A stretch of 64,000 bases of DNA from an uncultured Actinomycetes bacterium (GCA_937989945.1 CALKIG010000114.1:3330-67329); one strand, 5' to 3'; counted from the first letter of the stretch, positions 1 to 64,000 are shown. The notes: generated from the letters alone by a model not told the origin. Translations and numbers: made by a program.

Positions 1-108
1 CGACTCTTCGTCGCCTCCGACCGCCTCGAAACCCAGTTTCTGGTAGAAGTCTCGGGACTCGTCCATGTCGGAGACCGAAAGACTGACCGAAAACGCTCCT
101 AGCTCCAT
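1..108 (-). CDS. VOC/glyoxalase-family protein, N-terminal fragment (continues beyond window start)
   Basis: Reverse complement from ATG 108..106 reads [36 protein letters not shown], typical of the first beta-alpha-beta module of glyoxalase/bleomycin-resistance proteins. The frame is open to the window edge. It is absent from the ORF track because it is truncated. Confidence 0.5.
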
Positions 109-136
109 GTGATGTGTCCTTTCCCCTGGTCAGGGC

Positions 137-544
137 CTATTTCGACGAGGTTGCGTTCTGCAGCCGATCTTTGATGTGTTCGGGCACAGGTACCGGCCGG
201 AAATGCTCCGGATCGACGAAAACCCACACGAGCTTGCCGGTGGCGACGACCTGATCGCTCCCGGCCAGTGTCGTCTCGACATCGATGTCCATCGAAGCGG
301 TGCCGAATCGCTCGACCCGGATCGTCGTCTGGAGAGTGTCACCCAGGCGCGCCGCGGACTTGAAGTCGATCTCGAGTCGCGCGGTGACAACCTCGACGCC
401 GTTTCCACCGACCTCAGGACCACCCAACCCCAATTCCTCTAGCCAGTCGGTCGCCGCGTCATCCCAATAGCGGGCGTAATTGCCGTTGAAGACGATGCCT
501 TGCGGGTCGCAGTCCGAATATCGGATCTTCTGCAGGGTCGGCAT
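137..544 (-). CDS. acyl-CoA thioesterase, 4HBT/YbgC-like hotdog fold
   Basis: From the internal ATG at 544 the product reads MPTLQKIRYSDCDPQGIVFNGNYARYWDDAATDWLEELG..., the YbgC/4-hydroxybenzoyl-CoA thioesterase N-terminal signature (D..G.V.N..Y). The upstream part of the 203-aa track ORF looks like non-coding extension. Confidence 0.75.
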   Translation of the reverse strand: MPTLQKIRYSDCDPQGIVFNGNYARYWDDAATDWLEELGLGGPEVGGNGVEVVTARLEIDFKSAARLGDTLQTTIRVERFGTASMDIDVETTLAGSDQVVATGKLVWVFVDPEHFRPVPVPEHIKDRLQNATSSK

Positions 545-728
545 TCGCGGCACCTTACAGGCCAAGGCAGGACGATGCGCTCCGCCTACGCCCACGATGA
601 GGTCGCGAGCCGGAGAGCCAGTTCCAACGAGCGTGCGTCCTAGCCTCAGGGAGCCGATCTCCCGGAACAAATCGCGCAGAGATAGGGTTGTAGATGGGGA
701 ATCCAACAAATCCAGGAAGGTATTTTTC

Positions 729-1118
729 ATGGCCACAGTGGCACTCACAAAAGAGACATTCGACGAGACGGTTCAGAACAACGACACGGTCATCGTCGAC
801 TTTTGGGCAGAGTGGTGCGGCCCTTGTCGCAGTTTTGCTCCCACCTTCGAGGCTGCGTCCGAGAAGCACGACGACATCGTGTTCGCCAAGGTCGACACCG
901 AAGACCAGCAGGAACTGGCAATGGCGTTCGGCATCCGCTCGATACCGACGCTCATGGTGTTCAAGGAGCAGGTGATCCTCTACTCACAACCCGGTGCGTT
1001 GCCGGCCGAGATGTTCGAAGACCTCGTCGGTCAGGTCAAGAACATCGACATGGACGACGTTCGGGCGCAGATTGCCGAGCACGAGAAGGAGCACGGCTCC
1101 GAGGCGGCCTCCAACTGA
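729..1118 (+). CDS. trxA: thioredoxin
   Basis: MATVALTKETFDETV...VDFWAEWCGPCRSF carries the WCGPC active site. ATG at 729 is preceded by GGAAGG about 9 nt upstream. The track ORF start at 480 is an upstream extension. Confidence 0.9.
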   Translation: MATVALTKETFDETVQNNDTVIVDFWAEWCGPCRSFAPTFEAASEKHDDIVFAKVDTEDQQELAMAFGIRSIPTLMVFKEQVILYSQPGALPAEMFEDLVGQVKNIDMDDVRAQIAEHEKEHGSEAASN

Positions 1119-1976
1119 TCAGGACGAAGCGCCGCAACTGACGAAAACGGATTGCCGATTGCCGGCCGGCACGGCCTCGATCTTGACGTCGAGCCGGCAG
1201 TCGGAGTACTCCCCAACGTCCGTGGTGAAGCGACCCCGGTCGATCTCAATCGACTGGGTCGGCTGCTCTTCGTATCGCCACTCCCCCGGCGGGTCGGTCA
1301 CGTCTGGTATCGAGACCCCGTCGGCAACGAAGTAGCTGACCATCGCCGGGCCCAGCGACCCGCTGGTGCGCCCGGAACGCTCGAGCTGACCGTCGATCTC
1401 GATCTGTTCGGCAAGGGTCTGCTCCCTCTCGAAGTCTGGATTGCACCACGACCGCTGGATGCTCAGATCGCAGTTCAATGTCAGGCCGACGCCGGAACCG
1501 ATTATCACCAGCCCGACGATCGCCGCAGTCACCGTCGCCAGTCGATACTTGCGTATACCGATCCAGGCCACGATCGATCCGACATATCCGAAGATGAGCG
1601 CCGCCCATCCGAGTCGGGCCCACGTCCGGGATGAGCTGCGATCTGCGGACAAGCCGAGAACAACGATCGCGCCGAAAACACCGAAAGCCACGAGCAGGTA
1701 GCGGGACCAACGGTTGTGCAGCGGATCGTTCTTGCGGAGGGCGAAGAACGCGTAGCCAGCCGTAGCTGCGCTGACCACGAGCTGGGCCGGCTCGATCACA
1801 TGTGATCCTCCAGGGCTCAGCAGAAGCCAGACCGACCAGATGAGAAACCCGATGGCCCCGACGAGGAGAATCCCTGGAGCGGTGATTCCACGGTCCACGA
1901 CGGAGACGCTACGAGTGTGTCGCTTTTGTGCCAAGCTCGTCTGCAAGGACGCGCTCCATTGTTGTGCCCACGTCAA
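1119..1976 (-). CDS. hypothetical integral membrane protein with Cys-containing C-terminal extracytoplasmic domain
   Basis: 285-aa ORF with about 5 hydrophobic helices (e.g. GILLVGAIGFLIWSVWLLL, YLLVAFGVFGAIVVLGL, TAAIVGLVIIGSGVGL) followed by a soluble tail. No family recognised. Confidence 0.55.
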   Translation of the reverse strand: MTWAQQWSASLQTSLAQKRHTRSVSVVDRGITAPGILLVGAIGFLIWSVWLLLSPGGSHVIEPAQLVVSAATAGYAFFALRKNDPLHNRWSRYLLVAFGVFGAIVVLGLSADRSSSRTWARLGWAALIFGYVGSIVAWIGIRKYRLATVTAAIVGLVIIGSGVGLTLNCDLSIQRSWCNPDFEREQTLAEQIEIDGQLERSGRTSGSLGPAMVSYFVADGVSIPDVTDPPGEWRYEEQPTQSIEIDRGRFTTDVGEYSDCRLDVKIEAVPAGNRQSVFVSCGASS

Positions 1977-2022
1977 TGACTATCTGGTCGGCGAAGAACT
2001 CATGTCTCTGTGAGAACCTACG

Positions 2023-2523
2023 ATGAGCATCGAGATGAGTTTGCACCCGGAAGTGGCGAGAGACCTCGAGTTGTTGGGCGTTGAGTATGAGGTCATGGAT
2101 TGCGATCCGGATCTAGCCGACACGGCGGCCTTCTGTCAGGCGTATGGCATCCCGATGGATAACTCGGCCAACGCCATCCTCGTGGGCAGCAGAAAGCCTG
2201 AAGGGATGTATGCGCTTTGCCTGGTTCTGGCCACAGACCGTCTCGATGTCAACGGGACCGTGCGCAAGAAGCTCGGCGCACGCAAGGTCAGCTTCGCGAG
2301 CGCGGAGGACACGCTGGATAAAACCAACCAGGCGATCGGTGGCGTCACGGTGTTCGGGGTCCCAGACGATGTGCCCATCTGGGTCGATCCGGAAGTGTTG
2401 GAGAGAGAATGGGTGATTGTCGGAGCAGGCACTCGGAGCGCAAAGATCAGGCTCGATCCGCGCCAGTTCCTAGATCTAGACGGGTATGAAGTGGTTCCGG
2501 GCCTGGCCAAAGGTGAAGGATGA
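2023..2523 (+). CDS. YbaK/EbsC-type aminoacyl-tRNA deacylase domain protein
   Basis: 166 aa. Segments ANAILVGSRKPEG..ALCLV..DRLDVNG.VRKKLGARKVSFAS...T...IGGVTVFG match the YbaK/ProRS-associated editing-domain pattern. Confidence 0.75.
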   Translation: MSIEMSLHPEVARDLELLGVEYEVMDCDPDLADTAAFCQAYGIPMDNSANAILVGSRKPEGMYALCLVLATDRLDVNGTVRKKLGARKVSFASAEDTLDKTNQAIGGVTVFGVPDDVPIWVDPEVLEREWVIVGAGTRSAKIRLDPRQFLDLDGYEVVPGLAKGEG

Positions 2524-2891
2524 GCGTCACCGGTCTGAGCCAAATCCATGTGACTGTCGACGACATCGAGGAGGCAGTTGCCTTCTACCGAGATGTCCTG
2601 GGGCTCCGGTTCCTTTTTGACGTTCCAGACCAGAACATGGCCTTCTTCGATGTGGGCGGGATCAGGTTGTATCTCGGCAGAGCCGAGTCACCCGAGTTTG
2701 CCTCGGCCCCGCTCCTCTACTTCGAGGTCGACGACATCGACGGCGAGCACAATCGGCTCACCCAGAGTGGTGTCGAATTCATATCCGAACCACACCGGGT
2801 CCATCAGACCGAGCAGTACGAGCTCTGGATGGCCTTCTTCGAGACGCCCGCCGGACACGTCAACGCCCTCAGCGAACAGCGATCCGTTTGA
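2520..2891 (+). CDS. VOC (glyoxalase/bleomycin resistance/dioxygenase) family protein
   Basis: 123 aa. LSQIHVTVDDIEEAVAFYRDVLGLRFLFD... is a typical VOC N-terminal module. 4-nt overlap with the upstream gene. Confidence 0.75.
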   Translation: MSVTGLSQIHVTVDDIEEAVAFYRDVLGLRFLFDVPDQNMAFFDVGGIRLYLGRAESPEFASAPLLYFEVDDIDGEHNRLTQSGVEFISEPHRVHQTEQYELWMAFFETPAGHVNALSEQRSV

Positions 2892-2892
2892 G

Positions 2893-3654
2893 CTAGGGCC
2901 TCAGAAAACCGTCGACCACGTCGGCGAATTGGAGGGGATGCTCCATGATGAAACCGTGTGAGGCAGTTGGGAACTCGTGCGCCGTGGCGTGTGGGATCGC
3001 CCTCTTCAGCCGCTCCGGGTGCTCAATGGTGACCACCCGATCCTCTCCCCCACTCACGATGAGTGTCGGGACCGCGACGGCCGGCAGATCATCTACCGTC
3101 TCCTCCTTGTCACGGTTGACGCGTACGACTGTGCCTGGAGGCGATAGAAAGAGGTCGCGCGCCCTCTGGCGCTGCGTGGCGAGGAACTCCGCCGAGAAGG
3201 CGGTGTCAATCGCAGCATCAAGTGCCTCCAACGGATCATCTCTCTCTTCGGGCTCGTCGCCTTCGATCCCGATCGTGTCGGCGAAGCCGGCCACCGGGAA
3301 GGCAAGGACCAGTCGGCTGACGAGAGAGGGATGCGACGCAGCCAGCCCATAGGCGGTGATCGCACCCCGGCTCAATCCGACTGCTGCGGCCGGGCCATCG
3401 GCTCGAGCTTCCAGAACCGCGACGACGTCGTCCACCTGGTCGAGACACGTCTTCGGGAGCGGATCTCCCTCCCAGCCCGACGGGGGGCCATAGTCGAAGT
3501 TGATAACCCGATGGCCCAGCCCGGCGAGAGCCTCGCAAAATGGGCGCGCCCAGGCGAGAGGCACAGCTGCTCCGATCACCATCACCGGTGCCCCCTCCCC
3601 CACTACTTCGATTCGGGCTGGCCCGTCGTTGAGTTCAATCCAGGTCTCGGTCAT
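2893..3654 (-). CDS. alpha/beta-fold hydrolase
   Basis: 253 aa. Nucleophile elbow GLSRG (G-x-S-x-G), HG-like oxyanion region (VMVIGAA), C-terminal ...SHGFIMEHP catalytic His context. Confidence 0.8.
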   Translation of the reverse strand: MTETWIELNDGPARIEVVGEGAPVMVIGAAVPLAWARPFCEALAGLGHRVINFDYGPPSGWEGDPLPKTCLDQVDDVVAVLEARADGPAAAVGLSRGAITAYGLAASHPSLVSRLVLAFPVAGFADTIGIEGDEPEERDDPLEALDAAIDTAFSAEFLATQRQRARDLFLSPPGTVVRVNRDKEETVDDLPAVAVPTLIVSGGEDRVVTIEHPERLKRAIPHATAHEFPTASHGFIMEHPLQFADVVDGFLRP

Positions 3655-3676
3655 GTCGCAAATGTCGAATGACGGA

Positions 3677-4405
3677 TCATGAATTCGACAATGTCCTTCG
3701 GATGAGGAAGGCGTATCCGATCACGCCGATCAGAGTGAATCCGAACCACTGGATGGCATATGCCAGGTGGGAGCCCTCATTCTCGAAGTCCGGCGGAGCA
3801 AGTGGGACGGGAAGCTCATTTCCCTGCTCGCCCTCGAGCACCAGGTAGACGGGCATCAGTTCGTACTCGCTCTGCTCTTCGATTCGGGGAATATCCACCC
3901 GATTGAGGACGGCGAGATCTCCCTCTTCGGGGTCCGCAGGGCCGAGGGGTGGCCGTGTCTGCGTCGGCGAGATCCAACCGGTGATGGTCACTTGGCCGTC
4001 CGGAGGTGCCGCTTCTGTGATTGGTGGAGTGTCCAGAGGAAGCGGCACCCAGCCGCGGTTCACGAGCACAGCCTCCCCATCGACAGCGAGCAGAGGGGTG
4101 ATCACATGGAATCCGGCTTGCTCCCGATAGACCTGATTTCGAGTCAACACTTCGCTCTCGGCATCGAAGGTGCCGGTGACGGTCGCTCGACGAAACTCGA
4201 GAGACGCATAATCTTCCCCCGCTGCCGCGAGCAGTGAGCTCAGATCCTGAGGAGGGGCCAGGTATCGGCTTTCGGTGATCATGTTGTCGAGCTTTCTCTC
4301 ATCCAGCCGTCGCAGCTGCCAGAAGCCCAGGTTGATGAAGACCACGGCGATAACCACCACAGTGACGTGGGCGATCATCCAGCGCGGTGTCAGAACCGCC
4401 CTCAC
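3677..4405 (-). CDS. SURF1-family cytochrome oxidase assembly protein
   Basis: 242 aa. N-terminal TM followed by GFWQLRRLDERK and C-terminal HLAYAIQWFGFTL, both hallmark SURF1/Shy1 motifs. Confidence 0.8.
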   Translation of the reverse strand: MRAVLTPRWMIAHVTVVVIAVVFINLGFWQLRRLDERKLDNMITESRYLAPPQDLSSLLAAAGEDYASLEFRRATVTGTFDAESEVLTRNQVYREQAGFHVITPLLAVDGEAVLVNRGWVPLPLDTPPITEAAPPDGQVTITGWISPTQTRPPLGPADPEEGDLAVLNRVDIPRIEEQSEYELMPVYLVLEGEQGNELPVPLAPPDFENEGSHLAYAIQWFGFTLIGVIGYAFLIRRTLSNS

Positions 4406-4411
4406 CTGAGG

Positions 4412-4591
4412 TCAGGCGGCAAGTAATGGGATCTCATCATCCTCGAGCAACGAGTCGATCGCCTCTTCGATGGTGTCGAGATCGCTCCGGAATGCGACCG
4501 GGGCAGCGAGCATCGTTGATGCCGCCGAAGGCGGAAGCTTCCCGCGATCCAGGAGGACACGAGCGATATCGTCGGACCAGTACCAGGGCAT
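4412..4591 (-). CDS. small hypothetical protein (59 aa), acidic C-terminus
   Basis: ATG at 4591 is preceded by AAGGAGG with a 7-nt spacer (sense ttcgAAGGAGGtcacgcATG). Product MPWYWSDDIARVLLDRGKLPP...EEAIDSLLEDDEIPLLAA. No family recognised. The track ORF begins further upstream at 4669. Confidence 0.45.
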   Translation of the reverse strand: MPWYWSDDIARVLLDRGKLPPSAASTMLAAPVAFRSDLDTIEEAIDSLLEDDEIPLLAA

Positions 4592-4686
4592 GCGTGACCT
4601 CCTTCGAATGGGGACTCCGGGTGGGACTGCTCCCACCATAACCCGACTGTCAAGTCGAAAAAACGCCAATGTTCACGGAGCTTTTT

Positions 4687-5172
4687 CTACTCTCCGATGT
4701 CCTCGTTCCAGAGCTCCGGGTTCTCGGCAATGAAGCTCGTCATCATCGAGATGCAGCGCGGGTCGTCGAGGACTTTCACATCGATGCCGGCTTGTTCGAG
4801 AAGGTGCTGGGGGCCCTGGAAAGTTCTGTTCTCGCCCACCACCACCTGCGGAATGCCGTAGAGCAGTATTGCTCCCGTGCACATCGAGCAGGGCGAGAGT
4901 GTCGAGTAGATGGTCGCGTTGCGATAGACGCTGGCAGATAACCGGCCGGCGTTCTCCAGGCAATCCATCTCGGCATGCAAGACGACACTCCCGCGTTGAA
5001 TGCGCTGGTTGTGGCCACGTCCTGCGATTTCATCACCGATGACCAGGACCGACCCGATGGGTATTCCTCCGTCGGCTCGCCCCTTCTCGGCTTCGGCGAT
5101 GGCAGCGTCGAGGAAGCGATCCAAGTCAAGCCTTTCGATAGATCGAGATGTGGCGGGGTGACTTCTCCCCAA
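4687..5172 (-). CDS. cytosine deaminase, Fcy1-type (CMP/dCMP deaminase zinc-binding fold)
   Basis: HAEMDCLENAGR...TLSPCSMCTGAILLYGIPQVVVGEN...NPELWNEDIGE is collinear over nearly its full length with yeast Fcy1 (HGEISTLENCG..SPCDMCTGAI..VVGEN..WFEDIGE). The start is uncertain because the ORF overlaps the upstream methyltransferase by 47 nt. Confidence 0.75.
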   Translation of the reverse strand: MGRSHPATSRSIERLDLDRFLDAAIAEAEKGRADGGIPIGSVLVIGDEIAGRGHNQRIQRGSVVLHAEMDCLENAGRLSASVYRNATIYSTLSPCSMCTGAILLYGIPQVVVGENRTFQGPQHLLEQAGIDVKVLDDPRCISMMTSFIAENPELWNEDIGE

Positions 5173-5890
5173 ATTGGGAGCGGTCGTAGCCGCCCCATCT
5201 CGTCTCCAGACGAAGACCAGCCAGCTGGCCCATCAGATCCATTTCGGCGGGCCATGCGTACCGGAGGTCCACTGGGAGGACATGTGTCTGCCCGTCAGTA
5301 GCCCGACGAACGTGTTGGGCACTGATCTGTTGCCTCACGGGATCGTGGACTGCCATCTCGTAGGCATGCTCCCCGTTCGTGCCGAGCTCGGTGACGCTCA
5401 TCCTCGTGTTCTCCGTGTCGAAACGGCGAAGGTCAGGGACGAAGCACTCGAGCAGAAAACGACCGTCGGGCTCGAGATGCTCAGCGACGCTCCGGAAACA
5501 CTGCACCTGGCGTTCCTGTGTCGACATCGCGAAGAAGCTGTTGAAGACGATGTACACCAGGGGGAATTGCAGGTCGAGGTCGAATCGGGACATGTCGCCT
5601 TGCGTGAAGCGAATCTCTCCGCCACCGGGCTTGTCCGCAAGCACCCGGAGCATCTCGCCGGATATGTCAAGGCCTGAGACATCAACCCCCCGCTCAGCAA
5701 GTGGGATGGCGACCCGTCCGGTGCCCACCGCCAACTCGAGAGCACGTGGTGGCTCCCCGGAGAGCTCCACCAGTAGATCGAGCATGTCGGCGTCCACCTC
5801 GTCGTAGATGCTGTCGTAGTGCAGAGCCCAGGTGTTCCCGTAGGTGTCTTCCCCCTCCGGGCCGGCAAGTGGTCTCTTGGCCATGGGCAA
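5126..5890 (-). CDS. class I SAM-dependent methyltransferase
   Basis: 254 aa. Motif I LELAVGTGRVAIPLAERG followed by acidic DISGEML (post-I) and a Methyltransf_25-like layout. Confidence 0.8.
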   Translation of the reverse strand: MPMAKRPLAGPEGEDTYGNTWALHYDSIYDEVDADMLDLLVELSGEPPRALELAVGTGRVAIPLAERGVDVSGLDISGEMLRVLADKPGGGEIRFTQGDMSRFDLDLQFPLVYIVFNSFFAMSTQERQVQCFRSVAEHLEPDGRFLLECFVPDLRRFDTENTRMSVTELGTNGEHAYEMAVHDPVRQQISAQHVRRATDGQTHVLPVDLRYAWPAEMDLMGQLAGLRLETRWGGYDRSQFGEKSPRHISIYRKA

Positions 5891-5920
5891 AACCTAGAAC
5901 GCTTTGTACAGGAACGTCGG

Positions 5921-6262
5921 TCAGTTTTCGACAGCGACTGGCTCGAGCTCGTCTACGTCGTGAAGCTTCACCTCCTGAGCGATCACCTCTATCCGGCTCT
6001 TTCGTCCGTCCGGACTCTCCCAGTAGCGGCGTTGCACCGCACCACATACCCAGATCCGTTGCGACTTGACTCCTGGATCTTCGGTCAGTTCGTCGGGCGG
6101 GTCCCAGTGGGTGACCGGGATCACATCGACCCGTTTGCGTGGCGACTCAGAACGCACGGTGATCAAGTACCGGATCAGTCGTGTCCCTGAGTCGAACACT
6201 CGGATCTCAGGATCGACGGCAATGCGTCCGAAGAGGACCACGAGGTTGAAGTCCGTCTCCAT
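5921..6262 (-). CDS. SSB-like OB-fold protein lacking the disordered linker and acidic C-terminal tip
   Basis: 113 aa. NLVVLFGRIAVDPEIRVFDSGTRLIRYLITV...DVIPVTHW...IWVCGAVQRRYWESPDGRKSRIEVIAQEV follows the bacterial SSB OB-fold pattern (N.V.L.GR...DPE.R...G......V.....D.I.V..W....G..V.V.G.L..R.W....G..R...E). It ends right after the fold. Confidence 0.65.
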   Translation of the reverse strand: METDFNLVVLFGRIAVDPEIRVFDSGTRLIRYLITVRSESPRKRVDVIPVTHWDPPDELTEDPGVKSQRIWVCGAVQRRYWESPDGRKSRIEVIAQEVKLHDVDELEPVAVEN

Positions 6263-6345
6263 GTCTCTCTCCCCTCTTGTCTGTTCGGGGAGAGTGCTGA
6301 TGTCGATTGTTGCGGGGCGCTGTGACGGAAATCCAGTACGTCGTA

Positions 6346-7086
6346 TCAGTCGAGAGCCTGGCGCAACTCCTCCACGCCTTCGAACTCCAACTCATGGTCG
6401 TCGAGAGCATCGATGATCTTGCCGGCTGCCTCTTTGTCGCCTACGGCCAGGGCAACACGAGCAGCGACGAACCAGCGGCGCAACTCGCCTGGTGAAGGAT
6501 TTGCGACGAGCCGGCCCGGCTTGATGACGCTCCAGGCGTCGCGTGGTCGGCCCTCGTCGAGGAGAAAAGAGGCGTAGACGACCCGTGCTTCGTGATCGAT
6601 GGTTGGCGAGACGTCGAAAGTGTGCAGGCGCTCCCACTCCTTGGTGACGTCCGACTTCCGTCCCATCGCGCGGAGACAGTCGATCTCGACCGGCATGTGG
6701 ATCAGGTCGCCGGTCATCCGGCGGAATGTCCTGAGCTCGCGGAGAGCCTCTTCCCAGTTTTCGGAGCGATACGCGGCCAGGCCGAGCAGTTCTCGGATGA
6801 CCGACGACTTCGGGGAGAGCTGTTTCGCCTTGCGCAGCCGCGGCAAGGCCGCTGTGTAACGCTCGTCTGCGTAGTCGTCGATGGCCGAGGAGAGCTCTTT
6901 GATCGCCGGGTCACGACGATCCTTTGGCGTCGAACGCTGAATCTCCTCGCGGACCCACTTGGGCAGCTGTCCCGCCGGCACCGACGTGACAGAACGAGAT
7001 TGGCGGCGAGGCTGACCACCGCCCTTCCCTGTCGGTCGCCCATGGCGACCAGCCGGCTTCTTCCGATTGTTGGATCTGTCGCCCAA
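6346..7086 (-). CDS. hypothetical protein: basic disordered N-terminus plus helical-repeat (TPR-like) body
   Basis: 246-aa ORF. TTG start at 7086 lies 8 nt after AAGGAG. The N-terminus is rich in R/K/G (GDRSNNRKKPAGRHGRPTGKGGGQPRRQSR). The remainder is helical-repeat-like. No family recognised. Confidence 0.55.
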   Translation of the reverse strand: MGDRSNNRKKPAGRHGRPTGKGGGQPRRQSRSVTSVPAGQLPKWVREEIQRSTPKDRRDPAIKELSSAIDDYADERYTAALPRLRKAKQLSPKSSVIRELLGLAAYRSENWEEALRELRTFRRMTGDLIHMPVEIDCLRAMGRKSDVTKEWERLHTFDVSPTIDHEARVVYASFLLDEGRPRDAWSVIKPGRLVANPSPGELRRWFVAARVALAVGDKEAAGKIIDALDDHELEFEGVEELRQALD

Positions 7087-7101
7087 GACGGGGCTCCTTG
7101 C

Positions 7102-7139
7102 ATAAAAGAAGGGCTGCCAACGGTAATCGGCAGCCCTTC
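7102..7139 (-). terminator. intrinsic terminator of the rRNA operon
   Basis: Sense strand after the 5S gene: GAAGGGCUGCC-gauuaccguu-GGCAGCCCUUC (11-bp perfect stem, 7139..7108) followed by UUUUAU. Confidence 0.65.
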
Positions 7140-7147
7140 GACGTTTA

Positions 7148-7267
7148 TGTCCGGCGGTGACCTACTCTCCCAGGGGACTGCTCCCCAAGTACCATCGGCG
7201 CTGGCAGGTTTCACTTCCGTGTTCGGAATGGGAACGGGTGGTTCCCCACCGCTCTCGCCACCGGACA
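7148..7267 (-). rRNA. rrf: 5S ribosomal RNA
   Basis: Sense reads UGUCCGGUGGCGAGAGCGGUGGGGAACCACCCGUUCCCAUUCCGAACACGGAAGUGAAACC...GGGAGAGUAGGUCACCGCCGGACA: conserved CCGAACACGGAAG and GAGAGUAGG boxes, with helix I closing the two ends. Confidence 0.9.
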
Positions 7268-7295
7268 AAAGCTTCAAGTCTCAAGTTGGCCACTC

Positions 7296-7316
7296 GAGAA
7301 CTCCATAGCGAGCACA
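7296..7316 (-). promoter_or_regulatory. 3' strand of the 23S rRNA processing stem
   Basis: The reverse complement of 7296..7316 (TGTGCTCGCTATGGAGTTCTC) matches plus strand 11865..11885 (TGTGCTCGCTATGCAGTTCTC) at 20 of 21 positions. The two flanks of the 23S gene therefore pair in the precursor. Confidence 0.7.
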
Positions 7317-7555
7317 TCAATTGTCTACGAATTCAATTCCAAGCCCTCGGCCTATTAGTACCGGTCCGCTGAACACATTGCTGTGCTTACACGTCCGGCC
7401 TATCAACCTGGTCTTCTACCAGGGGCCTTAACCCTCTCGGGTGGGAAATCTCATCTTGAGGTGGGCTTCGCACTTAGATGCCTTCAGCGCTTATCCCGTC
7501 CAGACTTAGCCAATGAGCCATGCACTTGGCAGTACAACTCACACACCAGAGGTCT

Positions 7556-7586
<31 letters not shown>

Positions 7587-7627
7587 CTCCTCTCAAATTT
7601 CCTGCGCTTGCGGCGGATAGGGACCGA

Positions 7628-8369
7628 CAGTTTTGTTACTACCAATTCTCCTCAAGTGGGGAGAGGAGTTGGCGGCCAGGTCATTTCTGCCTGACTCTGC
7701 ATGTCGCCATGCAGCTCGGACTATATCTTCACCCATCTGACTGATGGGGTTCGGCGTATAGTCTCTGAGGGTTCTGAATTCCTACGATCTCATGTAGCTT
7801 CCACTTCCGGTATCGGCCATCCCCGTTCATCTGAAAGGCCAGGCGCACCAGCCGATCGAAACCCGATCGATTGAGATGTGCTCCTGCCTCCATCGATTCA
7901 ACGATGATGGCAAATATTTCGAAAGTGCGTTGCTTGTCTGAGAGCAATGGATTTCGATGAAAGAAGGGTATGACCCGTTCCATGAGGTGACGTCTGCGTC
8001 TGACGACGTAGACCAGAGTTCGATCTGACGACCTGCTGAGGTCGTTTTGCCTGATCGAACCGCATCCGAGTACCGATTGGAATGTGGACAACACTGTTGC
8101 CCTCTCTCCGTTCTGGCTTACCCGGAACTCAGGAACAAGTTGGAAACCATTCGTCAGGTCGAGTCGTCGAGTGACTCCAACTGAGAATGAACCTTCTCCA
8201 TCGGCGAATCCACTTAGGTAGGACTCCAGCCTTCCCTGCTGATTATCCGCACCGATCGGATTTTCACTTCCCATGTCGCCACCCTACGAAGAGGATGTGA
8301 CATGAATGAGTACCGTCGGATACACGGGTTTTCCAGCATATAGCCGAATTTATAGACAGCAATGGTCTT
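7628..8369 (-). mobile_element. group I intron in 23S rRNA helix 93 (between E. coli U2604 and U2605 equivalents), ORF-containing
   Basis: 742-nt insert. 5' exon ends in U and the insert ends in G. IGS GCUGUCU (8360..8354) pairs with exon AGACAGU, ending in a U.G wobble. Core elements: P AUGCUGGAAA 8339..8330; Q AAUCAGCAGG 8244..8235; R UCAGAGACUAUA 7768..7757; S AAGAUAUAGUCC 7729..7718. P3 is UUCGGC 8348..8343 / GCCGAA 7755..7750. Confidence 0.85.
7729..8274 (-). CDS. LAGLIDADG homing endonuclease, single-motif (homodimer-type), intron-encoded
   Basis: 181 aa. [17 protein letters not shown] is a LAGLIDADG motif near the N-terminus and there is no second motif. Size is like I-CreI/I-CeuI-class enzymes. 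Clearly homologous to the ORF at 9100..9618. Confidence 0.9.
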
Positions 8370-8443
<74 letters not shown>

Positions 8444-8446
8444 ACG

Positions 8447-8484
<38 letters not shown>

Positions 8485-8673
8485 ACCCCCGTCGATATGG
8501 ACTCTTGGGGGGTATAAGCCTGTTATCCCCGGAGTACCTTTTAGCCGTTGAGCCATGGCGCACCCACGTGCCACCATGGGATCACTAATCCCGACTTTCG
8601 TCCCTGCTCGACTCGTAAGTCTCGCAGTCAAGCTCCCTTGTGCATTTACACTCAACGCCTGATTGCCGACCAG

Positions 8674-8715
<42 letters not shown>

Positions 8716-8994
8716 CACCGCCCCAGTGAAACTGCCTACCAGACACTGTTCCCGATCCAGATAATGGACCCGGGTTAGATGGCCGTCAGATGAAGGGTGG
8801 TATTTCAACGTTGACTCCACGACAGCTAGCGCCGCCGCTTCTCAGTCTCCCACCTATCCTGCACATCAACTGCCAGACACCAATGTCAAGCTACAGTAAA
8901 GGTTCCGGGGTCTTTCCGTCCTGCCGCAAGTAGTGAGCATCTTTACTCACACTGCAATTTCGCCGAGTCTCTGGTTGAGACAGTACCCAAGTCG

Positions 8995-9784
<790 letters not shown>

Positions 9785-11271
9785 TGGGGCTTTGTTTCAA
9801 GGCTTCGCCGAAGCTAACCCATCCACTTAACCTTCCAGCACCGGGCAGGCGTCACAGGGTATACATCGTCTTGCGACTTAGCACCCTGCTGTGTTTTTGG
9901 TAAACAGTCGCTTGGGTCTGGTCACTGCGGCCCCCTCAAGCTCCAGGACGCGAAGTCCTGTGACTTTACCGGGGCGCTCCTTCTCCCGAAGTTACGGAGC
10001 TATTTTGCCGAATTCCTTAACCAGAGTTAACTCGCTCGCCTTGGTATTCTCTACCTGTCCACCTGTGTCGGTTTGGGGTACGGGCACTTCATGTGCTCGC
10101 TAGAAGTTTTTCTTGGAGGCATGGCTTCAACGGCTTCGCCTAGATCGGCTCGGCATCACGCCTCAGACTTAATGGGATCCGGATTTACCTGGATCCCGTC
10201 CACACGCTTGCCCCAGGAACTACCATCGCCTGGGTCCGTTTAGCCTTCCCCGTCACTCCATCGCTGGCCTACTACTAACTGGGTCGGTAGGCCCCGAAGG
10301 GCTTTCCTTAGCAAGTTAGATTCGGCCGGGACGCTCATGAGGTGGTACCGGAATATCAACCGGTTATCCATCGATTACGCCTCTCGGCCTCACCTTAGGT
10401 CCCGACTTACCCTGGGCGGACGAACCTTCCCCAGGAACCCTTGGACATTCGGCGGAAGAGATTCTCACTCTCCATTCGCTACTCATGCCGGCATTCGCAC
10501 TCGTGTCGCCTCCATGGCTGGCTTACGCCGCCACTTCGATGGCAACACGACGCTCCCCTACCGCTCCAACGATCGAAATCGTTGAAACCCGTAGCTTCGG
10601 CGGTGTACTTGAGCCCCGTTACATTTTCCGCGCAGAATCACTCGACCAGTGAGCTGTTACGCACTCTTTAAATGGTGGCTGCTTCTAAGCCAACATCCTG
10701 GCTGTTTGAGCAACTCCACATCGTTTCCCACTTAGTACACACTTAGGGGCCTTAGCTGACGATCTGGGTTGTTTCCCTTGCGACCACGAAGCTTATCCCT
10801 CGTAGTCTGACTGCCGTTACTTTGGCGCACTGAGATTCGGAGTTTGACTGAAGTTGGTAAGCTTGTAGGCCCCCTTGTCCAATCAGTGCTCTACCCCCAG
10901 TGCGGAACGTACGACGCTAGCCCGAAAGCTATTTCGGGGAGAACCAGCTATCACCGAGTTTGTTTGGCCTTTCACCCCTATCCACAGGTCATCCCCCAAG
11001 TTTTCAACCTTGGTGGGTTCGGGCCTTCACGAGGTCTTACCCTCGCTTCACCCTGCCCATGGATAGCTCACTCGGTTTCGGGTCTACGGCATGCGACTCG
11101 ACGCCCTATTAAGACTCGCTTTCGCTCCGGCTACGGCTCACGCCTTAACCTTGCCACATACCGGTAACTCGCCGGCTCATTCTTCAAAAGGCAGGCGGTC
11201 ACAGCCTCCGAAGAGACCGCTCCCACTGCTTGTAAGTCAATGGTTTCAGGTACTATTTCACTCCCCTCGCC

Positions 11272-11302
<31 letters not shown>

Positions 11303-11864
11303 AGTCCGCTATCGGTCGCCAGGAAGTACTTAGCCTTACGAGGTGGTCCTCGCAGATTCACACGGAATATCCTCCGTGATACTTGGGAACACCAATCTGG
11401 AGTGTGATCAGTTTTCGTCTACAGGGCTCTTACCCTCTGTGGCCCAGCTTTCCAGCTGTGTTCGACTAACCGCCACTTTTGTAACTCCAGTCCTGCTCCG
11501 GTGAACAGGAACATGGGTCCCACAACCCCTACACAGCAACGCCACCGGGCTATCACACTGCATAGGTTTGGGCTCTACCCGTTTCGCTCGCCACTACTCA
11601 GGGTGTCGCTATTGCTTTCTTTTCCTCAGAGTACTGAGATGTTTCAGTTCCCCTGCTTACCTCACCTGGTCCTATGTGTTCAGACCAGAGTGACCGGGCA
11701 TGACCCCGGTCGGGTTTCCCCATTCGGACATCCTCGGATCTACGCTTGCTTGACAGCTTCCCGAGGCTTATCGCAGCCTGCCACGTCCTTCATCGGCTTC
11801 TGGCGCCAAGGCATTCACCATTGACTCTTAGTAGCTTGGAATATAGAGAATCCAAGACAATATT

Positions 11865-11892
11865 TGTGCTCGCTATGCAGTTCTCAAAAAGC
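11865..11892 (-). promoter_or_regulatory. 5' strand of the 23S processing stem with adjoining boxA-like element (GCUUUUUGAGAAC, 11892..11880)
   Basis: Inverted repeat with 7296..7316. The motif GCU(Y)(Y)UUGA(S)AACUG is shared with the 16S leader element at 13992..13980. It resembles the UUGAGAACUG..AUAG..CGAGCA spacer motif I remember from mycobacterial 16S-23S spacers. Confidence 0.6.
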
Positions 11893-12008
11893 CTGCGCCT
11901 TGAGCATTGCTCGAGGCGTTTAGCCCCCTTTCGGGAGCTCTGCCTCTCCTCTCGGAGAGGCTTCTGAAGGCTCAGCGAACCCACGCCTTAGCGTGGGTCC
12001 CTTGTGCT

Positions 12009-12034
12009 GCTCCTTCACAACTGAACAATGTGCT
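12009..12034 (-). promoter_or_regulatory. 3' strand of the 16S rRNA processing stem
   Basis: Plus strand 12009..12034 (GCTCCTTCACAACTGAACAATGTGCT) equals the reverse complement of 13967..13992 at 25 of 26 positions. In the RNA this gives a 7 + 18 bp helix with one G.G mismatch. Confidence 0.75.
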
Positions 12035-12210
12035 CGATCTTGCCGTCCTGTGATTTGCAGGCTCATCCAAGCTCCATTCGCTGCATGGCAGCGACGTTTG
12101 CTTGTTCCACCTGATCCTCACGGGAACTTGGCCCGAAACGAATAACCAGCGATCAACTAGAAGCTAGAAGTCGTAGCCACAATCAGGGCTCGACTTCGTA
12201 CTTGCTCCTT

Positions 12211-13742
<1,532 letters not shown>

Positions 13743-13966
13743 AAATCAGGAGTTCCCATCCGAAGATGGTCGCCATCGAAGAGATGACGCTCCGTCAGAT
13801 CATGAAGTGTTTGCAATTTGGGTCTCAGGTCGTGAAAACCTGAGAGCTTTGATTGCTACTTTGCACCGCACCGATCTGATCGTGAGATCGAAATCGGTTT
13901 GTTGCGTATTCTGCTGTTCGGTCCGTTCCTGCTCGAGGCAGGTTCCGTCCGAACATGCTGGCTTTT

Positions 13967-13992
13967 AGCACATTGTTCAGTTGTCAAGGAGC
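13967..13992 (-). promoter_or_regulatory. 5' strand of the 16S processing stem including a boxA-like antitermination element (GCUCCUUGACAAC, 13992..13980)
   Basis: Inverted repeat with 12009..12034. GGCUCCUUGACAA resembles E. coli rrn boxA UGCUCUUUAACAA (from memory). Confidence 0.65.
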
Positions 13993-13996
13993 CGGC

Positions 13997-14120
13997 CTGC
14001 CGGTACTACCGGCAGATTGCAGTATCTGCTTCGCAGAACTGCCGATGGATCGCAATCCATCGTGGCGTTCCCTCTTGGAACTGCCGGCGGATCGAAATCC
14101 GCCGTTGGCTTCCTCTCTGG
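13997..14120 (-). repeat. three consecutive leader stem-loops; two form a 42-nt tandem direct repeat (14037..14078 and 14079..14120)
   Basis: Plus strand AACTGCCGATGGATCGCAATCCATCGTGGCGTTCCCTCTTGG / AACTGCCGGCGGATCGAAATCCGCCGTTGGCTTCCTCTCTGG. The stem arms GATGGAT/ATCCATC versus GGCGGAT/ATCCGCC differ by compensatory double changes. A third hairpin, CTGCCGG-tacta-CCGGCAG, lies at 13997..14015. Confidence 0.7.
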
Positions 14121-14187
14121 GATGCCAATCCGCCCGGGCCTGAGCCCAAGGCTGTCCCACCGCTCTTGAATCTCGGGTGGGCCGGCA

Positions 14188-14216
14188 ATGATATCGCACA
14201 GCCCGTGCAGAATCAA
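14188..14216 (-). promoter_or_regulatory. candidate sigma-A type promoter for the rrn operon (TTGATT-17 nt-TATCAT)
   Basis: Sense TTGATT (14216..14211), 17-nt spacer, TATCAT (14193..14188), immediately after the tyrS terminator. It lies upstream of leader sequence that must be transcribed (the processing stem at 13992). Motif match only. Confidence 0.3.
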
Positions 14217-14252
14217 AACTCGGTGTGCGCGCTTCGTGTGCGCCTCACCGAG
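14211..14252 (-). terminator. intrinsic terminator downstream of tyrS
   Basis: Sense CUCGGUG-AGGCGCACACGAAGCGCGCA-CACCGAG followed by UUUUGAUU. It is preceded by a second GC-rich hairpin, GGGGAGG-cgag-CCUCCCC, at 14279..14262. Confidence 0.55.
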
Positions 14253-14318
14253 TCGGTGGGTGGGGAGGCTCGCCTCCCCTGCTGACGGAATAGTAACCCG
14301 GTGGGGTCCCTATGCAAA

Positions 14319-15509
14319 TCATTCAGAAAGGCCGGCAAAACGCCGCTTTCCCACCTGCAGAACGCGCCCCGCGAGTCTCTCCCGTGGCACCTCCTGCTCG
14401 TGGAGTGCGTCCCCATCGACTTTCACCGCACCCTGCTCGATGAGTCGCCGTGCCTCGGAACCCGATGTTCCGAAGGCTTCGCGGATCAACGCCGGCAGGT
14501 TTACGGGGTCGTCCTCCGGTAGTAGAAACGCCGGCACGTCATCGGGTATTCCCCCATGCTTGAAGACCTCGTCAAAAGCGATTTCGGCCTCTTCGGCTGC
14601 CTGCTGGTCGTGGTAAAGGGCGACAACACTCCGCGCCAGGAGTCGCTTGGCGTCGTTGGGATGAAGCTCACCCGATTCGATTTCGTCGAGGATGCGATCG
14701 ACATTTTCCGGATCGAGGTCGGCCGCGAGTCTGAACCACTGGCCCATTGTCTCGTCGGGAAGGCTCATTGTCTTGCCGAACATCTCAGACGGCTCGTCCT
14801 CCACCCCTACGTAATTGCCCAGCGATTGAGACATCTTCTTCGTTCCGTCCGTGCCCACGAGCAGTGGAACGGTGAGAGCTACCTGAGGGTCCATCCCGTA
14901 GCGCTCCTGAACGGTCCGTCCCATCATCAGGTTCCACAACTGGTCGGTTCCACCGAGCTCGATATCGGCTTCCACCGCCACGGAGTCGTATCCCTGGAAT
15001 AGTGGATAGAGAAACTCCATGACCGAGATCGGCACTCCATCGGCGAAACGTTTCGCAAAGTCTTGACGCTCCATCATCTGCGCCACGGTTGCCGCCGATG
15101 TGAGCTCGAGGAGTTGGGCCATGTCCATACTGGCCAGCCACTCCGAGTTGCGGCGAATCTCCAGGTTCTCGTCGAGCAGAATCCTGTTGAACTGACGCAA
15201 CACGTTCTCGGCGAAACCGTCCACCTCCGCCTTCGTGAGCCGCTTTCTCGTCTCGCCCCGGTCGGATGGGTCGCCAACCTGGGCTGTGAAATCGCCGATG
15301 ATGAGGACGGCAGTGTGACCCATCTCCTGGAATTGGCGCAGCTTGCGCAGCACGACCGCCCATCCAAGAGTGACCGACGGTGCGGTCGGGTCCACGCCCA
15401 ACTTCACCCGGAGAGGGCGATCAAGCTCGAGCTTCTGCTTCAGCTCGTCTTCGGGGGCGACGCGATCGGCGTATCGCAGAGCGAGGGCAAGCTGTTGGTC
15501 AGGTGTCAT
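14319..15509 (-). CDS. tyrS: tyrosine--tRNA ligase
   Basis: 396 aa. Class I signatures (HIGH region variant around LGVDPTAPSVTLGWAV, KMSQS for KMSKS), GGTDQ, and a C-terminal S4-like RNA-binding domain. Confidence 0.95.
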   Translation of the reverse strand: MTPDQQLALALRYADRVAPEDELKQKLELDRPLRVKLGVDPTAPSVTLGWAVVLRKLRQFQEMGHTAVLIIGDFTAQVGDPSDRGETRKRLTKAEVDGFAENVLRQFNRILLDENLEIRRNSEWLASMDMAQLLELTSAATVAQMMERQDFAKRFADGVPISVMEFLYPLFQGYDSVAVEADIELGGTDQLWNLMMGRTVQERYGMDPQVALTVPLLVGTDGTKKMSQSLGNYVGVEDEPSEMFGKTMSLPDETMGQWFRLAADLDPENVDRILDEIESGELHPNDAKRLLARSVVALYHDQQAAEEAEIAFDEVFKHGGIPDDVPAFLLPEDDPVNLPALIREAFGTSGSEARRLIEQGAVKVDGDALHEQEVPRERLAGRVLQVGKRRFAGLSE

Positions 15510-15557
15510 CGACGGTCAGGTTAAACATCGTGTTGCAGGGGCAGTAGCGGGGCTCGG

Positions 15558-16121
15558 CTATCCGACTGAAGTCGCCTCGACGAACCGCCATGGAATGTCC
15601 TTCGCTCGTGAGATGCCGACGCGTGGCGTTGCCATGACCAAACCAGCCGGGGCCGCTCCGGGCTCGAGCCTGACCACGCTCGCCGGGTCGAGAAGATCGA
15701 GCCCATTGTGATCGCCGATGATCCCGAGGGCTTGGGTCAGCTTGCCCGGTCCATCGGTGAGTGAGTCCCTTCTCCCCCGCCGACCGATGACCACCCCCTT
15801 GCCATCGATGATCTCCCCGGCCCGCATGAGGATTCCCCACCCAACTCCGGGTGGTCCCGCAGCGGTGTTGGCACACCAATGGATGCCATACGATCGATAT
15901 ACGTAGAGGGTCCCTGGATCTTTGAACATCGAGCTGTTGCGAATCGTCTCGCCCCGATAGGCATGAGACGCCGGGTCGTCCGACCCCTTGTACGCCTCGA
16001 CCTCCGTCAGGCGGATCCTCACCTGCTTGTCGCCGATGTCCGACACGAGATGTGCACCGATGAGACGTGGCGCGGCGTCCTCAGGCGGCCCGCTGAGAAT
16101 GTCACGAAGAACCGAGCTCAT
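15558..16121 (-). CDS. mpg: DNA-3-methyladenine glycosylase (Mpg/AAG family)
   Basis: 187 aa. RLTEVEAY....DPASHAYRG.T.RN..MF..PG.LYVY.SYGIHWC.N is the AAG/Mpg signature. Adjacent to tyrS as in mycobacteria. Confidence 0.85.
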   Translation of the reverse strand: MSSVLRDILSGPPEDAAPRLIGAHLVSDIGDKQVRIRLTEVEAYKGSDDPASHAYRGETIRNSSMFKDPGTLYVYRSYGIHWCANTAAGPPGVGWGILMRAGEIIDGKGVVIGRRGRRDSLTDGPGKLTQALGIIGDHNGLDLLDPASVVRLEPGAAPAGLVMATPRVGISRAKDIPWRFVEATSVG

Positions 16122-18508
16122 TCAGCTCCGCGCAGCCGGGCTCCCCGGGACTCGCCTGCGGCGATCATGGCGGATCGAATCGGTGCCACCTCTTCGTTGG
16201 TCAGGGTCCGGTCGGGCGCACGCAGCCGGTAAGAGATCGCAATTGCCCTGCTTCCCCCGCCGAGACCTTCGCCTTTGAACTCGTCGAAGACATGTGCGTC
16301 CTCGAGCAGGTCTCCCGCGGCGCCAGAAGTTGCCTCGAGCAGGGCCGCAGCGGTGATTCCCTCGGCGACAACGAATGAGAGATCGAAGTCGACCGGGGGA
16401 TACGAGGAGGGCGTCACGGCATCCTTCAATCCAACCGGCTCGAGAAGCGGCCCCAGGTCGAGCTCGGCCGCCCCCACCCTTCCCGGGAGGTCGAAAGCAC
16501 GTGCGACACTCGGAAGCATCTCCCCGACGTGACCGAGCGAGGTGTCTCCGACGGATACCCGGGCCGTCCGCCCCGGATGGAACCCGGGTGCCTCAGCATG
16601 TTCGACGCGGGCTTCGTCGATCCCGAGCGCGGCAAGAAGATGCCGCAACAGGCCCAATGAGTAAGGCGCGTCAGGCTCCAGCATCGTTTCGCCGATGACA
16701 GAGGTTCCGATGGGGCCCACCAGCACCCACCCCAGGCGCTCAACCTGATTGGGGAGTCTGTCATCCATTGGATACCGATCGGTCGTGAAGACCAGCCCTG
16801 TCTCGAACAGATGGACCGAGCCGGCGCCACGACTCAGGTTGTACTTGGCGTTGTTGAGCAAGCCAGGGAGAAGTGTCGTTCTGAGTCTCCCCTCCTCGTC
16901 ACGCAGAGGATTCTTGACTCGAAGCATCCGCGCCACCTCATCGGACCTGCCCACAGCGACTAGATCCTCTTCACTTACAAAGGGAAGGTTGATGGCCTGA
17001 TTCAGCCCGACGCCTGCAAGAGATTGCCGTAGAGCACGAAGCCGTCTCTGCTCAGCCGTGAGGTAGCCGGCAGGACCCGTTGGCACCGTGGCTCCGAATC
17101 GGTCGAAACCATGGATCCTGGCGACTTCCTCAACCAGGTCGGCCGGACGAGTCACATCTGGTCGATAGGTGGGGACGGTGACCTTCATCGGTTCATCTCC
17201 TGCCACCTCCATACCGAGGCGCTCGAGGATTCCGGCGATGTATGGCCCATCGAAGCCGTCGCCGAGGAGCCGAGTTACGTCCCGAACCCTCAAGTCGACG
17301 ACCGCTGGAACGATTTCCGTGGAGACGTCGACAGAGCCCTCGAGGATGTGGCCACCGGCGAGTCGGGCCAGCATGGCCGAAGCGCGCAGATTGGCGATAT
17401 CGGAGAGCTGTGGGTCAACGCCGCGTTCGAACCGGGTCGATGCCTCGGATCGAAGCCCATGCCGGCGCGACATGTACATGATCGTCGGCGGATCCCAGGA
17501 GGCCGCCTCCATGAGGACGTTGACGGTCTCTTCCGACACCTCGCTACGCGCACCTCCCATGGTCCCCGACATGGAAGTTGGACCTTTCTTGTCGTAGATG
17601 ATCAGGTCATCGGTGGTGAGCTCACGAGTTACGTCGTCGAGAGTCACCATGGTCTCTCCCTCGGCTGCGCGCTTCACCGTGAGCGTTTCGCCTTCGATCT
17701 TGTCTACGTCGAAAGCATGGAGAGGGTGTCCGAGCTCGTACATCACGTAGTTCGTGACGTCGACGATGTTGGAGATGGACCGCACCCCCACCTTACGCAG
17801 ACGATGCCTGACTCTGAGCGGAGACCTACCTGGGGTGACTCCACGGATCTCACGCGCAGTGAAACGGCGGCAGCCGACGTGGTCTTCGACGATCACCTCG
17901 ACGTTGGTCTTGCCGTCAACCGTCTCGAATTCGATCTCGGGCACTCGATGTTCGATCCCGTAGTGGGCGGCGAGGTCTCGCGCCACACCCATCATCGACA
18001 TCATGTCAGGGCGATTTGGCGTGATCGCAAGGTCGAATACGACATCCGGCAACTCCACGAGCTCGTCGAAGAGAGTTCCGGGATCCGGCTCGCCGTCGAG
18101 GACGAGAATCCCACTGTGGTCGTCGCCCAGGCTCAACTCGCTCTCTGAGCAGATCATCCCGTTTGATACGACCCCACGTATCTCCCGTCGACCGATTTGG
18201 AAGTCTCCAGGGAGCACCGCGCCGGGCACCGCAACGGCCACTGAGGCGCCTTCGGAGAAGTTCCACGCGCCACAAATGATCTGCTCGGTGGAGCCACCGA
18301 TGTCAACCTGGCAGACCCGCACCTTGTCGGCATCGGGGTGCTCCGAGATCTCCAGGACTTTGCCGACTACCACGTCTTGCCATCCGATCGTCAGCTCCTC
18401 ATAGCCCTCGACTTCGTGACCGAGCATGTCGATGACCGCTTTGAGCTCCGCCGGGTCTTCGGTAGGGAGCTCGATGAATTCCTTCAGCCAACTGAGTGGG
18501 ACCTTCAC
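16118..18508 (-). CDS. pheT: phenylalanine--tRNA ligase beta subunit
   Basis: 796 aa. MKVPLSWLKEF N-terminus, tRNA-binding OB domain, B3/4 and B5 domains, C-terminal FDX-ACB-like domain. Confidence 0.95.
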   Translation of the reverse strand: MKVPLSWLKEFIELPTEDPAELKAVIDMLGHEVEGYEELTIGWQDVVVGKVLEISEHPDADKVRVCQVDIGGSTEQIICGAWNFSEGASVAVAVPGAVLPGDFQIGRREIRGVVSNGMICSESELSLGDDHSGILVLDGEPDPGTLFDELVELPDVVFDLAITPNRPDMMSMMGVARDLAAHYGIEHRVPEIEFETVDGKTNVEVIVEDHVGCRRFTAREIRGVTPGRSPLRVRHRLRKVGVRSISNIVDVTNYVMYELGHPLHAFDVDKIEGETLTVKRAAEGETMVTLDDVTRELTTDDLIIYDKKGPTSMSGTMGGARSEVSEETVNVLMEAASWDPPTIMYMSRRHGLRSEASTRFERGVDPQLSDIANLRASAMLARLAGGHILEGSVDVSTEIVPAVVDLRVRDVTRLLGDGFDGPYIAGILERLGMEVAGDEPMKVTVPTYRPDVTRPADLVEEVARIHGFDRFGATVPTGPAGYLTAEQRRLRALRQSLAGVGLNQAINLPFVSEEDLVAVGRSDEVARMLRVKNPLRDEEGRLRTTLLPGLLNNAKYNLSRGAGSVHLFETGLVFTTDRYPMDDRLPNQVERLGWVLVGPIGTSVIGETMLEPDAPYSLGLLRHLLAALGIDEARVEHAEAPGFHPGRTARVSVGDTSLGHVGEMLPSVARAFDLPGRVGAAELDLGPLLEPVGLKDAVTPSSYPPVDFDLSFVVAEGITAAALLEATSGAAGDLLEDAHVFDEFKGEGLGGGSRAIAISYRLRAPDRTLTNEEVAPIRSAMIAAGESRGARLRGAE

Positions 18509-19557
18509 GGGAACTGCCTCAGGAATCGAATGTCGTTGTCGATGTAGGTGCGCATGTCACTGATCCCGTGCCGCACCTGCGCGATGCGCTCGACACCCAT
18601 TCCGAAGGCGAAGCCGGACACGCTACCCGGGTCGTAGCCCACGGCCTCGAGAACATTCGGATCGACCATGCCGCAACCCAGCAATTCGACCCAGCCCGCT
18701 CCGCTGCACACTCGGCAGTCGAGGTCGTTGCCGTCGCAGTTGAAACACGAGATGTCGAGCTCGGCGCTGGGCTCGGTGAAAGGGAAGAAGTGGGGACGAA
18801 GGCGTACCGTGGTCTCCGGCCCGAAATACTCACGTGCGAACTGGAGCAGGGTTCCCTTCAAATCTGAGAACTGGATGTCGTCGTCAACCGCCAGACCTTC
18901 GATCTGGTGGAAGACCGGAAGATGAGTTGCGTCGATCGTGTCCGTCCGATAAGCCTTTCCGGGAACGACTATGTACACCGGTGGTTCGTGGTTCTCCATC
19001 CACCTGACCTGTACGGGCGAGGTATGTGCCCTGAGAAGAACCTCATCGGCGGGATCGCCGAAGTCCAGGTACATCGTGTCTGACTCGAGCCGGCTCGGGT
19101 GAGTTGCCGGCGTGTTGAGCGCATCGAAGTTGTAATAGGCCAGTTCGGCTTCGGGGCCCGCTGCGACCTGGTAACCGAGACCCACGAAGATGTCGACTAC
19201 CTCGTCAATGGTCTGTTGGATCAGGTGCAGCGACCCTTGGGGCAAGGAGACCGACTCCAGTGTCACATCGATCCACTCCGCCTCGAGACGGGCCTTCTCA
19301 GCTGCCGCTTCGATCCCGGCGCGTTTCGACGCAAGCAAGTCATTTATCTCGGCGGTTGCCTTCTGCAATGCAGCACCTACCACCGGGCGGTCTTCCGGAT
19401 CAAGGCTCCCCATGGACCGGCGGACTCTCCCGAGTGTCGAGTCCTTGCCCAGCAGCTGTGCCTCGACCTCATCGATCTCGTCGACCGACGTCGCACCGTC
19501 GATTCTCGCTGGTGCCTCCGAAACGACGGCTTCGAGCTCTTCCACGGGTGATGACAT
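18505..19557 (-). CDS. pheS: phenylalanine--tRNA ligase alpha subunit
   Basis: Class II motifs (HPSR..DTMYL, FRTD..DATHLPVFHQIEGL, GFAFGMGVERIA). Start placed at ATG 19557 (MSSPVEE...), which avoids overlap with the upstream gene. The track start at 19620 remains possible. Confidence 0.9.
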   Translation of the reverse strand: MSSPVEELEAVVSEAPARIDGATSVDEIDEVEAQLLGKDSTLGRVRRSMGSLDPEDRPVVGAALQKATAEINDLLASKRAGIEAAAEKARLEAEWIDVTLESVSLPQGSLHLIQQTIDEVVDIFVGLGYQVAAGPEAELAYYNFDALNTPATHPSRLESDTMYLDFGDPADEVLLRAHTSPVQVRWMENHEPPVYIVVPGKAYRTDTIDATHLPVFHQIEGLAVDDDIQFSDLKGTLLQFAREYFGPETTVRLRPHFFPFTEPSAELDISCFNCDGNDLDCRVCSGAGWVELLGCGMVDPNVLEAVGYDPGSVSGFAFGMGVERIAQVRHGISDMRTYIDNDIRFLRQFP

Positions 19558-19570
19558 GTGCCGTGGCAGG

Positions 19571-20341
19571 TTAGACCCCATCGTCGTTTTCTCCGGACGA
19601 TTTGGTGAGCGCGTACGCAACTATCCCTGCGGCTACTGCGGCGTTCAGACTCTCCGTGGCTCCGGGCATCGGAATCGTCAAAGAGGCGTCGCAGAGCTCA
19701 ACGATCGGCCGCGGAAGCCCAGAAGCTTCTTCGCCGATGAGGACCGCGACCTTCCCTGCTTCGACTCTCGAGAGCTCTTCGCCGCCTCTGACGACAGTGG
19801 CTATCGGGGAGTGCCCGCTGTTTCGCAGCTCCTCGACAGACCCGATCCGCCCGATCCACGTGGTGAATTGAAATCCGGCAGCGGAGCGCAAGACCTTTGG
19901 CGACCAGGGATCGGCAGTCCCATCGGCATAACCGAAGCCCCATCCGAAAGCGGCGGCTGTTCGGATCATGGTCCCCACGTTCCCCGGGTCGCTCACCCCC
20001 CAGGACACCAGGAGTCGCTGGGGGCGCGGTGCCGAAGGCTCTCGAGGTATGGCTACCACTGCGATCGGGCCGCGTGGTGTCTCCGTCCCGGCGATGCGGG
20101 CCAGGCCGCGTTCATCAACCGCGAAGGTCTCCAGCCCCGCCTGGCGAGCGGCATCCAAGCCCGGATCGTCCTCGGCAAAGAACACCCGATTGATTTCTGC
20201 ACCCGCTTTGAGTGCCTCGTCGAGAAGATGAGGGCCTTCGATCAGGGTTTCGCCCCGCTCCTTCCGATCCCGAGCGCGATGAAGCCGGGATGCCTCGACC
20301 ACCGTGTTGCTGCGGTGGGTCAGTGGCCTTCCCGGCTCCAC
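19571..20341 (-). CDS. TrmH/SpoU-family RNA 2'-O-methyltransferase
   Basis: 256 aa. SPOUT motifs DPGNVGTMIRTAAAFG, VLIGEEASGL and IPMPGATESLNAAVAAGI. Same position as tsnR-like genes next to rplT in actinobacteria. Confidence 0.8.
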   Translation of the reverse strand: MEPGRPLTHRSNTVVEASRLHRARDRKERGETLIEGPHLLDEALKAGAEINRVFFAEDDPGLDAARQAGLETFAVDERGLARIAGTETPRGPIAVVAIPREPSAPRPQRLLVSWGVSDPGNVGTMIRTAAAFGWGFGYADGTADPWSPKVLRSAAGFQFTTWIGRIGSVEELRNSGHSPIATVVRGGEELSRVEAGKVAVLIGEEASGLPRPIVELCDASLTIPMPGATESLNAAVAAGIVAYALTKSSGENDDGV

Positions 20342-20359
20342 GACGAAGCTCTAACCCGG

Positions 20360-20710
20360 TTACTTGCCTTTGGCGGCTTCTACCAATTGTGTGAAGGCGC
20401 CCGGGTCGTTCACGGCCATCTCGGCCAGCATCTTGCGATCGACCTCGATTTCGGCGGCCTTCAGCCCGGCGATCAGCTGTGAGTAAGTCGTCCCGTTCTG
20501 ACGAGCTGCGGCGTTGATCCGGGTGATCCACAGCTTGCGGAACTCGCGCTTGCGGGCGCGACGATCCCGGTAGGCGTCTTGCATCGCATGCATGACCTGC
20601 TCATTGGCGGTCTTGAAGCGGCGGCTGCGAGCGCCCTTGTAGCCCTTGGCACGGTCCAGCACCTTCTTATGGGACTTCTTGGCATGTACTGCGCGTTTGG
20701 CACGAGCCAT
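20360..20710 (-). CDS. rplT: 50S ribosomal protein L20
   Basis: [39 protein letters not shown]... is a canonical L20. Confidence 0.95.
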
Positions 20711-20730
20711 TGTTCTCTACCTCCGGCTTC

Positions 20731-20925
20731 TCAGCGACCGAGCTGCTTCTTGAGGACTTTGGCGTCACCCGGGGCGAGGTCGACCAGGCCCTTGCGGCGT
20801 CTGAACGTGCTCTTTCCCTTGGCGAGCTTCAGATGCCCGCGACCAGCTTGCCGGCGCATCAACTTGCCCGATCCGGTCACCTTGACGCGCTTCTTCGCGC
20901 CGCTATGAGTTTTCATCTTTGGCAC
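20731..20925 (-). CDS. rpmI: 50S ribosomal protein L35
   Basis: MPKMKTHSGAKKRVKVTGSGK... is a canonical L35. Confidence 0.95.
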   Translation of the reverse strand: MPKMKTHSGAKKRVKVTGSGKLMRRQAGRGHLKLAKGKSTFRRRKGLVDLAPGDAKVLKKQLGR

Positions 20926-20937
20926 AGCATTTCCTTC

Positions 20938-21483
20938 CTACTGGTCTTGCTGCTGCTTTGCGGATGAGGACTTGTGTGTCTTGGAGGGGGCCAGAACCAT
21001 CGTCATCGAGCGGCCCTCGATCTTGGGCGTCTGCTCGACGACGCCGTACTCGGCCACGTCTTCGGCGAGCCGGTCAAGCAGCTCCCGACCGAATTCGGGT
21101 CTCTCCTGCTCTCGACCGCGGAATCGGATCGTCAGCTTCACCTTGTCGCCGTCCTGGAGGAACTCGCGTGTCTTCCGACTTGTGATGTCGAAGTCGTGGT
21201 CGCCAATCCGCACCTTCATGCGAAGCTCCTTGACTTGTGTCCTGGTCTGGTTCTTACGAGCCTCGCGTTGCTTGACGGATTGTTCGTACTTGTACTTCCC
21301 GTAATCCATCAACCGGCATACCGGTGGTTTGGAATTGGGTGCGACCTCGACGAGGTCGAGATCGAGTTGCTCGGCCAGCCAGAGGGCTTCGTTCAGCTTC
21401 TTCACTCCGATTTGGGAGCCATCGGGTGCTACCACCCGTACTTCTTTTGCCCTTATGGCGCCGTTCACACGCAGCTCGCTAAT
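20938..21483 (-). CDS. infC: translation initiation factor IF-3, ATT start codon
   Basis: IF-3 N- and C-domains (IRAKEVRVVAPDGSQIGV...; KELRMKVRIGDHDFD). In-frame ATT at 21483..21481 lies 8 nt after AGGAGG. No ATG/GTG/TTG with an SD exists upstream of the conserved LRVNGAIRAKEV segment. An AUU start is the classical infC autoregulatory feature. Confidence 0.88.
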   Translation of the reverse strand: MSELRVNGAIRAKEVRVVAPDGSQIGVKKLNEALWLAEQLDLDLVEVAPNSKPPVCRLMDYGKYKYEQSVKQREARKNQTRTQVKELRMKVRIGDHDFDITSRKTREFLQDGDKVKLTIRFRGREQERPEFGRELLDRLAEDVAEYGVVEQTPKIEGRSMTMVLAPSKTHKSSSAKQQQDQ

Positions 21484-21525
21484 AGCTGTTTCCTCCTGTT
21501 GATTTGCTTGTTCGTCTCATCCAGC

Positions 21526-21553
21526 AAAAAAGCAGCAAGTCGAAACTTGCTGC
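21526..21553 (-). terminator. intrinsic terminator/attenuator between ribH and infC
   Basis: Sense GCAGCAAGU-uucg-ACUUGCUGC (9-bp perfect stem) followed by UUUUUU. It is preceded by a second hairpin, CGAGCCAG-auac-CUGGCUCG (21578..21559), and lies only about 45 nt upstream of the infC SD. Confidence 0.65.
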
Positions 21554-21705
21554 TCGAACGAGCCAGGTATCTGGCTCGAAACTGTGACCACGGCTCCCAC
21601 ATGCTTCTCTAGCCGGGGGCCGGGTGGGGAAGCAGCAGCTTCCACTCTTGCTTTGGATTGTGGTGTAGATGGTAGCAGGAGTGGCATTCGTAGTCCCAGG
21701 CGACC

Positions 21706-22158
21706 TCAGATCGCCCGGAGCGCCGTGGCCGTCTCGATTGCAGCATCAACGGCTTCCCTGCCCTTGTTCGACTGACCGGATTCGGATCGGGCGATAGCGT
21801 CCTCGACATCGTGGACGGCGAGAATGGCGTTGCCCACCGGGATCCCGGTGTCCAGCGAAACCCGGGAAACTCCGCTCGTCGATTGGGATACGACGATGTC
21901 GTAGTGGTCGGTTTCCCCCTTTATGACCACACCTATGACGACGATGGCATCATGTCCTCGCTCGGCCAAGGCTCGGGCGCCGACCGGGATCTCCAGCGCA
22001 CCTGGGACGCGCAAGACGGTCACATCTTCGGCACCCAACTCGTCCAGGCGCTGCAGAGCGCCGTCGAGAAGACGACCTGTTATCGACTGATTCCACCTCG
22101 CTACAACGATGCCGATCTTCAGGTCCTTGGCTTCGTGGGACCCCGTGACCTCTCTCAT
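21706..22158 (-). CDS. ribH: 6,7-dimethyl-8-ribityllumazine synthase
   Basis: 150 aa. [23 protein letters not shown] and [10 protein letters not shown] signatures. Confidence 0.95.
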
Positions 22159-23369
22159 GCACCGGCCTCGAGGTCGAATGTGTGCCCGAGACGGGAGGCC
22201 TTGGTCTCGAGGTAGCCCCTGTTCTCATCGGTGGCGTCCACCGACAACGGGACCTGCTCGATGATCGACAGCCCGTATCCCTCGATACCGGCACGCTTCT
22301 TGGGGTTGTTGGTGAGGAGGCGCATCGATCGGACGCCGAGGTCATAGAGGATCTGTGCTCCAACCCCGTAGTCACGGGCATCGACCGGAAGCCCGAGGTT
22401 CACATTGGCGTCGACCGTGTCGAGGCCCTCGTCTTGGAGGTTGTAGGCCGCGAGCTTGTGGAGTAGTCCGATTCCCCTGCCTTCGTGGCCGCGTATGTAC
22501 AGAACGACACCCCGCCCCTCTTCTGCAACACGAGCCAGTGCCCTCTCCAACTGCAAGCCGCAGTCGCAGCGAAGGCTCCCGAAGACGTCACCCGTGAGGC
22601 ATTCGGAGTGGACTCGAGTGAGAACCGACTCTCCATCGCCGATGTCGCCATAGACCAGGGCGATGTGCTGGCGATCATCAACCAGAGATCTATACCCCAC
22701 ACCCTGGAAAGAGCCGTGAGCGGTGGGGATCCTCGCCTCGACAACGCGCTCGACGAGCTTCTCCTCCTGGCGTCGGTGTGCGATCAGGTCGGCGATGGTC
22801 CCGATGAGAAGTCCGTGCTCTTCGGCAAAAGCCTCGAGCTCGGGAAGCTTCGAGACGCTGCCGTCGTCGTTCATCACTTCGGCGAGGACGGCTGCCGGGT
22901 ACATCCCGGCCATGCGGGCGAGGTCGACCCCGGCCTCGGTGTGGCCGGCGCGCTTGAGCACCCCTCCGGGCTCGTATCGCAGCGGGTACATGTGACCTGG
23001 ACGGGCCAGATCTTCAGGTCTGGTCTCGGGATCCAACACTGCCAGGACCGTCCGGGTCCGATCTGCTGCTGAGATCCCCGTAGTCGTCCCCTCCGCGGCA
23101 TCGATAGAGACTGTGAACGCCGTCCTGCGAACGTCGGTGTTGCGGGCGACCATCATCGGCAGCTCGAGCTCATCGAGCCGTTCTCCCTCGATCGGCAAAC
23201 AGATGATCCCGCTGCTGTGACGCATGACGAAACCCATCTTCTGAGGATCGGCCGCCTCGGCAGCGAAGATCAAGTCGCCCTCGTTCTCTCGGTCCTCGTC
23301 ATCGACCATGATCACCATCTCACCGCGAGCGAAGGCGGCGACGATGTCTTCGATCTTGGCGAAGGTCAT
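22155..23369 (-). CDS. ribBA: bifunctional 3,4-dihydroxy-2-butanone-4-phosphate synthase / GTP cyclohydrolase II
   Basis: 404 aa. DHBPS motifs ([18 protein letters not shown]) then GCHII ([25 protein letters not shown]). Confidence 0.95.
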
Positions 23370-23950
23370 CTGGCCATCAGCCTCTCGACATACTTGGCTA
23401 GCACGTCCACTTCGATGTTGACCCTATCTCCGACTTCTCGGCGGCCCAGGGTCGTGACATCGCGTGTGTGAGGTATCACGGCAACGTCAAAGCCGGCCGG
23501 GTGAAGCGATGCCACGGTGAGGGAAATGCCGTCGACCGCAACTGAGCCCTTCTCCACCAGATAGCGCTGGATCGCCTCGGGGACGTCGACCCGGATTCGC
23601 ACCGACTCACCTTCGCTCATGATCCCACTGATGGTCCCTGTGGCGTCGATGTGCCCCTGGACGATATGGCCGTCGAGCAGGGAGCCTGCCGAAACCGGCA
23701 GCTCGAGGTTGACCCTGTCCCCTGCAGAGAGGTCGCCGAGGTTCGTTCGGTTCATTGTCTCGGTCACCGCGTTGACCTGGATCGTCCCGTCGCCGACGGT
23801 CACTGCTGTCAGACAGGCACCGTTCACGGCCACCGAACCGCCCACCGACATCGCGGCGAGTATCTCAGAGTCGATAGTGATCGTCATCTCATCGCCAGAG
23901 CTCTCGACGCCGGTGACAAGACCCGTGTCCTGGACAATTCCTGTGAACAA
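23366..23950 (-). CDS. ribE: riboflavin synthase (alpha chain)
   Basis: 194 aa. MFTGIV N-terminus and the duplicated lumazine-binding repeat ([13 protein letters not shown] / [13 protein letters not shown]). Confidence 0.92.
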
Positions 23951-23958
23951 GTGGCTCC

Positions 23959-24999
23959 TTATCGGAACCCAATTCTCACATCGGGCCCGATCGATTGCAC
24001 ATCCACGATTTCAACCGAGGTCGCCTGATCGATGTTCCCGAAACGGCCGCCGAGTGGCTGAATACCGCCTCCGCCCCCCACCCTTGCCCCGAGATAGGCG
24101 TATCCAAAGGAGATGAGGCCGGCTGCCCACCACGCCCCGAGCACTACCGGCCCGCCCTCGATCAGAAGGTCTAGGTACCCCTTGTCCGCCAGGGCAGCCG
24201 CTGCGCTTCTCGGATCGGGATTGCCCTCGCCTGCCACCACAATCGATTCGCCCCCCGGTATATCCATCTCCTTGCTGGACACCACTAACGGATTCCGGGA
24301 CCAAACCAGCGCATCAGCCGGCAGTGGTTTGCCTCCAGCAAGAATCACGGGTCTCGGCTGCGGGCCCTCGTAACCCTCCAATCGCACATCAAGGCGCGGG
24401 TCATCGGCGCGGACGGTTCCGGCGCCCACCACTACAGCGTCTACCTGCGAGCGCAGAGCGTGGGCGTCCTGGCGCGCCTCCTCCGACGTGATCCACTGCG
24501 ACGAGCCGTCGGCAGCGGCGGCCGAGCCATCCAGGGTCATCGCGAATTTCGCCACGACACGGGGTAAGCCCGTTCGCCTGTGGTGAAAATATCCAGGATC
24601 GACTTCTACAGCCCGATCTGGCTCCCTCCAGACCTCAACATCCACGCCGGCGGCGCGCAGGCGGCTGATGCCAGATCCCCGCACTCTCTCGTCAGGATCC
24701 TCTATGCCAACGATCACCCGTTGCAGCCCAGCTTCGAGGATCGCGTCAACACATGGAGGGGTACGACCCTGATGGTTGCAGGGCTCGAGGGAGACATACA
24801 GCTCAGCTCCTCTTGCCTTGTCCCCCGCTGCCTCGATCGCAATCACCTCGGCATGGGCGTGACCGGGGCCTTGATGAGATCCTTCCCCGACGATCTCACT
24901 TTGGTTGACTATCAACGCCCCCACCCTGGGGTTGGGATGGGTGCGATGGAGGCTGGCGAGCTCGAAGGCTCGCGCCATGGCCGCCTGGTCGGATGGCAC
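23959..24999 (-). CDS. ribD: bifunctional diaminohydroxyphosphoribosylaminopyrimidine deaminase / 5-amino-6-(5-phosphoribosylamino)uracil reductase
   Basis: 346 aa. Deaminase HAEV...EPCNHQGRTPPC then the reductase domain (KFAMTLDG...). Confidence 0.92.
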   Translation of the reverse strand: MPSDQAAMARAFELASLHRTHPNPRVGALIVNQSEIVGEGSHQGPGHAHAEVIAIEAAGDKARGAELYVSLEPCNHQGRTPPCVDAILEAGLQRVIVGIEDPDERVRGSGISRLRAAGVDVEVWREPDRAVEVDPGYFHHRRTGLPRVVAKFAMTLDGSAAAADGSSQWITSEEARQDAHALRSQVDAVVVGAGTVRADDPRLDVRLEGYEGPQPRPVILAGGKPLPADALVWSRNPLVVSSKEMDIPGGESIVVAGEGNPDPRSAAAALADKGYLDLLIEGGPVVLGAWWAAGLISFGYAYLGARVGGGGGIQPLGGRFGNIDQATSVEIVDVQSIGPDVRIGFR

Positions 25000-25011
25000 C
25001 GAGAGCCTGTC

Positions 25012-25941
25012 CTAGGCGAGCCGGCGATCTATCCGATAGGTGGAGCCCGGCTGCTTCTTTGCGAACTCTTTCATCTCAACCGCCACGGCCGAAGCCTCCC
25101 ATTGGGTGTTCATCTCTCTCACTTCGGTCGAGGCTACTCCCAGCGATAGCGAGACAACCGGGAAGGCATACCTCTCCCCGCGTCGATCGATGACCTCGAT
25201 GTAGCCACGCAGGGCGTCGGCTGTGTCGTAGAGGTCGAGGATGCCATCGTCGAATCGCTCCACGACCTCTTTGCAATAGGCCTCTGCCATTCCAGCCGGG
25301 ATGATGGCTACGAAGTCGTCTCCACCGATATGGCCAATGAACGGATCCTCGATGCCCAGGGTCGTCGCCGCGGTGGTGAGGCAACTGGCGCAGAAGCGGA
25401 TCACCTCGTCCCCCCTCATGAATCCGTAGTGATCGTTGAAGGCCTTGAAGTTGTCCAGGTCGCCATGGACCAGTGCGAAGGACCTTCCCTCGTGGATGCG
25501 CTCCTCGATCTCCCTGGTGATGCGGAAGTTGCCTGGAAGGCCCGTGAGAGGCGAGAGGTCACGCGCTGCCTGGGTTCGGCGCAGCACCGCCGACACCCTG
25601 GCCACCAGCTCGTTGATGTCGAAAGGCTTGGTTATGTAGTCGTCGGCGCCGAGCTCGAGACCTCTGACCCTGTCTTCAGGGAGGCCTCGGGCGGTGAGGA
25701 GGATGATCGGAATATTGGCAGTGGAAGCCTGTGCCCGGAGCCGATGGAGGGCGGTAAGCCCATCCATACGCGGCATCATGATGTCGAGAACGATGGCATT
25801 GGGTGGAACGGCAGTGGCTTTCTGCAGGGCATCCTCGCCGTCCACCGCAGTCTCGACTTCGAAGCCCTCGAGCTCGAAGTTGACCTTGACAACCGAAAGA
25901 ATGTCTGGGTCGTCGTCGGCGACCAGTACCCGGTCAGTCAT
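25012..25941 (-). CDS. response-regulator receiver domain fused to a GGDEF-type domain carrying a GGDDF motif
   Basis: 309 aa. REC domain (VLVADDDPD..., DIMMPRMDG, KPF). Then SPLTGLPGN..., DLDNFKAFNDHYGFMRGDEV and IGHIGGDDFVAI. No RxxD I-site upstream of the motif. Confidence 0.8.
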   Translation of the reverse strand: MTDRVLVADDDPDILSVVKVNFELEGFEVETAVDGEDALQKATAVPPNAIVLDIMMPRMDGLTALHRLRAQASTANIPIILLTARGLPEDRVRGLELGADDYITKPFDINELVARVSAVLRRTQAARDLSPLTGLPGNFRITREIEERIHEGRSFALVHGDLDNFKAFNDHYGFMRGDEVIRFCASCLTTAATTLGIEDPFIGHIGGDDFVAIIPAGMAEAYCKEVVERFDDGILDLYDTADALRGYIEVIDRRGERYAFPVVSLSLGVASTEVREMNTQWEASAVAVEMKEFAKKQPGSTYRIDRRLA

Positions 25942-26600
25942 TTTTCCTCAATAGTCCTTCTGAGTTCTTCCACAGCCTTGGCGGGATCGTCCGCGCCAAA
26001 AATCGCAGTTCCTGCCACGAAGACATTCGCCCCGGCTTCGGCCGCACGGCCTACGTTGTCGGGAGTAATGCCACCGTCGATTTCAATATCGGTCGCCAGG
26101 CCCTGCTTCTCAACAGATTCTCGCAGTTTCTCGACTTTGCCCAACACGTCCGGAATGAAGGCTTGTCCACCAAAGCCAGGCTCCACCGACATCACCAGCA
26201 CCAGGTCGATGACGTCGAGAAATGGCTCGACTGCTGTAGCAGGTGTTCCTGGATTGAGCACAAGCCCGATATCGAGGTTGTGACCCTTTGCCCGCTCGAT
26301 TGCGGGCACCGGATCGGGGATGGCTTCGATGTGCATCGTGACCAGGTCCACACCCGCAGCCGAAAGCTCTTCGACGAATGCGTCCGGGTTGGTCGTCATC
26401 AGGTGACAATCGAAGTAGAGCTTCGTATGTGGCCTCAGCGCGGCGATAACAGGGATCCCAAAGCTGATGTTGGGGACGAAGTGCCCGTCCATGATGTCGA
26501 GATGCAGCCAATCGGCAGACTCCTCGACGCGAGCCACCTCGTCTGCGAGTTTCGCAAAGTCGGCGGCAAGGAGAGACGGCGCGATCTTGGGCCCGGTCAT
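25938..26600 (-). CDS. rpe: ribulose-phosphate 3-epimerase
   Basis: 220 aa. IAPSLLAADF..L, HLDIMDGHFVPN, MSVEPGFGGQ.F signatures. Confidence 0.95.
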   Translation of the reverse strand: MTGPKIAPSLLAADFAKLADEVARVEESADWLHLDIMDGHFVPNISFGIPVIAALRPHTKLYFDCHLMTTNPDAFVEELSAAGVDLVTMHIEAIPDPVPAIERAKGHNLDIGLVLNPGTPATAVEPFLDVIDLVLVMSVEPGFGGQAFIPDVLGKVEKLRESVEKQGLATDIEIDGGITPDNVGRAAEAGANVFVAGTAIFGADDPAKAVEELRRTIEEK

Positions 26601-26648
26601 TGCGGCGAGTCTAAAGAGAGCTGCCGCTGGTTCAGGTAACTCCTCTGA

Positions 26649-27563
26649 TCAGCCAGTTGCGCCGCTTTCGGCTCGTAGCCCTCGAAGCCAATCCTCCCCA
26701 GTCATGGGCTTCTTACCAGGTGGGTGCAGCGAGTCGATGCGAACGGCACCACCCTCGAGGCCCACGACCGGCCAACCCTGGCGCGCCTCCCACCGGCCGG
26801 GCGGCACCTGATCGCTGCTAGGGCGTGCACGGAGGATCTTGTGGGGCCGGCCATCGATGACAAGCCGGGCTCCCGGTGTGGGCGCCAATCCCCGCACGCG
26901 AGATACGAAAGACTGCGGGTCCGGATCTGTCCCGAGCTCGCGGTCCTCTTTGGTGAGCTTTGATGCATAAGTGGCTCCTTCGTCACTCTGAGCGACCGGA
27001 ACCAGCTCCCCTGACACGTACCGTGGCAGATTGACCGCGAGGAGTCGTGAGCCCAGCTTTGCCAGCCTCTCGGTGAGATCGGCGGCGTTCTCGTCCTCAC
27101 GGATGTCTACGGCTTGTGCCGTCAGCACCGGACCGGTGTCTAGCCCTTCATCAATTCGGATGATGGTGACACCGGTCATCGCGTCACCTGCCATCAGGGC
27201 TCGATTGACGGGTGCGGCACCTCTCCATCTGGGTAGCAGCGAGAAATGGAGGTTCAACATGCCCAACCTGGGCAGATCGATCACGTCTTTGGACAGGATG
27301 CGGCCGTAAGCGACGACAACGCCGACATCGAAGGTTCCGGCGCCCTGCAACGAACTGAGGAGCTCTTCACCACTCTCCGGCTGCGCCACGGGGATTCCCA
27401 TGCTGTCTGCCGCCTCCTTGACGGGACTGGGCGCCGGGCGGGAGGAGCGTCCGACCGGACGGTCCGGTTGTGTGACAGCCAGCGCTACCTCGTGCTCCTC
27501 ACCCAATGCCCGGAGAGTGGGCACGGCAGGGTCGGGAGTGCCCAGGAAGACGATTCGAGTCAT
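26649..27563 (-). CDS. fmt: methionyl-tRNA formyltransferase
   Basis: From ATG 27563 (ATGA overlap with the def stop): MTRIVFLGTPDPAVPTL..., NLHFSLLPRWRGAAPV (SLLP motif). The 390-aa track ORF is an N-terminal extension overlapping def. Confidence 0.9.
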   Translation of the reverse strand: MTRIVFLGTPDPAVPTLRALGEEHEVALAVTQPDRPVGRSSRPAPSPVKEAADSMGIPVAQPESGEELLSSLQGAGTFDVGVVVAYGRILSKDVIDLPRLGMLNLHFSLLPRWRGAAPVNRALMAGDAMTGVTIIRIDEGLDTGPVLTAQAVDIREDENAADLTERLAKLGSRLLAVNLPRYVSGELVPVAQSDEGATYASKLTKEDRELGTDPDPQSFVSRVRGLAPTPGARLVIDGRPHKILRARPSSDQVPPGRWEARQGWPVVGLEGGAVRIDSLHPPGKKPMTGEDWLRGLRAESGATG

Positions 27564-28069
27564 TCGTAGCTGGCCAGGCCCAGCGCCTCGTCGCGTAGAT
27601 CCTTGAGAGCCTTCTTCCGTTCGCGCTTCGGGAGCTCGTCGATGAGCAGTTTCCCATTGAGGTGCCCGATCTCGTGTTGCAGGACCCGTCCGAGCAACTC
27701 GTCCCCTGAGTATTCGACCTCGTTGCCTTCGAGGTCGAGCGCCTTGACGCGAGCGAAGGCCGGGCGCACGATCGTCCAGGCATGGCCAGGGACCGAGAGG
27801 CACCCCTCCTCGTACTCCCATTCTCCGGAGAGCTCCACGATCTCCGGGTTGATCATCACTCGAGGTCCGAGGTCATCTTGGGCGTCAAACACAGCGATCT
27901 GCTTCGCAACGCCGATCTGGTTTGCGGCCAGGCCGACTCCGGGAGCGTCATACATCGTCTCGATCATGTCCGAGACGATCACGCGGATCTTTTCATCGAT
28001 CTCGACGACGGGCTTCGGTGTCATGCGGAGTACCGGGTCTCCGTATGTGCGGATGGGATAAAGCGCCAT
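27560..28069 (-). CDS. def: peptide deformylase
   Basis: 169 aa. GVGLAANQIG, EGCLSVPG and QHEIGHLNG motifs. Confidence 0.95.
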   Translation of the reverse strand: MALYPIRTYGDPVLRMTPKPVVEIDEKIRVIVSDMIETMYDAPGVGLAANQIGVAKQIAVFDAQDDLGPRVMINPEIVELSGEWEYEEGCLSVPGHAWTIVRPAFARVKALDLEGNEVEYSGDELLGRVLQHEIGHLNGKLLIDELPKRERKKALKDLRDEALGLASYE

Positions 28070-28121
28070 CAGCGATGTAGTGGGTCGTCCTTTTTCACCG
28101 GGCCAGGGTAGTGGCGCGCTG

Positions 28122-29780
28122 TCAGAGGTCTATCGGGTCGACATCCACCCGAATTGTCGCGCCGCTGTCGCGGAGCCGTTGCAGACCGCCGCGCAACTCC
28201 TGTTTGACGTGCCTCAAGTCGCCCTGCACGAGCCAGCGATGCCTGTCCCGAACCTTCACCGGGCCGAGGGCCATCCCCCCTGCGATGTCTTCGAGGAGAA
28301 CCGAGACTTCGGCCGGGTCGATGCCCGACGACTCTATCGCCATCATCTCGGTGGAGGGTGGGAAGCCATCGCGGGCGCGTCGCGCCAACACTCCTTCCAG
28401 GTACGGGATTGGCTCGCCTCGCTTCAGTGCAGCCAGGAGATTCGTTTCAGGCTCCGACGTTTGCAGAATCGTTCGGTGGCCCCTCTTCCTCGATACCGAG
28501 CCCACCAGGCGGGCCAGGATGCGCAGAGCCTCTTCAGACGACCGGTAGTTGTGTCCGCGGATGAGAGCGTCGGGGTCGACGGCGACAGCCAGCGCCAGGC
28601 CATGTAGCCCGGCCAGGTCTCGCTCGGTCCCCACCATGATCAGCCGGTCGTCACTGACTTCTCCCACGTTGTCCGAGCCCACCCGGGGCGCGATCTCCTT
28701 GACGAGGCGGGACGGAATCGTCCCCATCGACTCGAAGCTCTCGCCGGCGCATTGCAGGCACGGGCCAGTCGGGGCGCCGCACCTCGGGCACGCGGGTTGA
28801 CGCGCCACATGGGAGCCACATCGCCCACACAGCCGGATAGCCCGGCATGACGTGCAGCGCACCGTTGAATCGGCGGCACGAATGTGGGAGAAGACGAAGC
28901 TTCTCTCCCCGCGACCAACCGCCGATCGCAGGGCGGCTAGGGAGCGCTCGGACAGGAAACCCGACCCCGGTGGGTCGTCGCGCCTGTCTACGACCTCGAC
29001 GAGACCCCATGGCCTTGTCTCCTGGATGACCTCGGCGCCGGCGGCAATCAACTCGACGCTCGGAGTCGGACCGATGAACACCAGCCCGAACCCTTCGATG
29101 CGCGACCTTGTCCTCATCAAGTCGCGTATGTGGACTGTGGGAGTCTGGCGATCCTTCATCGCCCTTCGCCCCTCCTCGAGCACAAATCCCAGGGCAAGGT
29201 CGCTGATCCGCCAGAAGGCGACCCGTGGGGTGCCTACGACGATCGCAGCTCCTGAGTTCGCCTTCTCCCAGGCTCGTGTCACTTCCGATCCGCTTCCGTC
29301 GGGTACGAGGACAACACGCTCTCCGTGAGACCGGCTCAAGATCTCCGCGATCTCCTCGGCCTCCCTCACAGTTGGCACCACGATCAAAGCGCTCCTTGAC
29401 GATGCGGCAACCGGTATCAGCATCTCCTCCCAGCGAGCGTCTGCCCAATGGGAGACGAAGGCGGACACCGGTCGGCGTCTTCCGGCAACGGCCGCCTCCA
29501 CCACATCGTGAACCGGGTGTTGCGAGGTGTGGTGTTGCGATCCAGAGGGAGAAGAGAGCTCAGGTCGGGAAGGAAGGGTGGGAGGAGCTGACTTGTCCAG
29601 CAGCACGGACAACGGTCCCACGTAGTGGATAGCGGCCCAACGGAGCGACTCGAGGAGCTTGCCGTCAAACACAGGGACATCGCCCGAGATGGCGAGTATC
29701 TCCTTCAGAGAACCCTCGCGATCCTGGTCGACTTCTACCACGTATCCCCGAACTCGGCGTCCTCCGAGGGGGACGCGCAC
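28122..29780 (-). CDS. priA: primosomal protein N' (PriA) homologue with degenerate helicase motifs; the true N-terminus probably lies further upstream
   Basis: VRVPLGGRRVRGYVVEV, the Cys-rich zinc region CTSCRAIRLCGRCGSHVARQPACPRCG...CLQCAG, and a PriA C-terminal region. Walker A position reads SHWADARW and the DEEH position reads LEEG. The frame upstream of the GTG at 29780 still encodes PriA-like sequence (see finding). Confidence 0.8.
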   Translation of the reverse strand: MRVPLGGRRVRGYVVEVDQDREGSLKEILAISGDVPVFDGKLLESLRWAAIHYVGPLSVLLDKSAPPTLPSRPELSSPSGSQHHTSQHPVHDVVEAAVAGRRRPVSAFVSHWADARWEEMLIPVAASSRSALIVVPTVREAEEIAEILSRSHGERVVLVPDGSGSEVTRAWEKANSGAAIVVGTPRVAFWRISDLALGFVLEEGRRAMKDRQTPTVHIRDLMRTRSRIEGFGLVFIGPTPSVELIAAGAEVIQETRPWGLVEVVDRRDDPPGSGFLSERSLAALRSAVGRGERSFVFSHIRAADSTVRCTSCRAIRLCGRCGSHVARQPACPRCGAPTGPCLQCAGESFESMGTIPSRLVKEIAPRVGSDNVGEVSDDRLIMVGTERDLAGLHGLALAVAVDPDALIRGHNYRSSEEALRILARLVGSVSRKRGHRTILQTSEPETNLLAALKRGEPIPYLEGVLARRARDGFPPSTEMMAIESSGIDPAEVSVLLEDIAGGMALGPVKVRDRHRWLVQGDLRHVKQELRGGLQRLRDSGATIRVDVDPIDL

Positions 29781-29893
29781 GATTGATCCGATCTCGAGAT
29801 CGCTCCACAGGTGATCCGGGATGCGGTACCAGAATCCGCCTTCGACCGAGAAGGCCGCGATCGCGGGTACGACTCGAGCTGCGGGCCTGTCAG

Positions 29894-31045
29894 CTATAGG
29901 CCGAGTTCACTCTTGATCGCGTCCACCCTGTCCAGGCTCTCCCAACGGAACTCGGGGCGGCCGAAGTGCCCGTACGCAGCAGTCCGGGCAAAACCCGGTG
30001 ACCTGAGATCCAACGCTTCGATGATGGCTGACGGCCGGAAGTCGAAGACTTCGGCGACGGCAGCCTCGATACGCTCACGGTTGACCGTCTCGGTGCCAAA
30101 GGTCTCAACGTGCGTGGAGAACGGCTCCGGATCACCAATGGCGTACGACAGCTGGATCTCCAGTTTGGCGGCAGCACCTGCCGCGACGAGGTTCTTTGCT
30201 GCCCACCTCGCGGCGTACGCGGCCGATCGATCGACTTTGGTGGCGTCCTTGCCCGAGAACGCGCCCCCTCCATGCCGGGCGTAGCCGCCGTAGGTGTCGA
30301 CGATGATCTTCCTGCCTGTGAGCCCAGTGTCTGCGACGGGCCCGCCGATGGTGAACTGGCCACTGGGGTTGAACACAAACTCAGGAAGCCCGTCAGGAAG
30401 CCACTCGTCGGGGATCACGGGTGCTACGACGACGTCGAAAACCTCCTGTCTGATATCGCTGCTGCGCACATCATCGGTGTGGTGGCACGAAATGAGGATC
30501 TTCTCGACGGCAACTGGCCGGCCGTCGACGTAGCGCACCCTCACCTGGGTCTTGCCGTCCGGGCGGAGGTACTCGAGCTTGCCCGTGCGCCGAACCTCGG
30601 CGAGTCGCTCCGCCATCCTGTGAGCGAGATATATGGGGAGCGGCATGTACTCATCTGCCTCGTTCACTGCAAAACCGAACATCAAGCCCTGATCGCCTGC
30701 CCCAGCTTCCCGATCGACTCCCTGGGCGATGTCAGCGCTCTGCTGATTGATGCGATTGAGGACTTCCAGTGTTGAGGGATCGAAGTCGGGATCAAATCCG
30801 TCGTAGCCGATGTTTCGAACCGTCTCCCTGACTATTGCCTCAACGTCCGGCCATTCGTCATGGGGCAGGCCACCGATCTCGCCTGCAATCACGGCAAGGT
30901 TCTTCGTCACCAATACCTCGCATGCCACCTTGGCGTGAGGGTCGACCGCCAATGTGGCGTCGAGGATGGAGTCGGATATTGCGTCAGCGACCTTGTCCGG
31001 GTGACCCTCGGTGACCGATTCCGATGTGAATGACCAGGAGCTCAT
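29894..31045 (-). CDS. metK: S-adenosylmethionine synthase
   Basis: 383 aa. SESVTEGHPDK, GAGDQG, GGGAFSGKD signatures. Confidence 0.97.
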   Translation of the reverse strand: MSSWSFTSESVTEGHPDKVADAISDSILDATLAVDPHAKVACEVLVTKNLAVIAGEIGGLPHDEWPDVEAIVRETVRNIGYDGFDPDFDPSTLEVLNRINQQSADIAQGVDREAGAGDQGLMFGFAVNEADEYMPLPIYLAHRMAERLAEVRRTGKLEYLRPDGKTQVRVRYVDGRPVAVEKILISCHHTDDVRSSDIRQEVFDVVVAPVIPDEWLPDGLPEFVFNPSGQFTIGGPVADTGLTGRKIIVDTYGGYARHGGGAFSGKDATKVDRSAAYAARWAAKNLVAAGAAAKLEIQLSYAIGDPEPFSTHVETFGTETVNRERIEAAVAEVFDFRPSAIIEALDLRSPGFARTAAYGHFGRPEFRWESLDRVDAIKSELGL

Positions 31046-31057
31046 CGGTGAGAGACC

Positions 31058-32236
31058 TTACATTCGGCTGTCTACGAGAGCGTCAATCCGATCCCACAAC
31101 TCGATCGCCACGGCGGATTTGGACATGAGAGGCATCTCCTCGACATCTCCGTCTGAAGCGATGAAAGACACTCGATTGGTGTCCGTGCCGAATCCTGAGC
31201 CCTCCTCGAGCACATTGTTGTACACCAGCAGGTCTACTCCCTTTTGGCGTGCCTTCTCAACGGCACGGTCCACTCCCCCGGTTTCGGCGGCAAATCCGAC
31301 TGTGATTGGTCCGTCGTCACGCGCCACCAGGGACGCGAGGATGTCGGGGGTCTTGACGAGCTCGATCGATTCGAGCCCCTCAGACCTGGCCAATTTCTCC
31401 GAAGCGCGGTCGGCGGGCTTGAAATCTGCAACCGCCGCCGCCAACACGGCGATGTGGGGCTCGACGCCGTCAACGGCCGCTTTCATCTCGTCGGCGGTCT
31501 CCACCGAAAGCACCTTTATACCGCCTGACACGGGGAGATCCGATGTTGTGACGAGTGTCACCTCGTAGCCCCGACGCGCCCCCTCCTCGGCGATAGCGTG
31601 ACCCATCTTGCCCGACGACCTGTTGCCGAGATAACGAACCGGGTCGACAGGCTCTCTGGTGCCTCCCGCGGTCACCAGGACCGATAGGCCACGGGCGGAT
31701 GGTTCGAGGATCGCACGAGCTGCGCTGAGGATCTCCTCGGGCTCGGCCACTCGGCCCACTCCGACGTCGCCTCCGGCCAGCTCTCCCTCATTGGGTCCCA
31801 CGAAGCGGTAGCCGTCAGACCTGAGTATGTCGATGTTTCTCTTCGTCGCTTTGTTCTCCCACATCTCCGTGTGCATGGCCGGAGCGATCAAGACCGGAGC
31901 CTCTGTGGCCAGCAGGGTGGCCGATATCAAGTCTTCTGACAGGCCGTTTGCGGCTCTGGCGATTGTCGCAGCGGTAGCAGGGGCAACGATGATGAGCTCT
32001 GCCCAACGGGCGAGCATCGTGTGCGGCGAGACATCGTCGGCACCAAAGAGATCTTGGTATGGAGGTTCCCCGATGATGGCTGCGAATGTCTGAGGCCCGA
32101 TGAACTCGGCCGCCGACTTGGACATTGCCACACGGACTTGAGCGCCGGACTCGACCAGCCTGCGGGCAAGGAACGCCGTCTTGTACGCGGCAATGCCTCC
32201 AGTAACGGCGAGCACGACCCGCCGCCGGTCGAGCAT
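31058..32236 (-). CDS. coaBC: bifunctional phosphopantothenoylcysteine decarboxylase / phosphopantothenate--cysteine ligase
   Basis: 392 aa. Flavoprotein N-domain (VTGGIAAYK, PAMHTEMW) and CoaB C-domain (ITAGGTREPVDPVRYLGNRSSGKMG). Confidence 0.95.
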   Translation of the reverse strand: MLDRRRVVLAVTGGIAAYKTAFLARRLVESGAQVRVAMSKSAAEFIGPQTFAAIIGEPPYQDLFGADDVSPHTMLARWAELIIVAPATAATIARAANGLSEDLISATLLATEAPVLIAPAMHTEMWENKATKRNIDILRSDGYRFVGPNEGELAGGDVGVGRVAEPEEILSAARAILEPSARGLSVLVTAGGTREPVDPVRYLGNRSSGKMGHAIAEEGARRGYEVTLVTTSDLPVSGGIKVLSVETADEMKAAVDGVEPHIAVLAAAVADFKPADRASEKLARSEGLESIELVKTPDILASLVARDDGPITVGFAAETGGVDRAVEKARQKGVDLLVYNNVLEEGSGFGTDTNRVSFIASDGDVEEMPLMSKSAVAIELWDRIDALVDSRM

Positions 32237-32457
32237 CAGGACTCGACAGTCTCCACTGCCACCTTGCCTTCGGCGATCTCCTCCATCGCGATGGTCAGAG
32301 GCTTGCGGGAGAGAGAATGGACCTGGGGCGGGACGAAGTTGCCGTATCCGTCACCCAGCTGGTGGAAGTAGGCGTTGATCTGACGCGCCCTTCGCGCCGA
32401 CACGACCACCGTTGCGAATCGGTTGCCGATCTGGTCGATGACTTCTTCAATCTTCAT
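32236..32457 (-). CDS. rpoZ: DNA-directed RNA polymerase subunit omega
   Basis: 73 aa. NRFATVVVSARRARQI is the omega signature. Positioned gmk-rpoZ-coaBC as in actinobacteria. Confidence 0.9.
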   Translation of the reverse strand: MKIEEVIDQIGNRFATVVVSARRARQINAYFHQLGDGYGNFVPPQVHSLSRKPLTIAMEEIAEGKVAVETVES

Positions 32458-32495
32458 TGTGTCCTTCGGGAGAGGTGGATGGGTGACAGGTTACC

Positions 32496-33056
32496 TCAAG
32501 ACTCGTCGGTAATCAGCCTCAGGACCTCGTCCACCGCTTTGGTGAAGGAGTCGTTCACCACGATGTGATCGAAGAGATCTTCCGCAATGGCCATCTGCTC
32601 CGAAGCAATCTCGAGGCGGTCCTCGATGTCTTCATCGCTGGTGTCGCCGCGATTGCGCAACCGCCTCTCCAGCTCTTCCATCGATGGCGGAGATATGAAG
32701 ACCATGATCGAGTCAGGCCGGTTGTCCTTGACCTGACGCGCTCCTTTGATCTCGATGTCCAGCAAGACGTCTCGCCCGATCTCATTTGCGGCGGCAATGG
32801 GTTTCGCCGGGGTCCCGTAAAGGTGGTTGTTGTACTCGGCCCACTCGAGGAGCTCACCGTCTTCGATCATCTGCTCGAAGTCGTGACGGCTGACGAAGTT
32901 GTAGTGGGTCCCGTTCACTTCACCCGGCCGGGGAAGTCGCGTGGTCGCCGATATGGAGAAATCAATATCGGCCAGATCGAGCACTTCTGTGATGATGCTC
33001 GATTTGCCAGACCCCGAGGGCCCGGATATGACGAACAGGCGACCCGCTTCGGTCAA
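32496..33056 (-). CDS. gmk: guanylate kinase
   Basis: 186 aa. P-loop GPSGSGKSS, TTR.PR.GE..G..Y.FV. Confidence 0.95.
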   Translation of the reverse strand: MTEAGRLFVISGPSGSGKSSIITEVLDLADIDFSISATTRLPRPGEVNGTHYNFVSRHDFEQMIEDGELLEWAEYNNHLYGTPAKPIAAANEIGRDVLLDIEIKGARQVKDNRPDSIMVFISPPSMEELERRLRNRGDTSDEDIEDRLEIASEQMAIAEDLFDHIVVNDSFTKAVDEVLRLITDES

Positions 33057-33403
33057 CTCAGCTCTTTGAGCAAAGCCTCTCTTTGCCGATCACCGAGCCC
33101 GCGCAGGCGGCGGTTGTCCGCGATTCCCACTGACTCCATGAGACGCATCGCCTTGACCTTTCCCATCCCGGGCATGGCTGCGATCAGGCGCTCCACTTTG
33201 ATTCCGCCGATGATCTCGTCGTTCTCCGCCCTCGCGAACAGTTCCGAGATGCTCATCGACCCCGTCTTGAGGAGCTCCTTGACCTCGGCCCTGACCCTCC
33301 GGGCTTCGGCCGCCTTCTTCAGGGCTGCCTGTCGTTGCTCTGGTGTGAGTTTCGGTGGGTTGGGCAAGATATCACTCCCTTTTCGTAAGCTGACGATAGC
33401 CAC
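33053..33403 (-). CDS. mihF: actinobacterial integration host factor mIHF
   Basis: 116 aa. LTPEQRQAALKKAAEARRVRAEVKELLK... and RLRGLGDRQREALL match mIHF. Conserved position upstream of gmk. Confidence 0.85.
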   Translation of the reverse strand: MAIVSLRKGSDILPNPPKLTPEQRQAALKKAAEARRVRAEVKELLKTGSMSISELFARAENDEIIGGIKVERLIAAMPGMGKVKAMRLMESVGIADNRRLRGLGDRQREALLKELS

Positions 33404-33409
33404 GCCACC

Positions 33410-34126
33410 TCATCCCATGCCGTCCATTCCCGAATCACTTAGCTGGTTCTTGATGCTTTGTGCGGCCCCTGCCGGGTCGGAATGCCTCGTGATTGGCCTG
33501 CCCACAACCAGGTAGTCGGAACCCGCAGCGACAGCCTCCTCAACCGTTGATGTGCGCTTCTGGTCGTCGGAGACCCCCTCTTTCCCAGTTCGGATGCCGG
33601 GTGTGAAGGCAATCAGGCCGGGGGCGGTTGACTTTGCGGTGGCAACCTCGGATACGGCGCAAACCACACCTTCGACACCGCTCGACGCGCTGAGAGCGAC
33701 CAGACGGCTCACCTGGTCGCCGACCTCACCCATCATCCCGATGGCCGCCAGGTCGTCATCGCCGAGGCTGGTCAGCACACTCACCGCCAGGACTCCGGCA
33801 CTTCCTTCAGAGCCTTCGTTGAGCCCGGCCACCGCCGCCTCGAGCATTTGCCGTCCGCCCGAGGCATGAACCGTGACCCAGCGAGCCCCGCGACGCCCCA
33901 ATTGGCGAGCGCCTGCCTCGACAGTCGCGGGTATGTCGTGGAGCTTGGCATCGGCGAACACCGGGAGCCCAAGCCCTGCGACCCGCTCCACCGGGGCGGC
34001 GTCAGGCCCGAAGAGGAGCTCATGGCCTACCTTGAACCCGTCCACATGGTCCCTCACCCCGCGTGCGATAGCCATCGCCTGGTCGACGTCGGGGAAGTCG
34101 AGGGCAACGATCAAGCCCGTGGTCAC
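33410..34126 (-). CDS. pyrF: orotidine 5'-phosphate decarboxylase
   Basis: From GTG 34126 (GTGA overlap with the pyrD stop): [13 protein letters not shown]...FKVG...ADAKLHDIP.T. The 411-aa track ORF is an out-of-frame extension across pyrD. Confidence 0.9.
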   Translation of the reverse strand: MTTGLIVALDFPDVDQAMAIARGVRDHVDGFKVGHELLFGPDAAPVERVAGLGLPVFADAKLHDIPATVEAGARQLGRRGARWVTVHASGGRQMLEAAVAGLNEGSEGSAGVLAVSVLTSLGDDDLAAIGMMGEVGDQVSRLVALSASSGVEGVVCAVSEVATAKSTAPGLIAFTPGIRTGKEGVSDDQKRTSTVEEAVAAGSDYLVVGRPITRHSDPAGAAQSIKNQLSDSGMDGMG

Positions 34127-35034
34127 AAAGCAGCCCTCACAACCTGACCGACGGAGTCGTATCCCAGGTCGGCCATCAGCTGACTCATCTCTCGAAGGAT
34201 CCTCCTCCCTGCCTTCGGCTCTGCGAAATGAACGGTGCCCAAGCCCACGGCCGATGCGCCCGCCATCATGTACTCGACGACATCGCCTCCGGTCCTGACT
34301 CCCCCGCATCCGACGATTGGCACGGTCGGCAATGCACTCGCCACTTCGTACACACAGCGAAGGGAGATGGGTTTGAGGCCCGGGCCGCTGTACCCGCCAA
34401 TCCCGCCGGACAACTTGGGAGTGTGGTTGTTCACGTCGAGCTCGAGCCCAGGGATCGTGTTCGTGAGGGTGAGGAAGTCGGCACCCGCGTCGACGCATGC
34501 ACGGGCCACGGCAACCACATCCTCCGATGCCGGCGAGAGTTTCGCCCCTACGGGCAGGGAGACTGAGGCGGTGACGGCTTCGACCACGCGCGCAGAGAGT
34601 GAAGGCTGCAGAGCGAAGATGCTGCCATCCTCGAGGTTGGGACATGAGAGGTTGACTTCGACGGCGTCGACCCCTGCAGCCTCTTCACCCTCCGCCACGA
34701 TGCGAAACTCCTCGGGAGACTCCCCTACCGCCGACCCCCAGATGGGCACGCCGAGCTCACCGATGCGGGGTGACATGTCTTCTTGCCAGACTCGGATGCC
34801 CGGATTCTGTATCCCGATCCCGTTGAGCATCCCGACAGAAGTAGGGGCGAGCCGAGGCGCGGGCTTGCCCTTCCAAGGCTCGCCGGATACGGACTTCGCA
34901 ACCGCCGCCCCATACGCCGAGACATCGGCAACTGTCGCCCACTCCCAAACCGATCCCACTGTTCCCGAAGCCGCTATCAGCGGCGTGCGCAGATGGATGG
35001 GGCCAAGAGCCGTAGAAGTCGCTATTGGTGCCAT
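34123..35034 (-). CDS. pyrD: dihydroorotate dehydrogenase, class 1 (Cys active-site base)
   Basis: 303 aa. [13 protein letters not shown] (the Cys typical of class 1A/1B), GGV..G.D. No N-terminal membrane-association segment and no adjacent pyrK. Confidence 0.9.
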
Positions 35035-38000
35035 TCCTGGAGGCTTCGCGGCCGGTTGATCGCACCGGGCCCGGCACGCAAGCTGCGGGCAACGGCTAGC
35101 CCACCGCGGACGGTGGTCACGCAGGGAACCTGATGCCCTCGGGCTGCCTGACGGATGGTGCGGCCGTCCGTCCGGGCTCTTCCTCCACGAGGTGTGTTGA
35201 TCACAAGCTGGATCTCGCCGTTGTCGAGCCTTTGGGCCACGTCGTCGGGACCCTCGCCGATCTTCGGGACCACCTCAGCGGGGATGGCATGATGCTCGAG
35301 ATAGCGTGCTGTCCCGGGCGTCGCGACCAGCTCGAATCCGAGCATGTAGAAGGCCTGAGCCACCGCGAGGCCGGTGGGCTTGTCCCGGTCGGCAAAGGAG
35401 ACGAAAACCTTGCCCCGGTCAGGCAGAATGCGACCGCCCCCGAGTAGGGCCTTCGCATATGCCGTGCCCACGTCCGATCCGATGCCCATGACTTCTCCTG
35501 TCGCTTTCATCTCCGGACCGAGAACGGAGTCCTCCTCGGGGAAGCGATCCCAGGGCAGCACTGCGTTCTTCACGGCGACGAATGGCGTGCGCGTCTCCTC
35601 GGGCACGAGCCCCTCCTGGCGCAGCTCCTCGATGGTTGCGCCCATCATCACCAGAGTCGCGACGCGAGCGAGTAGCACCCCGGTCGATTTCGAGATGAAA
35701 GGCACGGTCCGGCTCCCGCGAGGGTTGGCCTCGATAACGAAGACCTCGTCCCCCTTGACCGCGAACTGGATATTGATGAGGCCGCGCACCGAGAGCTCAG
35801 CCGCCAGCTCTCTCGTTGCTCTGACGATTTCCTTGTGGGCTTCTTCGGACAGCGTCGGTGGTGGCGTGACACAGGCGGAGTCGCCCGAGTGAATGCCTGC
35901 CTCCTCGACATGTTCCATCACACCGCCGAGTAGCAACTCAGAGCCGTCGAACACGGCATCGACGTCCACCTCGACGGCGGATTCCAGGAATCGATCGATC
36001 AGGATGGGTGCTCCCACGAGCTCGGGGTCGGCGTCGCCGTATATCTCGCGGGCGTAATCGCCGAGCTCCTCCACCGAGTAGACAACCCGCATCTTCCGAC
36101 CGCCAAGGACGAAAGACGGTCGAACAACCACCGGCAGGCCCACCTGGTCGACGACATCGAGCGCCTCGGCCGCCGACCGCGCGGTCCCGCCGGCCGGCTG
36201 CCTCAGGCCAAGGCTGCTGCATATCTCCCCGAACTTCTCGCGGTCCTCGGCGAGCGCAATTGCATGGGGAGATGTGCCGGCGATCTTCACACCGGCCTGC
36301 TCCAGCGCGTCGGCAAGGTTGAGAGGCGTTTGTCCTCCGAGCTGCACGATCACGGCCTCAGGCTGTTCTGCATCAATGACGTCCAATACGTCTTCGACTG
36401 TGAGAGGCTCGAAATACAGTCGGTCCGAGGTGTCATAGTCGGTCGAGACCGTTTCGGGATTGCAGTTCACCATGACCGTCTCGTACCCGGCATCGCGAAG
36501 CGTGAACGAGGCGTGCACACAGCAGTAGTCGAACTCGATCCCCTGGCCAATCCGGTTGGGCCCGGATCCGAGAACGAGGACACGCGGACGCTCGGCAGGG
36601 ACGACCTCACTCTCCTCCTCGAACGTGCCATACATGTACGGGGTGCGAGCCTCGAACTCCGCGGCGCACGTGTCGACCCGCTTGTATGTCCGATGGATCC
36701 CCAGGTCACGCCTCGTAGCGCGAACCTCTTCCCTCGTCTTGTTGAGGAGATAGCCGATCTGCTCATCGGAGAATCCGTAGCGTTTGGCTTCTCGCAGGGC
36801 TTCGGGATCGTCAGGGCGCGCCTCCAGATCGCGTCGCACTTCAACGATCTCAGCCATCTGGTCAATGAACCAGGGATCGATCGAAGAGAGCTCGCTGAGC
36901 CGTTCGACACTCCAGCCACGACGGAGGGCCTCGCCGATGGCAAACACGCGTTCTGGCGTGGGCTCCCCAGCGCGTCGCCCGAGATCGGTGTCGGACAGCT
37001 CGCGCAGAGCCTCTTCGGTCGTATCGGCATTGAGCCCGGAATGACCGTTCTCCATGCTCCTCAACGCCTTCTGCAGCGCCTCGGGGAAGACCCGACCTAT
37101 GGACATCGCTTCTCCGACGCTTCGCATCGACGTCCCCAACGTCCGCGGGGCCGATGGGAACTTCTCGAAGTCGAACCTCGGGATCTTGACGACCACGTAG
37201 TCGAGAGCCGGCTCGAACGAGGCCGGTGTAGCGCCGGTGATGTCGTTTGCGATCTCATCGAGGGTGTAGCCGACGGCGAGCAGGGCGGCGATCTTGGCGA
37301 TCGGGAACCCTGTCGCTTTGGAGGCGAGGGCCGAAGAGCGGCTGACGCGAGGGTTCATCTCGATGACGAGCCTGCGACCCGTCGCAGGATCGACCGCGAA
37401 CTGGACATTGGAGCCGCCGGTCTCGACGCCGATGGCGCGGAGAACGGCGATGGCCTCTTCGCGCATGTCCTGGTACTCCCTATCGGAAAGGGTCTGGATC
37501 GGTGCCACGGTCATGGAGTCACCCGTGTGCACCCCCATCGGGTCGATGTTCTCGATCGAGCACACGATGACGGCATTGTCATTGCGGTCTCGCATCACCT
37601 CGAGCTCGAACTCCTTCCAGCCGAGCACCGACTCCTCGACCAGAATCTCAGAGACGGGGGAAGTGGCCAGGCCGTGTTTTGCCTTGACCAAGAAGTCCTC
37701 TTCGTCCACGGCGATGCCGGTCCCTCCCCCACCGAGGATGTATGAGGGCCGGACCATCACCGGATATCCGATCTCCCGTGCAATGGCCAGAGCCTCGCCC
37801 ATCGATCGTGCGTATCCGGCCCGAGGGCACTCCAGGCCTGCCTCCTCCATCGTCGACTTGAAGCGCCCCCGATCCTCCGCCTTCTCGATGGCTTCAAGCC
37901 CTGCACCGATCATCTCGACACCATGTCGTTGCAGGACGCCCTGGCGAGCGAGATCGGAAGCGACGTTGAGAGCGGTTTGGCCGCCCAATGTGGCCAGGAG

Positions 38001-38255
38001 AGCATCAGGCCGCTCTCTAGCGATGATCTCTGTAACAACTTCAGGCGTGATCGGCTCGACATAGGTGGCGTCGGCGAACTCGGGATCGGTCATGATCGTG
38101 GCGGGGTTGCTGTTCACGAGGATCACCCGATAGCCCTCCTGCCGGAGGACCTTCGCCGCCTGCGTGCCCGAGTAGTCGAACTCGCACGCCTGACCGATGA
38201 CTATCGGCCCCGATCCGATCACGAGAATCGATCTGATGTCTTCTCGCCCGGGCAT
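35022..38255 (-). CDS. carB: carbamoyl-phosphate synthase large subunit
   Basis: 1077 aa. Duplicated ATP-grasp halves ([24 protein letters not shown] / [24 protein letters not shown]) and a C-terminal MGS-like domain. Confidence 0.97.
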
Positions 38256-39418
38256 CAGGAGTCACCTGCTTCCATCAATTCGACGAAGTCGTCGAACAGA
38301 GGAGATGCGTCTCTCGGGCCGGGTGCAGCCTCGGGGTGGTATTGAACGGAATACGCACGAGCTTCGAGAAGACGTAGACCTTCGATAGTTCCATCGTTCA
38401 GGTTCTGATGGGTCGGCACCACCGGTCCGAATGCAGTCTCGACCTGCTCGGGCAGCAACTCACTTGTGACCAGGCCACTCCGCTGTGGCCGCTCGGCATC
38501 GGTCAAGGTCCACAGGTCGACGGCAAACCCGTGGTTCTGAGAAGTGATCTCGACGCGCCCATCGCTCATGCGTCTTACGGGGTGATTACCGCCGTGGTGG
38601 CCAAATGGGAGCTTGAAGGTGCTAGCGCCAATCGCACGCCCCAGCACCTGGTGACCGAGGCAGATACCAAAGACAGGAACCGAACCGATCAGGGAGCGCA
38701 TCGTCTCCGCGGTTGCAACCAATGGCTCGGGGTCGCCGGGACCGTTTGACACGAACACCCCGTGCGGCGAGAGCTCGCGTATCCGATCGGCTGTGGCCTC
38801 ATACGGGACAACAACAACGTCGTATCCCCGGGCCGTGATGTTCCGCAGGATGTCTCGCTTCATGCCCAGGTCGATGGCGACCACAGTCCCGCGATGGTCT
38901 CCGGCGGCCTCTACCCGGTACTCATGATCGGTGCTGACTCTTCCGGCGAGATCCTGGCCTGACATCTCGGGTGCGGAACGAGCAGCGTCGAGAAGCTCCG
39001 CCTCGGACACGCCCGAGCCGAGTGCCACTGGCATCGCCCCACGGTCACGGATGTGACGGGTGAGCCTTCTCGTGTCGACATCGCTCATGGCTACGACATC
39101 GTTCTCCTGGAGGTATGAGGCGAGGGAGCCCTCCGACCGATGATTGGAGTCGCGTCTGGAGATGGCCCTCGTGACGAAGCCCGACACGTGAGGATGGTCG
39201 GCTTGGGCATCCCAGGCTGTCACTCCGTAGTTGCCGATGTGCGGAGAGGTCATCACAACGACCTGACCGGCATATGAAGGGTCTGTGAGGACCTCGACAT
39301 ACCCTGACATCGATGTGTTGAACACCGCTTCGCCGGTCCTGATCCCATCGGCCCCTACCGAGCGACCCCTGAAGATCTCACCATCGGCGGTCGCGAGCAA
39401 TGCAGCGCTACCGCTCAT
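38255..39418 (-). CDS. carA: carbamoyl-phosphate synthase small (glutamine amidotransferase) subunit
   Basis: 387 aa. The catalytic triad region is GICLGHQ...HHGGNHPV...QYHPEA. Confidence 0.95.
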
Positions 39419-40674
39419 GCGCCATCTCCGTAGACGAGCTTTCCTTCGACGATCGTCGCCATGACCTCACCTTCCAGCTCCCACCCGGCGAATGGGGAAT
39501 TGGCCGCTCTTGACGCAAAACTGCCTACTTTCCACTTCCGCAGGGGGTCTACCAAAACGAGATTGGCCGGGGCCCCCACCTCGATCGGGCGGCCGTGTCG
39601 CGACAGGCCTGATATCCGCGCCGGTGTGATGCTCATCCGTTCGAAGACCGCGTCGAGATCTCCTGACAATGCGGCAAGGCCCAACGGGAACGCTGTCTCG
39701 AGTCCTGTCACCCCGCGGGGAGCCTCTTCGAATGGCACGTCCTTTTCCGACTCTGCATGGGGGGCGTGGTCGGTCGCGATCGCATCGATCGTCCCGTCCG
39801 ACAGCCCTGCGACCAACGCTGCCCGATCGGAAGGCGTCCGCAAAGGCGGGTACATCTTCAGGTTCGTGTCGAGCTCACGTATGTCCGCATCGGTCAGAGT
39901 CAGATGATGGGGCGTGACTTCGGCTGTGACGGGCAGCCCTGCTTGCTTGGCCTGTCTCACCAGCTCGACCCCACGGGCCGTCGAGAGGTGTTGTACGTGA
40001 TAGTGAATCCCGACATCAGCCACCAGCTCCAAGTCACGCGCGATGACTGAAGTCTCTGCCGACGCCGGGATCCCGAGCACCCCCAAAGTCTGTGATGCCA
40101 TCCCCTCATTGAGATGGCCGCCGGCTGAGAGCGCCGGGTCTTCTGCATGCTGAGCCACGACGACGTCGCCGCGATCCTTGAGATAGGTCATGATCCGCCG
40201 GAGCAGCCCGGCGTTGCCGACTGAGTCCCCGTCGTCGGTGAAGATGCGGACACCGCGGTCATACATCTCATCGAGTCGGGACATCTCCTCTCCGGCGCGT
40301 CCGCTGGTCAGCGCTCCGGCCAGGGCAACGGCAACTTGGCCTACCGCCGAAGCCCGTGCAACGACTCGATCGACGACTTCGCCGCGATCGATGGCGGGAT
40401 CCGTGTTTGGCATCGCCACAACTGCCGCGTAACCCCCTCGGGCAGCCGCGGCAGTTCCCGTCTCGATGTCCTCTTTCCAGCTTTCCCCGGGCTCGCGGAG
40501 GTGGGTGTGCAAGTCCACGAAAGCAGGGCCGAGAATCATTCCGGTCCCATCGATGCGACTGTGCTCGCCATCCGGCGCAACGCCGACGTGGGTGATCTTG
40601 GCATCCTCGATGGCCACGTCGGCTTCGAGCCAGCCGCGAGTGGTCAGCGCCTTGGCACCACTGATGACAATCAC
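39415..40674 (-). CDS. pyrC: dihydroorotase
   Basis: From GTG 40674 (GTGA overlap with the pyrB stop): VIVISGAKAL..., DLHTHLREPG, DHAPH. The 605-aa track ORF is an extension across pyrB. Confidence 0.9.
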   Translation of the reverse strand: MIVISGAKALTTRGWLEADVAIEDAKITHVGVAPDGEHSRIDGTGMILGPAFVDLHTHLREPGESWKEDIETGTAAAARGGYAAVVAMPNTDPAIDRGEVVDRVVARASAVGQVAVALAGALTSGRAGEEMSRLDEMYDRGVRIFTDDGDSVGNAGLLRRIMTYLKDRGDVVVAQHAEDPALSAGGHLNEGMASQTLGVLGIPASAETSVIARDLELVADVGIHYHVQHLSTARGVELVRQAKQAGLPVTAEVTPHHLTLTDADIRELDTNLKMYPPLRTPSDRAALVAGLSDGTIDAIATDHAPHAESEKDVPFEEAPRGVTGLETAFPLGLAALSGDLDAVFERMSITPARISGLSRHGRPIEVGAPANLVLVDPLRKWKVGSFASRAANSPFAGWELEGEVMATIVEGKLVYGDGA

Positions 40675-41561
40675 AGGTGGCCGTCCAGCGTCATTGCTAT
40701 CGCAGCCATCCTGATCGGCACTCCTGCGGCAACCTGATCGAGGATCACCGAGGAGGGTCCGTCGGCTACATCGCTCGAGACCTCGACACCGCGATTGATC
40801 GGGCCGGGGTGCATGATCACACAGTCTGGCTTGAGACGATGCGATCGCTCCTGGTTGAGACCAAACCTCCGATGGAATTCTCCATCCGACGGATAGCCGA
40901 GTCCGCCGCCGCGCTCCTTCTGCACCCTCAGCAGGTAGACCACATCCAGCTCGCCGATGATCGAGTCGAAGTCTGAAGTCGAGCTCATCTGCCAACCACC
41001 GGCGCGGGGTACGAACGTGCTGGGGCCTATCGCGGTGACCCTTCCCCCCAGTCTCGGGAAACTGGAGAGCAGCCCGCGGGCGACACGACTGTTGACTATG
41101 TCCCCCACGAGACCGACATGGACTCCGGAGAAGTCGCCGAAACGGTCTCTTATCACGAGCAGGTCTGAGAGCGTTTGGGTTGGATGTGCCCGGCGTCCGT
41201 CGCCAGCGTTGAGGACCGGCTTCCCCGACCACTTCTGCACGGCTTCAGGGGCACCGGCACTGACGTGTCGGACAATCAGCAGGTCGGGTCCCATGGCACC
41301 CACTGTCCTCGCCGTATCCCGGAGCGTCTCGCCTTTGGTGGCCGATGAGGTCTTGTGATCGAAGGCCAGCAACTGTGCGCCGAGATTCGTAGCCGCCAGA
41401 TCAAAAGACATTCGCGTCCTGGTCGAAGGCTCGAAGAACATCGGGACGACCGTCCGGCCCGCGTACTGCGTGGTTCGCCCAAGCTCGCGCATCTCCGCGG
41501 CTCGATCCAGGACAGACTCGATTTGCCGGGGTGACAATGAGGCGACGTCGACCAGGGACAT
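40671..41561 (-). CDS. pyrB: aspartate carbamoyltransferase catalytic subunit
   Basis: FFEPSTRTR, HPTQ and HPGP motifs. ATG 41561 overlaps the pyrR stop (TGATG). The alternative start at 41588 would overlap pyrR by 28 nt. Confidence 0.9.
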   Translation of the reverse strand: MSLVDVASLSPRQIESVLDRAAEMRELGRTTQYAGRTVVPMFFEPSTRTRMSFDLAATNLGAQLLAFDHKTSSATKGETLRDTARTVGAMGPDLLIVRHVSAGAPEAVQKWSGKPVLNAGDGRRAHPTQTLSDLLVIRDRFGDFSGVHVGLVGDIVNSRVARGLLSSFPRLGGRVTAIGPSTFVPRAGGWQMSSTSDFDSIIGELDVVYLLRVQKERGGGLGYPSDGEFHRRFGLNQERSHRLKPDCVIMHPGPINRGVEVSSDVADGPSSVILDQVAAGVPIRMAAIAMTLDGHL

Positions 41562-42094
41562 CAGACCAACGCCCCGTTGTGGAGCCACACGCCGATGTCG
41601 CCATCGACCTGCGGCACATGGACCGATACTCTCTCGTCGTTGGAGGTCGGAATGTTCTTGCCGACGTAGTCCGCCCGCACCGGCAGCTCTCTATGGCCAC
41701 GATCGATCAGCACAGCCAACTCGATCTTGTCGGCCCGCCCGATTTCAGAAATCGCGTCAAGGGCGGCCCTCACCGTGCGACCGGTGTAGAGGACGTCATC
41801 CACGAGGACCACGGACTTGCCCTCCAAATCGAACGGGATGACCGTGTCGATGGTCCCCGGCCGTGTGGTTTCGTCGAGGTCATCGCGGTGGGCGGTGACG
41901 TCGAGCTCTCCCAGCGGGACAGCCTTGCCTTCGAACTGCTCGATCACATCGCTCAGCATTTGTGCGAGATGGACCCCTCGGGTGCGGATCCCGACCAACG
42001 CGACCGAGTCGACACCGCGGTTTCTCTCGATTATCTCGTGGGCGATCCGGCGCAGTGCTCGCAAGACATCCTGGTCGGTGAGGAGTCGGGACAT
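41561..42094 (-). CDS. pyrR: bifunctional pyrimidine operon regulator / uracil phosphoribosyltransferase PyrR
   Basis: LRALRRIAHEIIERN, the PRPP motif VVLVDDVLYTGRT. ATG 42094 gives an N-terminus collinear with B. subtilis PyrR. The GTG at 42103 is the track alternative. Confidence 0.9.
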   Translation of the reverse strand: MSRLLTDQDVLRALRRIAHEIIERNRGVDSVALVGIRTRGVHLAQMLSDVIEQFEGKAVPLGELDVTAHRDDLDETTRPGTIDTVIPFDLEGKSVVLVDDVLYTGRTVRAALDAISEIGRADKIELAVLIDRGHRELPVRADYVGKNIPTSNDERVSVHVPQVDGDIGVWLHNGALV

Positions 42095-42141
42095 CAGCCC
42101 CACGCAGCCCGTATGGCTAGGGGTGCATTCGTGTCGCGCAT
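42094..42141 (-). CDS. candidate 15-codon leader uORF translationally coupled to pyrR
   Basis: ATG 42141 lies 7 nt after GGAAGGA. It encodes MRDTNAPLAIRAAWG. Its TGA (42096..42094) overlaps the pyrR ATG by one nt (TGATG). Sequence logic only. Confidence 0.3.
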   Translation of the reverse strand: MRDTNAPLAIRAAWG

Positions 42142-42155
42142 CGGTGTGTCCTTCC

Positions 42156-42172
42156 CGGCCTCACTGGACCGC
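42156..42172 (-). promoter_or_regulatory. PyrR-binding loop-like RNA element in the pyr leader
   Basis: Sense CGGUCCAGUGAGGCCGG matches the PyrR binding-loop core RUCCAGAGAGGYU with one internal change. It abuts the SD GGGAAGGA of the uORF. Confidence 0.55.
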
Positions 42173-42212
42173 TCTTAAAGGTCGACGCCACCATAGCGCA
42201 TGTCGCGATGGT

Positions 42213-42773
42213 TCAGGTCGCGTCTTCGCGGACACTTTTGGCCAAGGTGGCCAACACTCCGTTGATGAAGGAACCGCTGCGGCCGGTTGAATACGTGTTC
42301 GCGAGCCGCACCGCTTCGGAGACGATGACGGCAGTCGGCGTGTCGGTGTCGTTGATCAGCTCCCACAAGCCGAGGCGCAGGATCGCTCGGTCGATCATGG
42401 GCATTCTTGCAACGGACCAGTGCTGGGAGGCTCCCTCGATCTTCTCGTCCAACGCTTCGGACGCCTCGAGAACACCGCTGACCAGGCGCTCCACTCGTGT
42501 AGGAAGATCTACCGTTGGCTCGTCGCGAAATCGGCTCTCAGATTCATAAAGACGCTCGAGGGCAAGGTCTCTCGGCTCCACGGCGACTTCGACCCCAAGG
42601 GCTCGTGCTGCCTCGGTGGCAAGCAGCCCGTCCAACACGTCATCAGGGCTGTCGGGCTCTCCACGAGCGGTCATCACGGCTTGCACCTGTGAGACGTCCC
42701 TCCCGATCGCCTTCGCCAGGTCCGCGGCTGTGATTCGGGCCGGGATGGTCACCTGAGGCGAGGCGTTACTCAT
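42213..42773 (-). CDS. nusB: transcription antitermination factor NusB with a ~65-aa IF2_N-like N-terminal extension
   Basis: The C-terminal ~120 aa are NusB (RDLALERLYESE..., MPMIDRAILRLGLWEL, IVSEAVRLA...GSFINGVL). The N-terminus ITAADLAKAIGRDVSQVQAVMTARG...DDVLDGLLATEAARALGVEV resembles the IF-2 N-terminal (PF04760-type) module. Confidence 0.85.
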   Translation of the reverse strand: MSNASPQVTIPARITAADLAKAIGRDVSQVQAVMTARGEPDSPDDVLDGLLATEAARALGVEVAVEPRDLALERLYESESRFRDEPTVDLPTRVERLVSGVLEASEALDEKIEGASQHWSVARMPMIDRAILRLGLWELINDTDTPTAVIVSEAVRLANTYSTGRSGSFINGVLATLAKSVREDAT

Positions 42774-43327
42774 GCCCTGGTCTGGTATTCACCCGTTCGA
42801 GTATCCACCTTGATCCGATCGCCTTGCTCGATGAACAACGGGACCTGGAGCTCGTAGCCGGTCTCGGTGGTGACGGTCTTGGAGGCTCCTGTCCTCGTGT
42901 CCCCCTTGACTGCAGGCTCGGCGTAGGTGATCTCGAGCTCTACCGATGGCGGAAGCTCGACGCCGATGGGCGTGCCTTCGTGAGTCGCCAAGGTCACCGT
43001 GGATCCCTCCACCATGTACTGGCTGGCTTCCCCCACTTCATCTGGGCCAACCGCGATCTGCCCGAAGTCGGCGAGATTCATGAAGTGGTATCCCAGGTCG
43101 TCCCGGTACAAGTACTGGTAATCACTTCGGTCGATGATCGCCTGTGGGACGTCCTCGTCGGCTCGGAAGGTCCTGTCCAGCACCTGACCGGTCTCTACGT
43201 TCTTCAGCTTCATTCGAACGAAAGCCTTGCCTTTTCCCGGCTTCACATGCTGGTACTCGACGATGGTGAACAGGCCGTCGTCGAGCTGCAGGGCCATGCC
43301 TGGCCGGACGTCGTTCGTGCTGATCAT
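42770..43327 (-). CDS. efp: elongation factor P
   Basis: 185 aa. MISTNDVRPGM...VEYQHVKPGKGKAFVR.KLKN is canonical EF-P. Confidence 0.95.
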   Translation of the reverse strand: MISTNDVRPGMALQLDDGLFTIVEYQHVKPGKGKAFVRMKLKNVETGQVLDRTFRADEDVPQAIIDRSDYQYLYRDDLGYHFMNLADFGQIAVGPDEVGEASQYMVEGSTVTLATHEGTPIGVELPPSVELEITYAEPAVKGDTRTGASKTVTTETGYELQVPLFIEQGDRIKVDTRTGEYQTRA

Positions 43328-43369
43328 CGTCTCATCCTCTGTCGATTGCAGCGGGAGACAGTACCGGTG

Positions 43370-44389
43370 TCAAAGGCCTATGGCCTCCAGCGCGAGGTTG
43401 ATCATCGTATCGTCGACGTGGCGGAGGGTTGGCTGCCCGATCGCCTCGAGCAGGACCATTCGAATGCCTTTTCGGTCGCGCTTCTTGTCGACACCTATCA
43501 AGTCGCGAACACGCGTCCGATCGAGTCCGTTCACCGATGTTCGCAGGCCGATGCGTGAGATCGCATCGATCACCCTTTCCTTCTCTGCGAAGCCGACGTC
43601 GGCCTCGGACACCGCGGCCGCAGCCACCATGCCAACTCCAACAGAGGTGCCATGACTGAAGGAAGACGCGTACTCGACCGCATGGCCGACTGTATGACCG
43701 AAGTTCAGCATGGCCCGCTCCGACGACTCGCGCGGGTCCTTCTTCACGTACTCCGCCTTGACCTTCACGGCTGCCGGCACGACTTTGTCGAGGGAAACCT
43801 CCAAGCCGTCCGCCTCGATGGCCTCCACGAGGTCGGCATCGCCGATGAGGCCTGCTTTCAAGGCTTCGGCCATGCCCTCCTGCAGGAGGGCAGAAGGCAG
43901 CTTCTCGAGAACATCGAGATCGATGATCACCCGCGTCGGATCCCAGAACACGCCAACGAGGTTCTTCCCGGAGAGGTTGACGCCGGTCTTCCCACCTATC
44001 GAGGCGTCAACGGCACCGAGAAGGGTGGTCGGGAAATGGACGACCTCTACTCCCCTCATCCATGTCCCGGCAACGAATCCGGCGAGATCGGTGACAGCGC
44101 CCCCGCCTACACCCACGATCGTGTCCTCACGGCCCAGGCCTATGCGAGAAAATCTCTCGTAGAGCGTCGCGGCAACATTGAGCGTCTTTGCCTCCTCGCG
44201 ATCGGGCACGCCCAGAACGTCGACGTCGAGATTGGCCTCCTTCAACCGGCGGGAAACCAGCACCGCTTGCTGGCTGGCTCCGGGCTGGGTGATGATGGCG
44301 ACCCGGCGGCGACCTTCGCGCTCGGGCAGTAGCCCACCGCGCAATCCCGAGACGATCATCACCTCGGTGGCGCCAACCTTCAGCTCCAC
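43370..44389 (-). CDS. aroB: 3-dehydroquinate synthase
   Basis: 339 aa. GGGAVTDLAGF, GGKTGVN and NFGHT.GHA motifs. Confidence 0.95.
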   Translation of the reverse strand: MELKVGATEVMIVSGLRGGLLPEREGRRRVAIITQPGASQQAVLVSRRLKEANLDVDVLGVPDREEAKTLNVAATLYERFSRIGLGREDTIVGVGGGAVTDLAGFVAGTWMRGVEVVHFPTTLLGAVDASIGGKTGVNLSGKNLVGVFWDPTRVIIDLDVLEKLPSALLQEGMAEALKAGLIGDADLVEAIEADGLEVSLDKVVPAAVKVKAEYVKKDPRESSERAMLNFGHTVGHAVEYASSFSHGTSVGVGMVAAAAVSEADVGFAEKERVIDAISRIGLRTSVNGLDRTRVRDLIGVDKKRDRKGIRMVLLEAIGQPTLRHVDDTMINLALEAIGL

Positions 44390-44883
44390 AATTCGCCGAC
44401 CTCTGCGGCTACATCTTCGAGCGGTCGGCCATCGACATCCACGACATGCTCTGCGACCGCCATGTAGAGGGTCTCCCGGCTCTCCAGCAACGTGGAGAGC
44501 GCAAGCCGCTGGTCGTCAGCATCGGCGATCAGGGGGCGCCCGCTCCCCGAGCCGAGATTTCCCAGCAGATGGTCGAGCGAGGAGCGCAGCCAGACGACGG
44601 TGCCTGAGCGCTGCATCGCCGTGCGATTAGCCGGCTCGATGATCGCTCCTCCCCCGGTAGCCACGACACATCGGGACGACTTCGCCGCCCGGGCGACCGC
44701 TTCGGATTCGAGCCGTCTGAAGCCCTCTTCTCCGATTCGATTCCACGTGGCGGGGATACTCTCTCCGGTCGCCTGCTCCACCATGCGGTCGGTGTCGAGG
44801 AATGGAGCACCCGAAGAATGCGCGACCATCTCCCCGACGGTGGACTTCCCGCTTCCCATCATGCCCACCAGCCAGAGAATCAT
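44380..44883 (-). CDS. aroK: shikimate kinase
   Basis: 167 aa. P-loop GMMGSGKSTVG, D.D, GGGA. Confidence 0.9.
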   Translation of the reverse strand: MILWLVGMMGSGKSTVGEMVAHSSGAPFLDTDRMVEQATGESIPATWNRIGEEGFRRLESEAVARAAKSSRCVVATGGGAIIEPANRTAMQRSGTVVWLRSSLDHLLGNLGSGSGRPLIADADDQRLALSTLLESRETLYMAVAEHVVDVDGRPLEDVAAEVGELWS

Positions 44884-46040
44884 CTATCGAGTCGGTCGTC
44901 GACGCGTTTGCGATGAGCCGACACCGAGCCGGCGAGCTCCTCGATTGTGTCGCCGCCGAACTTGACGACCGTCTCGGCAGCGAGCACCCAGGCGACCATT
45001 TGCTCCCCGACAACGGCGGCAGCCGGCACGGCGCACACGTCCGAGCGCTCGCGAACAGCGACAGCATCTTCACCTGAATCCATGTCGATGGTCTGGAGCG
45101 GCCTCATCAGAGTCGAGATCGGCTTCATCGCCGCTCGCACCCGAAGTGTCTCGCCGTTGCTCACGCCTCCTTCGAGGCCCCCGGCGCGATTGGTGGCTCG
45201 ACCCTTGGCGCCCCCCTTGCGGACGATCTCATCGTGCGCGAGCGAGCCGGGGGCCGAGGCCACCTCGAAACCGTCGCCGATCTCGACGCCTTTGATGGCC
45301 GGGATCGACATGATGGCCCCGGCAAGGGCTCCGTCGAGCCTCCGGTCGTAGTGGACGTAAGAACCGAGCCCAATCGGAACGTCGAAGGCAAGGACCTCGA
45401 ATGTCCCGCCAAGTGTGTCTTTCCGCTCGGTCACGTCATCGATCAGGCGAACCATCTCCTGAGATGCGGACTTGTCCAGGCACCGGACGGGATCGTCATC
45501 GATTCCTGCAAAGTCTTCGAGCCCGTTCCATTTGCCCCGGGCGGTGACACTGCCGATCGACACGACATGGCTCCTCACCTCCACGCCGACCTGTGAGAGC
45601 ATCGCTTTCGCCAGGAATCCGGCAACGGTCCTTGCCGCGGTCTCGCGCGCAGAAGCTCTTTCCAGAACGTCACGAGCGTCGTCTGTCCCGTATTTGATCA
45701 TGCCCGCGAGATCGGCGTGACCTGGACGTGGGCGTGTCACTCTGGCTACCGGGTCGTCGACCGGCTCGATCGACATGGGCCGGGACCACTTCTCAGCCTC
45801 GCTGTTCCTGACCACGACGGCAACGGGCGAGCCCAGCGTACGCCCGTGTCGGATCCCACCAATGACCTCGACCTCATCCCGCTCCACCTTCATGCGGCCG
45901 CCGCGGCCGTAGCCCAGTCGACGTCGACTGAGCTCGGCGCTGAGGTCATTCGCCGAGAATTCGAGCCCGCGCGGCAGACCTTCGACGATGGTCACCAGAC
46001 CGGGACCATGTGACTCACCTGCTGTCAGGAAGCGGAGCAT
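44880..46040 (-). CDS. aroC: chorismate synthase
   Basis: 386 aa. MLRFLTAGESHG, GRSSARETA-like (RASARETAAR), RSDVCAVPAA. Confidence 0.95.
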   Translation of the reverse strand: MLRFLTAGESHGPGLVTIVEGLPRGLEFSANDLSAELSRRRLGYGRGGRMKVERDEVEVIGGIRHGRTLGSPVAVVVRNSEAEKWSRPMSIEPVDDPVARVTRPRPGHADLAGMIKYGTDDARDVLERASARETAARTVAGFLAKAMLSQVGVEVRSHVVSIGSVTARGKWNGLEDFAGIDDDPVRCLDKSASQEMVRLIDDVTERKDTLGGTFEVLAFDVPIGLGSYVHYDRRLDGALAGAIMSIPAIKGVEIGDGFEVASAPGSLAHDEIVRKGGAKGRATNRAGGLEGGVSNGETLRVRAAMKPISTLMRPLQTIDMDSGEDAVAVRERSDVCAVPAAAVVGEQMVAWVLAAETVVKFGGDTIEELAGSVSAHRKRVDDRLDR

Positions 46041-46061
46041 GATGGGATGCTACGACGGAAA

Positions 46062-46778
46062 TCAGATCGCGCTAATCCCGACGATGGCCACCGCGACCCA
46101 TGCACCCAGGATCATCGCCGGGCCGTAGGGCAGCTCAGTGTCTCTCTTGGCCTCGGAGAAAATGAGAGCTACGACCGCCATGACGCCCCCGATGATCGCA
46201 GTCGCGACTACCGCCCGCCCCAGGGTCGTCCAGCCGAAGTAGGCGGTGAACACCCCGAGGAGTGGAGCAAGTTTCACGTCACCTGCCCCAAACCCCTGGC
46301 CCCGGGCCACCACGAACAACAGGAATGCACCGGCGAAATAGATCCCGCCTCCCGCCAACGCTCGCCAATAGTCGGCGATGGATCCCTCAGGCAGCACCGA
46401 CAGGCCGAGCAAGATGATGAGGAAGAGAGATCCCCTGATGTTCAGCCGGTCCACTATCCGCATGGCGTCGACGTCGGTGAGGCCAAGGGCTGCGGTGAGG
46501 AGGAGGAACCCGCCGTACGGGATCAATAGCCAGCTGACATCGACCGCAAGAGCGAAGAAAACTGCTGCCGTCGCGGTGAGTGCTACGACCGCCCACTCTC
46601 TGCCGATGCTCCTGTCACATTTTGGACACACCAGGCGGGCCCAGCCGCGATCGTGCCCACATCGAGGACAGGATCCCCTGAGGGGCCTGAGTTCGAGCTC
46701 ATGCAACGCTTGGGAGGCCAGATCGTGCGATATCAGGCCGAGCAGAGCCCCGACAAGGGCTGAGATAGTCAGGAACAC
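46062..46778 (-). CDS. A24-family prepilin (type IV leader) peptidase
   Basis: 238 aa polytopic. N-terminal Cys pairs CPRCGH...CPKCDR and the two catalytic-Asp contexts (GLTDVDAM, GFGAGDVKL). Confidence 0.85.
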   Translation of the reverse strand: MFLTISALVGALLGLISHDLASQALHELELRPLRGSCPRCGHDRGWARLVCPKCDRSIGREWAVVALTATAAVFFALAVDVSWLLIPYGGFLLLTAALGLTDVDAMRIVDRLNIRGSLFLIILLGLSVLPEGSIADYWRALAGGGIYFAGAFLLFVVARGQGFGAGDVKLAPLLGVFTAYFGWTTLGRAVVATAIIGGVMAVVALIFSEAKRDTELPYGPAMILGAWVAVAIVGISAI

Positions 46779-46825
46779 GTGACGAAGGTAGCCGGGGGCG
46801 TCCCGGGATCCGCGTCAGTTACGAG

Positions 46826-47905
46826 TCAATCCTCGCCGAGCTCCCGGAGGATCGAGCCCATGCGACGGCGGCGCATCAGGCCGTGACCGTCTTCTTCGCT
46901 GTTCTCGGAACCGACCTCGGAGAACACCTTCTCGAGAAAAGCGTCGGTGTCTTCGCCGTCACCCTCGCCTTCGGCAGCCGCGGGGTCTGTCTCGCCCGAC
47001 TCTTCGCTCGCTGCGGGGGCTTCATCGTCCTCCGGCTCATCCCACCATGACTGATTCGGGTCGAACGCGGGTTCGTCTTCCGTTTTTGCCTCGTCGCTGG
47101 CGGCGACCACGTCGTGGCTCTCTTCAGCAACAGGTTCTTCGGCAACAGGAGCCTCGACAACGGGCTCCGTCTGTTCGAAGGACGGCTCCGAGACCGGCTC
47201 AACGGGTTCGGCCGCTGCGTCCTCAAAGTCATGCGGCTCTTGGCTCGGCTCGCTGTCGACGGGCGGAACGAATCCACCCTTGGAAGTCAGAAGATCTTCG
47301 ACAAGCAGCGAGGCAGCCACGCTGGCGACCGCGTAGTCGGTCGTTCCGAGGCGCCTCGAAAGCTCACTGACAGAAGCACCTGAGCCAATCTCACTGATGA
47401 CTCGCCAGGACTCACGGTCGATCTCGACAGACTCTCGCTGCAGGTCTCGGTTGATCTTCATCTGGACGTCGAGATCGGGGATCCTCGTCTTCACCTTGTC
47501 CCACTGCTCGGCGCGCCTGCGTGCGTCTTCGAGGATGTGCTCCAGCTCGAAAGGTGTGGGGGCTGCATAGGGGCTGGTCACGTCTTTTGCGACCTGGAAG
47601 TCTCCTGGCTCCAGCTGCATGCGATAGACGCTTTCGACCGTCATCTCCCGGATCACGTCGATCAAATCGTCGCTGAAGTCGAAACGCTCTCCGGCATCGG
47701 GGCGGAGATAGCCGGAGTTGACGAGGTGTCGTTGGAGGTAGTCGTCCTCGAACGTCGTGGCGAGGCCTATGCCCTGGCCTGTGACAAAGACACGCCCGTC
47801 GACGGCACCGTTGGTGATTTGAACGACGCCCGTGTTGCCGGCTCGGGTCAGGAGCCGCAGCACCTCGTCGAGAGGCACAAAACCTAGATTTCCTGAAAGA
47901 GTCAT
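46826..47905 (-). CDS. DUF4388 (PatA-like N-terminal) domain protein with HTH-like middle segment and long acidic low-complexity tail
   Basis: From ATG 47905: MTLSGNLGFVPLDEVLRLLTRAGNTGVVQI... is the DUF4388 signature (L.G.L....L.DVLQLL). The C-terminal ~140 aa are rich in E/D/P/A. Confidence 0.6.
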   Translation of the reverse strand: MTLSGNLGFVPLDEVLRLLTRAGNTGVVQITNGAVDGRVFVTGQGIGLATTFEDDYLQRHLVNSGYLRPDAGERFDFSDDLIDVIREMTVESVYRMQLEPGDFQVAKDVTSPYAAPTPFELEHILEDARRRAEQWDKVKTRIPDLDVQMKINRDLQRESVEIDRESWRVISEIGSGASVSELSRRLGTTDYAVASVAASLLVEDLLTSKGGFVPPVDSEPSQEPHDFEDAAAEPVEPVSEPSFEQTEPVVEAPVAEEPVAEESHDVVAASDEAKTEDEPAFDPNQSWWDEPEDDEAPAASEESGETDPAAAEGEGDGEDTDAFLEKVFSEVGSENSEEDGHGLMRRRRMGSILRELGED

Positions 47906-47967
47906 TGTTCGCTCTACTCCTTGATGAAAGAGCCGTACCCAGAATTTCGGCTTCTGCACTTCATCCT

Positions 47968-48747
47968 TTAGGCATTTCTAGCGGCGCGAACCATCGTATC
48001 GATCTCCACATCCACCCCGGTCCACCAGGTGAAGGAGGCCGCCGCCTGCATCGCCAGGAATTGAAGACCGTCGACCACTGCAATCCCGGCAGCTTTGCCT
48101 GCGGACACCGCCGGCGTCTCCTCCGGGCCATAAGGCAGGTCGATCAGCGCCGCCGGGGATTCGGCAATCCCATCGGGAAGGCTCTCGCCGTGCATCCCAA
48201 GAGGGGTGCAGTTGATCACAATGGCCCCATGGGGCGCGGAGGTGAGTGGCCTCACGTCATCCCCGAAACGATCCTGGAGCTCGCGGACGCGATCACGACT
48301 GCGTGCCCAGACCAGAGTCGGTGGACCATCGAGTGCCGCCAGGGCGGTCAGGGCCGCGCGCGCCGATCCACCCGATCCGAGAAGGACCACCGGTCGGTCG
48401 AGGTCCAGCTCGGAGAGGATCTTCTCGAAAGCGACAACGTCCGTTGAGTGGCCAACCAGGACACTGCCTTCGGACTTCATCGTGTTGACGGAGGCGGAGT
48501 GCGCTGCTTGTTCCGTCAGGCGATCGCATGAGTCGTGTGCGAGCCCCTTGTGGGGCATCGTCACGTTCATCCCCTGAATCGAGCCTGAACGCACCTCTCC
48601 GACGAGCGCGGCAAAGCCGTTCTGGTCGCAACGTATCGCTTCGTACTCGCCGGTCAAACCTGCAGAGTCGAGTGCAGCCTCATGCATCCGAGGCGACAGG
48701 CTGTGGGCAACCGGATCACCCGCCAGCACGAACCTGTACTCCATCAC
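47968..48747 (-). CDS. aroE: shikimate dehydrogenase
   Basis: 259 aa. G.P..HS.SP.MH, NVT.P.K, GSGGSARA (NADP-binding). Confidence 0.9.
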   Translation of the reverse strand: MMEYRFVLAGDPVAHSLSPRMHEAALDSAGLTGEYEAIRCDQNGFAALVGEVRSGSIQGMNVTMPHKGLAHDSCDRLTEQAAHSASVNTMKSEGSVLVGHSTDVVAFEKILSELDLDRPVVLLGSGGSARAALTALAALDGPPTLVWARSRDRVRELQDRFGDDVRPLTSAPHGAIVINCTPLGMHGESLPDGIAESPAALIDLPYGPEETPAVSAGKAAGIAVVDGLQFLAMQAAASFTWWTGVDVEIDTMVRAARNA

Positions 48748-48774
48748 AAGGAGTGTTGCACAGAGCGTGTTGCC

Positions 48775-49869
48775 CTACGGCAGAACGCCGTCTTCGCGCG
48801 CCTGCGCCACGTTGGCGTTGTGCTCCTCGATCGTGACGGCGAAGGCGTGATGACCGTCGAGATCGGACAGCACGTAGAAGAGATAGTCGGTTTCGGCGGG
48901 AGCCGCCGCCGCTTCGAGGGATGCCCTTCCCGGCGCCGAGATCGGCGTTGGGGGTAACCCGTTCACCAGGTACGTGTTGTACGGGGAATCGAATTCGCGA
49001 TTGAAGTCTGCGATATCACGGGTTTCGAGGGCGTAGAGGACCGTGGCGTCGATGTCGAGCTTCATGCCCAGCGAGAGCCGGTTGTGAAGCACGCTGGAGA
49101 CGATGGGGCGCTCTTCGTCGAGGAGCACCTCCGACTCGACGAGTGAGGCAATTATGAGGCCTTCGTAAACGGTGAAGCCAAGACTCTCCAGGGCCGTCCA
49201 GTCGATGCTGTCGACTCGTTGCTCCATGGTCGAGGCAAGTCTCTGCAGAATGTCACCCGCCGTGGCTTCCCGGGTGAACTCGTAGGTGTCCGGGAACAGA
49301 AGCCCTTCCCACGAGCGCAAGTCATCGCCACCCTGATGGAGTGACGATGCGACCTCTCCAGAGAGCAGAGCCGTCTCGAAATCCCGGTAGGGGATCCCGC
49401 TCGTCTCTGCCAAGGACGACAGTATCTCCTCAATGCGGAGCCCCTCAATCACTGTCACCCGATACACGTCTGCCACGGGCCCTATGACCAGCATTGCGAC
49501 CGCCTCGGCCGGATCCATCAACGTGGTCATGAGATATGTGCCCGCCTTGAGGTCTGCGGCCGCATCGGAGTTCCGCACGGCGACCTCGAACTCGAGCGCC
49601 GACTTGACCACGCCGTTCGCCGCCAAAATCGCGCCGATTTCCTGCGCCGACGAGCCGGATGGGATGTCGACGGTGACCTCGAGCCCAGGCTCGACATCGA
49701 CCGGTACATCGTCACTGCCGTCACCGCCGACAGCCAAGCCCACCTGACGGCCGAGATATGACGCACCCCCGACGAGCACGAAACCGGAGAGAATGACGAT
49801 GGCGATTATCCCGAGAACCTTCGCGGTTCTTACCGCGGGTTTGGGATCTGGGGCAGGTTCGAAGGTCAT
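48775..49869 (-). CDS. mltG: endolytic murein transglycosylase MltG (YceG-like)
   Basis: 364 aa. N-terminal TM, LysM-like segment, SLVESE catalytic Glu region and NTY...GLPPTPI motif. Confidence 0.88.
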   Translation of the reverse strand: MTFEPAPDPKPAVRTAKVLGIIAIVILSGFVLVGGASYLGRQVGLAVGGDGSDDVPVDVEPGLEVTVDIPSGSSAQEIGAILAANGVVKSALEFEVAVRNSDAAADLKAGTYLMTTLMDPAEAVAMLVIGPVADVYRVTVIEGLRIEEILSSLAETSGIPYRDFETALLSGEVASSLHQGGDDLRSWEGLLFPDTYEFTREATAGDILQRLASTMEQRVDSIDWTALESLGFTVYEGLIIASLVESEVLLDEERPIVSSVLHNRLSLGMKLDIDATVLYALETRDIADFNREFDSPYNTYLVNGLPPTPISAPGRASLEAAAAPAETDYLFYVLSDLDGHHAFAVTIEEHNANVAQAREDGVLP

Positions 49870-50267
49870 TGGTTATCTAGGTAGTCCTGGAGGATCATCG
49901 CTGCGGCGATTTTGTCTAGCTTCTTGCGGCGGTCCCGGCGCTTCATACCCTTCTCGAGCAGACTCGACTCCGCCATCCGCGAAGTGAAGCGCTCGTCGTG
50001 GTAGACAACCTGGACTCCTGTGGCCTCCTGGATTTCCTTTCCGAGAGCCCTGGCCGCCTCAGCGGAGGCGCCCTCATGCCCACCGAGGGAGGTGGGGAGA
50101 CCGACCACAATTTTACCGACTTCCAGTTCCTTTACGAGGTTTCCGACCACCTCGACTGCGGTTCGACTGGAGATGACATCGAGTGGTCGAACGGTGATGC
50201 CAAGAGGGTCGGAGACCGCCAACCCAACTCGCTTGTGGCCGTAGTCGACGCCGAGCACCCGGCTCAC
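49866..50267 (-). CDS. ruvX: putative pre-16S rRNA nuclease / Holliday junction resolvase-like protein RuvX (YqgF)
   Basis: 133 aa. VLGVDYGHKRVGLAVSD...DERFTS signature. Confidence 0.9.
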   Translation of the reverse strand: MSRVLGVDYGHKRVGLAVSDPLGITVRPLDVISSRTAVEVVGNLVKELEVGKIVVGLPTSLGGHEGASAEAARALGKEIQEATGVQVVYHDERFTSRMAESSLLEKGMKRRDRRKKLDKIAAAMILQDYLDNQ

Positions 50268-52882
50268 AGGCCCGAGAGCGCCCTCTCTGCCGCTTCTCTC
50301 GACGTTGCCAGCGCCGCTTCGAGGTTACTGCCATCTGGCCCACCGGCCTGGGCCAGCTCGGGATCCCTCGAACCGCCTCCACCCAGAGCTTTGGCGCCGT
50401 CCGAGATGAGCTCGGCGGCCGACACACCGGCTTCGACGAGATCGGGCGTCACCACGCCCACCAGAGCCCCTTTGCCCCCGACGTCGGACCCCAAGATCGT
50501 GACCGTGCCCGGCCCAGCGGCGTCCCGTACCGAAAGGGCGAGTTGGCGCAGCTCATTGCCACCCATCTCTGCCGGCGCCACGACCAGCTTGTACTCGCCG
50601 ACGCGAGCCGCTGCGCTCGCCAGCTCCGTAGCGAGCTGACTTCGGCTGCTCGAGCGGACCGCATCGAGTTGGCGCTCCAGTTCAGCCGACTTCTCCAGAA
50701 TCGCCTCGACTCGTGCTGGGGCCTCCCTGGCCGGCACTTTGAGGGACCGGGCGACCTGGTCCAGGTCGGCTCGCATCTCGACGAGCTTGTCGAACGCCGC
50801 CATGCCGGTCAGCGCCTCGACCCGGCGGACATTGGCCCCGATCGAAGACTCACTCGTGAGGATGAGCGGGCCGACCTGGCCTGAAGTGTCGGTGTGGGTC
50901 CCGCCGCAGAACTCGACGGAGAAGTCGCCAATGCTGACGACCCGGACGACTTCGCCGTACTTGTCGCCAAAGAAGGCGATGGCGCCCATCTCCTTCGCCT
51001 CGTCCTTGGACGTCACCGTGGTCTCGACCGCGGAGTTGGCGATGAGTCGCTCGTTCACTTCCGACTCGATCTCGGCGAGCTCTTGACCGGGAACCTGGGT
51101 GTGGTGAGAGAAGTCGAACCGCAGCCTGCCCGGCTCGACCAAGGAGCCTGCCTGGCCGGCATGGTCGCCAACAACGTCCCGGATGGCCCAGTGGAGCACA
51201 TGAGTGCCTGTGTGGCTCTTGCGAATCGCCTCACGCCTTGGTGAGTCGATTGAGGCTGTGGCTTCCTGCCCGGTTGCCATGTAGCCGGCAATGACCTTGG
51301 CGCGATGCCCGTGCAGGCCCTGAAGGGCGTGCTGTGTGTCAACGATCTCGGCCCGGCCCGTCTCGGTCTCGACCAGCCCGGTATCCCCGACCTGACCTCC
51401 GGACTCCCCATAGAACGGGGTCACATCGAGGAAGAGCTCGACTGTCTGGCCTTTCTCGGCCCGGTCGATCAGTTCACCGTCGCTGACCATCGAGAGGATC
51501 GTCCCCTTCGATGACTCGTGGGTGTATCCGACGAAATTCGTAGGACCTGTCGCATCGAGAATCTCCCGGTAGATGTCGGCGGCCGCCGCGGCGTCACCAC
51601 CTTTCCATGCCGCCCGGGCGCGCTCTCTTTGCTGTGCCATCTCCGACTCGAAACCCTCGAGGTCAACCGAAATTCCCCGTTCTTCGGCTATCTCCCGGGT
51701 CAGGTCGACAGGGAAGCCATAGGTATCGTGCAATTTGAAGACCGTGGTGCCGGGAAGGGACCCGGCATCGCCCTCCAACTCCGACTCGAGGAGCTGATGC
51801 CCCGATTCCAGAGTGCGCCGAAATCGCTCTTCCTCCCTGGTGACGACGTCGAGGACGAAATCCTTCTTCGTGACGAGCTCGGGATAAGCCGCGCCCATCA
51901 ACTCCACCGTCGCATCTACCAGTCCGGGGAATATGAGGCCTTCTCCGCCGTATTGCCATGCATGCCGGACGGCACGGCGAAGTACCCGCCGCAACACGTA
52001 TCCCCTCCCCTCGTTGGAAGGGACCACACCGTCGGAGATGAGGAAGGTGACTGTTCTTCCGTGATCGGCAAGAAGGCGAAGGGAGACGTCGGAGCCTGGG
52101 GCATCGCCGTAGGTGAGCCCGGTATATGACGCTGCGCGATCACGCACTGCCTTGATGGTGTCGATGTCGAAAACCGTGGGCACACCCTGGAGGACCGCAG
52201 CTACCCGATCGAGGCCCATCCCGGTGTCGATGTTCTTGGCGGGAAGGTCGCCGACCACGTGGTAAGGCTCGTCCTGAATGTTCTGCATGAAGACGAGGTT
52301 CCAAATCTCGACGAATCGATCCTCATCGCCACCGATTGGGCCTCCTCCCTCGCCGTACTCCTCGCCCTTGTCCCAGAACAGCTCCGAGCTTGGGCCGCAA
52401 GGCCCGGGGACACCCATTTGCCAGAAGTTGTCCTTCCCGCCTCTTTGCACGCGCTCCGCAGGCACGCCGACCCCGTCGATCCAGATCTGAGCCGCCTCGT
52501 CGTCGTCTTCGTACACCGTGTACCAGAGGCGATCCGGATCCAATCCCAGATCCTCGGTGACGAATTCGTAGGCGTAGGGAATGGCCTTCTCTTTGAAATA
52601 GTCACCGAAGCTGAAGTTGCCCATCATCTCGAAAAAGGAAAGATGGCGGGCCGTGGTGCCGATGATGTCGATGTCGACCGTTCGCACGCACTTCTGAATC
52701 GAAACCGCCCGATCCCATGGAGCCTCCTCCTCGCCGAGGAAGTAAGGCTTGAACGGGACCATCCCGGCGTTGTTGAGCAGGAGGGTGGGGTCTACCGGGA
52801 TCAGCGACGCAGACGGACGCAGAACATGGTCTCGTTCCTCGAAGAACGAAGTGAACTTGTCCCGTATCTGTTGGCTATCCAA
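50264..52882 (-). CDS. alaS: alanine--tRNA ligase
   Basis: 872 aa. FFEMMGNFSFGDYFK, the editing-domain HTGTH...CGGTH, and a C-terminal DHHA1-like domain. Confidence 0.97.
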   Translation of the reverse strand: MDSQQIRDKFTSFFEERDHVLRPSASLIPVDPTLLLNNAGMVPFKPYFLGEEEAPWDRAVSIQKCVRTVDIDIIGTTARHLSFFEMMGNFSFGDYFKEKAIPYAYEFVTEDLGLDPDRLWYTVYEDDDEAAQIWIDGVGVPAERVQRGGKDNFWQMGVPGPCGPSSELFWDKGEEYGEGGGPIGGDEDRFVEIWNLVFMQNIQDEPYHVVGDLPAKNIDTGMGLDRVAAVLQGVPTVFDIDTIKAVRDRAASYTGLTYGDAPGSDVSLRLLADHGRTVTFLISDGVVPSNEGRGYVLRRVLRRAVRHAWQYGGEGLIFPGLVDATVELMGAAYPELVTKKDFVLDVVTREEERFRRTLESGHQLLESELEGDAGSLPGTTVFKLHDTYGFPVDLTREIAEERGISVDLEGFESEMAQQRERARAAWKGGDAAAAADIYREILDATGPTNFVGYTHESSKGTILSMVSDGELIDRAEKGQTVELFLDVTPFYGESGGQVGDTGLVETETGRAEIVDTQHALQGLHGHRAKVIAGYMATGQEATASIDSPRREAIRKSHTGTHVLHWAIRDVVGDHAGQAGSLVEPGRLRFDFSHHTQVPGQELAEIESEVNERLIANSAVETTVTSKDEAKEMGAIAFFGDKYGEVVRVVSIGDFSVEFCGGTHTDTSGQVGPLILTSESSIGANVRRVEALTGMAAFDKLVEMRADLDQVARSLKVPAREAPARVEAILEKSAELERQLDAVRSSSRSQLATELASAAARVGEYKLVVAPAEMGGNELRQLALSVRDAAGPGTVTILGSDVGGKGALVGVVTPDLVEAGVSAAELISDGAKALGGGGSRDPELAQAGGPDGSNLEAALATSREAAERALSGL

Positions 52883-52935
52883 GGTGCCTCGATACTAAGT
52901 CCGAAGGCACCGATACCCCGAGCCAATAAGACGCA

Positions 52936-54705
52936 TCAAGTGTCCTGACGCTCCCTGGCAGCCGCCCCGAGCTCGAGACCCAATTCTCCCAGTTGACCCT
53001 CATCCACCCGCGTGGGAGCGCCTGTCATCGGGTCCACACCGGTCTGTGTCTTCGGGAACGGGATGACTTCTCGAATCGAAGGCTCGTTCTGGAGAATCAT
53101 CACGAGCCGGTCGATGCCGAAGGCGAACCCCGCGTGCGGCGGTGTCCCGTATCGGAGGGCCTCGAGGAACCAGCCGAAGCGTCTTTCGGCGAGCTCCCGA
53201 TCGATTCCGAGAATCGAGAAGACCTCATTCTGCGTTTCGGGATCGTGAATACGAACCGAGCCCGACCCGAGCTCGACACCGTTGAGCACGACGTCGTAGG
53301 CCTTTGAGATTGCGTTGTGAGGGTCATCTCTCATCTCGTCGATCGATGCGGGAGACGTGAAGGGGTGATGAGAGAAGGTGATCCTGCCATCCTCGTCCTC
53401 CTCGAAGAGCGGGAAGTCGACGACCCACAGGAAAGCAAGGTCGTCGTGCCCTTTGGGCCTACCGAGCTCGAGGCGAAGTGCCCCGAGCACTGTGACAGCC
53501 ACCTTCCATCGGTCCGCTGCCATCAGCAGCACATCGCCAGGTGCGGCCTCCAGAGCATCCTTGATCCCGGTGACCTCGTTGTCGCCGAGGAACTTTGCGA
53601 CAGGCGAGCGCAGCGAGCCATCCTCCTCGACGACCATCCAGACCAGTCCGCCGGCTCCCAAGCTCTTCGCCTTCTCGGTGAGCCCGTCCGCCCTGCTACG
53701 CGACCACTCCTGTGACCCGGCGTTGATTCCGCGAACCGTCCCGCCCCCGTCGATCGCTTTGGAGAAGACCCCGAACTCGGAACCGGCGACGATGTCACTG
53801 AGATCGACGATCTCCATTTCAAAACGAATGTCGGGTTTATCCGTGCCGTAGCGATCCATGGCCTCCAGCCAGGTCATCCGGGGGAAGTCTTCGGTGATCG
53901 TCTCGCCACGAACCTCTTCGACCACCGCTTTCAACACCGACTCGATGGTCTCGAGGACCTCTTCTTTACCCCAGAAGGACCCTTCGAGGTCGAGCTGGGT
54001 GAACTCGAGCTGGCGGTCGGCCCGAAAGTCTTCGTCCCGGTAACACCGGGCGATCTGGAAGTATCGCTCGACTCCGCCGATCATCAGGAGCTGTTTGAAC
54101 AACTGCGGAGATTGGGGAAGCGCGTAGAACTCGCCTGGGCGAAGACGTGAAGGGACCAGCATGTCGCGAGCTCCCTCCGGGGTGCTGTTGATGAGCGTCG
54201 GCGTCTCGATCTCCAAGAACCCTGCCTCGTCGAGAGTCTTCCGGATCGCTGCGGTCGCCCGGGAGCGGGCCTTGAGATTCGCAGCCATCCGCGGACGCCG
54301 CAGATCGAGGTAGCGATGCTGGAGCCTGGTCTTCTCGTCTACTTCCGTACGATCGTCGATCAGGAAAGGGAGCGTCTCGGAGGGTGAGAGCACCGAGATC
54401 GAATCGGCCCCCACCTCGATCTCACCGGTCTCAAGGTCGGGGTTGACCGTCCCTTCGGGCCGTTCCCTGACTGTTCCGGTGACACTCACGCAGTATTCCA
54501 TCCGCAACTCATCGACCACGTCGTGCTCCTCGGGGTCTGCGACGACCTGAACGAGGCCGGAGGCATCACGTATATCGAGGAAAGCGACACCGCCATGATC
54601 GCGACGGCGCTGCACCCAACCGGCGACAGTGACGCGGTCGCCAACGGACGCCGACGAGAGCTCGCCGGCGTGGTGTGTTCGGATCACTTGTGGCTGATCA
54701 GCCAA
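52936..54705 (-). CDS. aspS: aspartate--tRNA ligase (bacterial type with GAD insertion)
   Basis: 589 aa. OB anticodon-binding N-domain, FRDEDFRADRQ.EFTQLD, GGGLVWM GAD insert, GFAFGIDRL. Confidence 0.97.
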   Translation of the reverse strand: MADQPQVIRTHHAGELSSASVGDRVTVAGWVQRRRDHGGVAFLDIRDASGLVQVVADPEEHDVVDELRMEYCVSVTGTVRERPEGTVNPDLETGEIEVGADSISVLSPSETLPFLIDDRTEVDEKTRLQHRYLDLRRPRMAANLKARSRATAAIRKTLDEAGFLEIETPTLINSTPEGARDMLVPSRLRPGEFYALPQSPQLFKQLLMIGGVERYFQIARCYRDEDFRADRQLEFTQLDLEGSFWGKEEVLETIESVLKAVVEEVRGETITEDFPRMTWLEAMDRYGTDKPDIRFEMEIVDLSDIVAGSEFGVFSKAIDGGGTVRGINAGSQEWSRSRADGLTEKAKSLGAGGLVWMVVEEDGSLRSPVAKFLGDNEVTGIKDALEAAPGDVLLMAADRWKVAVTVLGALRLELGRPKGHDDLAFLWVVDFPLFEEDEDGRITFSHHPFTSPASIDEMRDDPHNAISKAYDVVLNGVELGSGSVRIHDPETQNEVFSILGIDRELAERRFGWFLEALRYGTPPHAGFAFGIDRLVMILQNEPSIREVIPFPKTQTGVDPMTGAPTRVDEGQLGELGLELGAAARERQDT

Positions 54706-55898
54706 TTCACAACCTCCTGGAGCGGAATCTCGTGTCTGTCGTCCTCGATGCGGACGCTTACGTCCTGGCCCTGGCCGTGGAGAATCACGGTGGTGGGCGC
54801 ACCGGACTTGGCAGCCGATTTGAACTGGGCCTTCACCGACCTGCCGGATGCATCGAAGTCCACGGCAAGACCACCCCGCCGCAACGCCGAAACCAACGGG
54901 AGTGCATCTGCTGGTGTCGTCTCAGACACGACGTAGATATCGAGCTCGGGCTCTCCCGGCTGCTCACCGAGCGCCAGGACAATGCGGTCGATCCCCAGTG
55001 CGAAGCCCACGCCTGGGGCCCGACGCCCGCCGATGCTCTCGGCGAGACCGTCATATCGGCCGCCACCCCCCACAGCGTTCTGCGCCGCGTCCAACCCGAT
55101 CCCGATGTACTCGAATGCTGTGCGCGTGTAGTAGTCGAGCCCGCGGACGAGCTTCTTGTCCTCTATGAAGGGGATGCCGACGGTGTCGAGTCCTCGCTTG
55201 ACCGCGTCGTAGTGGGCCTGGCACTCGTTGCACAAGAAGTCGGTCATGGATGGGGCATCGCCGACGACGTCAGCACAAACCTTGCAATCGAGTATTCGAA
55301 GGGGGTTCCGGTCGATCAATGCCACCGAGTCGTCGCACAGATCCTCCTCGATGTCCTTGAAGAACTGACGCAGGTTCTCGAGGTATACGGGCCGGCAGGT
55401 GGCGTCGCCCAGGCTGTTGATCCTCAACTCGAGTTCCTCGACGCCCACATCTTCGATGTATCGATAGCCGAGCTCGATCACCTCGATGTCTGCCATCGGC
55501 GCTTCGACGTCGAGGTATTCCACACCCACTTGGTAGAACTGCCGGTTCCGTCCCTTCTGAGGACGCTCGTACCGGAACATCGGGCCGGAATAGGCGGCCT
55601 TCCATGCCCCCTGTGCTCCAGAGTCGAGGAATGCCCTGACGACCCCGGCCGTCCCCTCGGGGCGCAATGTGATCGATCGGCCTCCTTTGTCCTCGAAGGT
55701 GTACATCTGCTTTGTCACGACATCCGTGGTGTCGCCCACGCCACGTTCGAACAATTCCGTCGACTCGAAGATGGGTGTGATGATCAACGGGTACCCGAAT
55801 CGCTCTGACCACTCTTCCCAGGCGGTCAGGACACGTCGCCAAATGCCCGATTCAGGCAGGTGGATGTCGTCGACGCCTTTGGGAGGCTGGAAGCTCAT
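54684..55898 (-). CDS. hisS: histidine--tRNA ligase
   Basis: 404 aa. LRPEGTA, FRYERPQKGR.RQF.Q, GGGRYD motifs. Confidence 0.95.
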   Translation of the reverse strand: MSFQPPKGVDDIHLPESGIWRRVLTAWEEWSERFGYPLIITPIFESTELFERGVGDTTDVVTKQMYTFEDKGGRSITLRPEGTAGVVRAFLDSGAQGAWKAAYSGPMFRYERPQKGRNRQFYQVGVEYLDVEAPMADIEVIELGYRYIEDVGVEELELRINSLGDATCRPVYLENLRQFFKDIEEDLCDDSVALIDRNPLRILDCKVCADVVGDAPSMTDFLCNECQAHYDAVKRGLDTVGIPFIEDKKLVRGLDYYTRTAFEYIGIGLDAAQNAVGGGGRYDGLAESIGGRRAPGVGFALGIDRIVLALGEQPGEPELDIYVVSETTPADALPLVSALRRGGLAVDFDASGRSVKAQFKSAAKSGAPTTVILHGQGQDVSVRIEDDRHEIPLQEVVNWLISHK

Positions 55899-55951
55899 GA
55901 CTGAGGCAGGTTAGGCGTGACGACTCGCGAACCCCGATCTGCGGAAGGGCT

Positions 55952-56596
55952 TCACAGGCCGCGTATGAATGGGTTTGAGCGTCGTTCTGTCCCGATGGTG
56001 GTCTGAGGGCCGTGGCCGGGAAGCACGTGAACGTCATCGTCGAGTGTCAGCACGCGCTCGCGCATCGACTCGAGGAGCTGGTCCCAAGACCCGCCGGGGA
56101 GGTCGGTGCGACCGACACTGCCTTTGAACAGCTGATCGCCAGAGAACAGCACCGCATCGTCGGCGACATAGAAGCAGCAATGCCCCGGGGTATGCCCTGG
56201 AGTGTGGCGCGTCTCCACAGCGAAACCGGCGAGATCGAGAACCTGCCCATCCTCTAGAGAAGTCAGCTTCTTGGGCACCTCATAGGAGCCCGGAGGCGCC
56301 ATTCCAAAGATCTGCTTCAGCTGCTCCTCGGGGTGGAGGGTGAGGAAGTCGTCGTCAGGATGCACGTAGACCTCACTTCCGTGATCGGCCACGAACTCTC
56401 CCGCCCCGCCGCTGTGATCGACATGACCGTGGGTGAGCAAGACGGCAGCAACCGTCACGTCATGCTCGAGGACAACTTTGGAGACAGCCTTCGGGTCGGG
56501 AGGGATGTCCACGAGAAAGGCGACTCCGCCTTTCTCTTCATAGGCGAGGTAGGCGTTCGTCCCCGTGACCCATGCCGGGATGGCAACGACCTTCAC
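55952..56596 (-). CDS. MBL-fold metallo-hydrolase (glyoxalase II-like)
   Basis: 214 aa. THGHVDHSGG (HxHxDH), HTPGHTPG, and a downstream His. Confidence 0.85.
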   Translation of the reverse strand: MKVVAIPAWVTGTNAYLAYEEKGGVAFLVDIPPDPKAVSKVVLEHDVTVAAVLLTHGHVDHSGGAGEFVADHGSEVYVHPDDDFLTLHPEEQLKQIFGMAPPGSYEVPKKLTSLEDGQVLDLAGFAVETRHTPGHTPGHCCFYVADDAVLFSGDQLFKGSVGRTDLPGGSWDQLLESMRERVLTLDDDVHVLPGHGPQTTIGTERRSNPFIRGL

Positions 56597-58779
56597 TGTG
56601 AGGCCGGGTCGTTGGCAAGTCGGAAAGCGGTGAACACACCATCGATTCCCCGCATGTCGCTGAGGAGGCGCCCCAATTGCGTCGGATCAGAGAGCTCCAC
56701 CTCGTAGCGGAGGATTGCGACCCGATCGTCGCCGACAACGGTTGAAGATGCAGTGATGTTGGCTCCGGTCTCGGTGATCATCGTGGTGACATCCCTGAGA
56801 AGCTTCGTTCGGTCGAGAGCCTCTACCTGAATCCACACGACAAAAGCCCCCACGTCTTCAGCGGGCCAACTCACATCTACGGACCGTTCCCTCCGCTCTG
56901 CCAGCGAAGCGACGTTGGTGCAGTCAGACCTATGAACAGAAACGCCTCGCCCGACCGTCACATACCCCATGATGTCATCGCCGGGTACCGGGGAACAGCA
57001 TCGTGCCAGGTGGACCAACATGTCGTCCTGACCCTCTACGACAACGTGCGCTTCCGACCTCGTTGTGCGTTTGCGGGGCTTGAAGAGACTTGTGTCTACA
57101 TCGGGCTCGGGTCGCAGAATCCGGGCCATGCGCGTCTGAACGGAGTCGATGGAGACGTTCCCTTCGCCGACGGCAATCACCAGTGAGTCGCTATCTCGGT
57201 GTCCGAGCTCATTGGCGATGAGCCCCAGCACATCCTCCCTCTCCGACGCTGTGAGCTCCGGCGCCTCCTTGGAGAACAGCGTGTTTATCTGCTCCCGTCC
57301 CTCGGTAGTCGCCTGATCGCGTCGCTCCCTCAGGAACCACTGCTTGATCTTGGATTTTGCCCGACCTGTCCTCGCGAACTTGAGCCAGTCGCGGCTGGGC
57401 CCGGCATCCATGGACTTGGACGTGAGGACCTCGACGATGTCGCCCGAGTGCAACTTCGTGGACAGAGGGACAAGGCGGCCGTTGATCCGAGCGCCGACGC
57501 AGTGGTGGCCGACCTCGGTGTGGACCGAATAGGCAAAGTCGACCGGCGTAGCTCCCTCAGGCAAAGATTTGACGTCCCCACCCGGGGTCAGGACGAAGAC
57601 TTCATCGTGATGGAGATCGAGCTTCAGGTTGGCGAGGAACTCTTCGGGGTCCTCATCCGACATGAGGGCCTCGACATCCACCGAGGCTGCCGGCGCATGC
57701 TCTCCCTCTTTGTAACGCCAGTGTGCCGCGATACCGGCCTCAGCGCGCCAGTGCATCTCCCAGGTCCGGATTTGAATCTCGAGCGGCTTCCCGTCAGGCC
57801 CGATCACAGTCGTGTGCAGCGACTGGTAGAGATTGATCTTGGGCATGGCGATGTAGTCCTTGAACCGGCCGGCCACCGGGACCCAGTGGCTATGAACGAG
57901 CCCGAGCGCGGCATAGCAGTCTCTGGTCGAATCGACGACGATGCGTATCCCGATCAAATCATGGATCTCTTCGAACGGCCGGTTCTGTTCCATCATCTTG
58001 CGGTAGATCGAGTAGTGGTGCTTGGGCCGACCTGTGACGGTTGCATCGATGTTTGCGTCGGAGAGGATCCCACCGATCTCGGTGACCATCTTCTCGATGA
58101 ATGCCTCGCGCTCCGGTGCGAGCAAGGCCAGCTTTGCTTCGATCTCCGCCTGGGGGCCGGGAAACAGGATCGTGAAGCAGCGATCTTCAAACTCGTGCTT
58201 GATCTCCTGCACACCAAGCCGATGAGCCAGAGGCGCATAGACATCGAGGGTCTCCCGGGCGACACGCACCTGCTTCTCCTCACGAAGTGCACCGACAGTC
58301 CTGATGTTGTGCAAGCGATCGAAGAGTTTGATCAGCAGGACCCGGACGTCCTGGGCCATGGCAACGACCATCTTGCGGATGGTTGCGGCCTGCGCCTGCT
58401 CGCGGTTCGTGTAGCGGACACGGTCCAGCTTGGTCACGCCATCTATCAAGGACGCGATCTCGTCACCGAACTCCTGTCGAATCGCCTCGAGCGTCAGCTC
58501 GGTGTCCTCAACGGTGTCATGAAGGAACGCTGCGGCCACGGTCGGGGCATCGAGACCGGTTTCAGCGAGCATCAACGCAACGGCCAGCGGGTGGGTTATG
58601 TATGGAGCACCCGTTTTGCGCGATTGACCGCGGTGGGCCCGAGCGGCAACGTCATACGCCCGACGCAGGAGCTCGATGTCACCATCGGGATGATGCGATC
58701 GGTAGGCGTCGAGAACATCGACGAGCTGGACCGCAGTCTCGTCCTCAGTCGTAGCGAAGGAGGGCATGCAGGGGAACAC
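56593..58779 (-). CDS. rel: bifunctional (p)ppGpp synthetase/hydrolase (RelA/SpoT homologue)
   Basis: 728 aa. HD domain (HPLAVA...HDTVEDT), synthetase domain (YQSLHTTV, EIQIRT), TGS and ACT domains. Confidence 0.95.
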   Translation of the reverse strand: MFPCMPSFATTEDETAVQLVDVLDAYRSHHPDGDIELLRRAYDVAARAHRGQSRKTGAPYITHPLAVALMLAETGLDAPTVAAAFLHDTVEDTELTLEAIRQEFGDEIASLIDGVTKLDRVRYTNREQAQAATIRKMVVAMAQDVRVLLIKLFDRLHNIRTVGALREEKQVRVARETLDVYAPLAHRLGVQEIKHEFEDRCFTILFPGPQAEIEAKLALLAPEREAFIEKMVTEIGGILSDANIDATVTGRPKHHYSIYRKMMEQNRPFEEIHDLIGIRIVVDSTRDCYAALGLVHSHWVPVAGRFKDYIAMPKINLYQSLHTTVIGPDGKPLEIQIRTWEMHWRAEAGIAAHWRYKEGEHAPAASVDVEALMSDEDPEEFLANLKLDLHHDEVFVLTPGGDVKSLPEGATPVDFAYSVHTEVGHHCVGARINGRLVPLSTKLHSGDIVEVLTSKSMDAGPSRDWLKFARTGRAKSKIKQWFLRERRDQATTEGREQINTLFSKEAPELTASEREDVLGLIANELGHRDSDSLVIAVGEGNVSIDSVQTRMARILRPEPDVDTSLFKPRKRTTRSEAHVVVEGQDDMLVHLARCCSPVPGDDIMGYVTVGRGVSVHRSDCTNVASLAERRERSVDVSWPAEDVGAFVVWIQVEALDRTKLLRDVTTMITETGANITASSTVVGDDRVAILRYEVELSDPTQLGRLLSDMRGIDGVFTAFRLANDPASQ

Positions 58780-59269
58780 CGTCCAATTGTCGTTGACCGT
58801 TCAGGAAGACCAGCTCGATGAAGACAGAGAAACCGACCACGTCGGCGCCGAGGTGTCGCAGAAGCCGGATCGCAGCGGACGCCGTGCCTCCGGTGGCAAT
58901 CACGTCGTCGACGAGCAGAACCTTCTCGCCTTCGATGACGGCATCGGTGTGGACCTCTAGAGAGTCGATCCCGTACTCGAGCTCATACTCCTCACGCACG
59001 GTCTCATAGGGGAGTTTGCCGGGCTTGCGAAGCGGGATGAATCCGGCGCCAAGCCGCTCGGCGACCGGGGTGGCGAGTGTGAAGCCTCGCGCCTCGATAC
59101 CGGCGACTTTTGTGATCCCGCGATCTTTGAAAGGCTCGGTGAGTTTGGTTATCAGCTCATGGAATGCAGAGCCGTCGGCGAGAACGGGTGTGATGTCTTT
59201 GAAGACCACGCCCTTCTCGGGAAAGTCGGGGATATCCCGGATGAGACCGCTCAGCTTGTCCACAACCAC
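58745..59269 (-). CDS. apt: adenine phosphoribosyltransferase
   Basis: 174 aa. FPEKGVVFKDITP, PRPP motif VLLVDDVIATGGT. Confidence 0.95.
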   Translation of the reverse strand: MVVDKLSGLIRDIPDFPEKGVVFKDITPVLADGSAFHELITKLTEPFKDRGITKVAGIEARGFTLATPVAERLGAGFIPLRKPGKLPYETVREEYELEYGIDSLEVHTDAVIEGEKVLLVDDVIATGGTASAAIRLLRHLGADVVGFSVFIELVFLNGQRQLDGVPLHALLRYD

Positions 59270-59283
59270 AGTCTACGACTGCT

Positions 59284-60246
59284 TCACTTTCGTGCCGACC
59301 TGGAACGCTTCTCGGCTCGCGCCGCACGCTCGGCCCATTCATCCTCACCTTCCTTCCAGGTGGAGAGAATCGGTGCCGCCACGAAGATCGACGAATACGT
59401 GCCCACACCGATACCAACGAACAGAGCAAGGGCGAACTCACGTAGCGTCGGCGCGCCCAGTAGGAAGGCCCCAACGAAGAGGATGCTTCCGATCGGGATC
59501 AGAGAAGTGATCGAGGTGGCTAGAGAGCGCCCGAGAACGGAGTTCATCCCGTTGTTCACGATATCCCGATACGGGGTCTTCTCATCTTCGATCACGAGCT
59601 CATCGATCTTGTCGAAGACCACGACGGTGTCATAAAGCGAATACCCAAGGATCGTCAGGATTGCCACGACCGTCGCGGGAGTCACCTCGAAACCCGTGAT
59701 GGCATACACGCCGGCGGTGATCACCAGGTCGTGGATGAGGGCGACGATGCCGGCCATCGCCATCTTGAACTCGAGTCGCCAGCTGATGTAGAGAATCACG
59801 GCGCCCAGGAAGACGCCGAGGGCCACCAACGAGCGTTGCAGGACCAGAGCTCCGAACGAGGGCCCGACGGCCGATATCGAAACCTCGGCGCGATCTACTC
59901 CTGCGACGTTGGCAAGCACAGACACTGCTTCGGACTCCACCTCGGGGCTGAGCACTCCGGCGGTCACCCGAAGGGACTCGCCGTCTCCAAGCTCCTGGAT
60001 CGTGGCCCCGATGATCCCCAGCTCCTGCATCGCATCCCTGACCTCGGGGACGGTCGCCTGAGCGGGATTGGGCGTCTGCAGTGCTAGACCACCCTCGAAC
60101 TCGATACCCAGATTCAATCCTCCTCGCACCACGAATCCGGCGATCGACAACAAGATGATCACGGCCGAGATGGTGAACCAGCGGCGCCTCAGCCCCACGA
60201 AGTCGATAGTGGTCTCACTGCGCCGGAGCTTTGACCACGTGCTCAC
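59284..60246 (-). CDS. secF: protein translocase subunit SecF
   Basis: 320 aa. SecD/SecF C-terminal 6-TM domain (HDLVITAGVYA..., YDTVVVFDKI). Confidence 0.93.
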   Translation of the reverse strand: MSTWSKLRRSETTIDFVGLRRRWFTISAVIILLSIAGFVVRGGLNLGIEFEGGLALQTPNPAQATVPEVRDAMQELGIIGATIQELGDGESLRVTAGVLSPEVESEAVSVLANVAGVDRAEVSISAVGPSFGALVLQRSLVALGVFLGAVILYISWRLEFKMAMAGIVALIHDLVITAGVYAITGFEVTPATVVAILTILGYSLYDTVVVFDKIDELVIEDEKTPYRDIVNNGMNSVLGRSLATSITSLIPIGSILFVGAFLLGAPTLREFALALFVGIGVGTYSSIFVAAPILSTWKEGEDEWAERAARAEKRSRSARK

Positions 60247-61661
60247 GACGCAGCCCCCTCGACGCTGAAGCGGCCCCCTTCGGCGAGACGCGACTCAGCC
60301 AGAAGTGACACGGCCCGGCGGGTGTAGGTGCGGAATATGAAAATGTCGAGGATGTTGGCGAGCCCGAGGGCCAAGGCGAACCCCTTAACCGCACCCACGG
60401 CGAGAGCCCACAACAAAACAGCTCCGAGGAGGCTGACCGTGTCGGCCGTCAGGATGGTGCGGAAGGCAAGGCGGAAACCCTCCTCTGCAGCTTCCTCCAC
60501 CGAGAGCCCCTCCCTCACCTTGTCCTTGATTCGCTCGAAATACACGATGTCGGAGTCGGCGGTGATCCCAATGGCGACGATGATCCCCGTGACGCTGGCG
60601 AGGGTCAGTGTCAAACCTTGCACTCTGCCCAGCAACCCGAAGAGCGTTAGGAGCAGCGAGCCAAAAGCCGTGAGACCGACGATCGTCACTGTCGCCAGCG
60701 ACCGATATACGAAGAGAAGGAAGAGAGCAACGGCGGCGAGGCCAATCAGGCCAGCGATGACACCCGCCTGCAGTGAGTCTTCGCCAAGGGTCGCGGACAC
60801 CTTGGTCACCGAAGAGATCTCAAAAGCTACCGGGAGCGACCCGTAGCGAAGGGTCAGGGCGAGATCCTGAGCCTGCGTCTGATCGTCTTCACTCCGGCCC
60901 ATGGTTATCTGCGCCGTCCCACCTGTGATCCCGACGTCAGGTGAGACTGTCTGGTTGACAGCCGGCGCCGTCACTACTTCCCCGTCGAGGACGATGGCAA
61001 TCTGCCGCCTCGGGTCATTGAGTGGAAATGCCGCGGCCTGGGCAGTGAGTGCGGCGAACAGTTCAGCCCCTTCGCTGTCGAGGTCGAGCGTGACGGCCCA
61101 TACCGCCGAGTTGGGGTCGAAGACAGGCACGGCCTGGTCCACGTGCTCGCCTTGAAGGACCGCCGGGCCGAGTTCGAGGACCTGCGTCTGGATGTCAGCC
61201 TGGTCGTACAGCAACCAGACGGACTCTGCGTCGATGTCGTCTTCGATGGTCAGACCTGTTTCGGGGTCGATGTTCTCGGCGTCTGTGCCGGCCAGAGGGC
61301 CGGTGTTGCCGGGCACTGAGTCGAGAACGGGACGGAAGCTGAGCAAGCCGGTCTGGCCCACCGCGTCGATCGCACGCTGCTCATCTTCGACGCCTGGTAG
61401 CTGCACGACGACTGTGTCATCACCCGAGACCGCGATCTCCGGCTCTTGAACGGCCCCGAAGTCCTCGATACGCCGGGTCATGATCTCGGTTGCCACGTCG
61501 AGCAGCTCGGGATCGGTGCCTTCCGGCGCGGTCAGAATGACTGCCGTGCCACCCTGAAGGTCGAGGCCGAGCCTCGGAGTCGTGTCGGTGAGGATCGCCG
61601 TTGCCAGCCCTCCCCAACCGAGGAGGAGGACGACTGCGATCCCGACCAGCCGTCGGGTCAC
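60243..61661 (-). CDS. secD: protein translocase subunit SecD
   Basis: 472 aa. LGLDLQGG, periplasmic P1 domain, and a C-terminal 6-TM domain (ITADSDIVYFERIK). Confidence 0.9.
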   Translation of the reverse strand: MTRRLVGIAVVLLLGWGGLATAILTDTTPRLGLDLQGGTAVILTAPEGTDPELLDVATEIMTRRIEDFGAVQEPEIAVSGDDTVVVQLPGVEDEQRAIDAVGQTGLLSFRPVLDSVPGNTGPLAGTDAENIDPETGLTIEDDIDAESVWLLYDQADIQTQVLELGPAVLQGEHVDQAVPVFDPNSAVWAVTLDLDSEGAELFAALTAQAAAFPLNDPRRQIAIVLDGEVVTAPAVNQTVSPDVGITGGTAQITMGRSEDDQTQAQDLALTLRYGSLPVAFEISSVTKVSATLGEDSLQAGVIAGLIGLAAVALFLLFVYRSLATVTIVGLTAFGSLLLTLFGLLGRVQGLTLTLASVTGIIVAIGITADSDIVYFERIKDKVREGLSVEEAAEEGFRLAFRTILTADTVSLLGAVLLWALAVGAVKGFALALGLANILDIFIFRTYTRRAVSLLAESRLAEGGRFSVEGAAS

Positions 61662-61662
61662 T

Positions 61663-61968
61663 TCAGGATTCTTCGTTGTCGCCGGCTTTGGAGCCTATCG
61701 CCCTGCGAGCCACGCGGATCTGGCCCTGTTCCACCTGAAGGAGGACGGAATCCTCGTCGACGGTGAGCACCCGACCGTGGATCCCTCCGATCGTGCGGAT
61801 CTCGTCTCCTACTGCGAGTGATTCCGACAGCGCCTGTTGAGCCTTCTGCCGGTTGCGCTGGGGCCGGATGATGAAGAAGTAGAAGACGGCGATCATCAAG
61901 CCGAGGAAAATCAGGGTGGTCAATCCTGAGCTTCCAGTGGCTTCTTGAGCGAGTACAAAGTAAGACAA
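61663..61968 (-). CDS. yajC: preprotein translocase subunit YajC
   Basis: 101 aa. A single TM followed by RPQR.RQK....L..GD.I.T.GGI.G.V. Confidence 0.85.
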   Translation of the reverse strand: MSYFVLAQEATGSSGLTTLIFLGLMIAVFYFFIIRPQRNRQKAQQALSESLAVGDEIRTIGGIHGRVLTVDEDSVLLQVEQGQIRVARRAIGSKAGDNEES

Positions 61969-62022
61969 CGGTGCCTCCGGTTTTTTACGGACCGACGGGT
62001 CAGGTTAGGAGATCGAAGAGCT

Positions 62023-63180
<1,158 letters not shown>

Positions 63181-64000
63181 TCAGTCGAGTAGAGAAGTCT
63201 GAGTGTTGGCAGGAGCCTCCACGCCAAGATGCGAATAGGCATGCACCGTGGCGACACGGCCTCTGGGTGTCCGGTTGATCATCCCTATTTGGAGAAGGAA
63301 TGGCTCATAAGCGTCTTCGACGGTCTCCGGCTCCTCCCCAACCGCGATGGCGAGGGTTGATAGGCCTACCGGGCCTCCACCGAACTTCAGGACCAGGGCC
63401 TCCAGGATCGAGCGGTCGACCTTGTCCAGGCCCAGCGGGTCCACTTCGAAGACATCCAGGGCAGCTGCGGCAATCTCCTCGTTCAAATCTCCATCGGCGC
63501 GTGCGACCGCGTAGTCACGGACCCGGGCCAGGAGACGGTTGGCGATCCGGGGTGTCGAGCGGCTTCGCCGGGCAAGCACTTCCGCGGCGGGGCGACCGAT
63601 CTCGACGCCAATGATCGAAGCAGAGCGCACGACGATGTCGGCGAGCTCGTGGTCCTGGTAGTAGTCCAGCTTCTCCTCGATTCCGAAGCGATCACGCAAT
63701 GGTGCGGTGACTTTGCCCTTTCTCGTCGTTGCGCCGACAAGGGTGAAGCGAGGGAGGTCGAGCCGAATCGACTGCGCTGTTGGGCCTTTGCCGAGGACGA
63801 TGTCGAGCTTGAAGTCCTCCATTGCGGGATACAAGACCTCCTCGACTGCCCGGGGGAGCCGATGAATCTCATCGATGAAGAAGATGTCGCCCGGTTGCAG
63901 ATTGCTGAGGATGGCAGCCAGGTCTCCTGGACGCTCCAGCGCAGGTCCGGAGGTGACCCGGATTGCGACTCCCAGCTCGTTGGCTATGACGTTGGCGAGG
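63181..64000 (-). CDS. ruvB: Holliday junction branch-migration ATPase RuvB (C-terminal part; 5' end beyond window)
   Basis: The frame is open to the window end: ...[70 protein letters not shown]... (Walker B, sensor 1, winged-helix C-terminus). Confidence 0.95.

Follow-up and report, generated by a model that had tools for sequence, protein, structure and literature searches.

A probable mobile group I intron with its own LAGLIDADG endonuclease gene between U2604 and U2605 of the 23S rRNA gene from an uncultured Actinomycetes bacterium, and related introns at other 23S sites

The 23S rRNA gene in the DNA analyzed here, a stretch of 64,000 nt from an uncultured Actinomycetes bacterium (the window), is interrupted by 742 nt of foreign sequence next to the peptidyl-transferase centre. 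This raises the question of what the insert is, whether its RNA would be removed and whether it is peculiar to this organism. Our preferred answer is that it is a mobile group I intron which carries its own endonuclease gene and is inserted between U2604 and U2605, a reading to which we assign, from the sequence, a probability of roughly 0.88. The original prediction had reached the core of this interpretation, the group I assignment; its argument for novelty did not stand, and it had missed both the endonuclease gene and a second intron located at position 1931 of the same 23S gene.

Inserts at this position have been listed before. In their survey of CPR, Tsurumaki et al. (2024, J Bacteriol; PMC11270868) named 2604 among the recurrent sites of 23S inserts that encode LAGLIDADG_1 proteins and are classified as group I (23IS12-14), and they note that several of these sites had not previously been reported from other bacteria. 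The survey covered CPR only and presents the 2604 class without structure, splice junctions or biochemistry. It corrects the original prediction, in which 2604 was not known to be an occupied site. In the literature, mostly that outside subscription journals and the CRW tables, we found no intron at 2604 outside CPR and no rRNA intron in Actinomycetota, nor a paper joining group I intron, 23S rRNA, LAGLIDADG and Actinobacteria. The term 'L2604' yielded no intron paper, and algal papers containing '2604' had these digits in page numbers or accessions, not as intron sites. Site and architecture are already known; the host range and the sharing of one scaffold by four sites are not described in the searchable literature.

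On the minus strand, the gene reads ...CTGGGTTCAGAACGTCGTGAGACAGT, followed by the insert and by TCGGTCCCTATCCGCCG..., with boundaries that are exact to the base; a longer version of the 5′ flank is ...GAACGTCGTGAGACAGT. With both inserts deleted, the exons aligned end to end with E. coli 23S rRNA at 74% identity, and the rejoined exon-exon junction, GAGACAGTTCGGTCCCTATC, aligned without a gap. The E. coli reference used has 2903 nt vs the canonical 2904 nt, and since this copy is one base short, the local index equals the canonical number minus 1. The landmark A2602 was found at index 2601 and the two uridines at 2603/2604, so that the point of insertion falls between U2604 and U2605 in canonical numbering. 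Flanks, alignment and landmarks agree with the position and numbering that had been proposed, and joining the exons restores the conserved helix 93 sequence. The strand of helix 93 that is interrupted is the 3′ one, next to A2602 and the peptidyl-transferase centre. The insertion follows U2604 rather than U2593, and the exon segment 2594-2604 is unbroken upstream of the intron. The window contains one rRNA operon with a single 23S gene (Table 1), the end of which was misplaced by the Rfam LSU model.

Table 1. Coordinates of the rRNA operon, its two introns and the structural elements of the L2604 intron, counted from the first nucleotide of the window.
Feature	Position	Strand	Evidence or detail
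16S rRNA	13741..12213	-	same rRNA operon
23S rRNA exon 1	9750..11841	-	23S starts at 11841
L1931 group I intron, 708 nt, after U1931	9042..9749	-	E. coli alignment
172-aa LAGLIDADG ORF of the L1931 intron	9618..9100	-	
23S rRNA exon 2 (A1932 to U2604)	8370..9041	-	E. coli alignment
L2604 group I intron, 742 nt	7628..8369	-	first nt A 8369, omega-G 7628
P1 exon strand AGACAGU, ends with U2604 at 8370	8370..8376	-	99.4% paired
P10 candidate GACC, complement of 3′ exon GGUC 7625..7622	8364..8367	-	weak
P1 internal guide sequence GCUGUCU (intron nt 10-16)	8354..8360	-	pair count, position check
P3 5′ strand UUCGGC, partner 7750..7755	8343..8348	-	100% paired, 4/6 covary
P4-P5-P5a-P5b domain	8238..8337	-	pair count; folding
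P4	8333..8337 / 8238..8242	-	
P5	8325..8328 / 8246..8249	-	
P5a	8313..8319 / 8252..8259	-	extended P5b hairpin between the P5a strands
181-aa single-motif LAGLIDADG homing-endonuclease ORF, motif LSGFADGEG	8274..7729	-	Pfam, PDB search, AF2
P6 5′ strand AGGG (8234..8237) and P6a 5′ strand CUGGAGUCCUAC (8218..8229)	8218..8237	-	
P6a 3′ strand GUAGGAAUUCAG (7774..7785) and P6 3′ strand CCCU (7768..7771)	7768..7785	-	
P7 5′ strand GACUAUA (R box)	7757..7763	-	98% paired, 2 pairs covary UA/CG, AU/GC
P3 3′ strand GCCGAA	7750..7755	-	pair count; pseudoknot with P7
P8 hairpin CCCAUC-AGUCA-GAUGGG	7732..7748	-	pair count, folding
P7 3′ strand UAUAGUC (S box)	7719..7725	-	pair count
P9 hairpin, invariant GCGA tetraloop (GNRA)	7697..7714	-	alignment, pair count
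P9.1 peripheral hairpin	7690..7695 / 7675..7680	-	
P9.2 peripheral hairpin	7663..7672 / 7642..7653	-	P9.1 and P9.2 together 7642..7695
23S rRNA exon 3 (U2605 to 3′ end; end approximate)	7335..7627	-	E. coli alignment
5S rRNA	7265..7149	-	same rRNA operon

All elements of a group I ribozyme that had been named in the original prediction, i.e., the internal guide sequence, the P, Q, R and S boxes, P3, P7, P8, P9 and the terminal G, were recovered at their places (Table 1). P1 consists of 7 bp between AGACAGU and GCUGUCU and closes with the splice-site U.G pair in all 21 aligned sequences (see below); it is otherwise invariant, and an eighth pair covaries between AU and GC. The P5 arm has a folding energy of -32 kcal/mol, and P2 is absent from the fold. 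The intron ends with ...AACAAAACUG, its terminal G being position 7628; all sequences of the family alignment share the final UG, and a conserved GUAACA...UG tail is common to the L2604 introns. For P10, the pairing of GACC with GGUC proposed earlier could form, and it is a weak element of 4 nt; in 69 of 71 family members the P1 loop contains 3 or more nt with complementarity to UCGGUCC, which weakly supports it.

The Rfam model for group I introns (RF00028, Intron_gpI) matched the window copy at 7697..7953 with 41.3 bits and E = 5.6e-9. By E-value this is more than chance; the score lies below the gathering score of 50, and a search of the window at the gathering threshold accordingly did not report the intron. 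Only P7-P3′-P8-P7′-P9 were aligned sensibly in this match and the 5′ half was misaligned. The low score can be ascribed to the ORF loop of ~430 nt, which splits the core beyond the span of the model. Sixteen ORF-less or ORF-degenerate homologues with an identical junction, including L100, reached 50.3-72.4 bits with RF00028, at or above the gathering score.

The fold was further assessed in an alignment (A2) of the window intron minus its P6a loop (8212..7790) with 20 ORF-less homologues, each with 7 nt of exon on either side. Pairs were counted for a hand-drawn group I structure of 78 pairs that includes the P3/P7 pseudoknot. In the 21 sequences, 95.6% of the pair cells held standard pairs, vs 32-39% when the partners were slid by 1-3 columns, and compensatory changes on both sides were present in 48 of the 78 pairs. 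None of 500 shuffles attained any of five measures of fold support. All pairs of P5a, P6a and P8 covaried, as did four of the six in P5b. The window sequence itself formed standard pairs at 71 of the 78 positions, and three misses in P8 among the seven are artefacts of the alignment register. An RNAalifold fold of the same alignment was dropped in favour of the hand-drawn structure; it paired the 5′ strand of P3 with the 3′ exon and not with GCCGAA, because RNAalifold cannot draw the pseudoknot. The Rfam E-value, the covarying fold, the U.G pair and the omega-G bear out the group I assignment.

Classic intervening sequences (IVSs) are extended hairpins at the tips of H25 and H45 and have no ribozyme core. 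An RNase III-processed IVS was rejected as an explanation, since the insert is located within a strand of H93 and has a full group I core instead of being a simple hairpin at a helix tip. A related alternative is that the insert derives from a group I intron which is no longer spliced and is either kept in the mature 23S rRNA or excised with the exons left unjoined, so that the 23S rRNA would be fragmented as with an RNase III-processed IVS. Such retention has a precedent in the L1931 intron of Simkania, which is reported to stay in the mature 23S rRNA (Everett et al., 1999). For the L2604 intron we consider this very unlikely. Across ~10 phyla, conservation and covariation are seen for all catalytic helices, the U.G pair and the terminal G, as would be expected only if ribozyme function is selected, and either 742 extra nucleotides or a nick would be situated in helix 93 next to A2602, in the peptidyl-transferase region. 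Of the CPR inserts, the short non-intron ones at 23IS2 and 23IS4 were stated to match known RNase III-cleaved IVS sites (Tsurumaki et al., 2024; PMC11270868). That the entire core is under selection and that the site is next to A2602 both argue for an insert that is spliced.

The ORF of the L2604 intron is intact and interlocked with the ribozyme. From its start codon, located in P5b (3′ strand), it extends through the whole P6a loop to a TGA codon in J8/7. Its first 20 residues are encoded by P5a′, P5′, the Q box and P6, the Q box AAUCAGCAGG being translated as N-Q-Q, and its C-terminus is read from P6′-J6/7-P7-P3′-P8. Because of the N-terminal overlap with the ribozyme, the motif ...GA(D/V)NQQ(G/E)R... 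recurs in endonucleases of different sites. The protein matched Pfam family PF00961 (LAGLIDADG_1) with 64.9 bits (cut-off 23.1) and E = 1.4e-17 over profile positions 1-101 of 102. PDB sequence matches included I-OnuI-family domains, I-TnaI, I-Vdi141I and, weakly, I-CeuI (E = 1.4e-7); I-CreI was not among the best 60 of the 89 matches. An AF2 model (pLDDT 84) showed the elements H-E-E-H-E-E-H of the single-domain LAGLIDADG core fold. With Foldseek, the best match to this model was I-TnaI, the endonuclease of the Thermotoga L1931 intron (PDB 5gkk; rmsd 1.1 Å, 35% identity, TM 0.84 on the target), and I-Vdi141I was matched with a TM of 0.88. Public data contained 1325 homologues at E ≤ 1e-5, almost all unnamed, and in a sample of 40 of them G22, D25, G26, E27 and G28 were invariant, corresponding to the GxxDGEG motif with the catalytic Glu. 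For the loop part of the ORF, dN/dS was 0.15 in comparison with the copy of the Acidimicrobiia genome L087, and the protein is 97% identical to the copies of two soil metagenome contigs (L122 and L124). As judged from these sequences, the endonuclease gene is under purifying selection. Its GC3 is 0.54, vs 0.62-0.78 for 25 ORFs of ≥350 aa obtained by scanning the window mechanically in six frames, possibly not all of them genes; such an atypical composition may be a sign of a mobile element.

It is conceivable that the ribozyme splices and that its endonuclease has lost activity or been domesticated, perhaps as a maturase only, so that the intron would be inherited vertically and not be mobile. 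Some LAGLIDADG proteins do act as maturases, and many family members are ORF-less (see below), so the intron persists after loss of its ORF. Against this speak the full length of the ORF in the window, the invariant GxxDGEG motif with its catalytic Glu, the low dN/dS ratio and the composition atypical for the host. The patchy occurrence of a near-identical architecture in unrelated phyla also fits ongoing horizontal homing. We therefore regard an inactive endonuclease as rather improbable and favour a mobile intron.

To determine the distribution of the intron, we searched 185,579 species-representative genomes for AACGTCGTGAGACAGT with any base but T after it. A homologous intron immediately after U2604 was present in at least 94 loci (94 of 120 among the matches listed). 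These 94 elements share the guide GCUGUC, then contain ...GGCUAUAUGCUGG... and end with GUAACAnnnUG before UCGGUCC. They fall into length classes of ~260-460 nt without ORF and ~700-760 nt with ORF, and ORF-full, ORF-degenerate (L100, L037) and ORF-less (~260-320 nt) states occur at this one site across many phyla. By record label, which may be wrong for some MAGs, at least 47 intron-bearing loci belong to Actinomycetota (Acidimicrobiia, Solirubrobacterales/Thermoleophilia, Gaiellales and others), at least 17 to CPR/Patescibacteria, at least nine to Omnitrophota, at least seven to Pseudomonadota, at least four to Armatimonadota, and at least two each to Dormibacterota, Acidobacteriota and unclassified bacteria; Planctomycetota, Myxococcota, Chloroflexota and Dadabacteria contribute at least one each. 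The original prediction had known of no such intron in Actinomycetota, whereas at least 47 labelled species representatives of this phylum carry a homologue at the exact junction.

The intron-bearing loci include the closed chromosomes OY969921.1, OY969572.1 and OZ252240.1. This bears on the possibility of an assembly chimera in which rRNA reads of more than one organism were wrongly joined, as rRNA operons are notoriously mis-assembled in metagenomes. With base-exact junctions in at least 94 independent species-representative loci, closed chromosomes among them, and with the contigs L122 and L124, in which matching exons flank an intron that shares 94.5% nucleotide identity with the window copy, a chimera is an extremely improbable explanation of the insert. 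The nearest 23S exons were those of Acidimicrobiia MAGs, with 95.9% (L100) and 93.6% (L087) identity, and the GC content of the window is ~62%. The host is probably a member of the Acidimicrobiia within the Actinomycetota, and not of CPR. An intron-less allele of the same lineage was sought in metagenome contigs with a lineage-specific 28-mer spanning the 3′ junction. This search returned the two intron-bearing close relatives; the sole intron-less match (L123) was discarded as a same-lineage allele, as its flanks are only ~80% identical and uninformative on polymorphism.

The second insert of the 23S gene, of 708 nt, was placed after U1931, the classical site, on the canonical reading that the 5′ exon ends with U and the intron with G. 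Inspection by eye made out no P1 for it. Within the window, the endonucleases of the two introns are 40% identical, and the introns share ~85% identity in the P3-P6 / P4-P6 segment. Among 17 genomes with both introns, P4-P6 was as similar across the L2604 and L1931 sites (identity 0.68) as within a site (0.68-0.71). P7-P9 was more site-specific, with 0.79 within L2604 vs 0.68 across sites, and the endonucleases sorted by site in BLAST rankings. Homogenisation of the two introns within a genome was considered and set aside, the P4-P6 identity of 0.718 being only marginally above that between genomes (0.682, sd 0.073, n = 17).

The soil contig L122, whose exons are 94.6-98.7% identical to those of the window, has the L2604 intron and lacks the L1931 intron; instead it possesses an ORF-less intron that follows U1911 and an ORF-bearing one that follows U1923. 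In P3-P6, its L1911 intron is 96% identical to the L1931 intron of the window, a value as high as among orthologous L2604 introns. P3 of the L1911 intron is compensated (GCUGGC/GCCAGC vs CCUUGC/GCAAGG), and the 5′ guide region differs. The P9.1/P9.2 hairpins are found in the L2604 and L1923 types and are absent from the L1931 and L1911 types. One ribozyme scaffold is present at four sites at least (1911, 1923, 1931 and 2604) in the window and its close relatives. What varies between members is chiefly the guide sequence, P3 and the endonuclease. The shared scaffold suggests that introns may have relocated between 23S sites. A more general proposal is that one scaffold has been repeatedly re-targeted within bacterial 23S rRNA genes by exchange of guide, P3 pairs and endonuclease, and that its L2604 form is widespread in at least nine groups other than CPR. 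We advance this proposal tentatively, as we rate it slightly below an even chance.

The L2593 introns (Chlamydomonas Cr.LSU with I-CreI, I-MsoI, and cyanobacterial ones) are inserted in the same helix 93 stretch of DNA, 11 nt upstream of the L2604 site, and the recognition sequence of I-CreI overlaps position 2604. Their endonuclease is a homodimeric single-motif LAGLIDADG protein, and that of the window is likewise single-motif. The L2593 ribozyme differs, as it is characterized by a short P5, P2 and P7.1/P7.2 (Haugen et al., 2007; PMC1995217), none of which occurs in the L2604 intron. Among the closest known systems are also the bacterial L1931 introns of Thermotoga, Simkania and Synechococcus C9/C1 (PMC1995217), which agree with the L2604 intron in the ribozyme lineage, in the lack of P2 and in an ORF that extends from a peripheral loop into the core. 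They are unlike it in site and guide, and the endonucleases are only ~40% identical. Synechococcus C9 provides a precedent for a bacterial 23S gene that holds more than one intron with an endonuclease: Haugen et al. (2007; PMC1995217) described three such introns (L1917, L1931 and L2593), with ORFs entering the core, in one cyanobacterial 23S gene. L1923 introns occupy the I-CeuI site; the one of L122 resembles the L2604 intron in its P9.1/P9.2 tail and its 3′ end GGnAGUAACAAnAC(U)G, in spite of the different site and an endonuclease of only 41% identity. The CPR inserts at 2604 have the same position, the same single-domain PF00961 family and the group I classification of Rfam, and CPR loci of our scan (for example L014, L058, L071 and L078) have the same GCUGUCU guide and the same P3/P4 sequence as the window; the difference is the host, which is actinobacterial in the case of the window.

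Splicing, exon ligation and endonuclease activity are predicted from these features. The precursor rRNA would excise the intron by two guanosine-initiated transesterifications, and the exons would be religated to GAGACAGU-UCGGUCC, restoring helix 93. The endonuclease, presumably a homodimer, may cut both strands of intron-less 23S DNA around GAGACAG|TT|CGGTCCC, the putative intron-less cleavage target being GAGACAGTTCGGTCCC. About the insertion point, GAGACAG|TT|CGGTCCC is partly palindromic, a modest and statistically weak symmetry, compatible with such cleavage, in which the halves match at 7 of 14 positions. Repair of the break from an intron-bearing copy would spread the intron (homing), and the intron might pass through a cycle of gain, decay and loss.

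At this site alone, the species-representative genomes that carry an intron number at least 94, and half are from soil Actinomycetota; this indicates that bacterial rRNA group I introns are not confined to a few thermophiles, intracellular pathogens, giant sulfur bacteria and CPR. Surveys and annotation based on 23S rRNA will mishandle such genes, as the Rfam LSU model did here. Since helix 93 is interrupted next to A2602, assembly of the ribosome would have to wait for accurate self-splicing, and splicing is likely to be essential for the host. The single-motif endonuclease is a candidate for a new meganuclease specificity with a universally conserved 23S rDNA target. The series of ORF-full, decayed and ORF-less introns and the presence of one ribozyme at four sites offer material for studying the homing cycle and the change of target, and the family is worth following for its wider distribution and for the evidence that its members switch sites. 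If the proposed re-targeting is true, it would represent a recent and traceable ectopic transposition of introns in bacteria, and L2604 introns, so far described only in CPR, would be widespread in at least nine other groups as labelled for the MAGs.

The 23S rRNA gene that carries the intron at U2604 (L2604 intron) contains a second group I intron with its own LAGLIDADG ORF, located after U1931 (L1931 intron; table below). Within the P4-P6 segment of the ribozyme, the two introns of the window share 85% identity. A P1/guide pairing was sought by eye for the L1931 intron of the window, and none was identified. A close relative, the soil metagenome contig Ga0299907_10015592 (L122), whose 23S exons are 94.6-98.7% identical to those of the window, lacks the L1931 intron and carries introns after U1911 and U1923. 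From P3 to P6, its L1911 intron showed 96% identity to the L1931 intron of the window, with P3 compensated. Site 1911 was absent from the intron sites named in the literature compared.

In L100 and L037, the closest relatives, the L2604 intron still contains identifiable remnants of the endonuclease gene, in which the codons of the LAGLIDADG motif are kept, whereas the start codon is gone and large internal parts are deleted. The two genes are decaying copies, in contrast to the intact gene in the window.

Features of the 23S rRNA gene of the window and introns of related loci
Feature	Coordinates	Strand	Remark
Group I intron	window 9042..9749	-	after U1931; same 23S gene as L2604 intron
LAGLIDADG ORF, 172 aa	window 9618..9100	-	inside L1931 intron
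ORF-less intron	L122:131-433		after U1911
ORF-bearing intron	L122:446-1184		after U1923
L2604 intron with endonuclease gene remnants	L100:3441-3913	-	closest relative
L2604 intron with endonuclease gene remnants	L037:120-499		closest relative
Extra 23S block, 42 nt	window 11523..11564	-	after about Ec 274
Extra 23S block, 37 nt	window 11459..11495	-	after about Ec 301
Extra 23S block, 69 nt	window 10275..10343	-	after about Ec 1404

At the same 2604 junction, some loci labelled as CPR or Gammaproteobacteria harbor an AT-rich insert unlike the L2604 intron. Comparison of the first 40 nt after U2604 in these loci (L020, L099, L059, L077, L108, L121, L006, and L049) revealed a recurrent UUUUCGUC(C/U)AUAA motif, which in L059 is located upstream of the usual GCGCUGU guide. 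The insert may extend the P1 loop, or it may be an additional element or form a twintron.

Compared to E. coli, the 23S rRNA of the window has three extra blocks, which are probably lineage-specific helix expansions. ARAGORN found no tRNA genes in window 1..64000, including the 370-nt 16S-23S spacer (12212..11842). The Rfam LSU_rRNA_bacteria match covers window 8329..11841, given as model positions 1-2925, and ends at 8329 within the L2604 intron. The last ~300 positions of the model were forced onto intron sequence and the true 3' exon (7627..~7335) was missed. Automatic annotation would truncate the 23S gene of the window.
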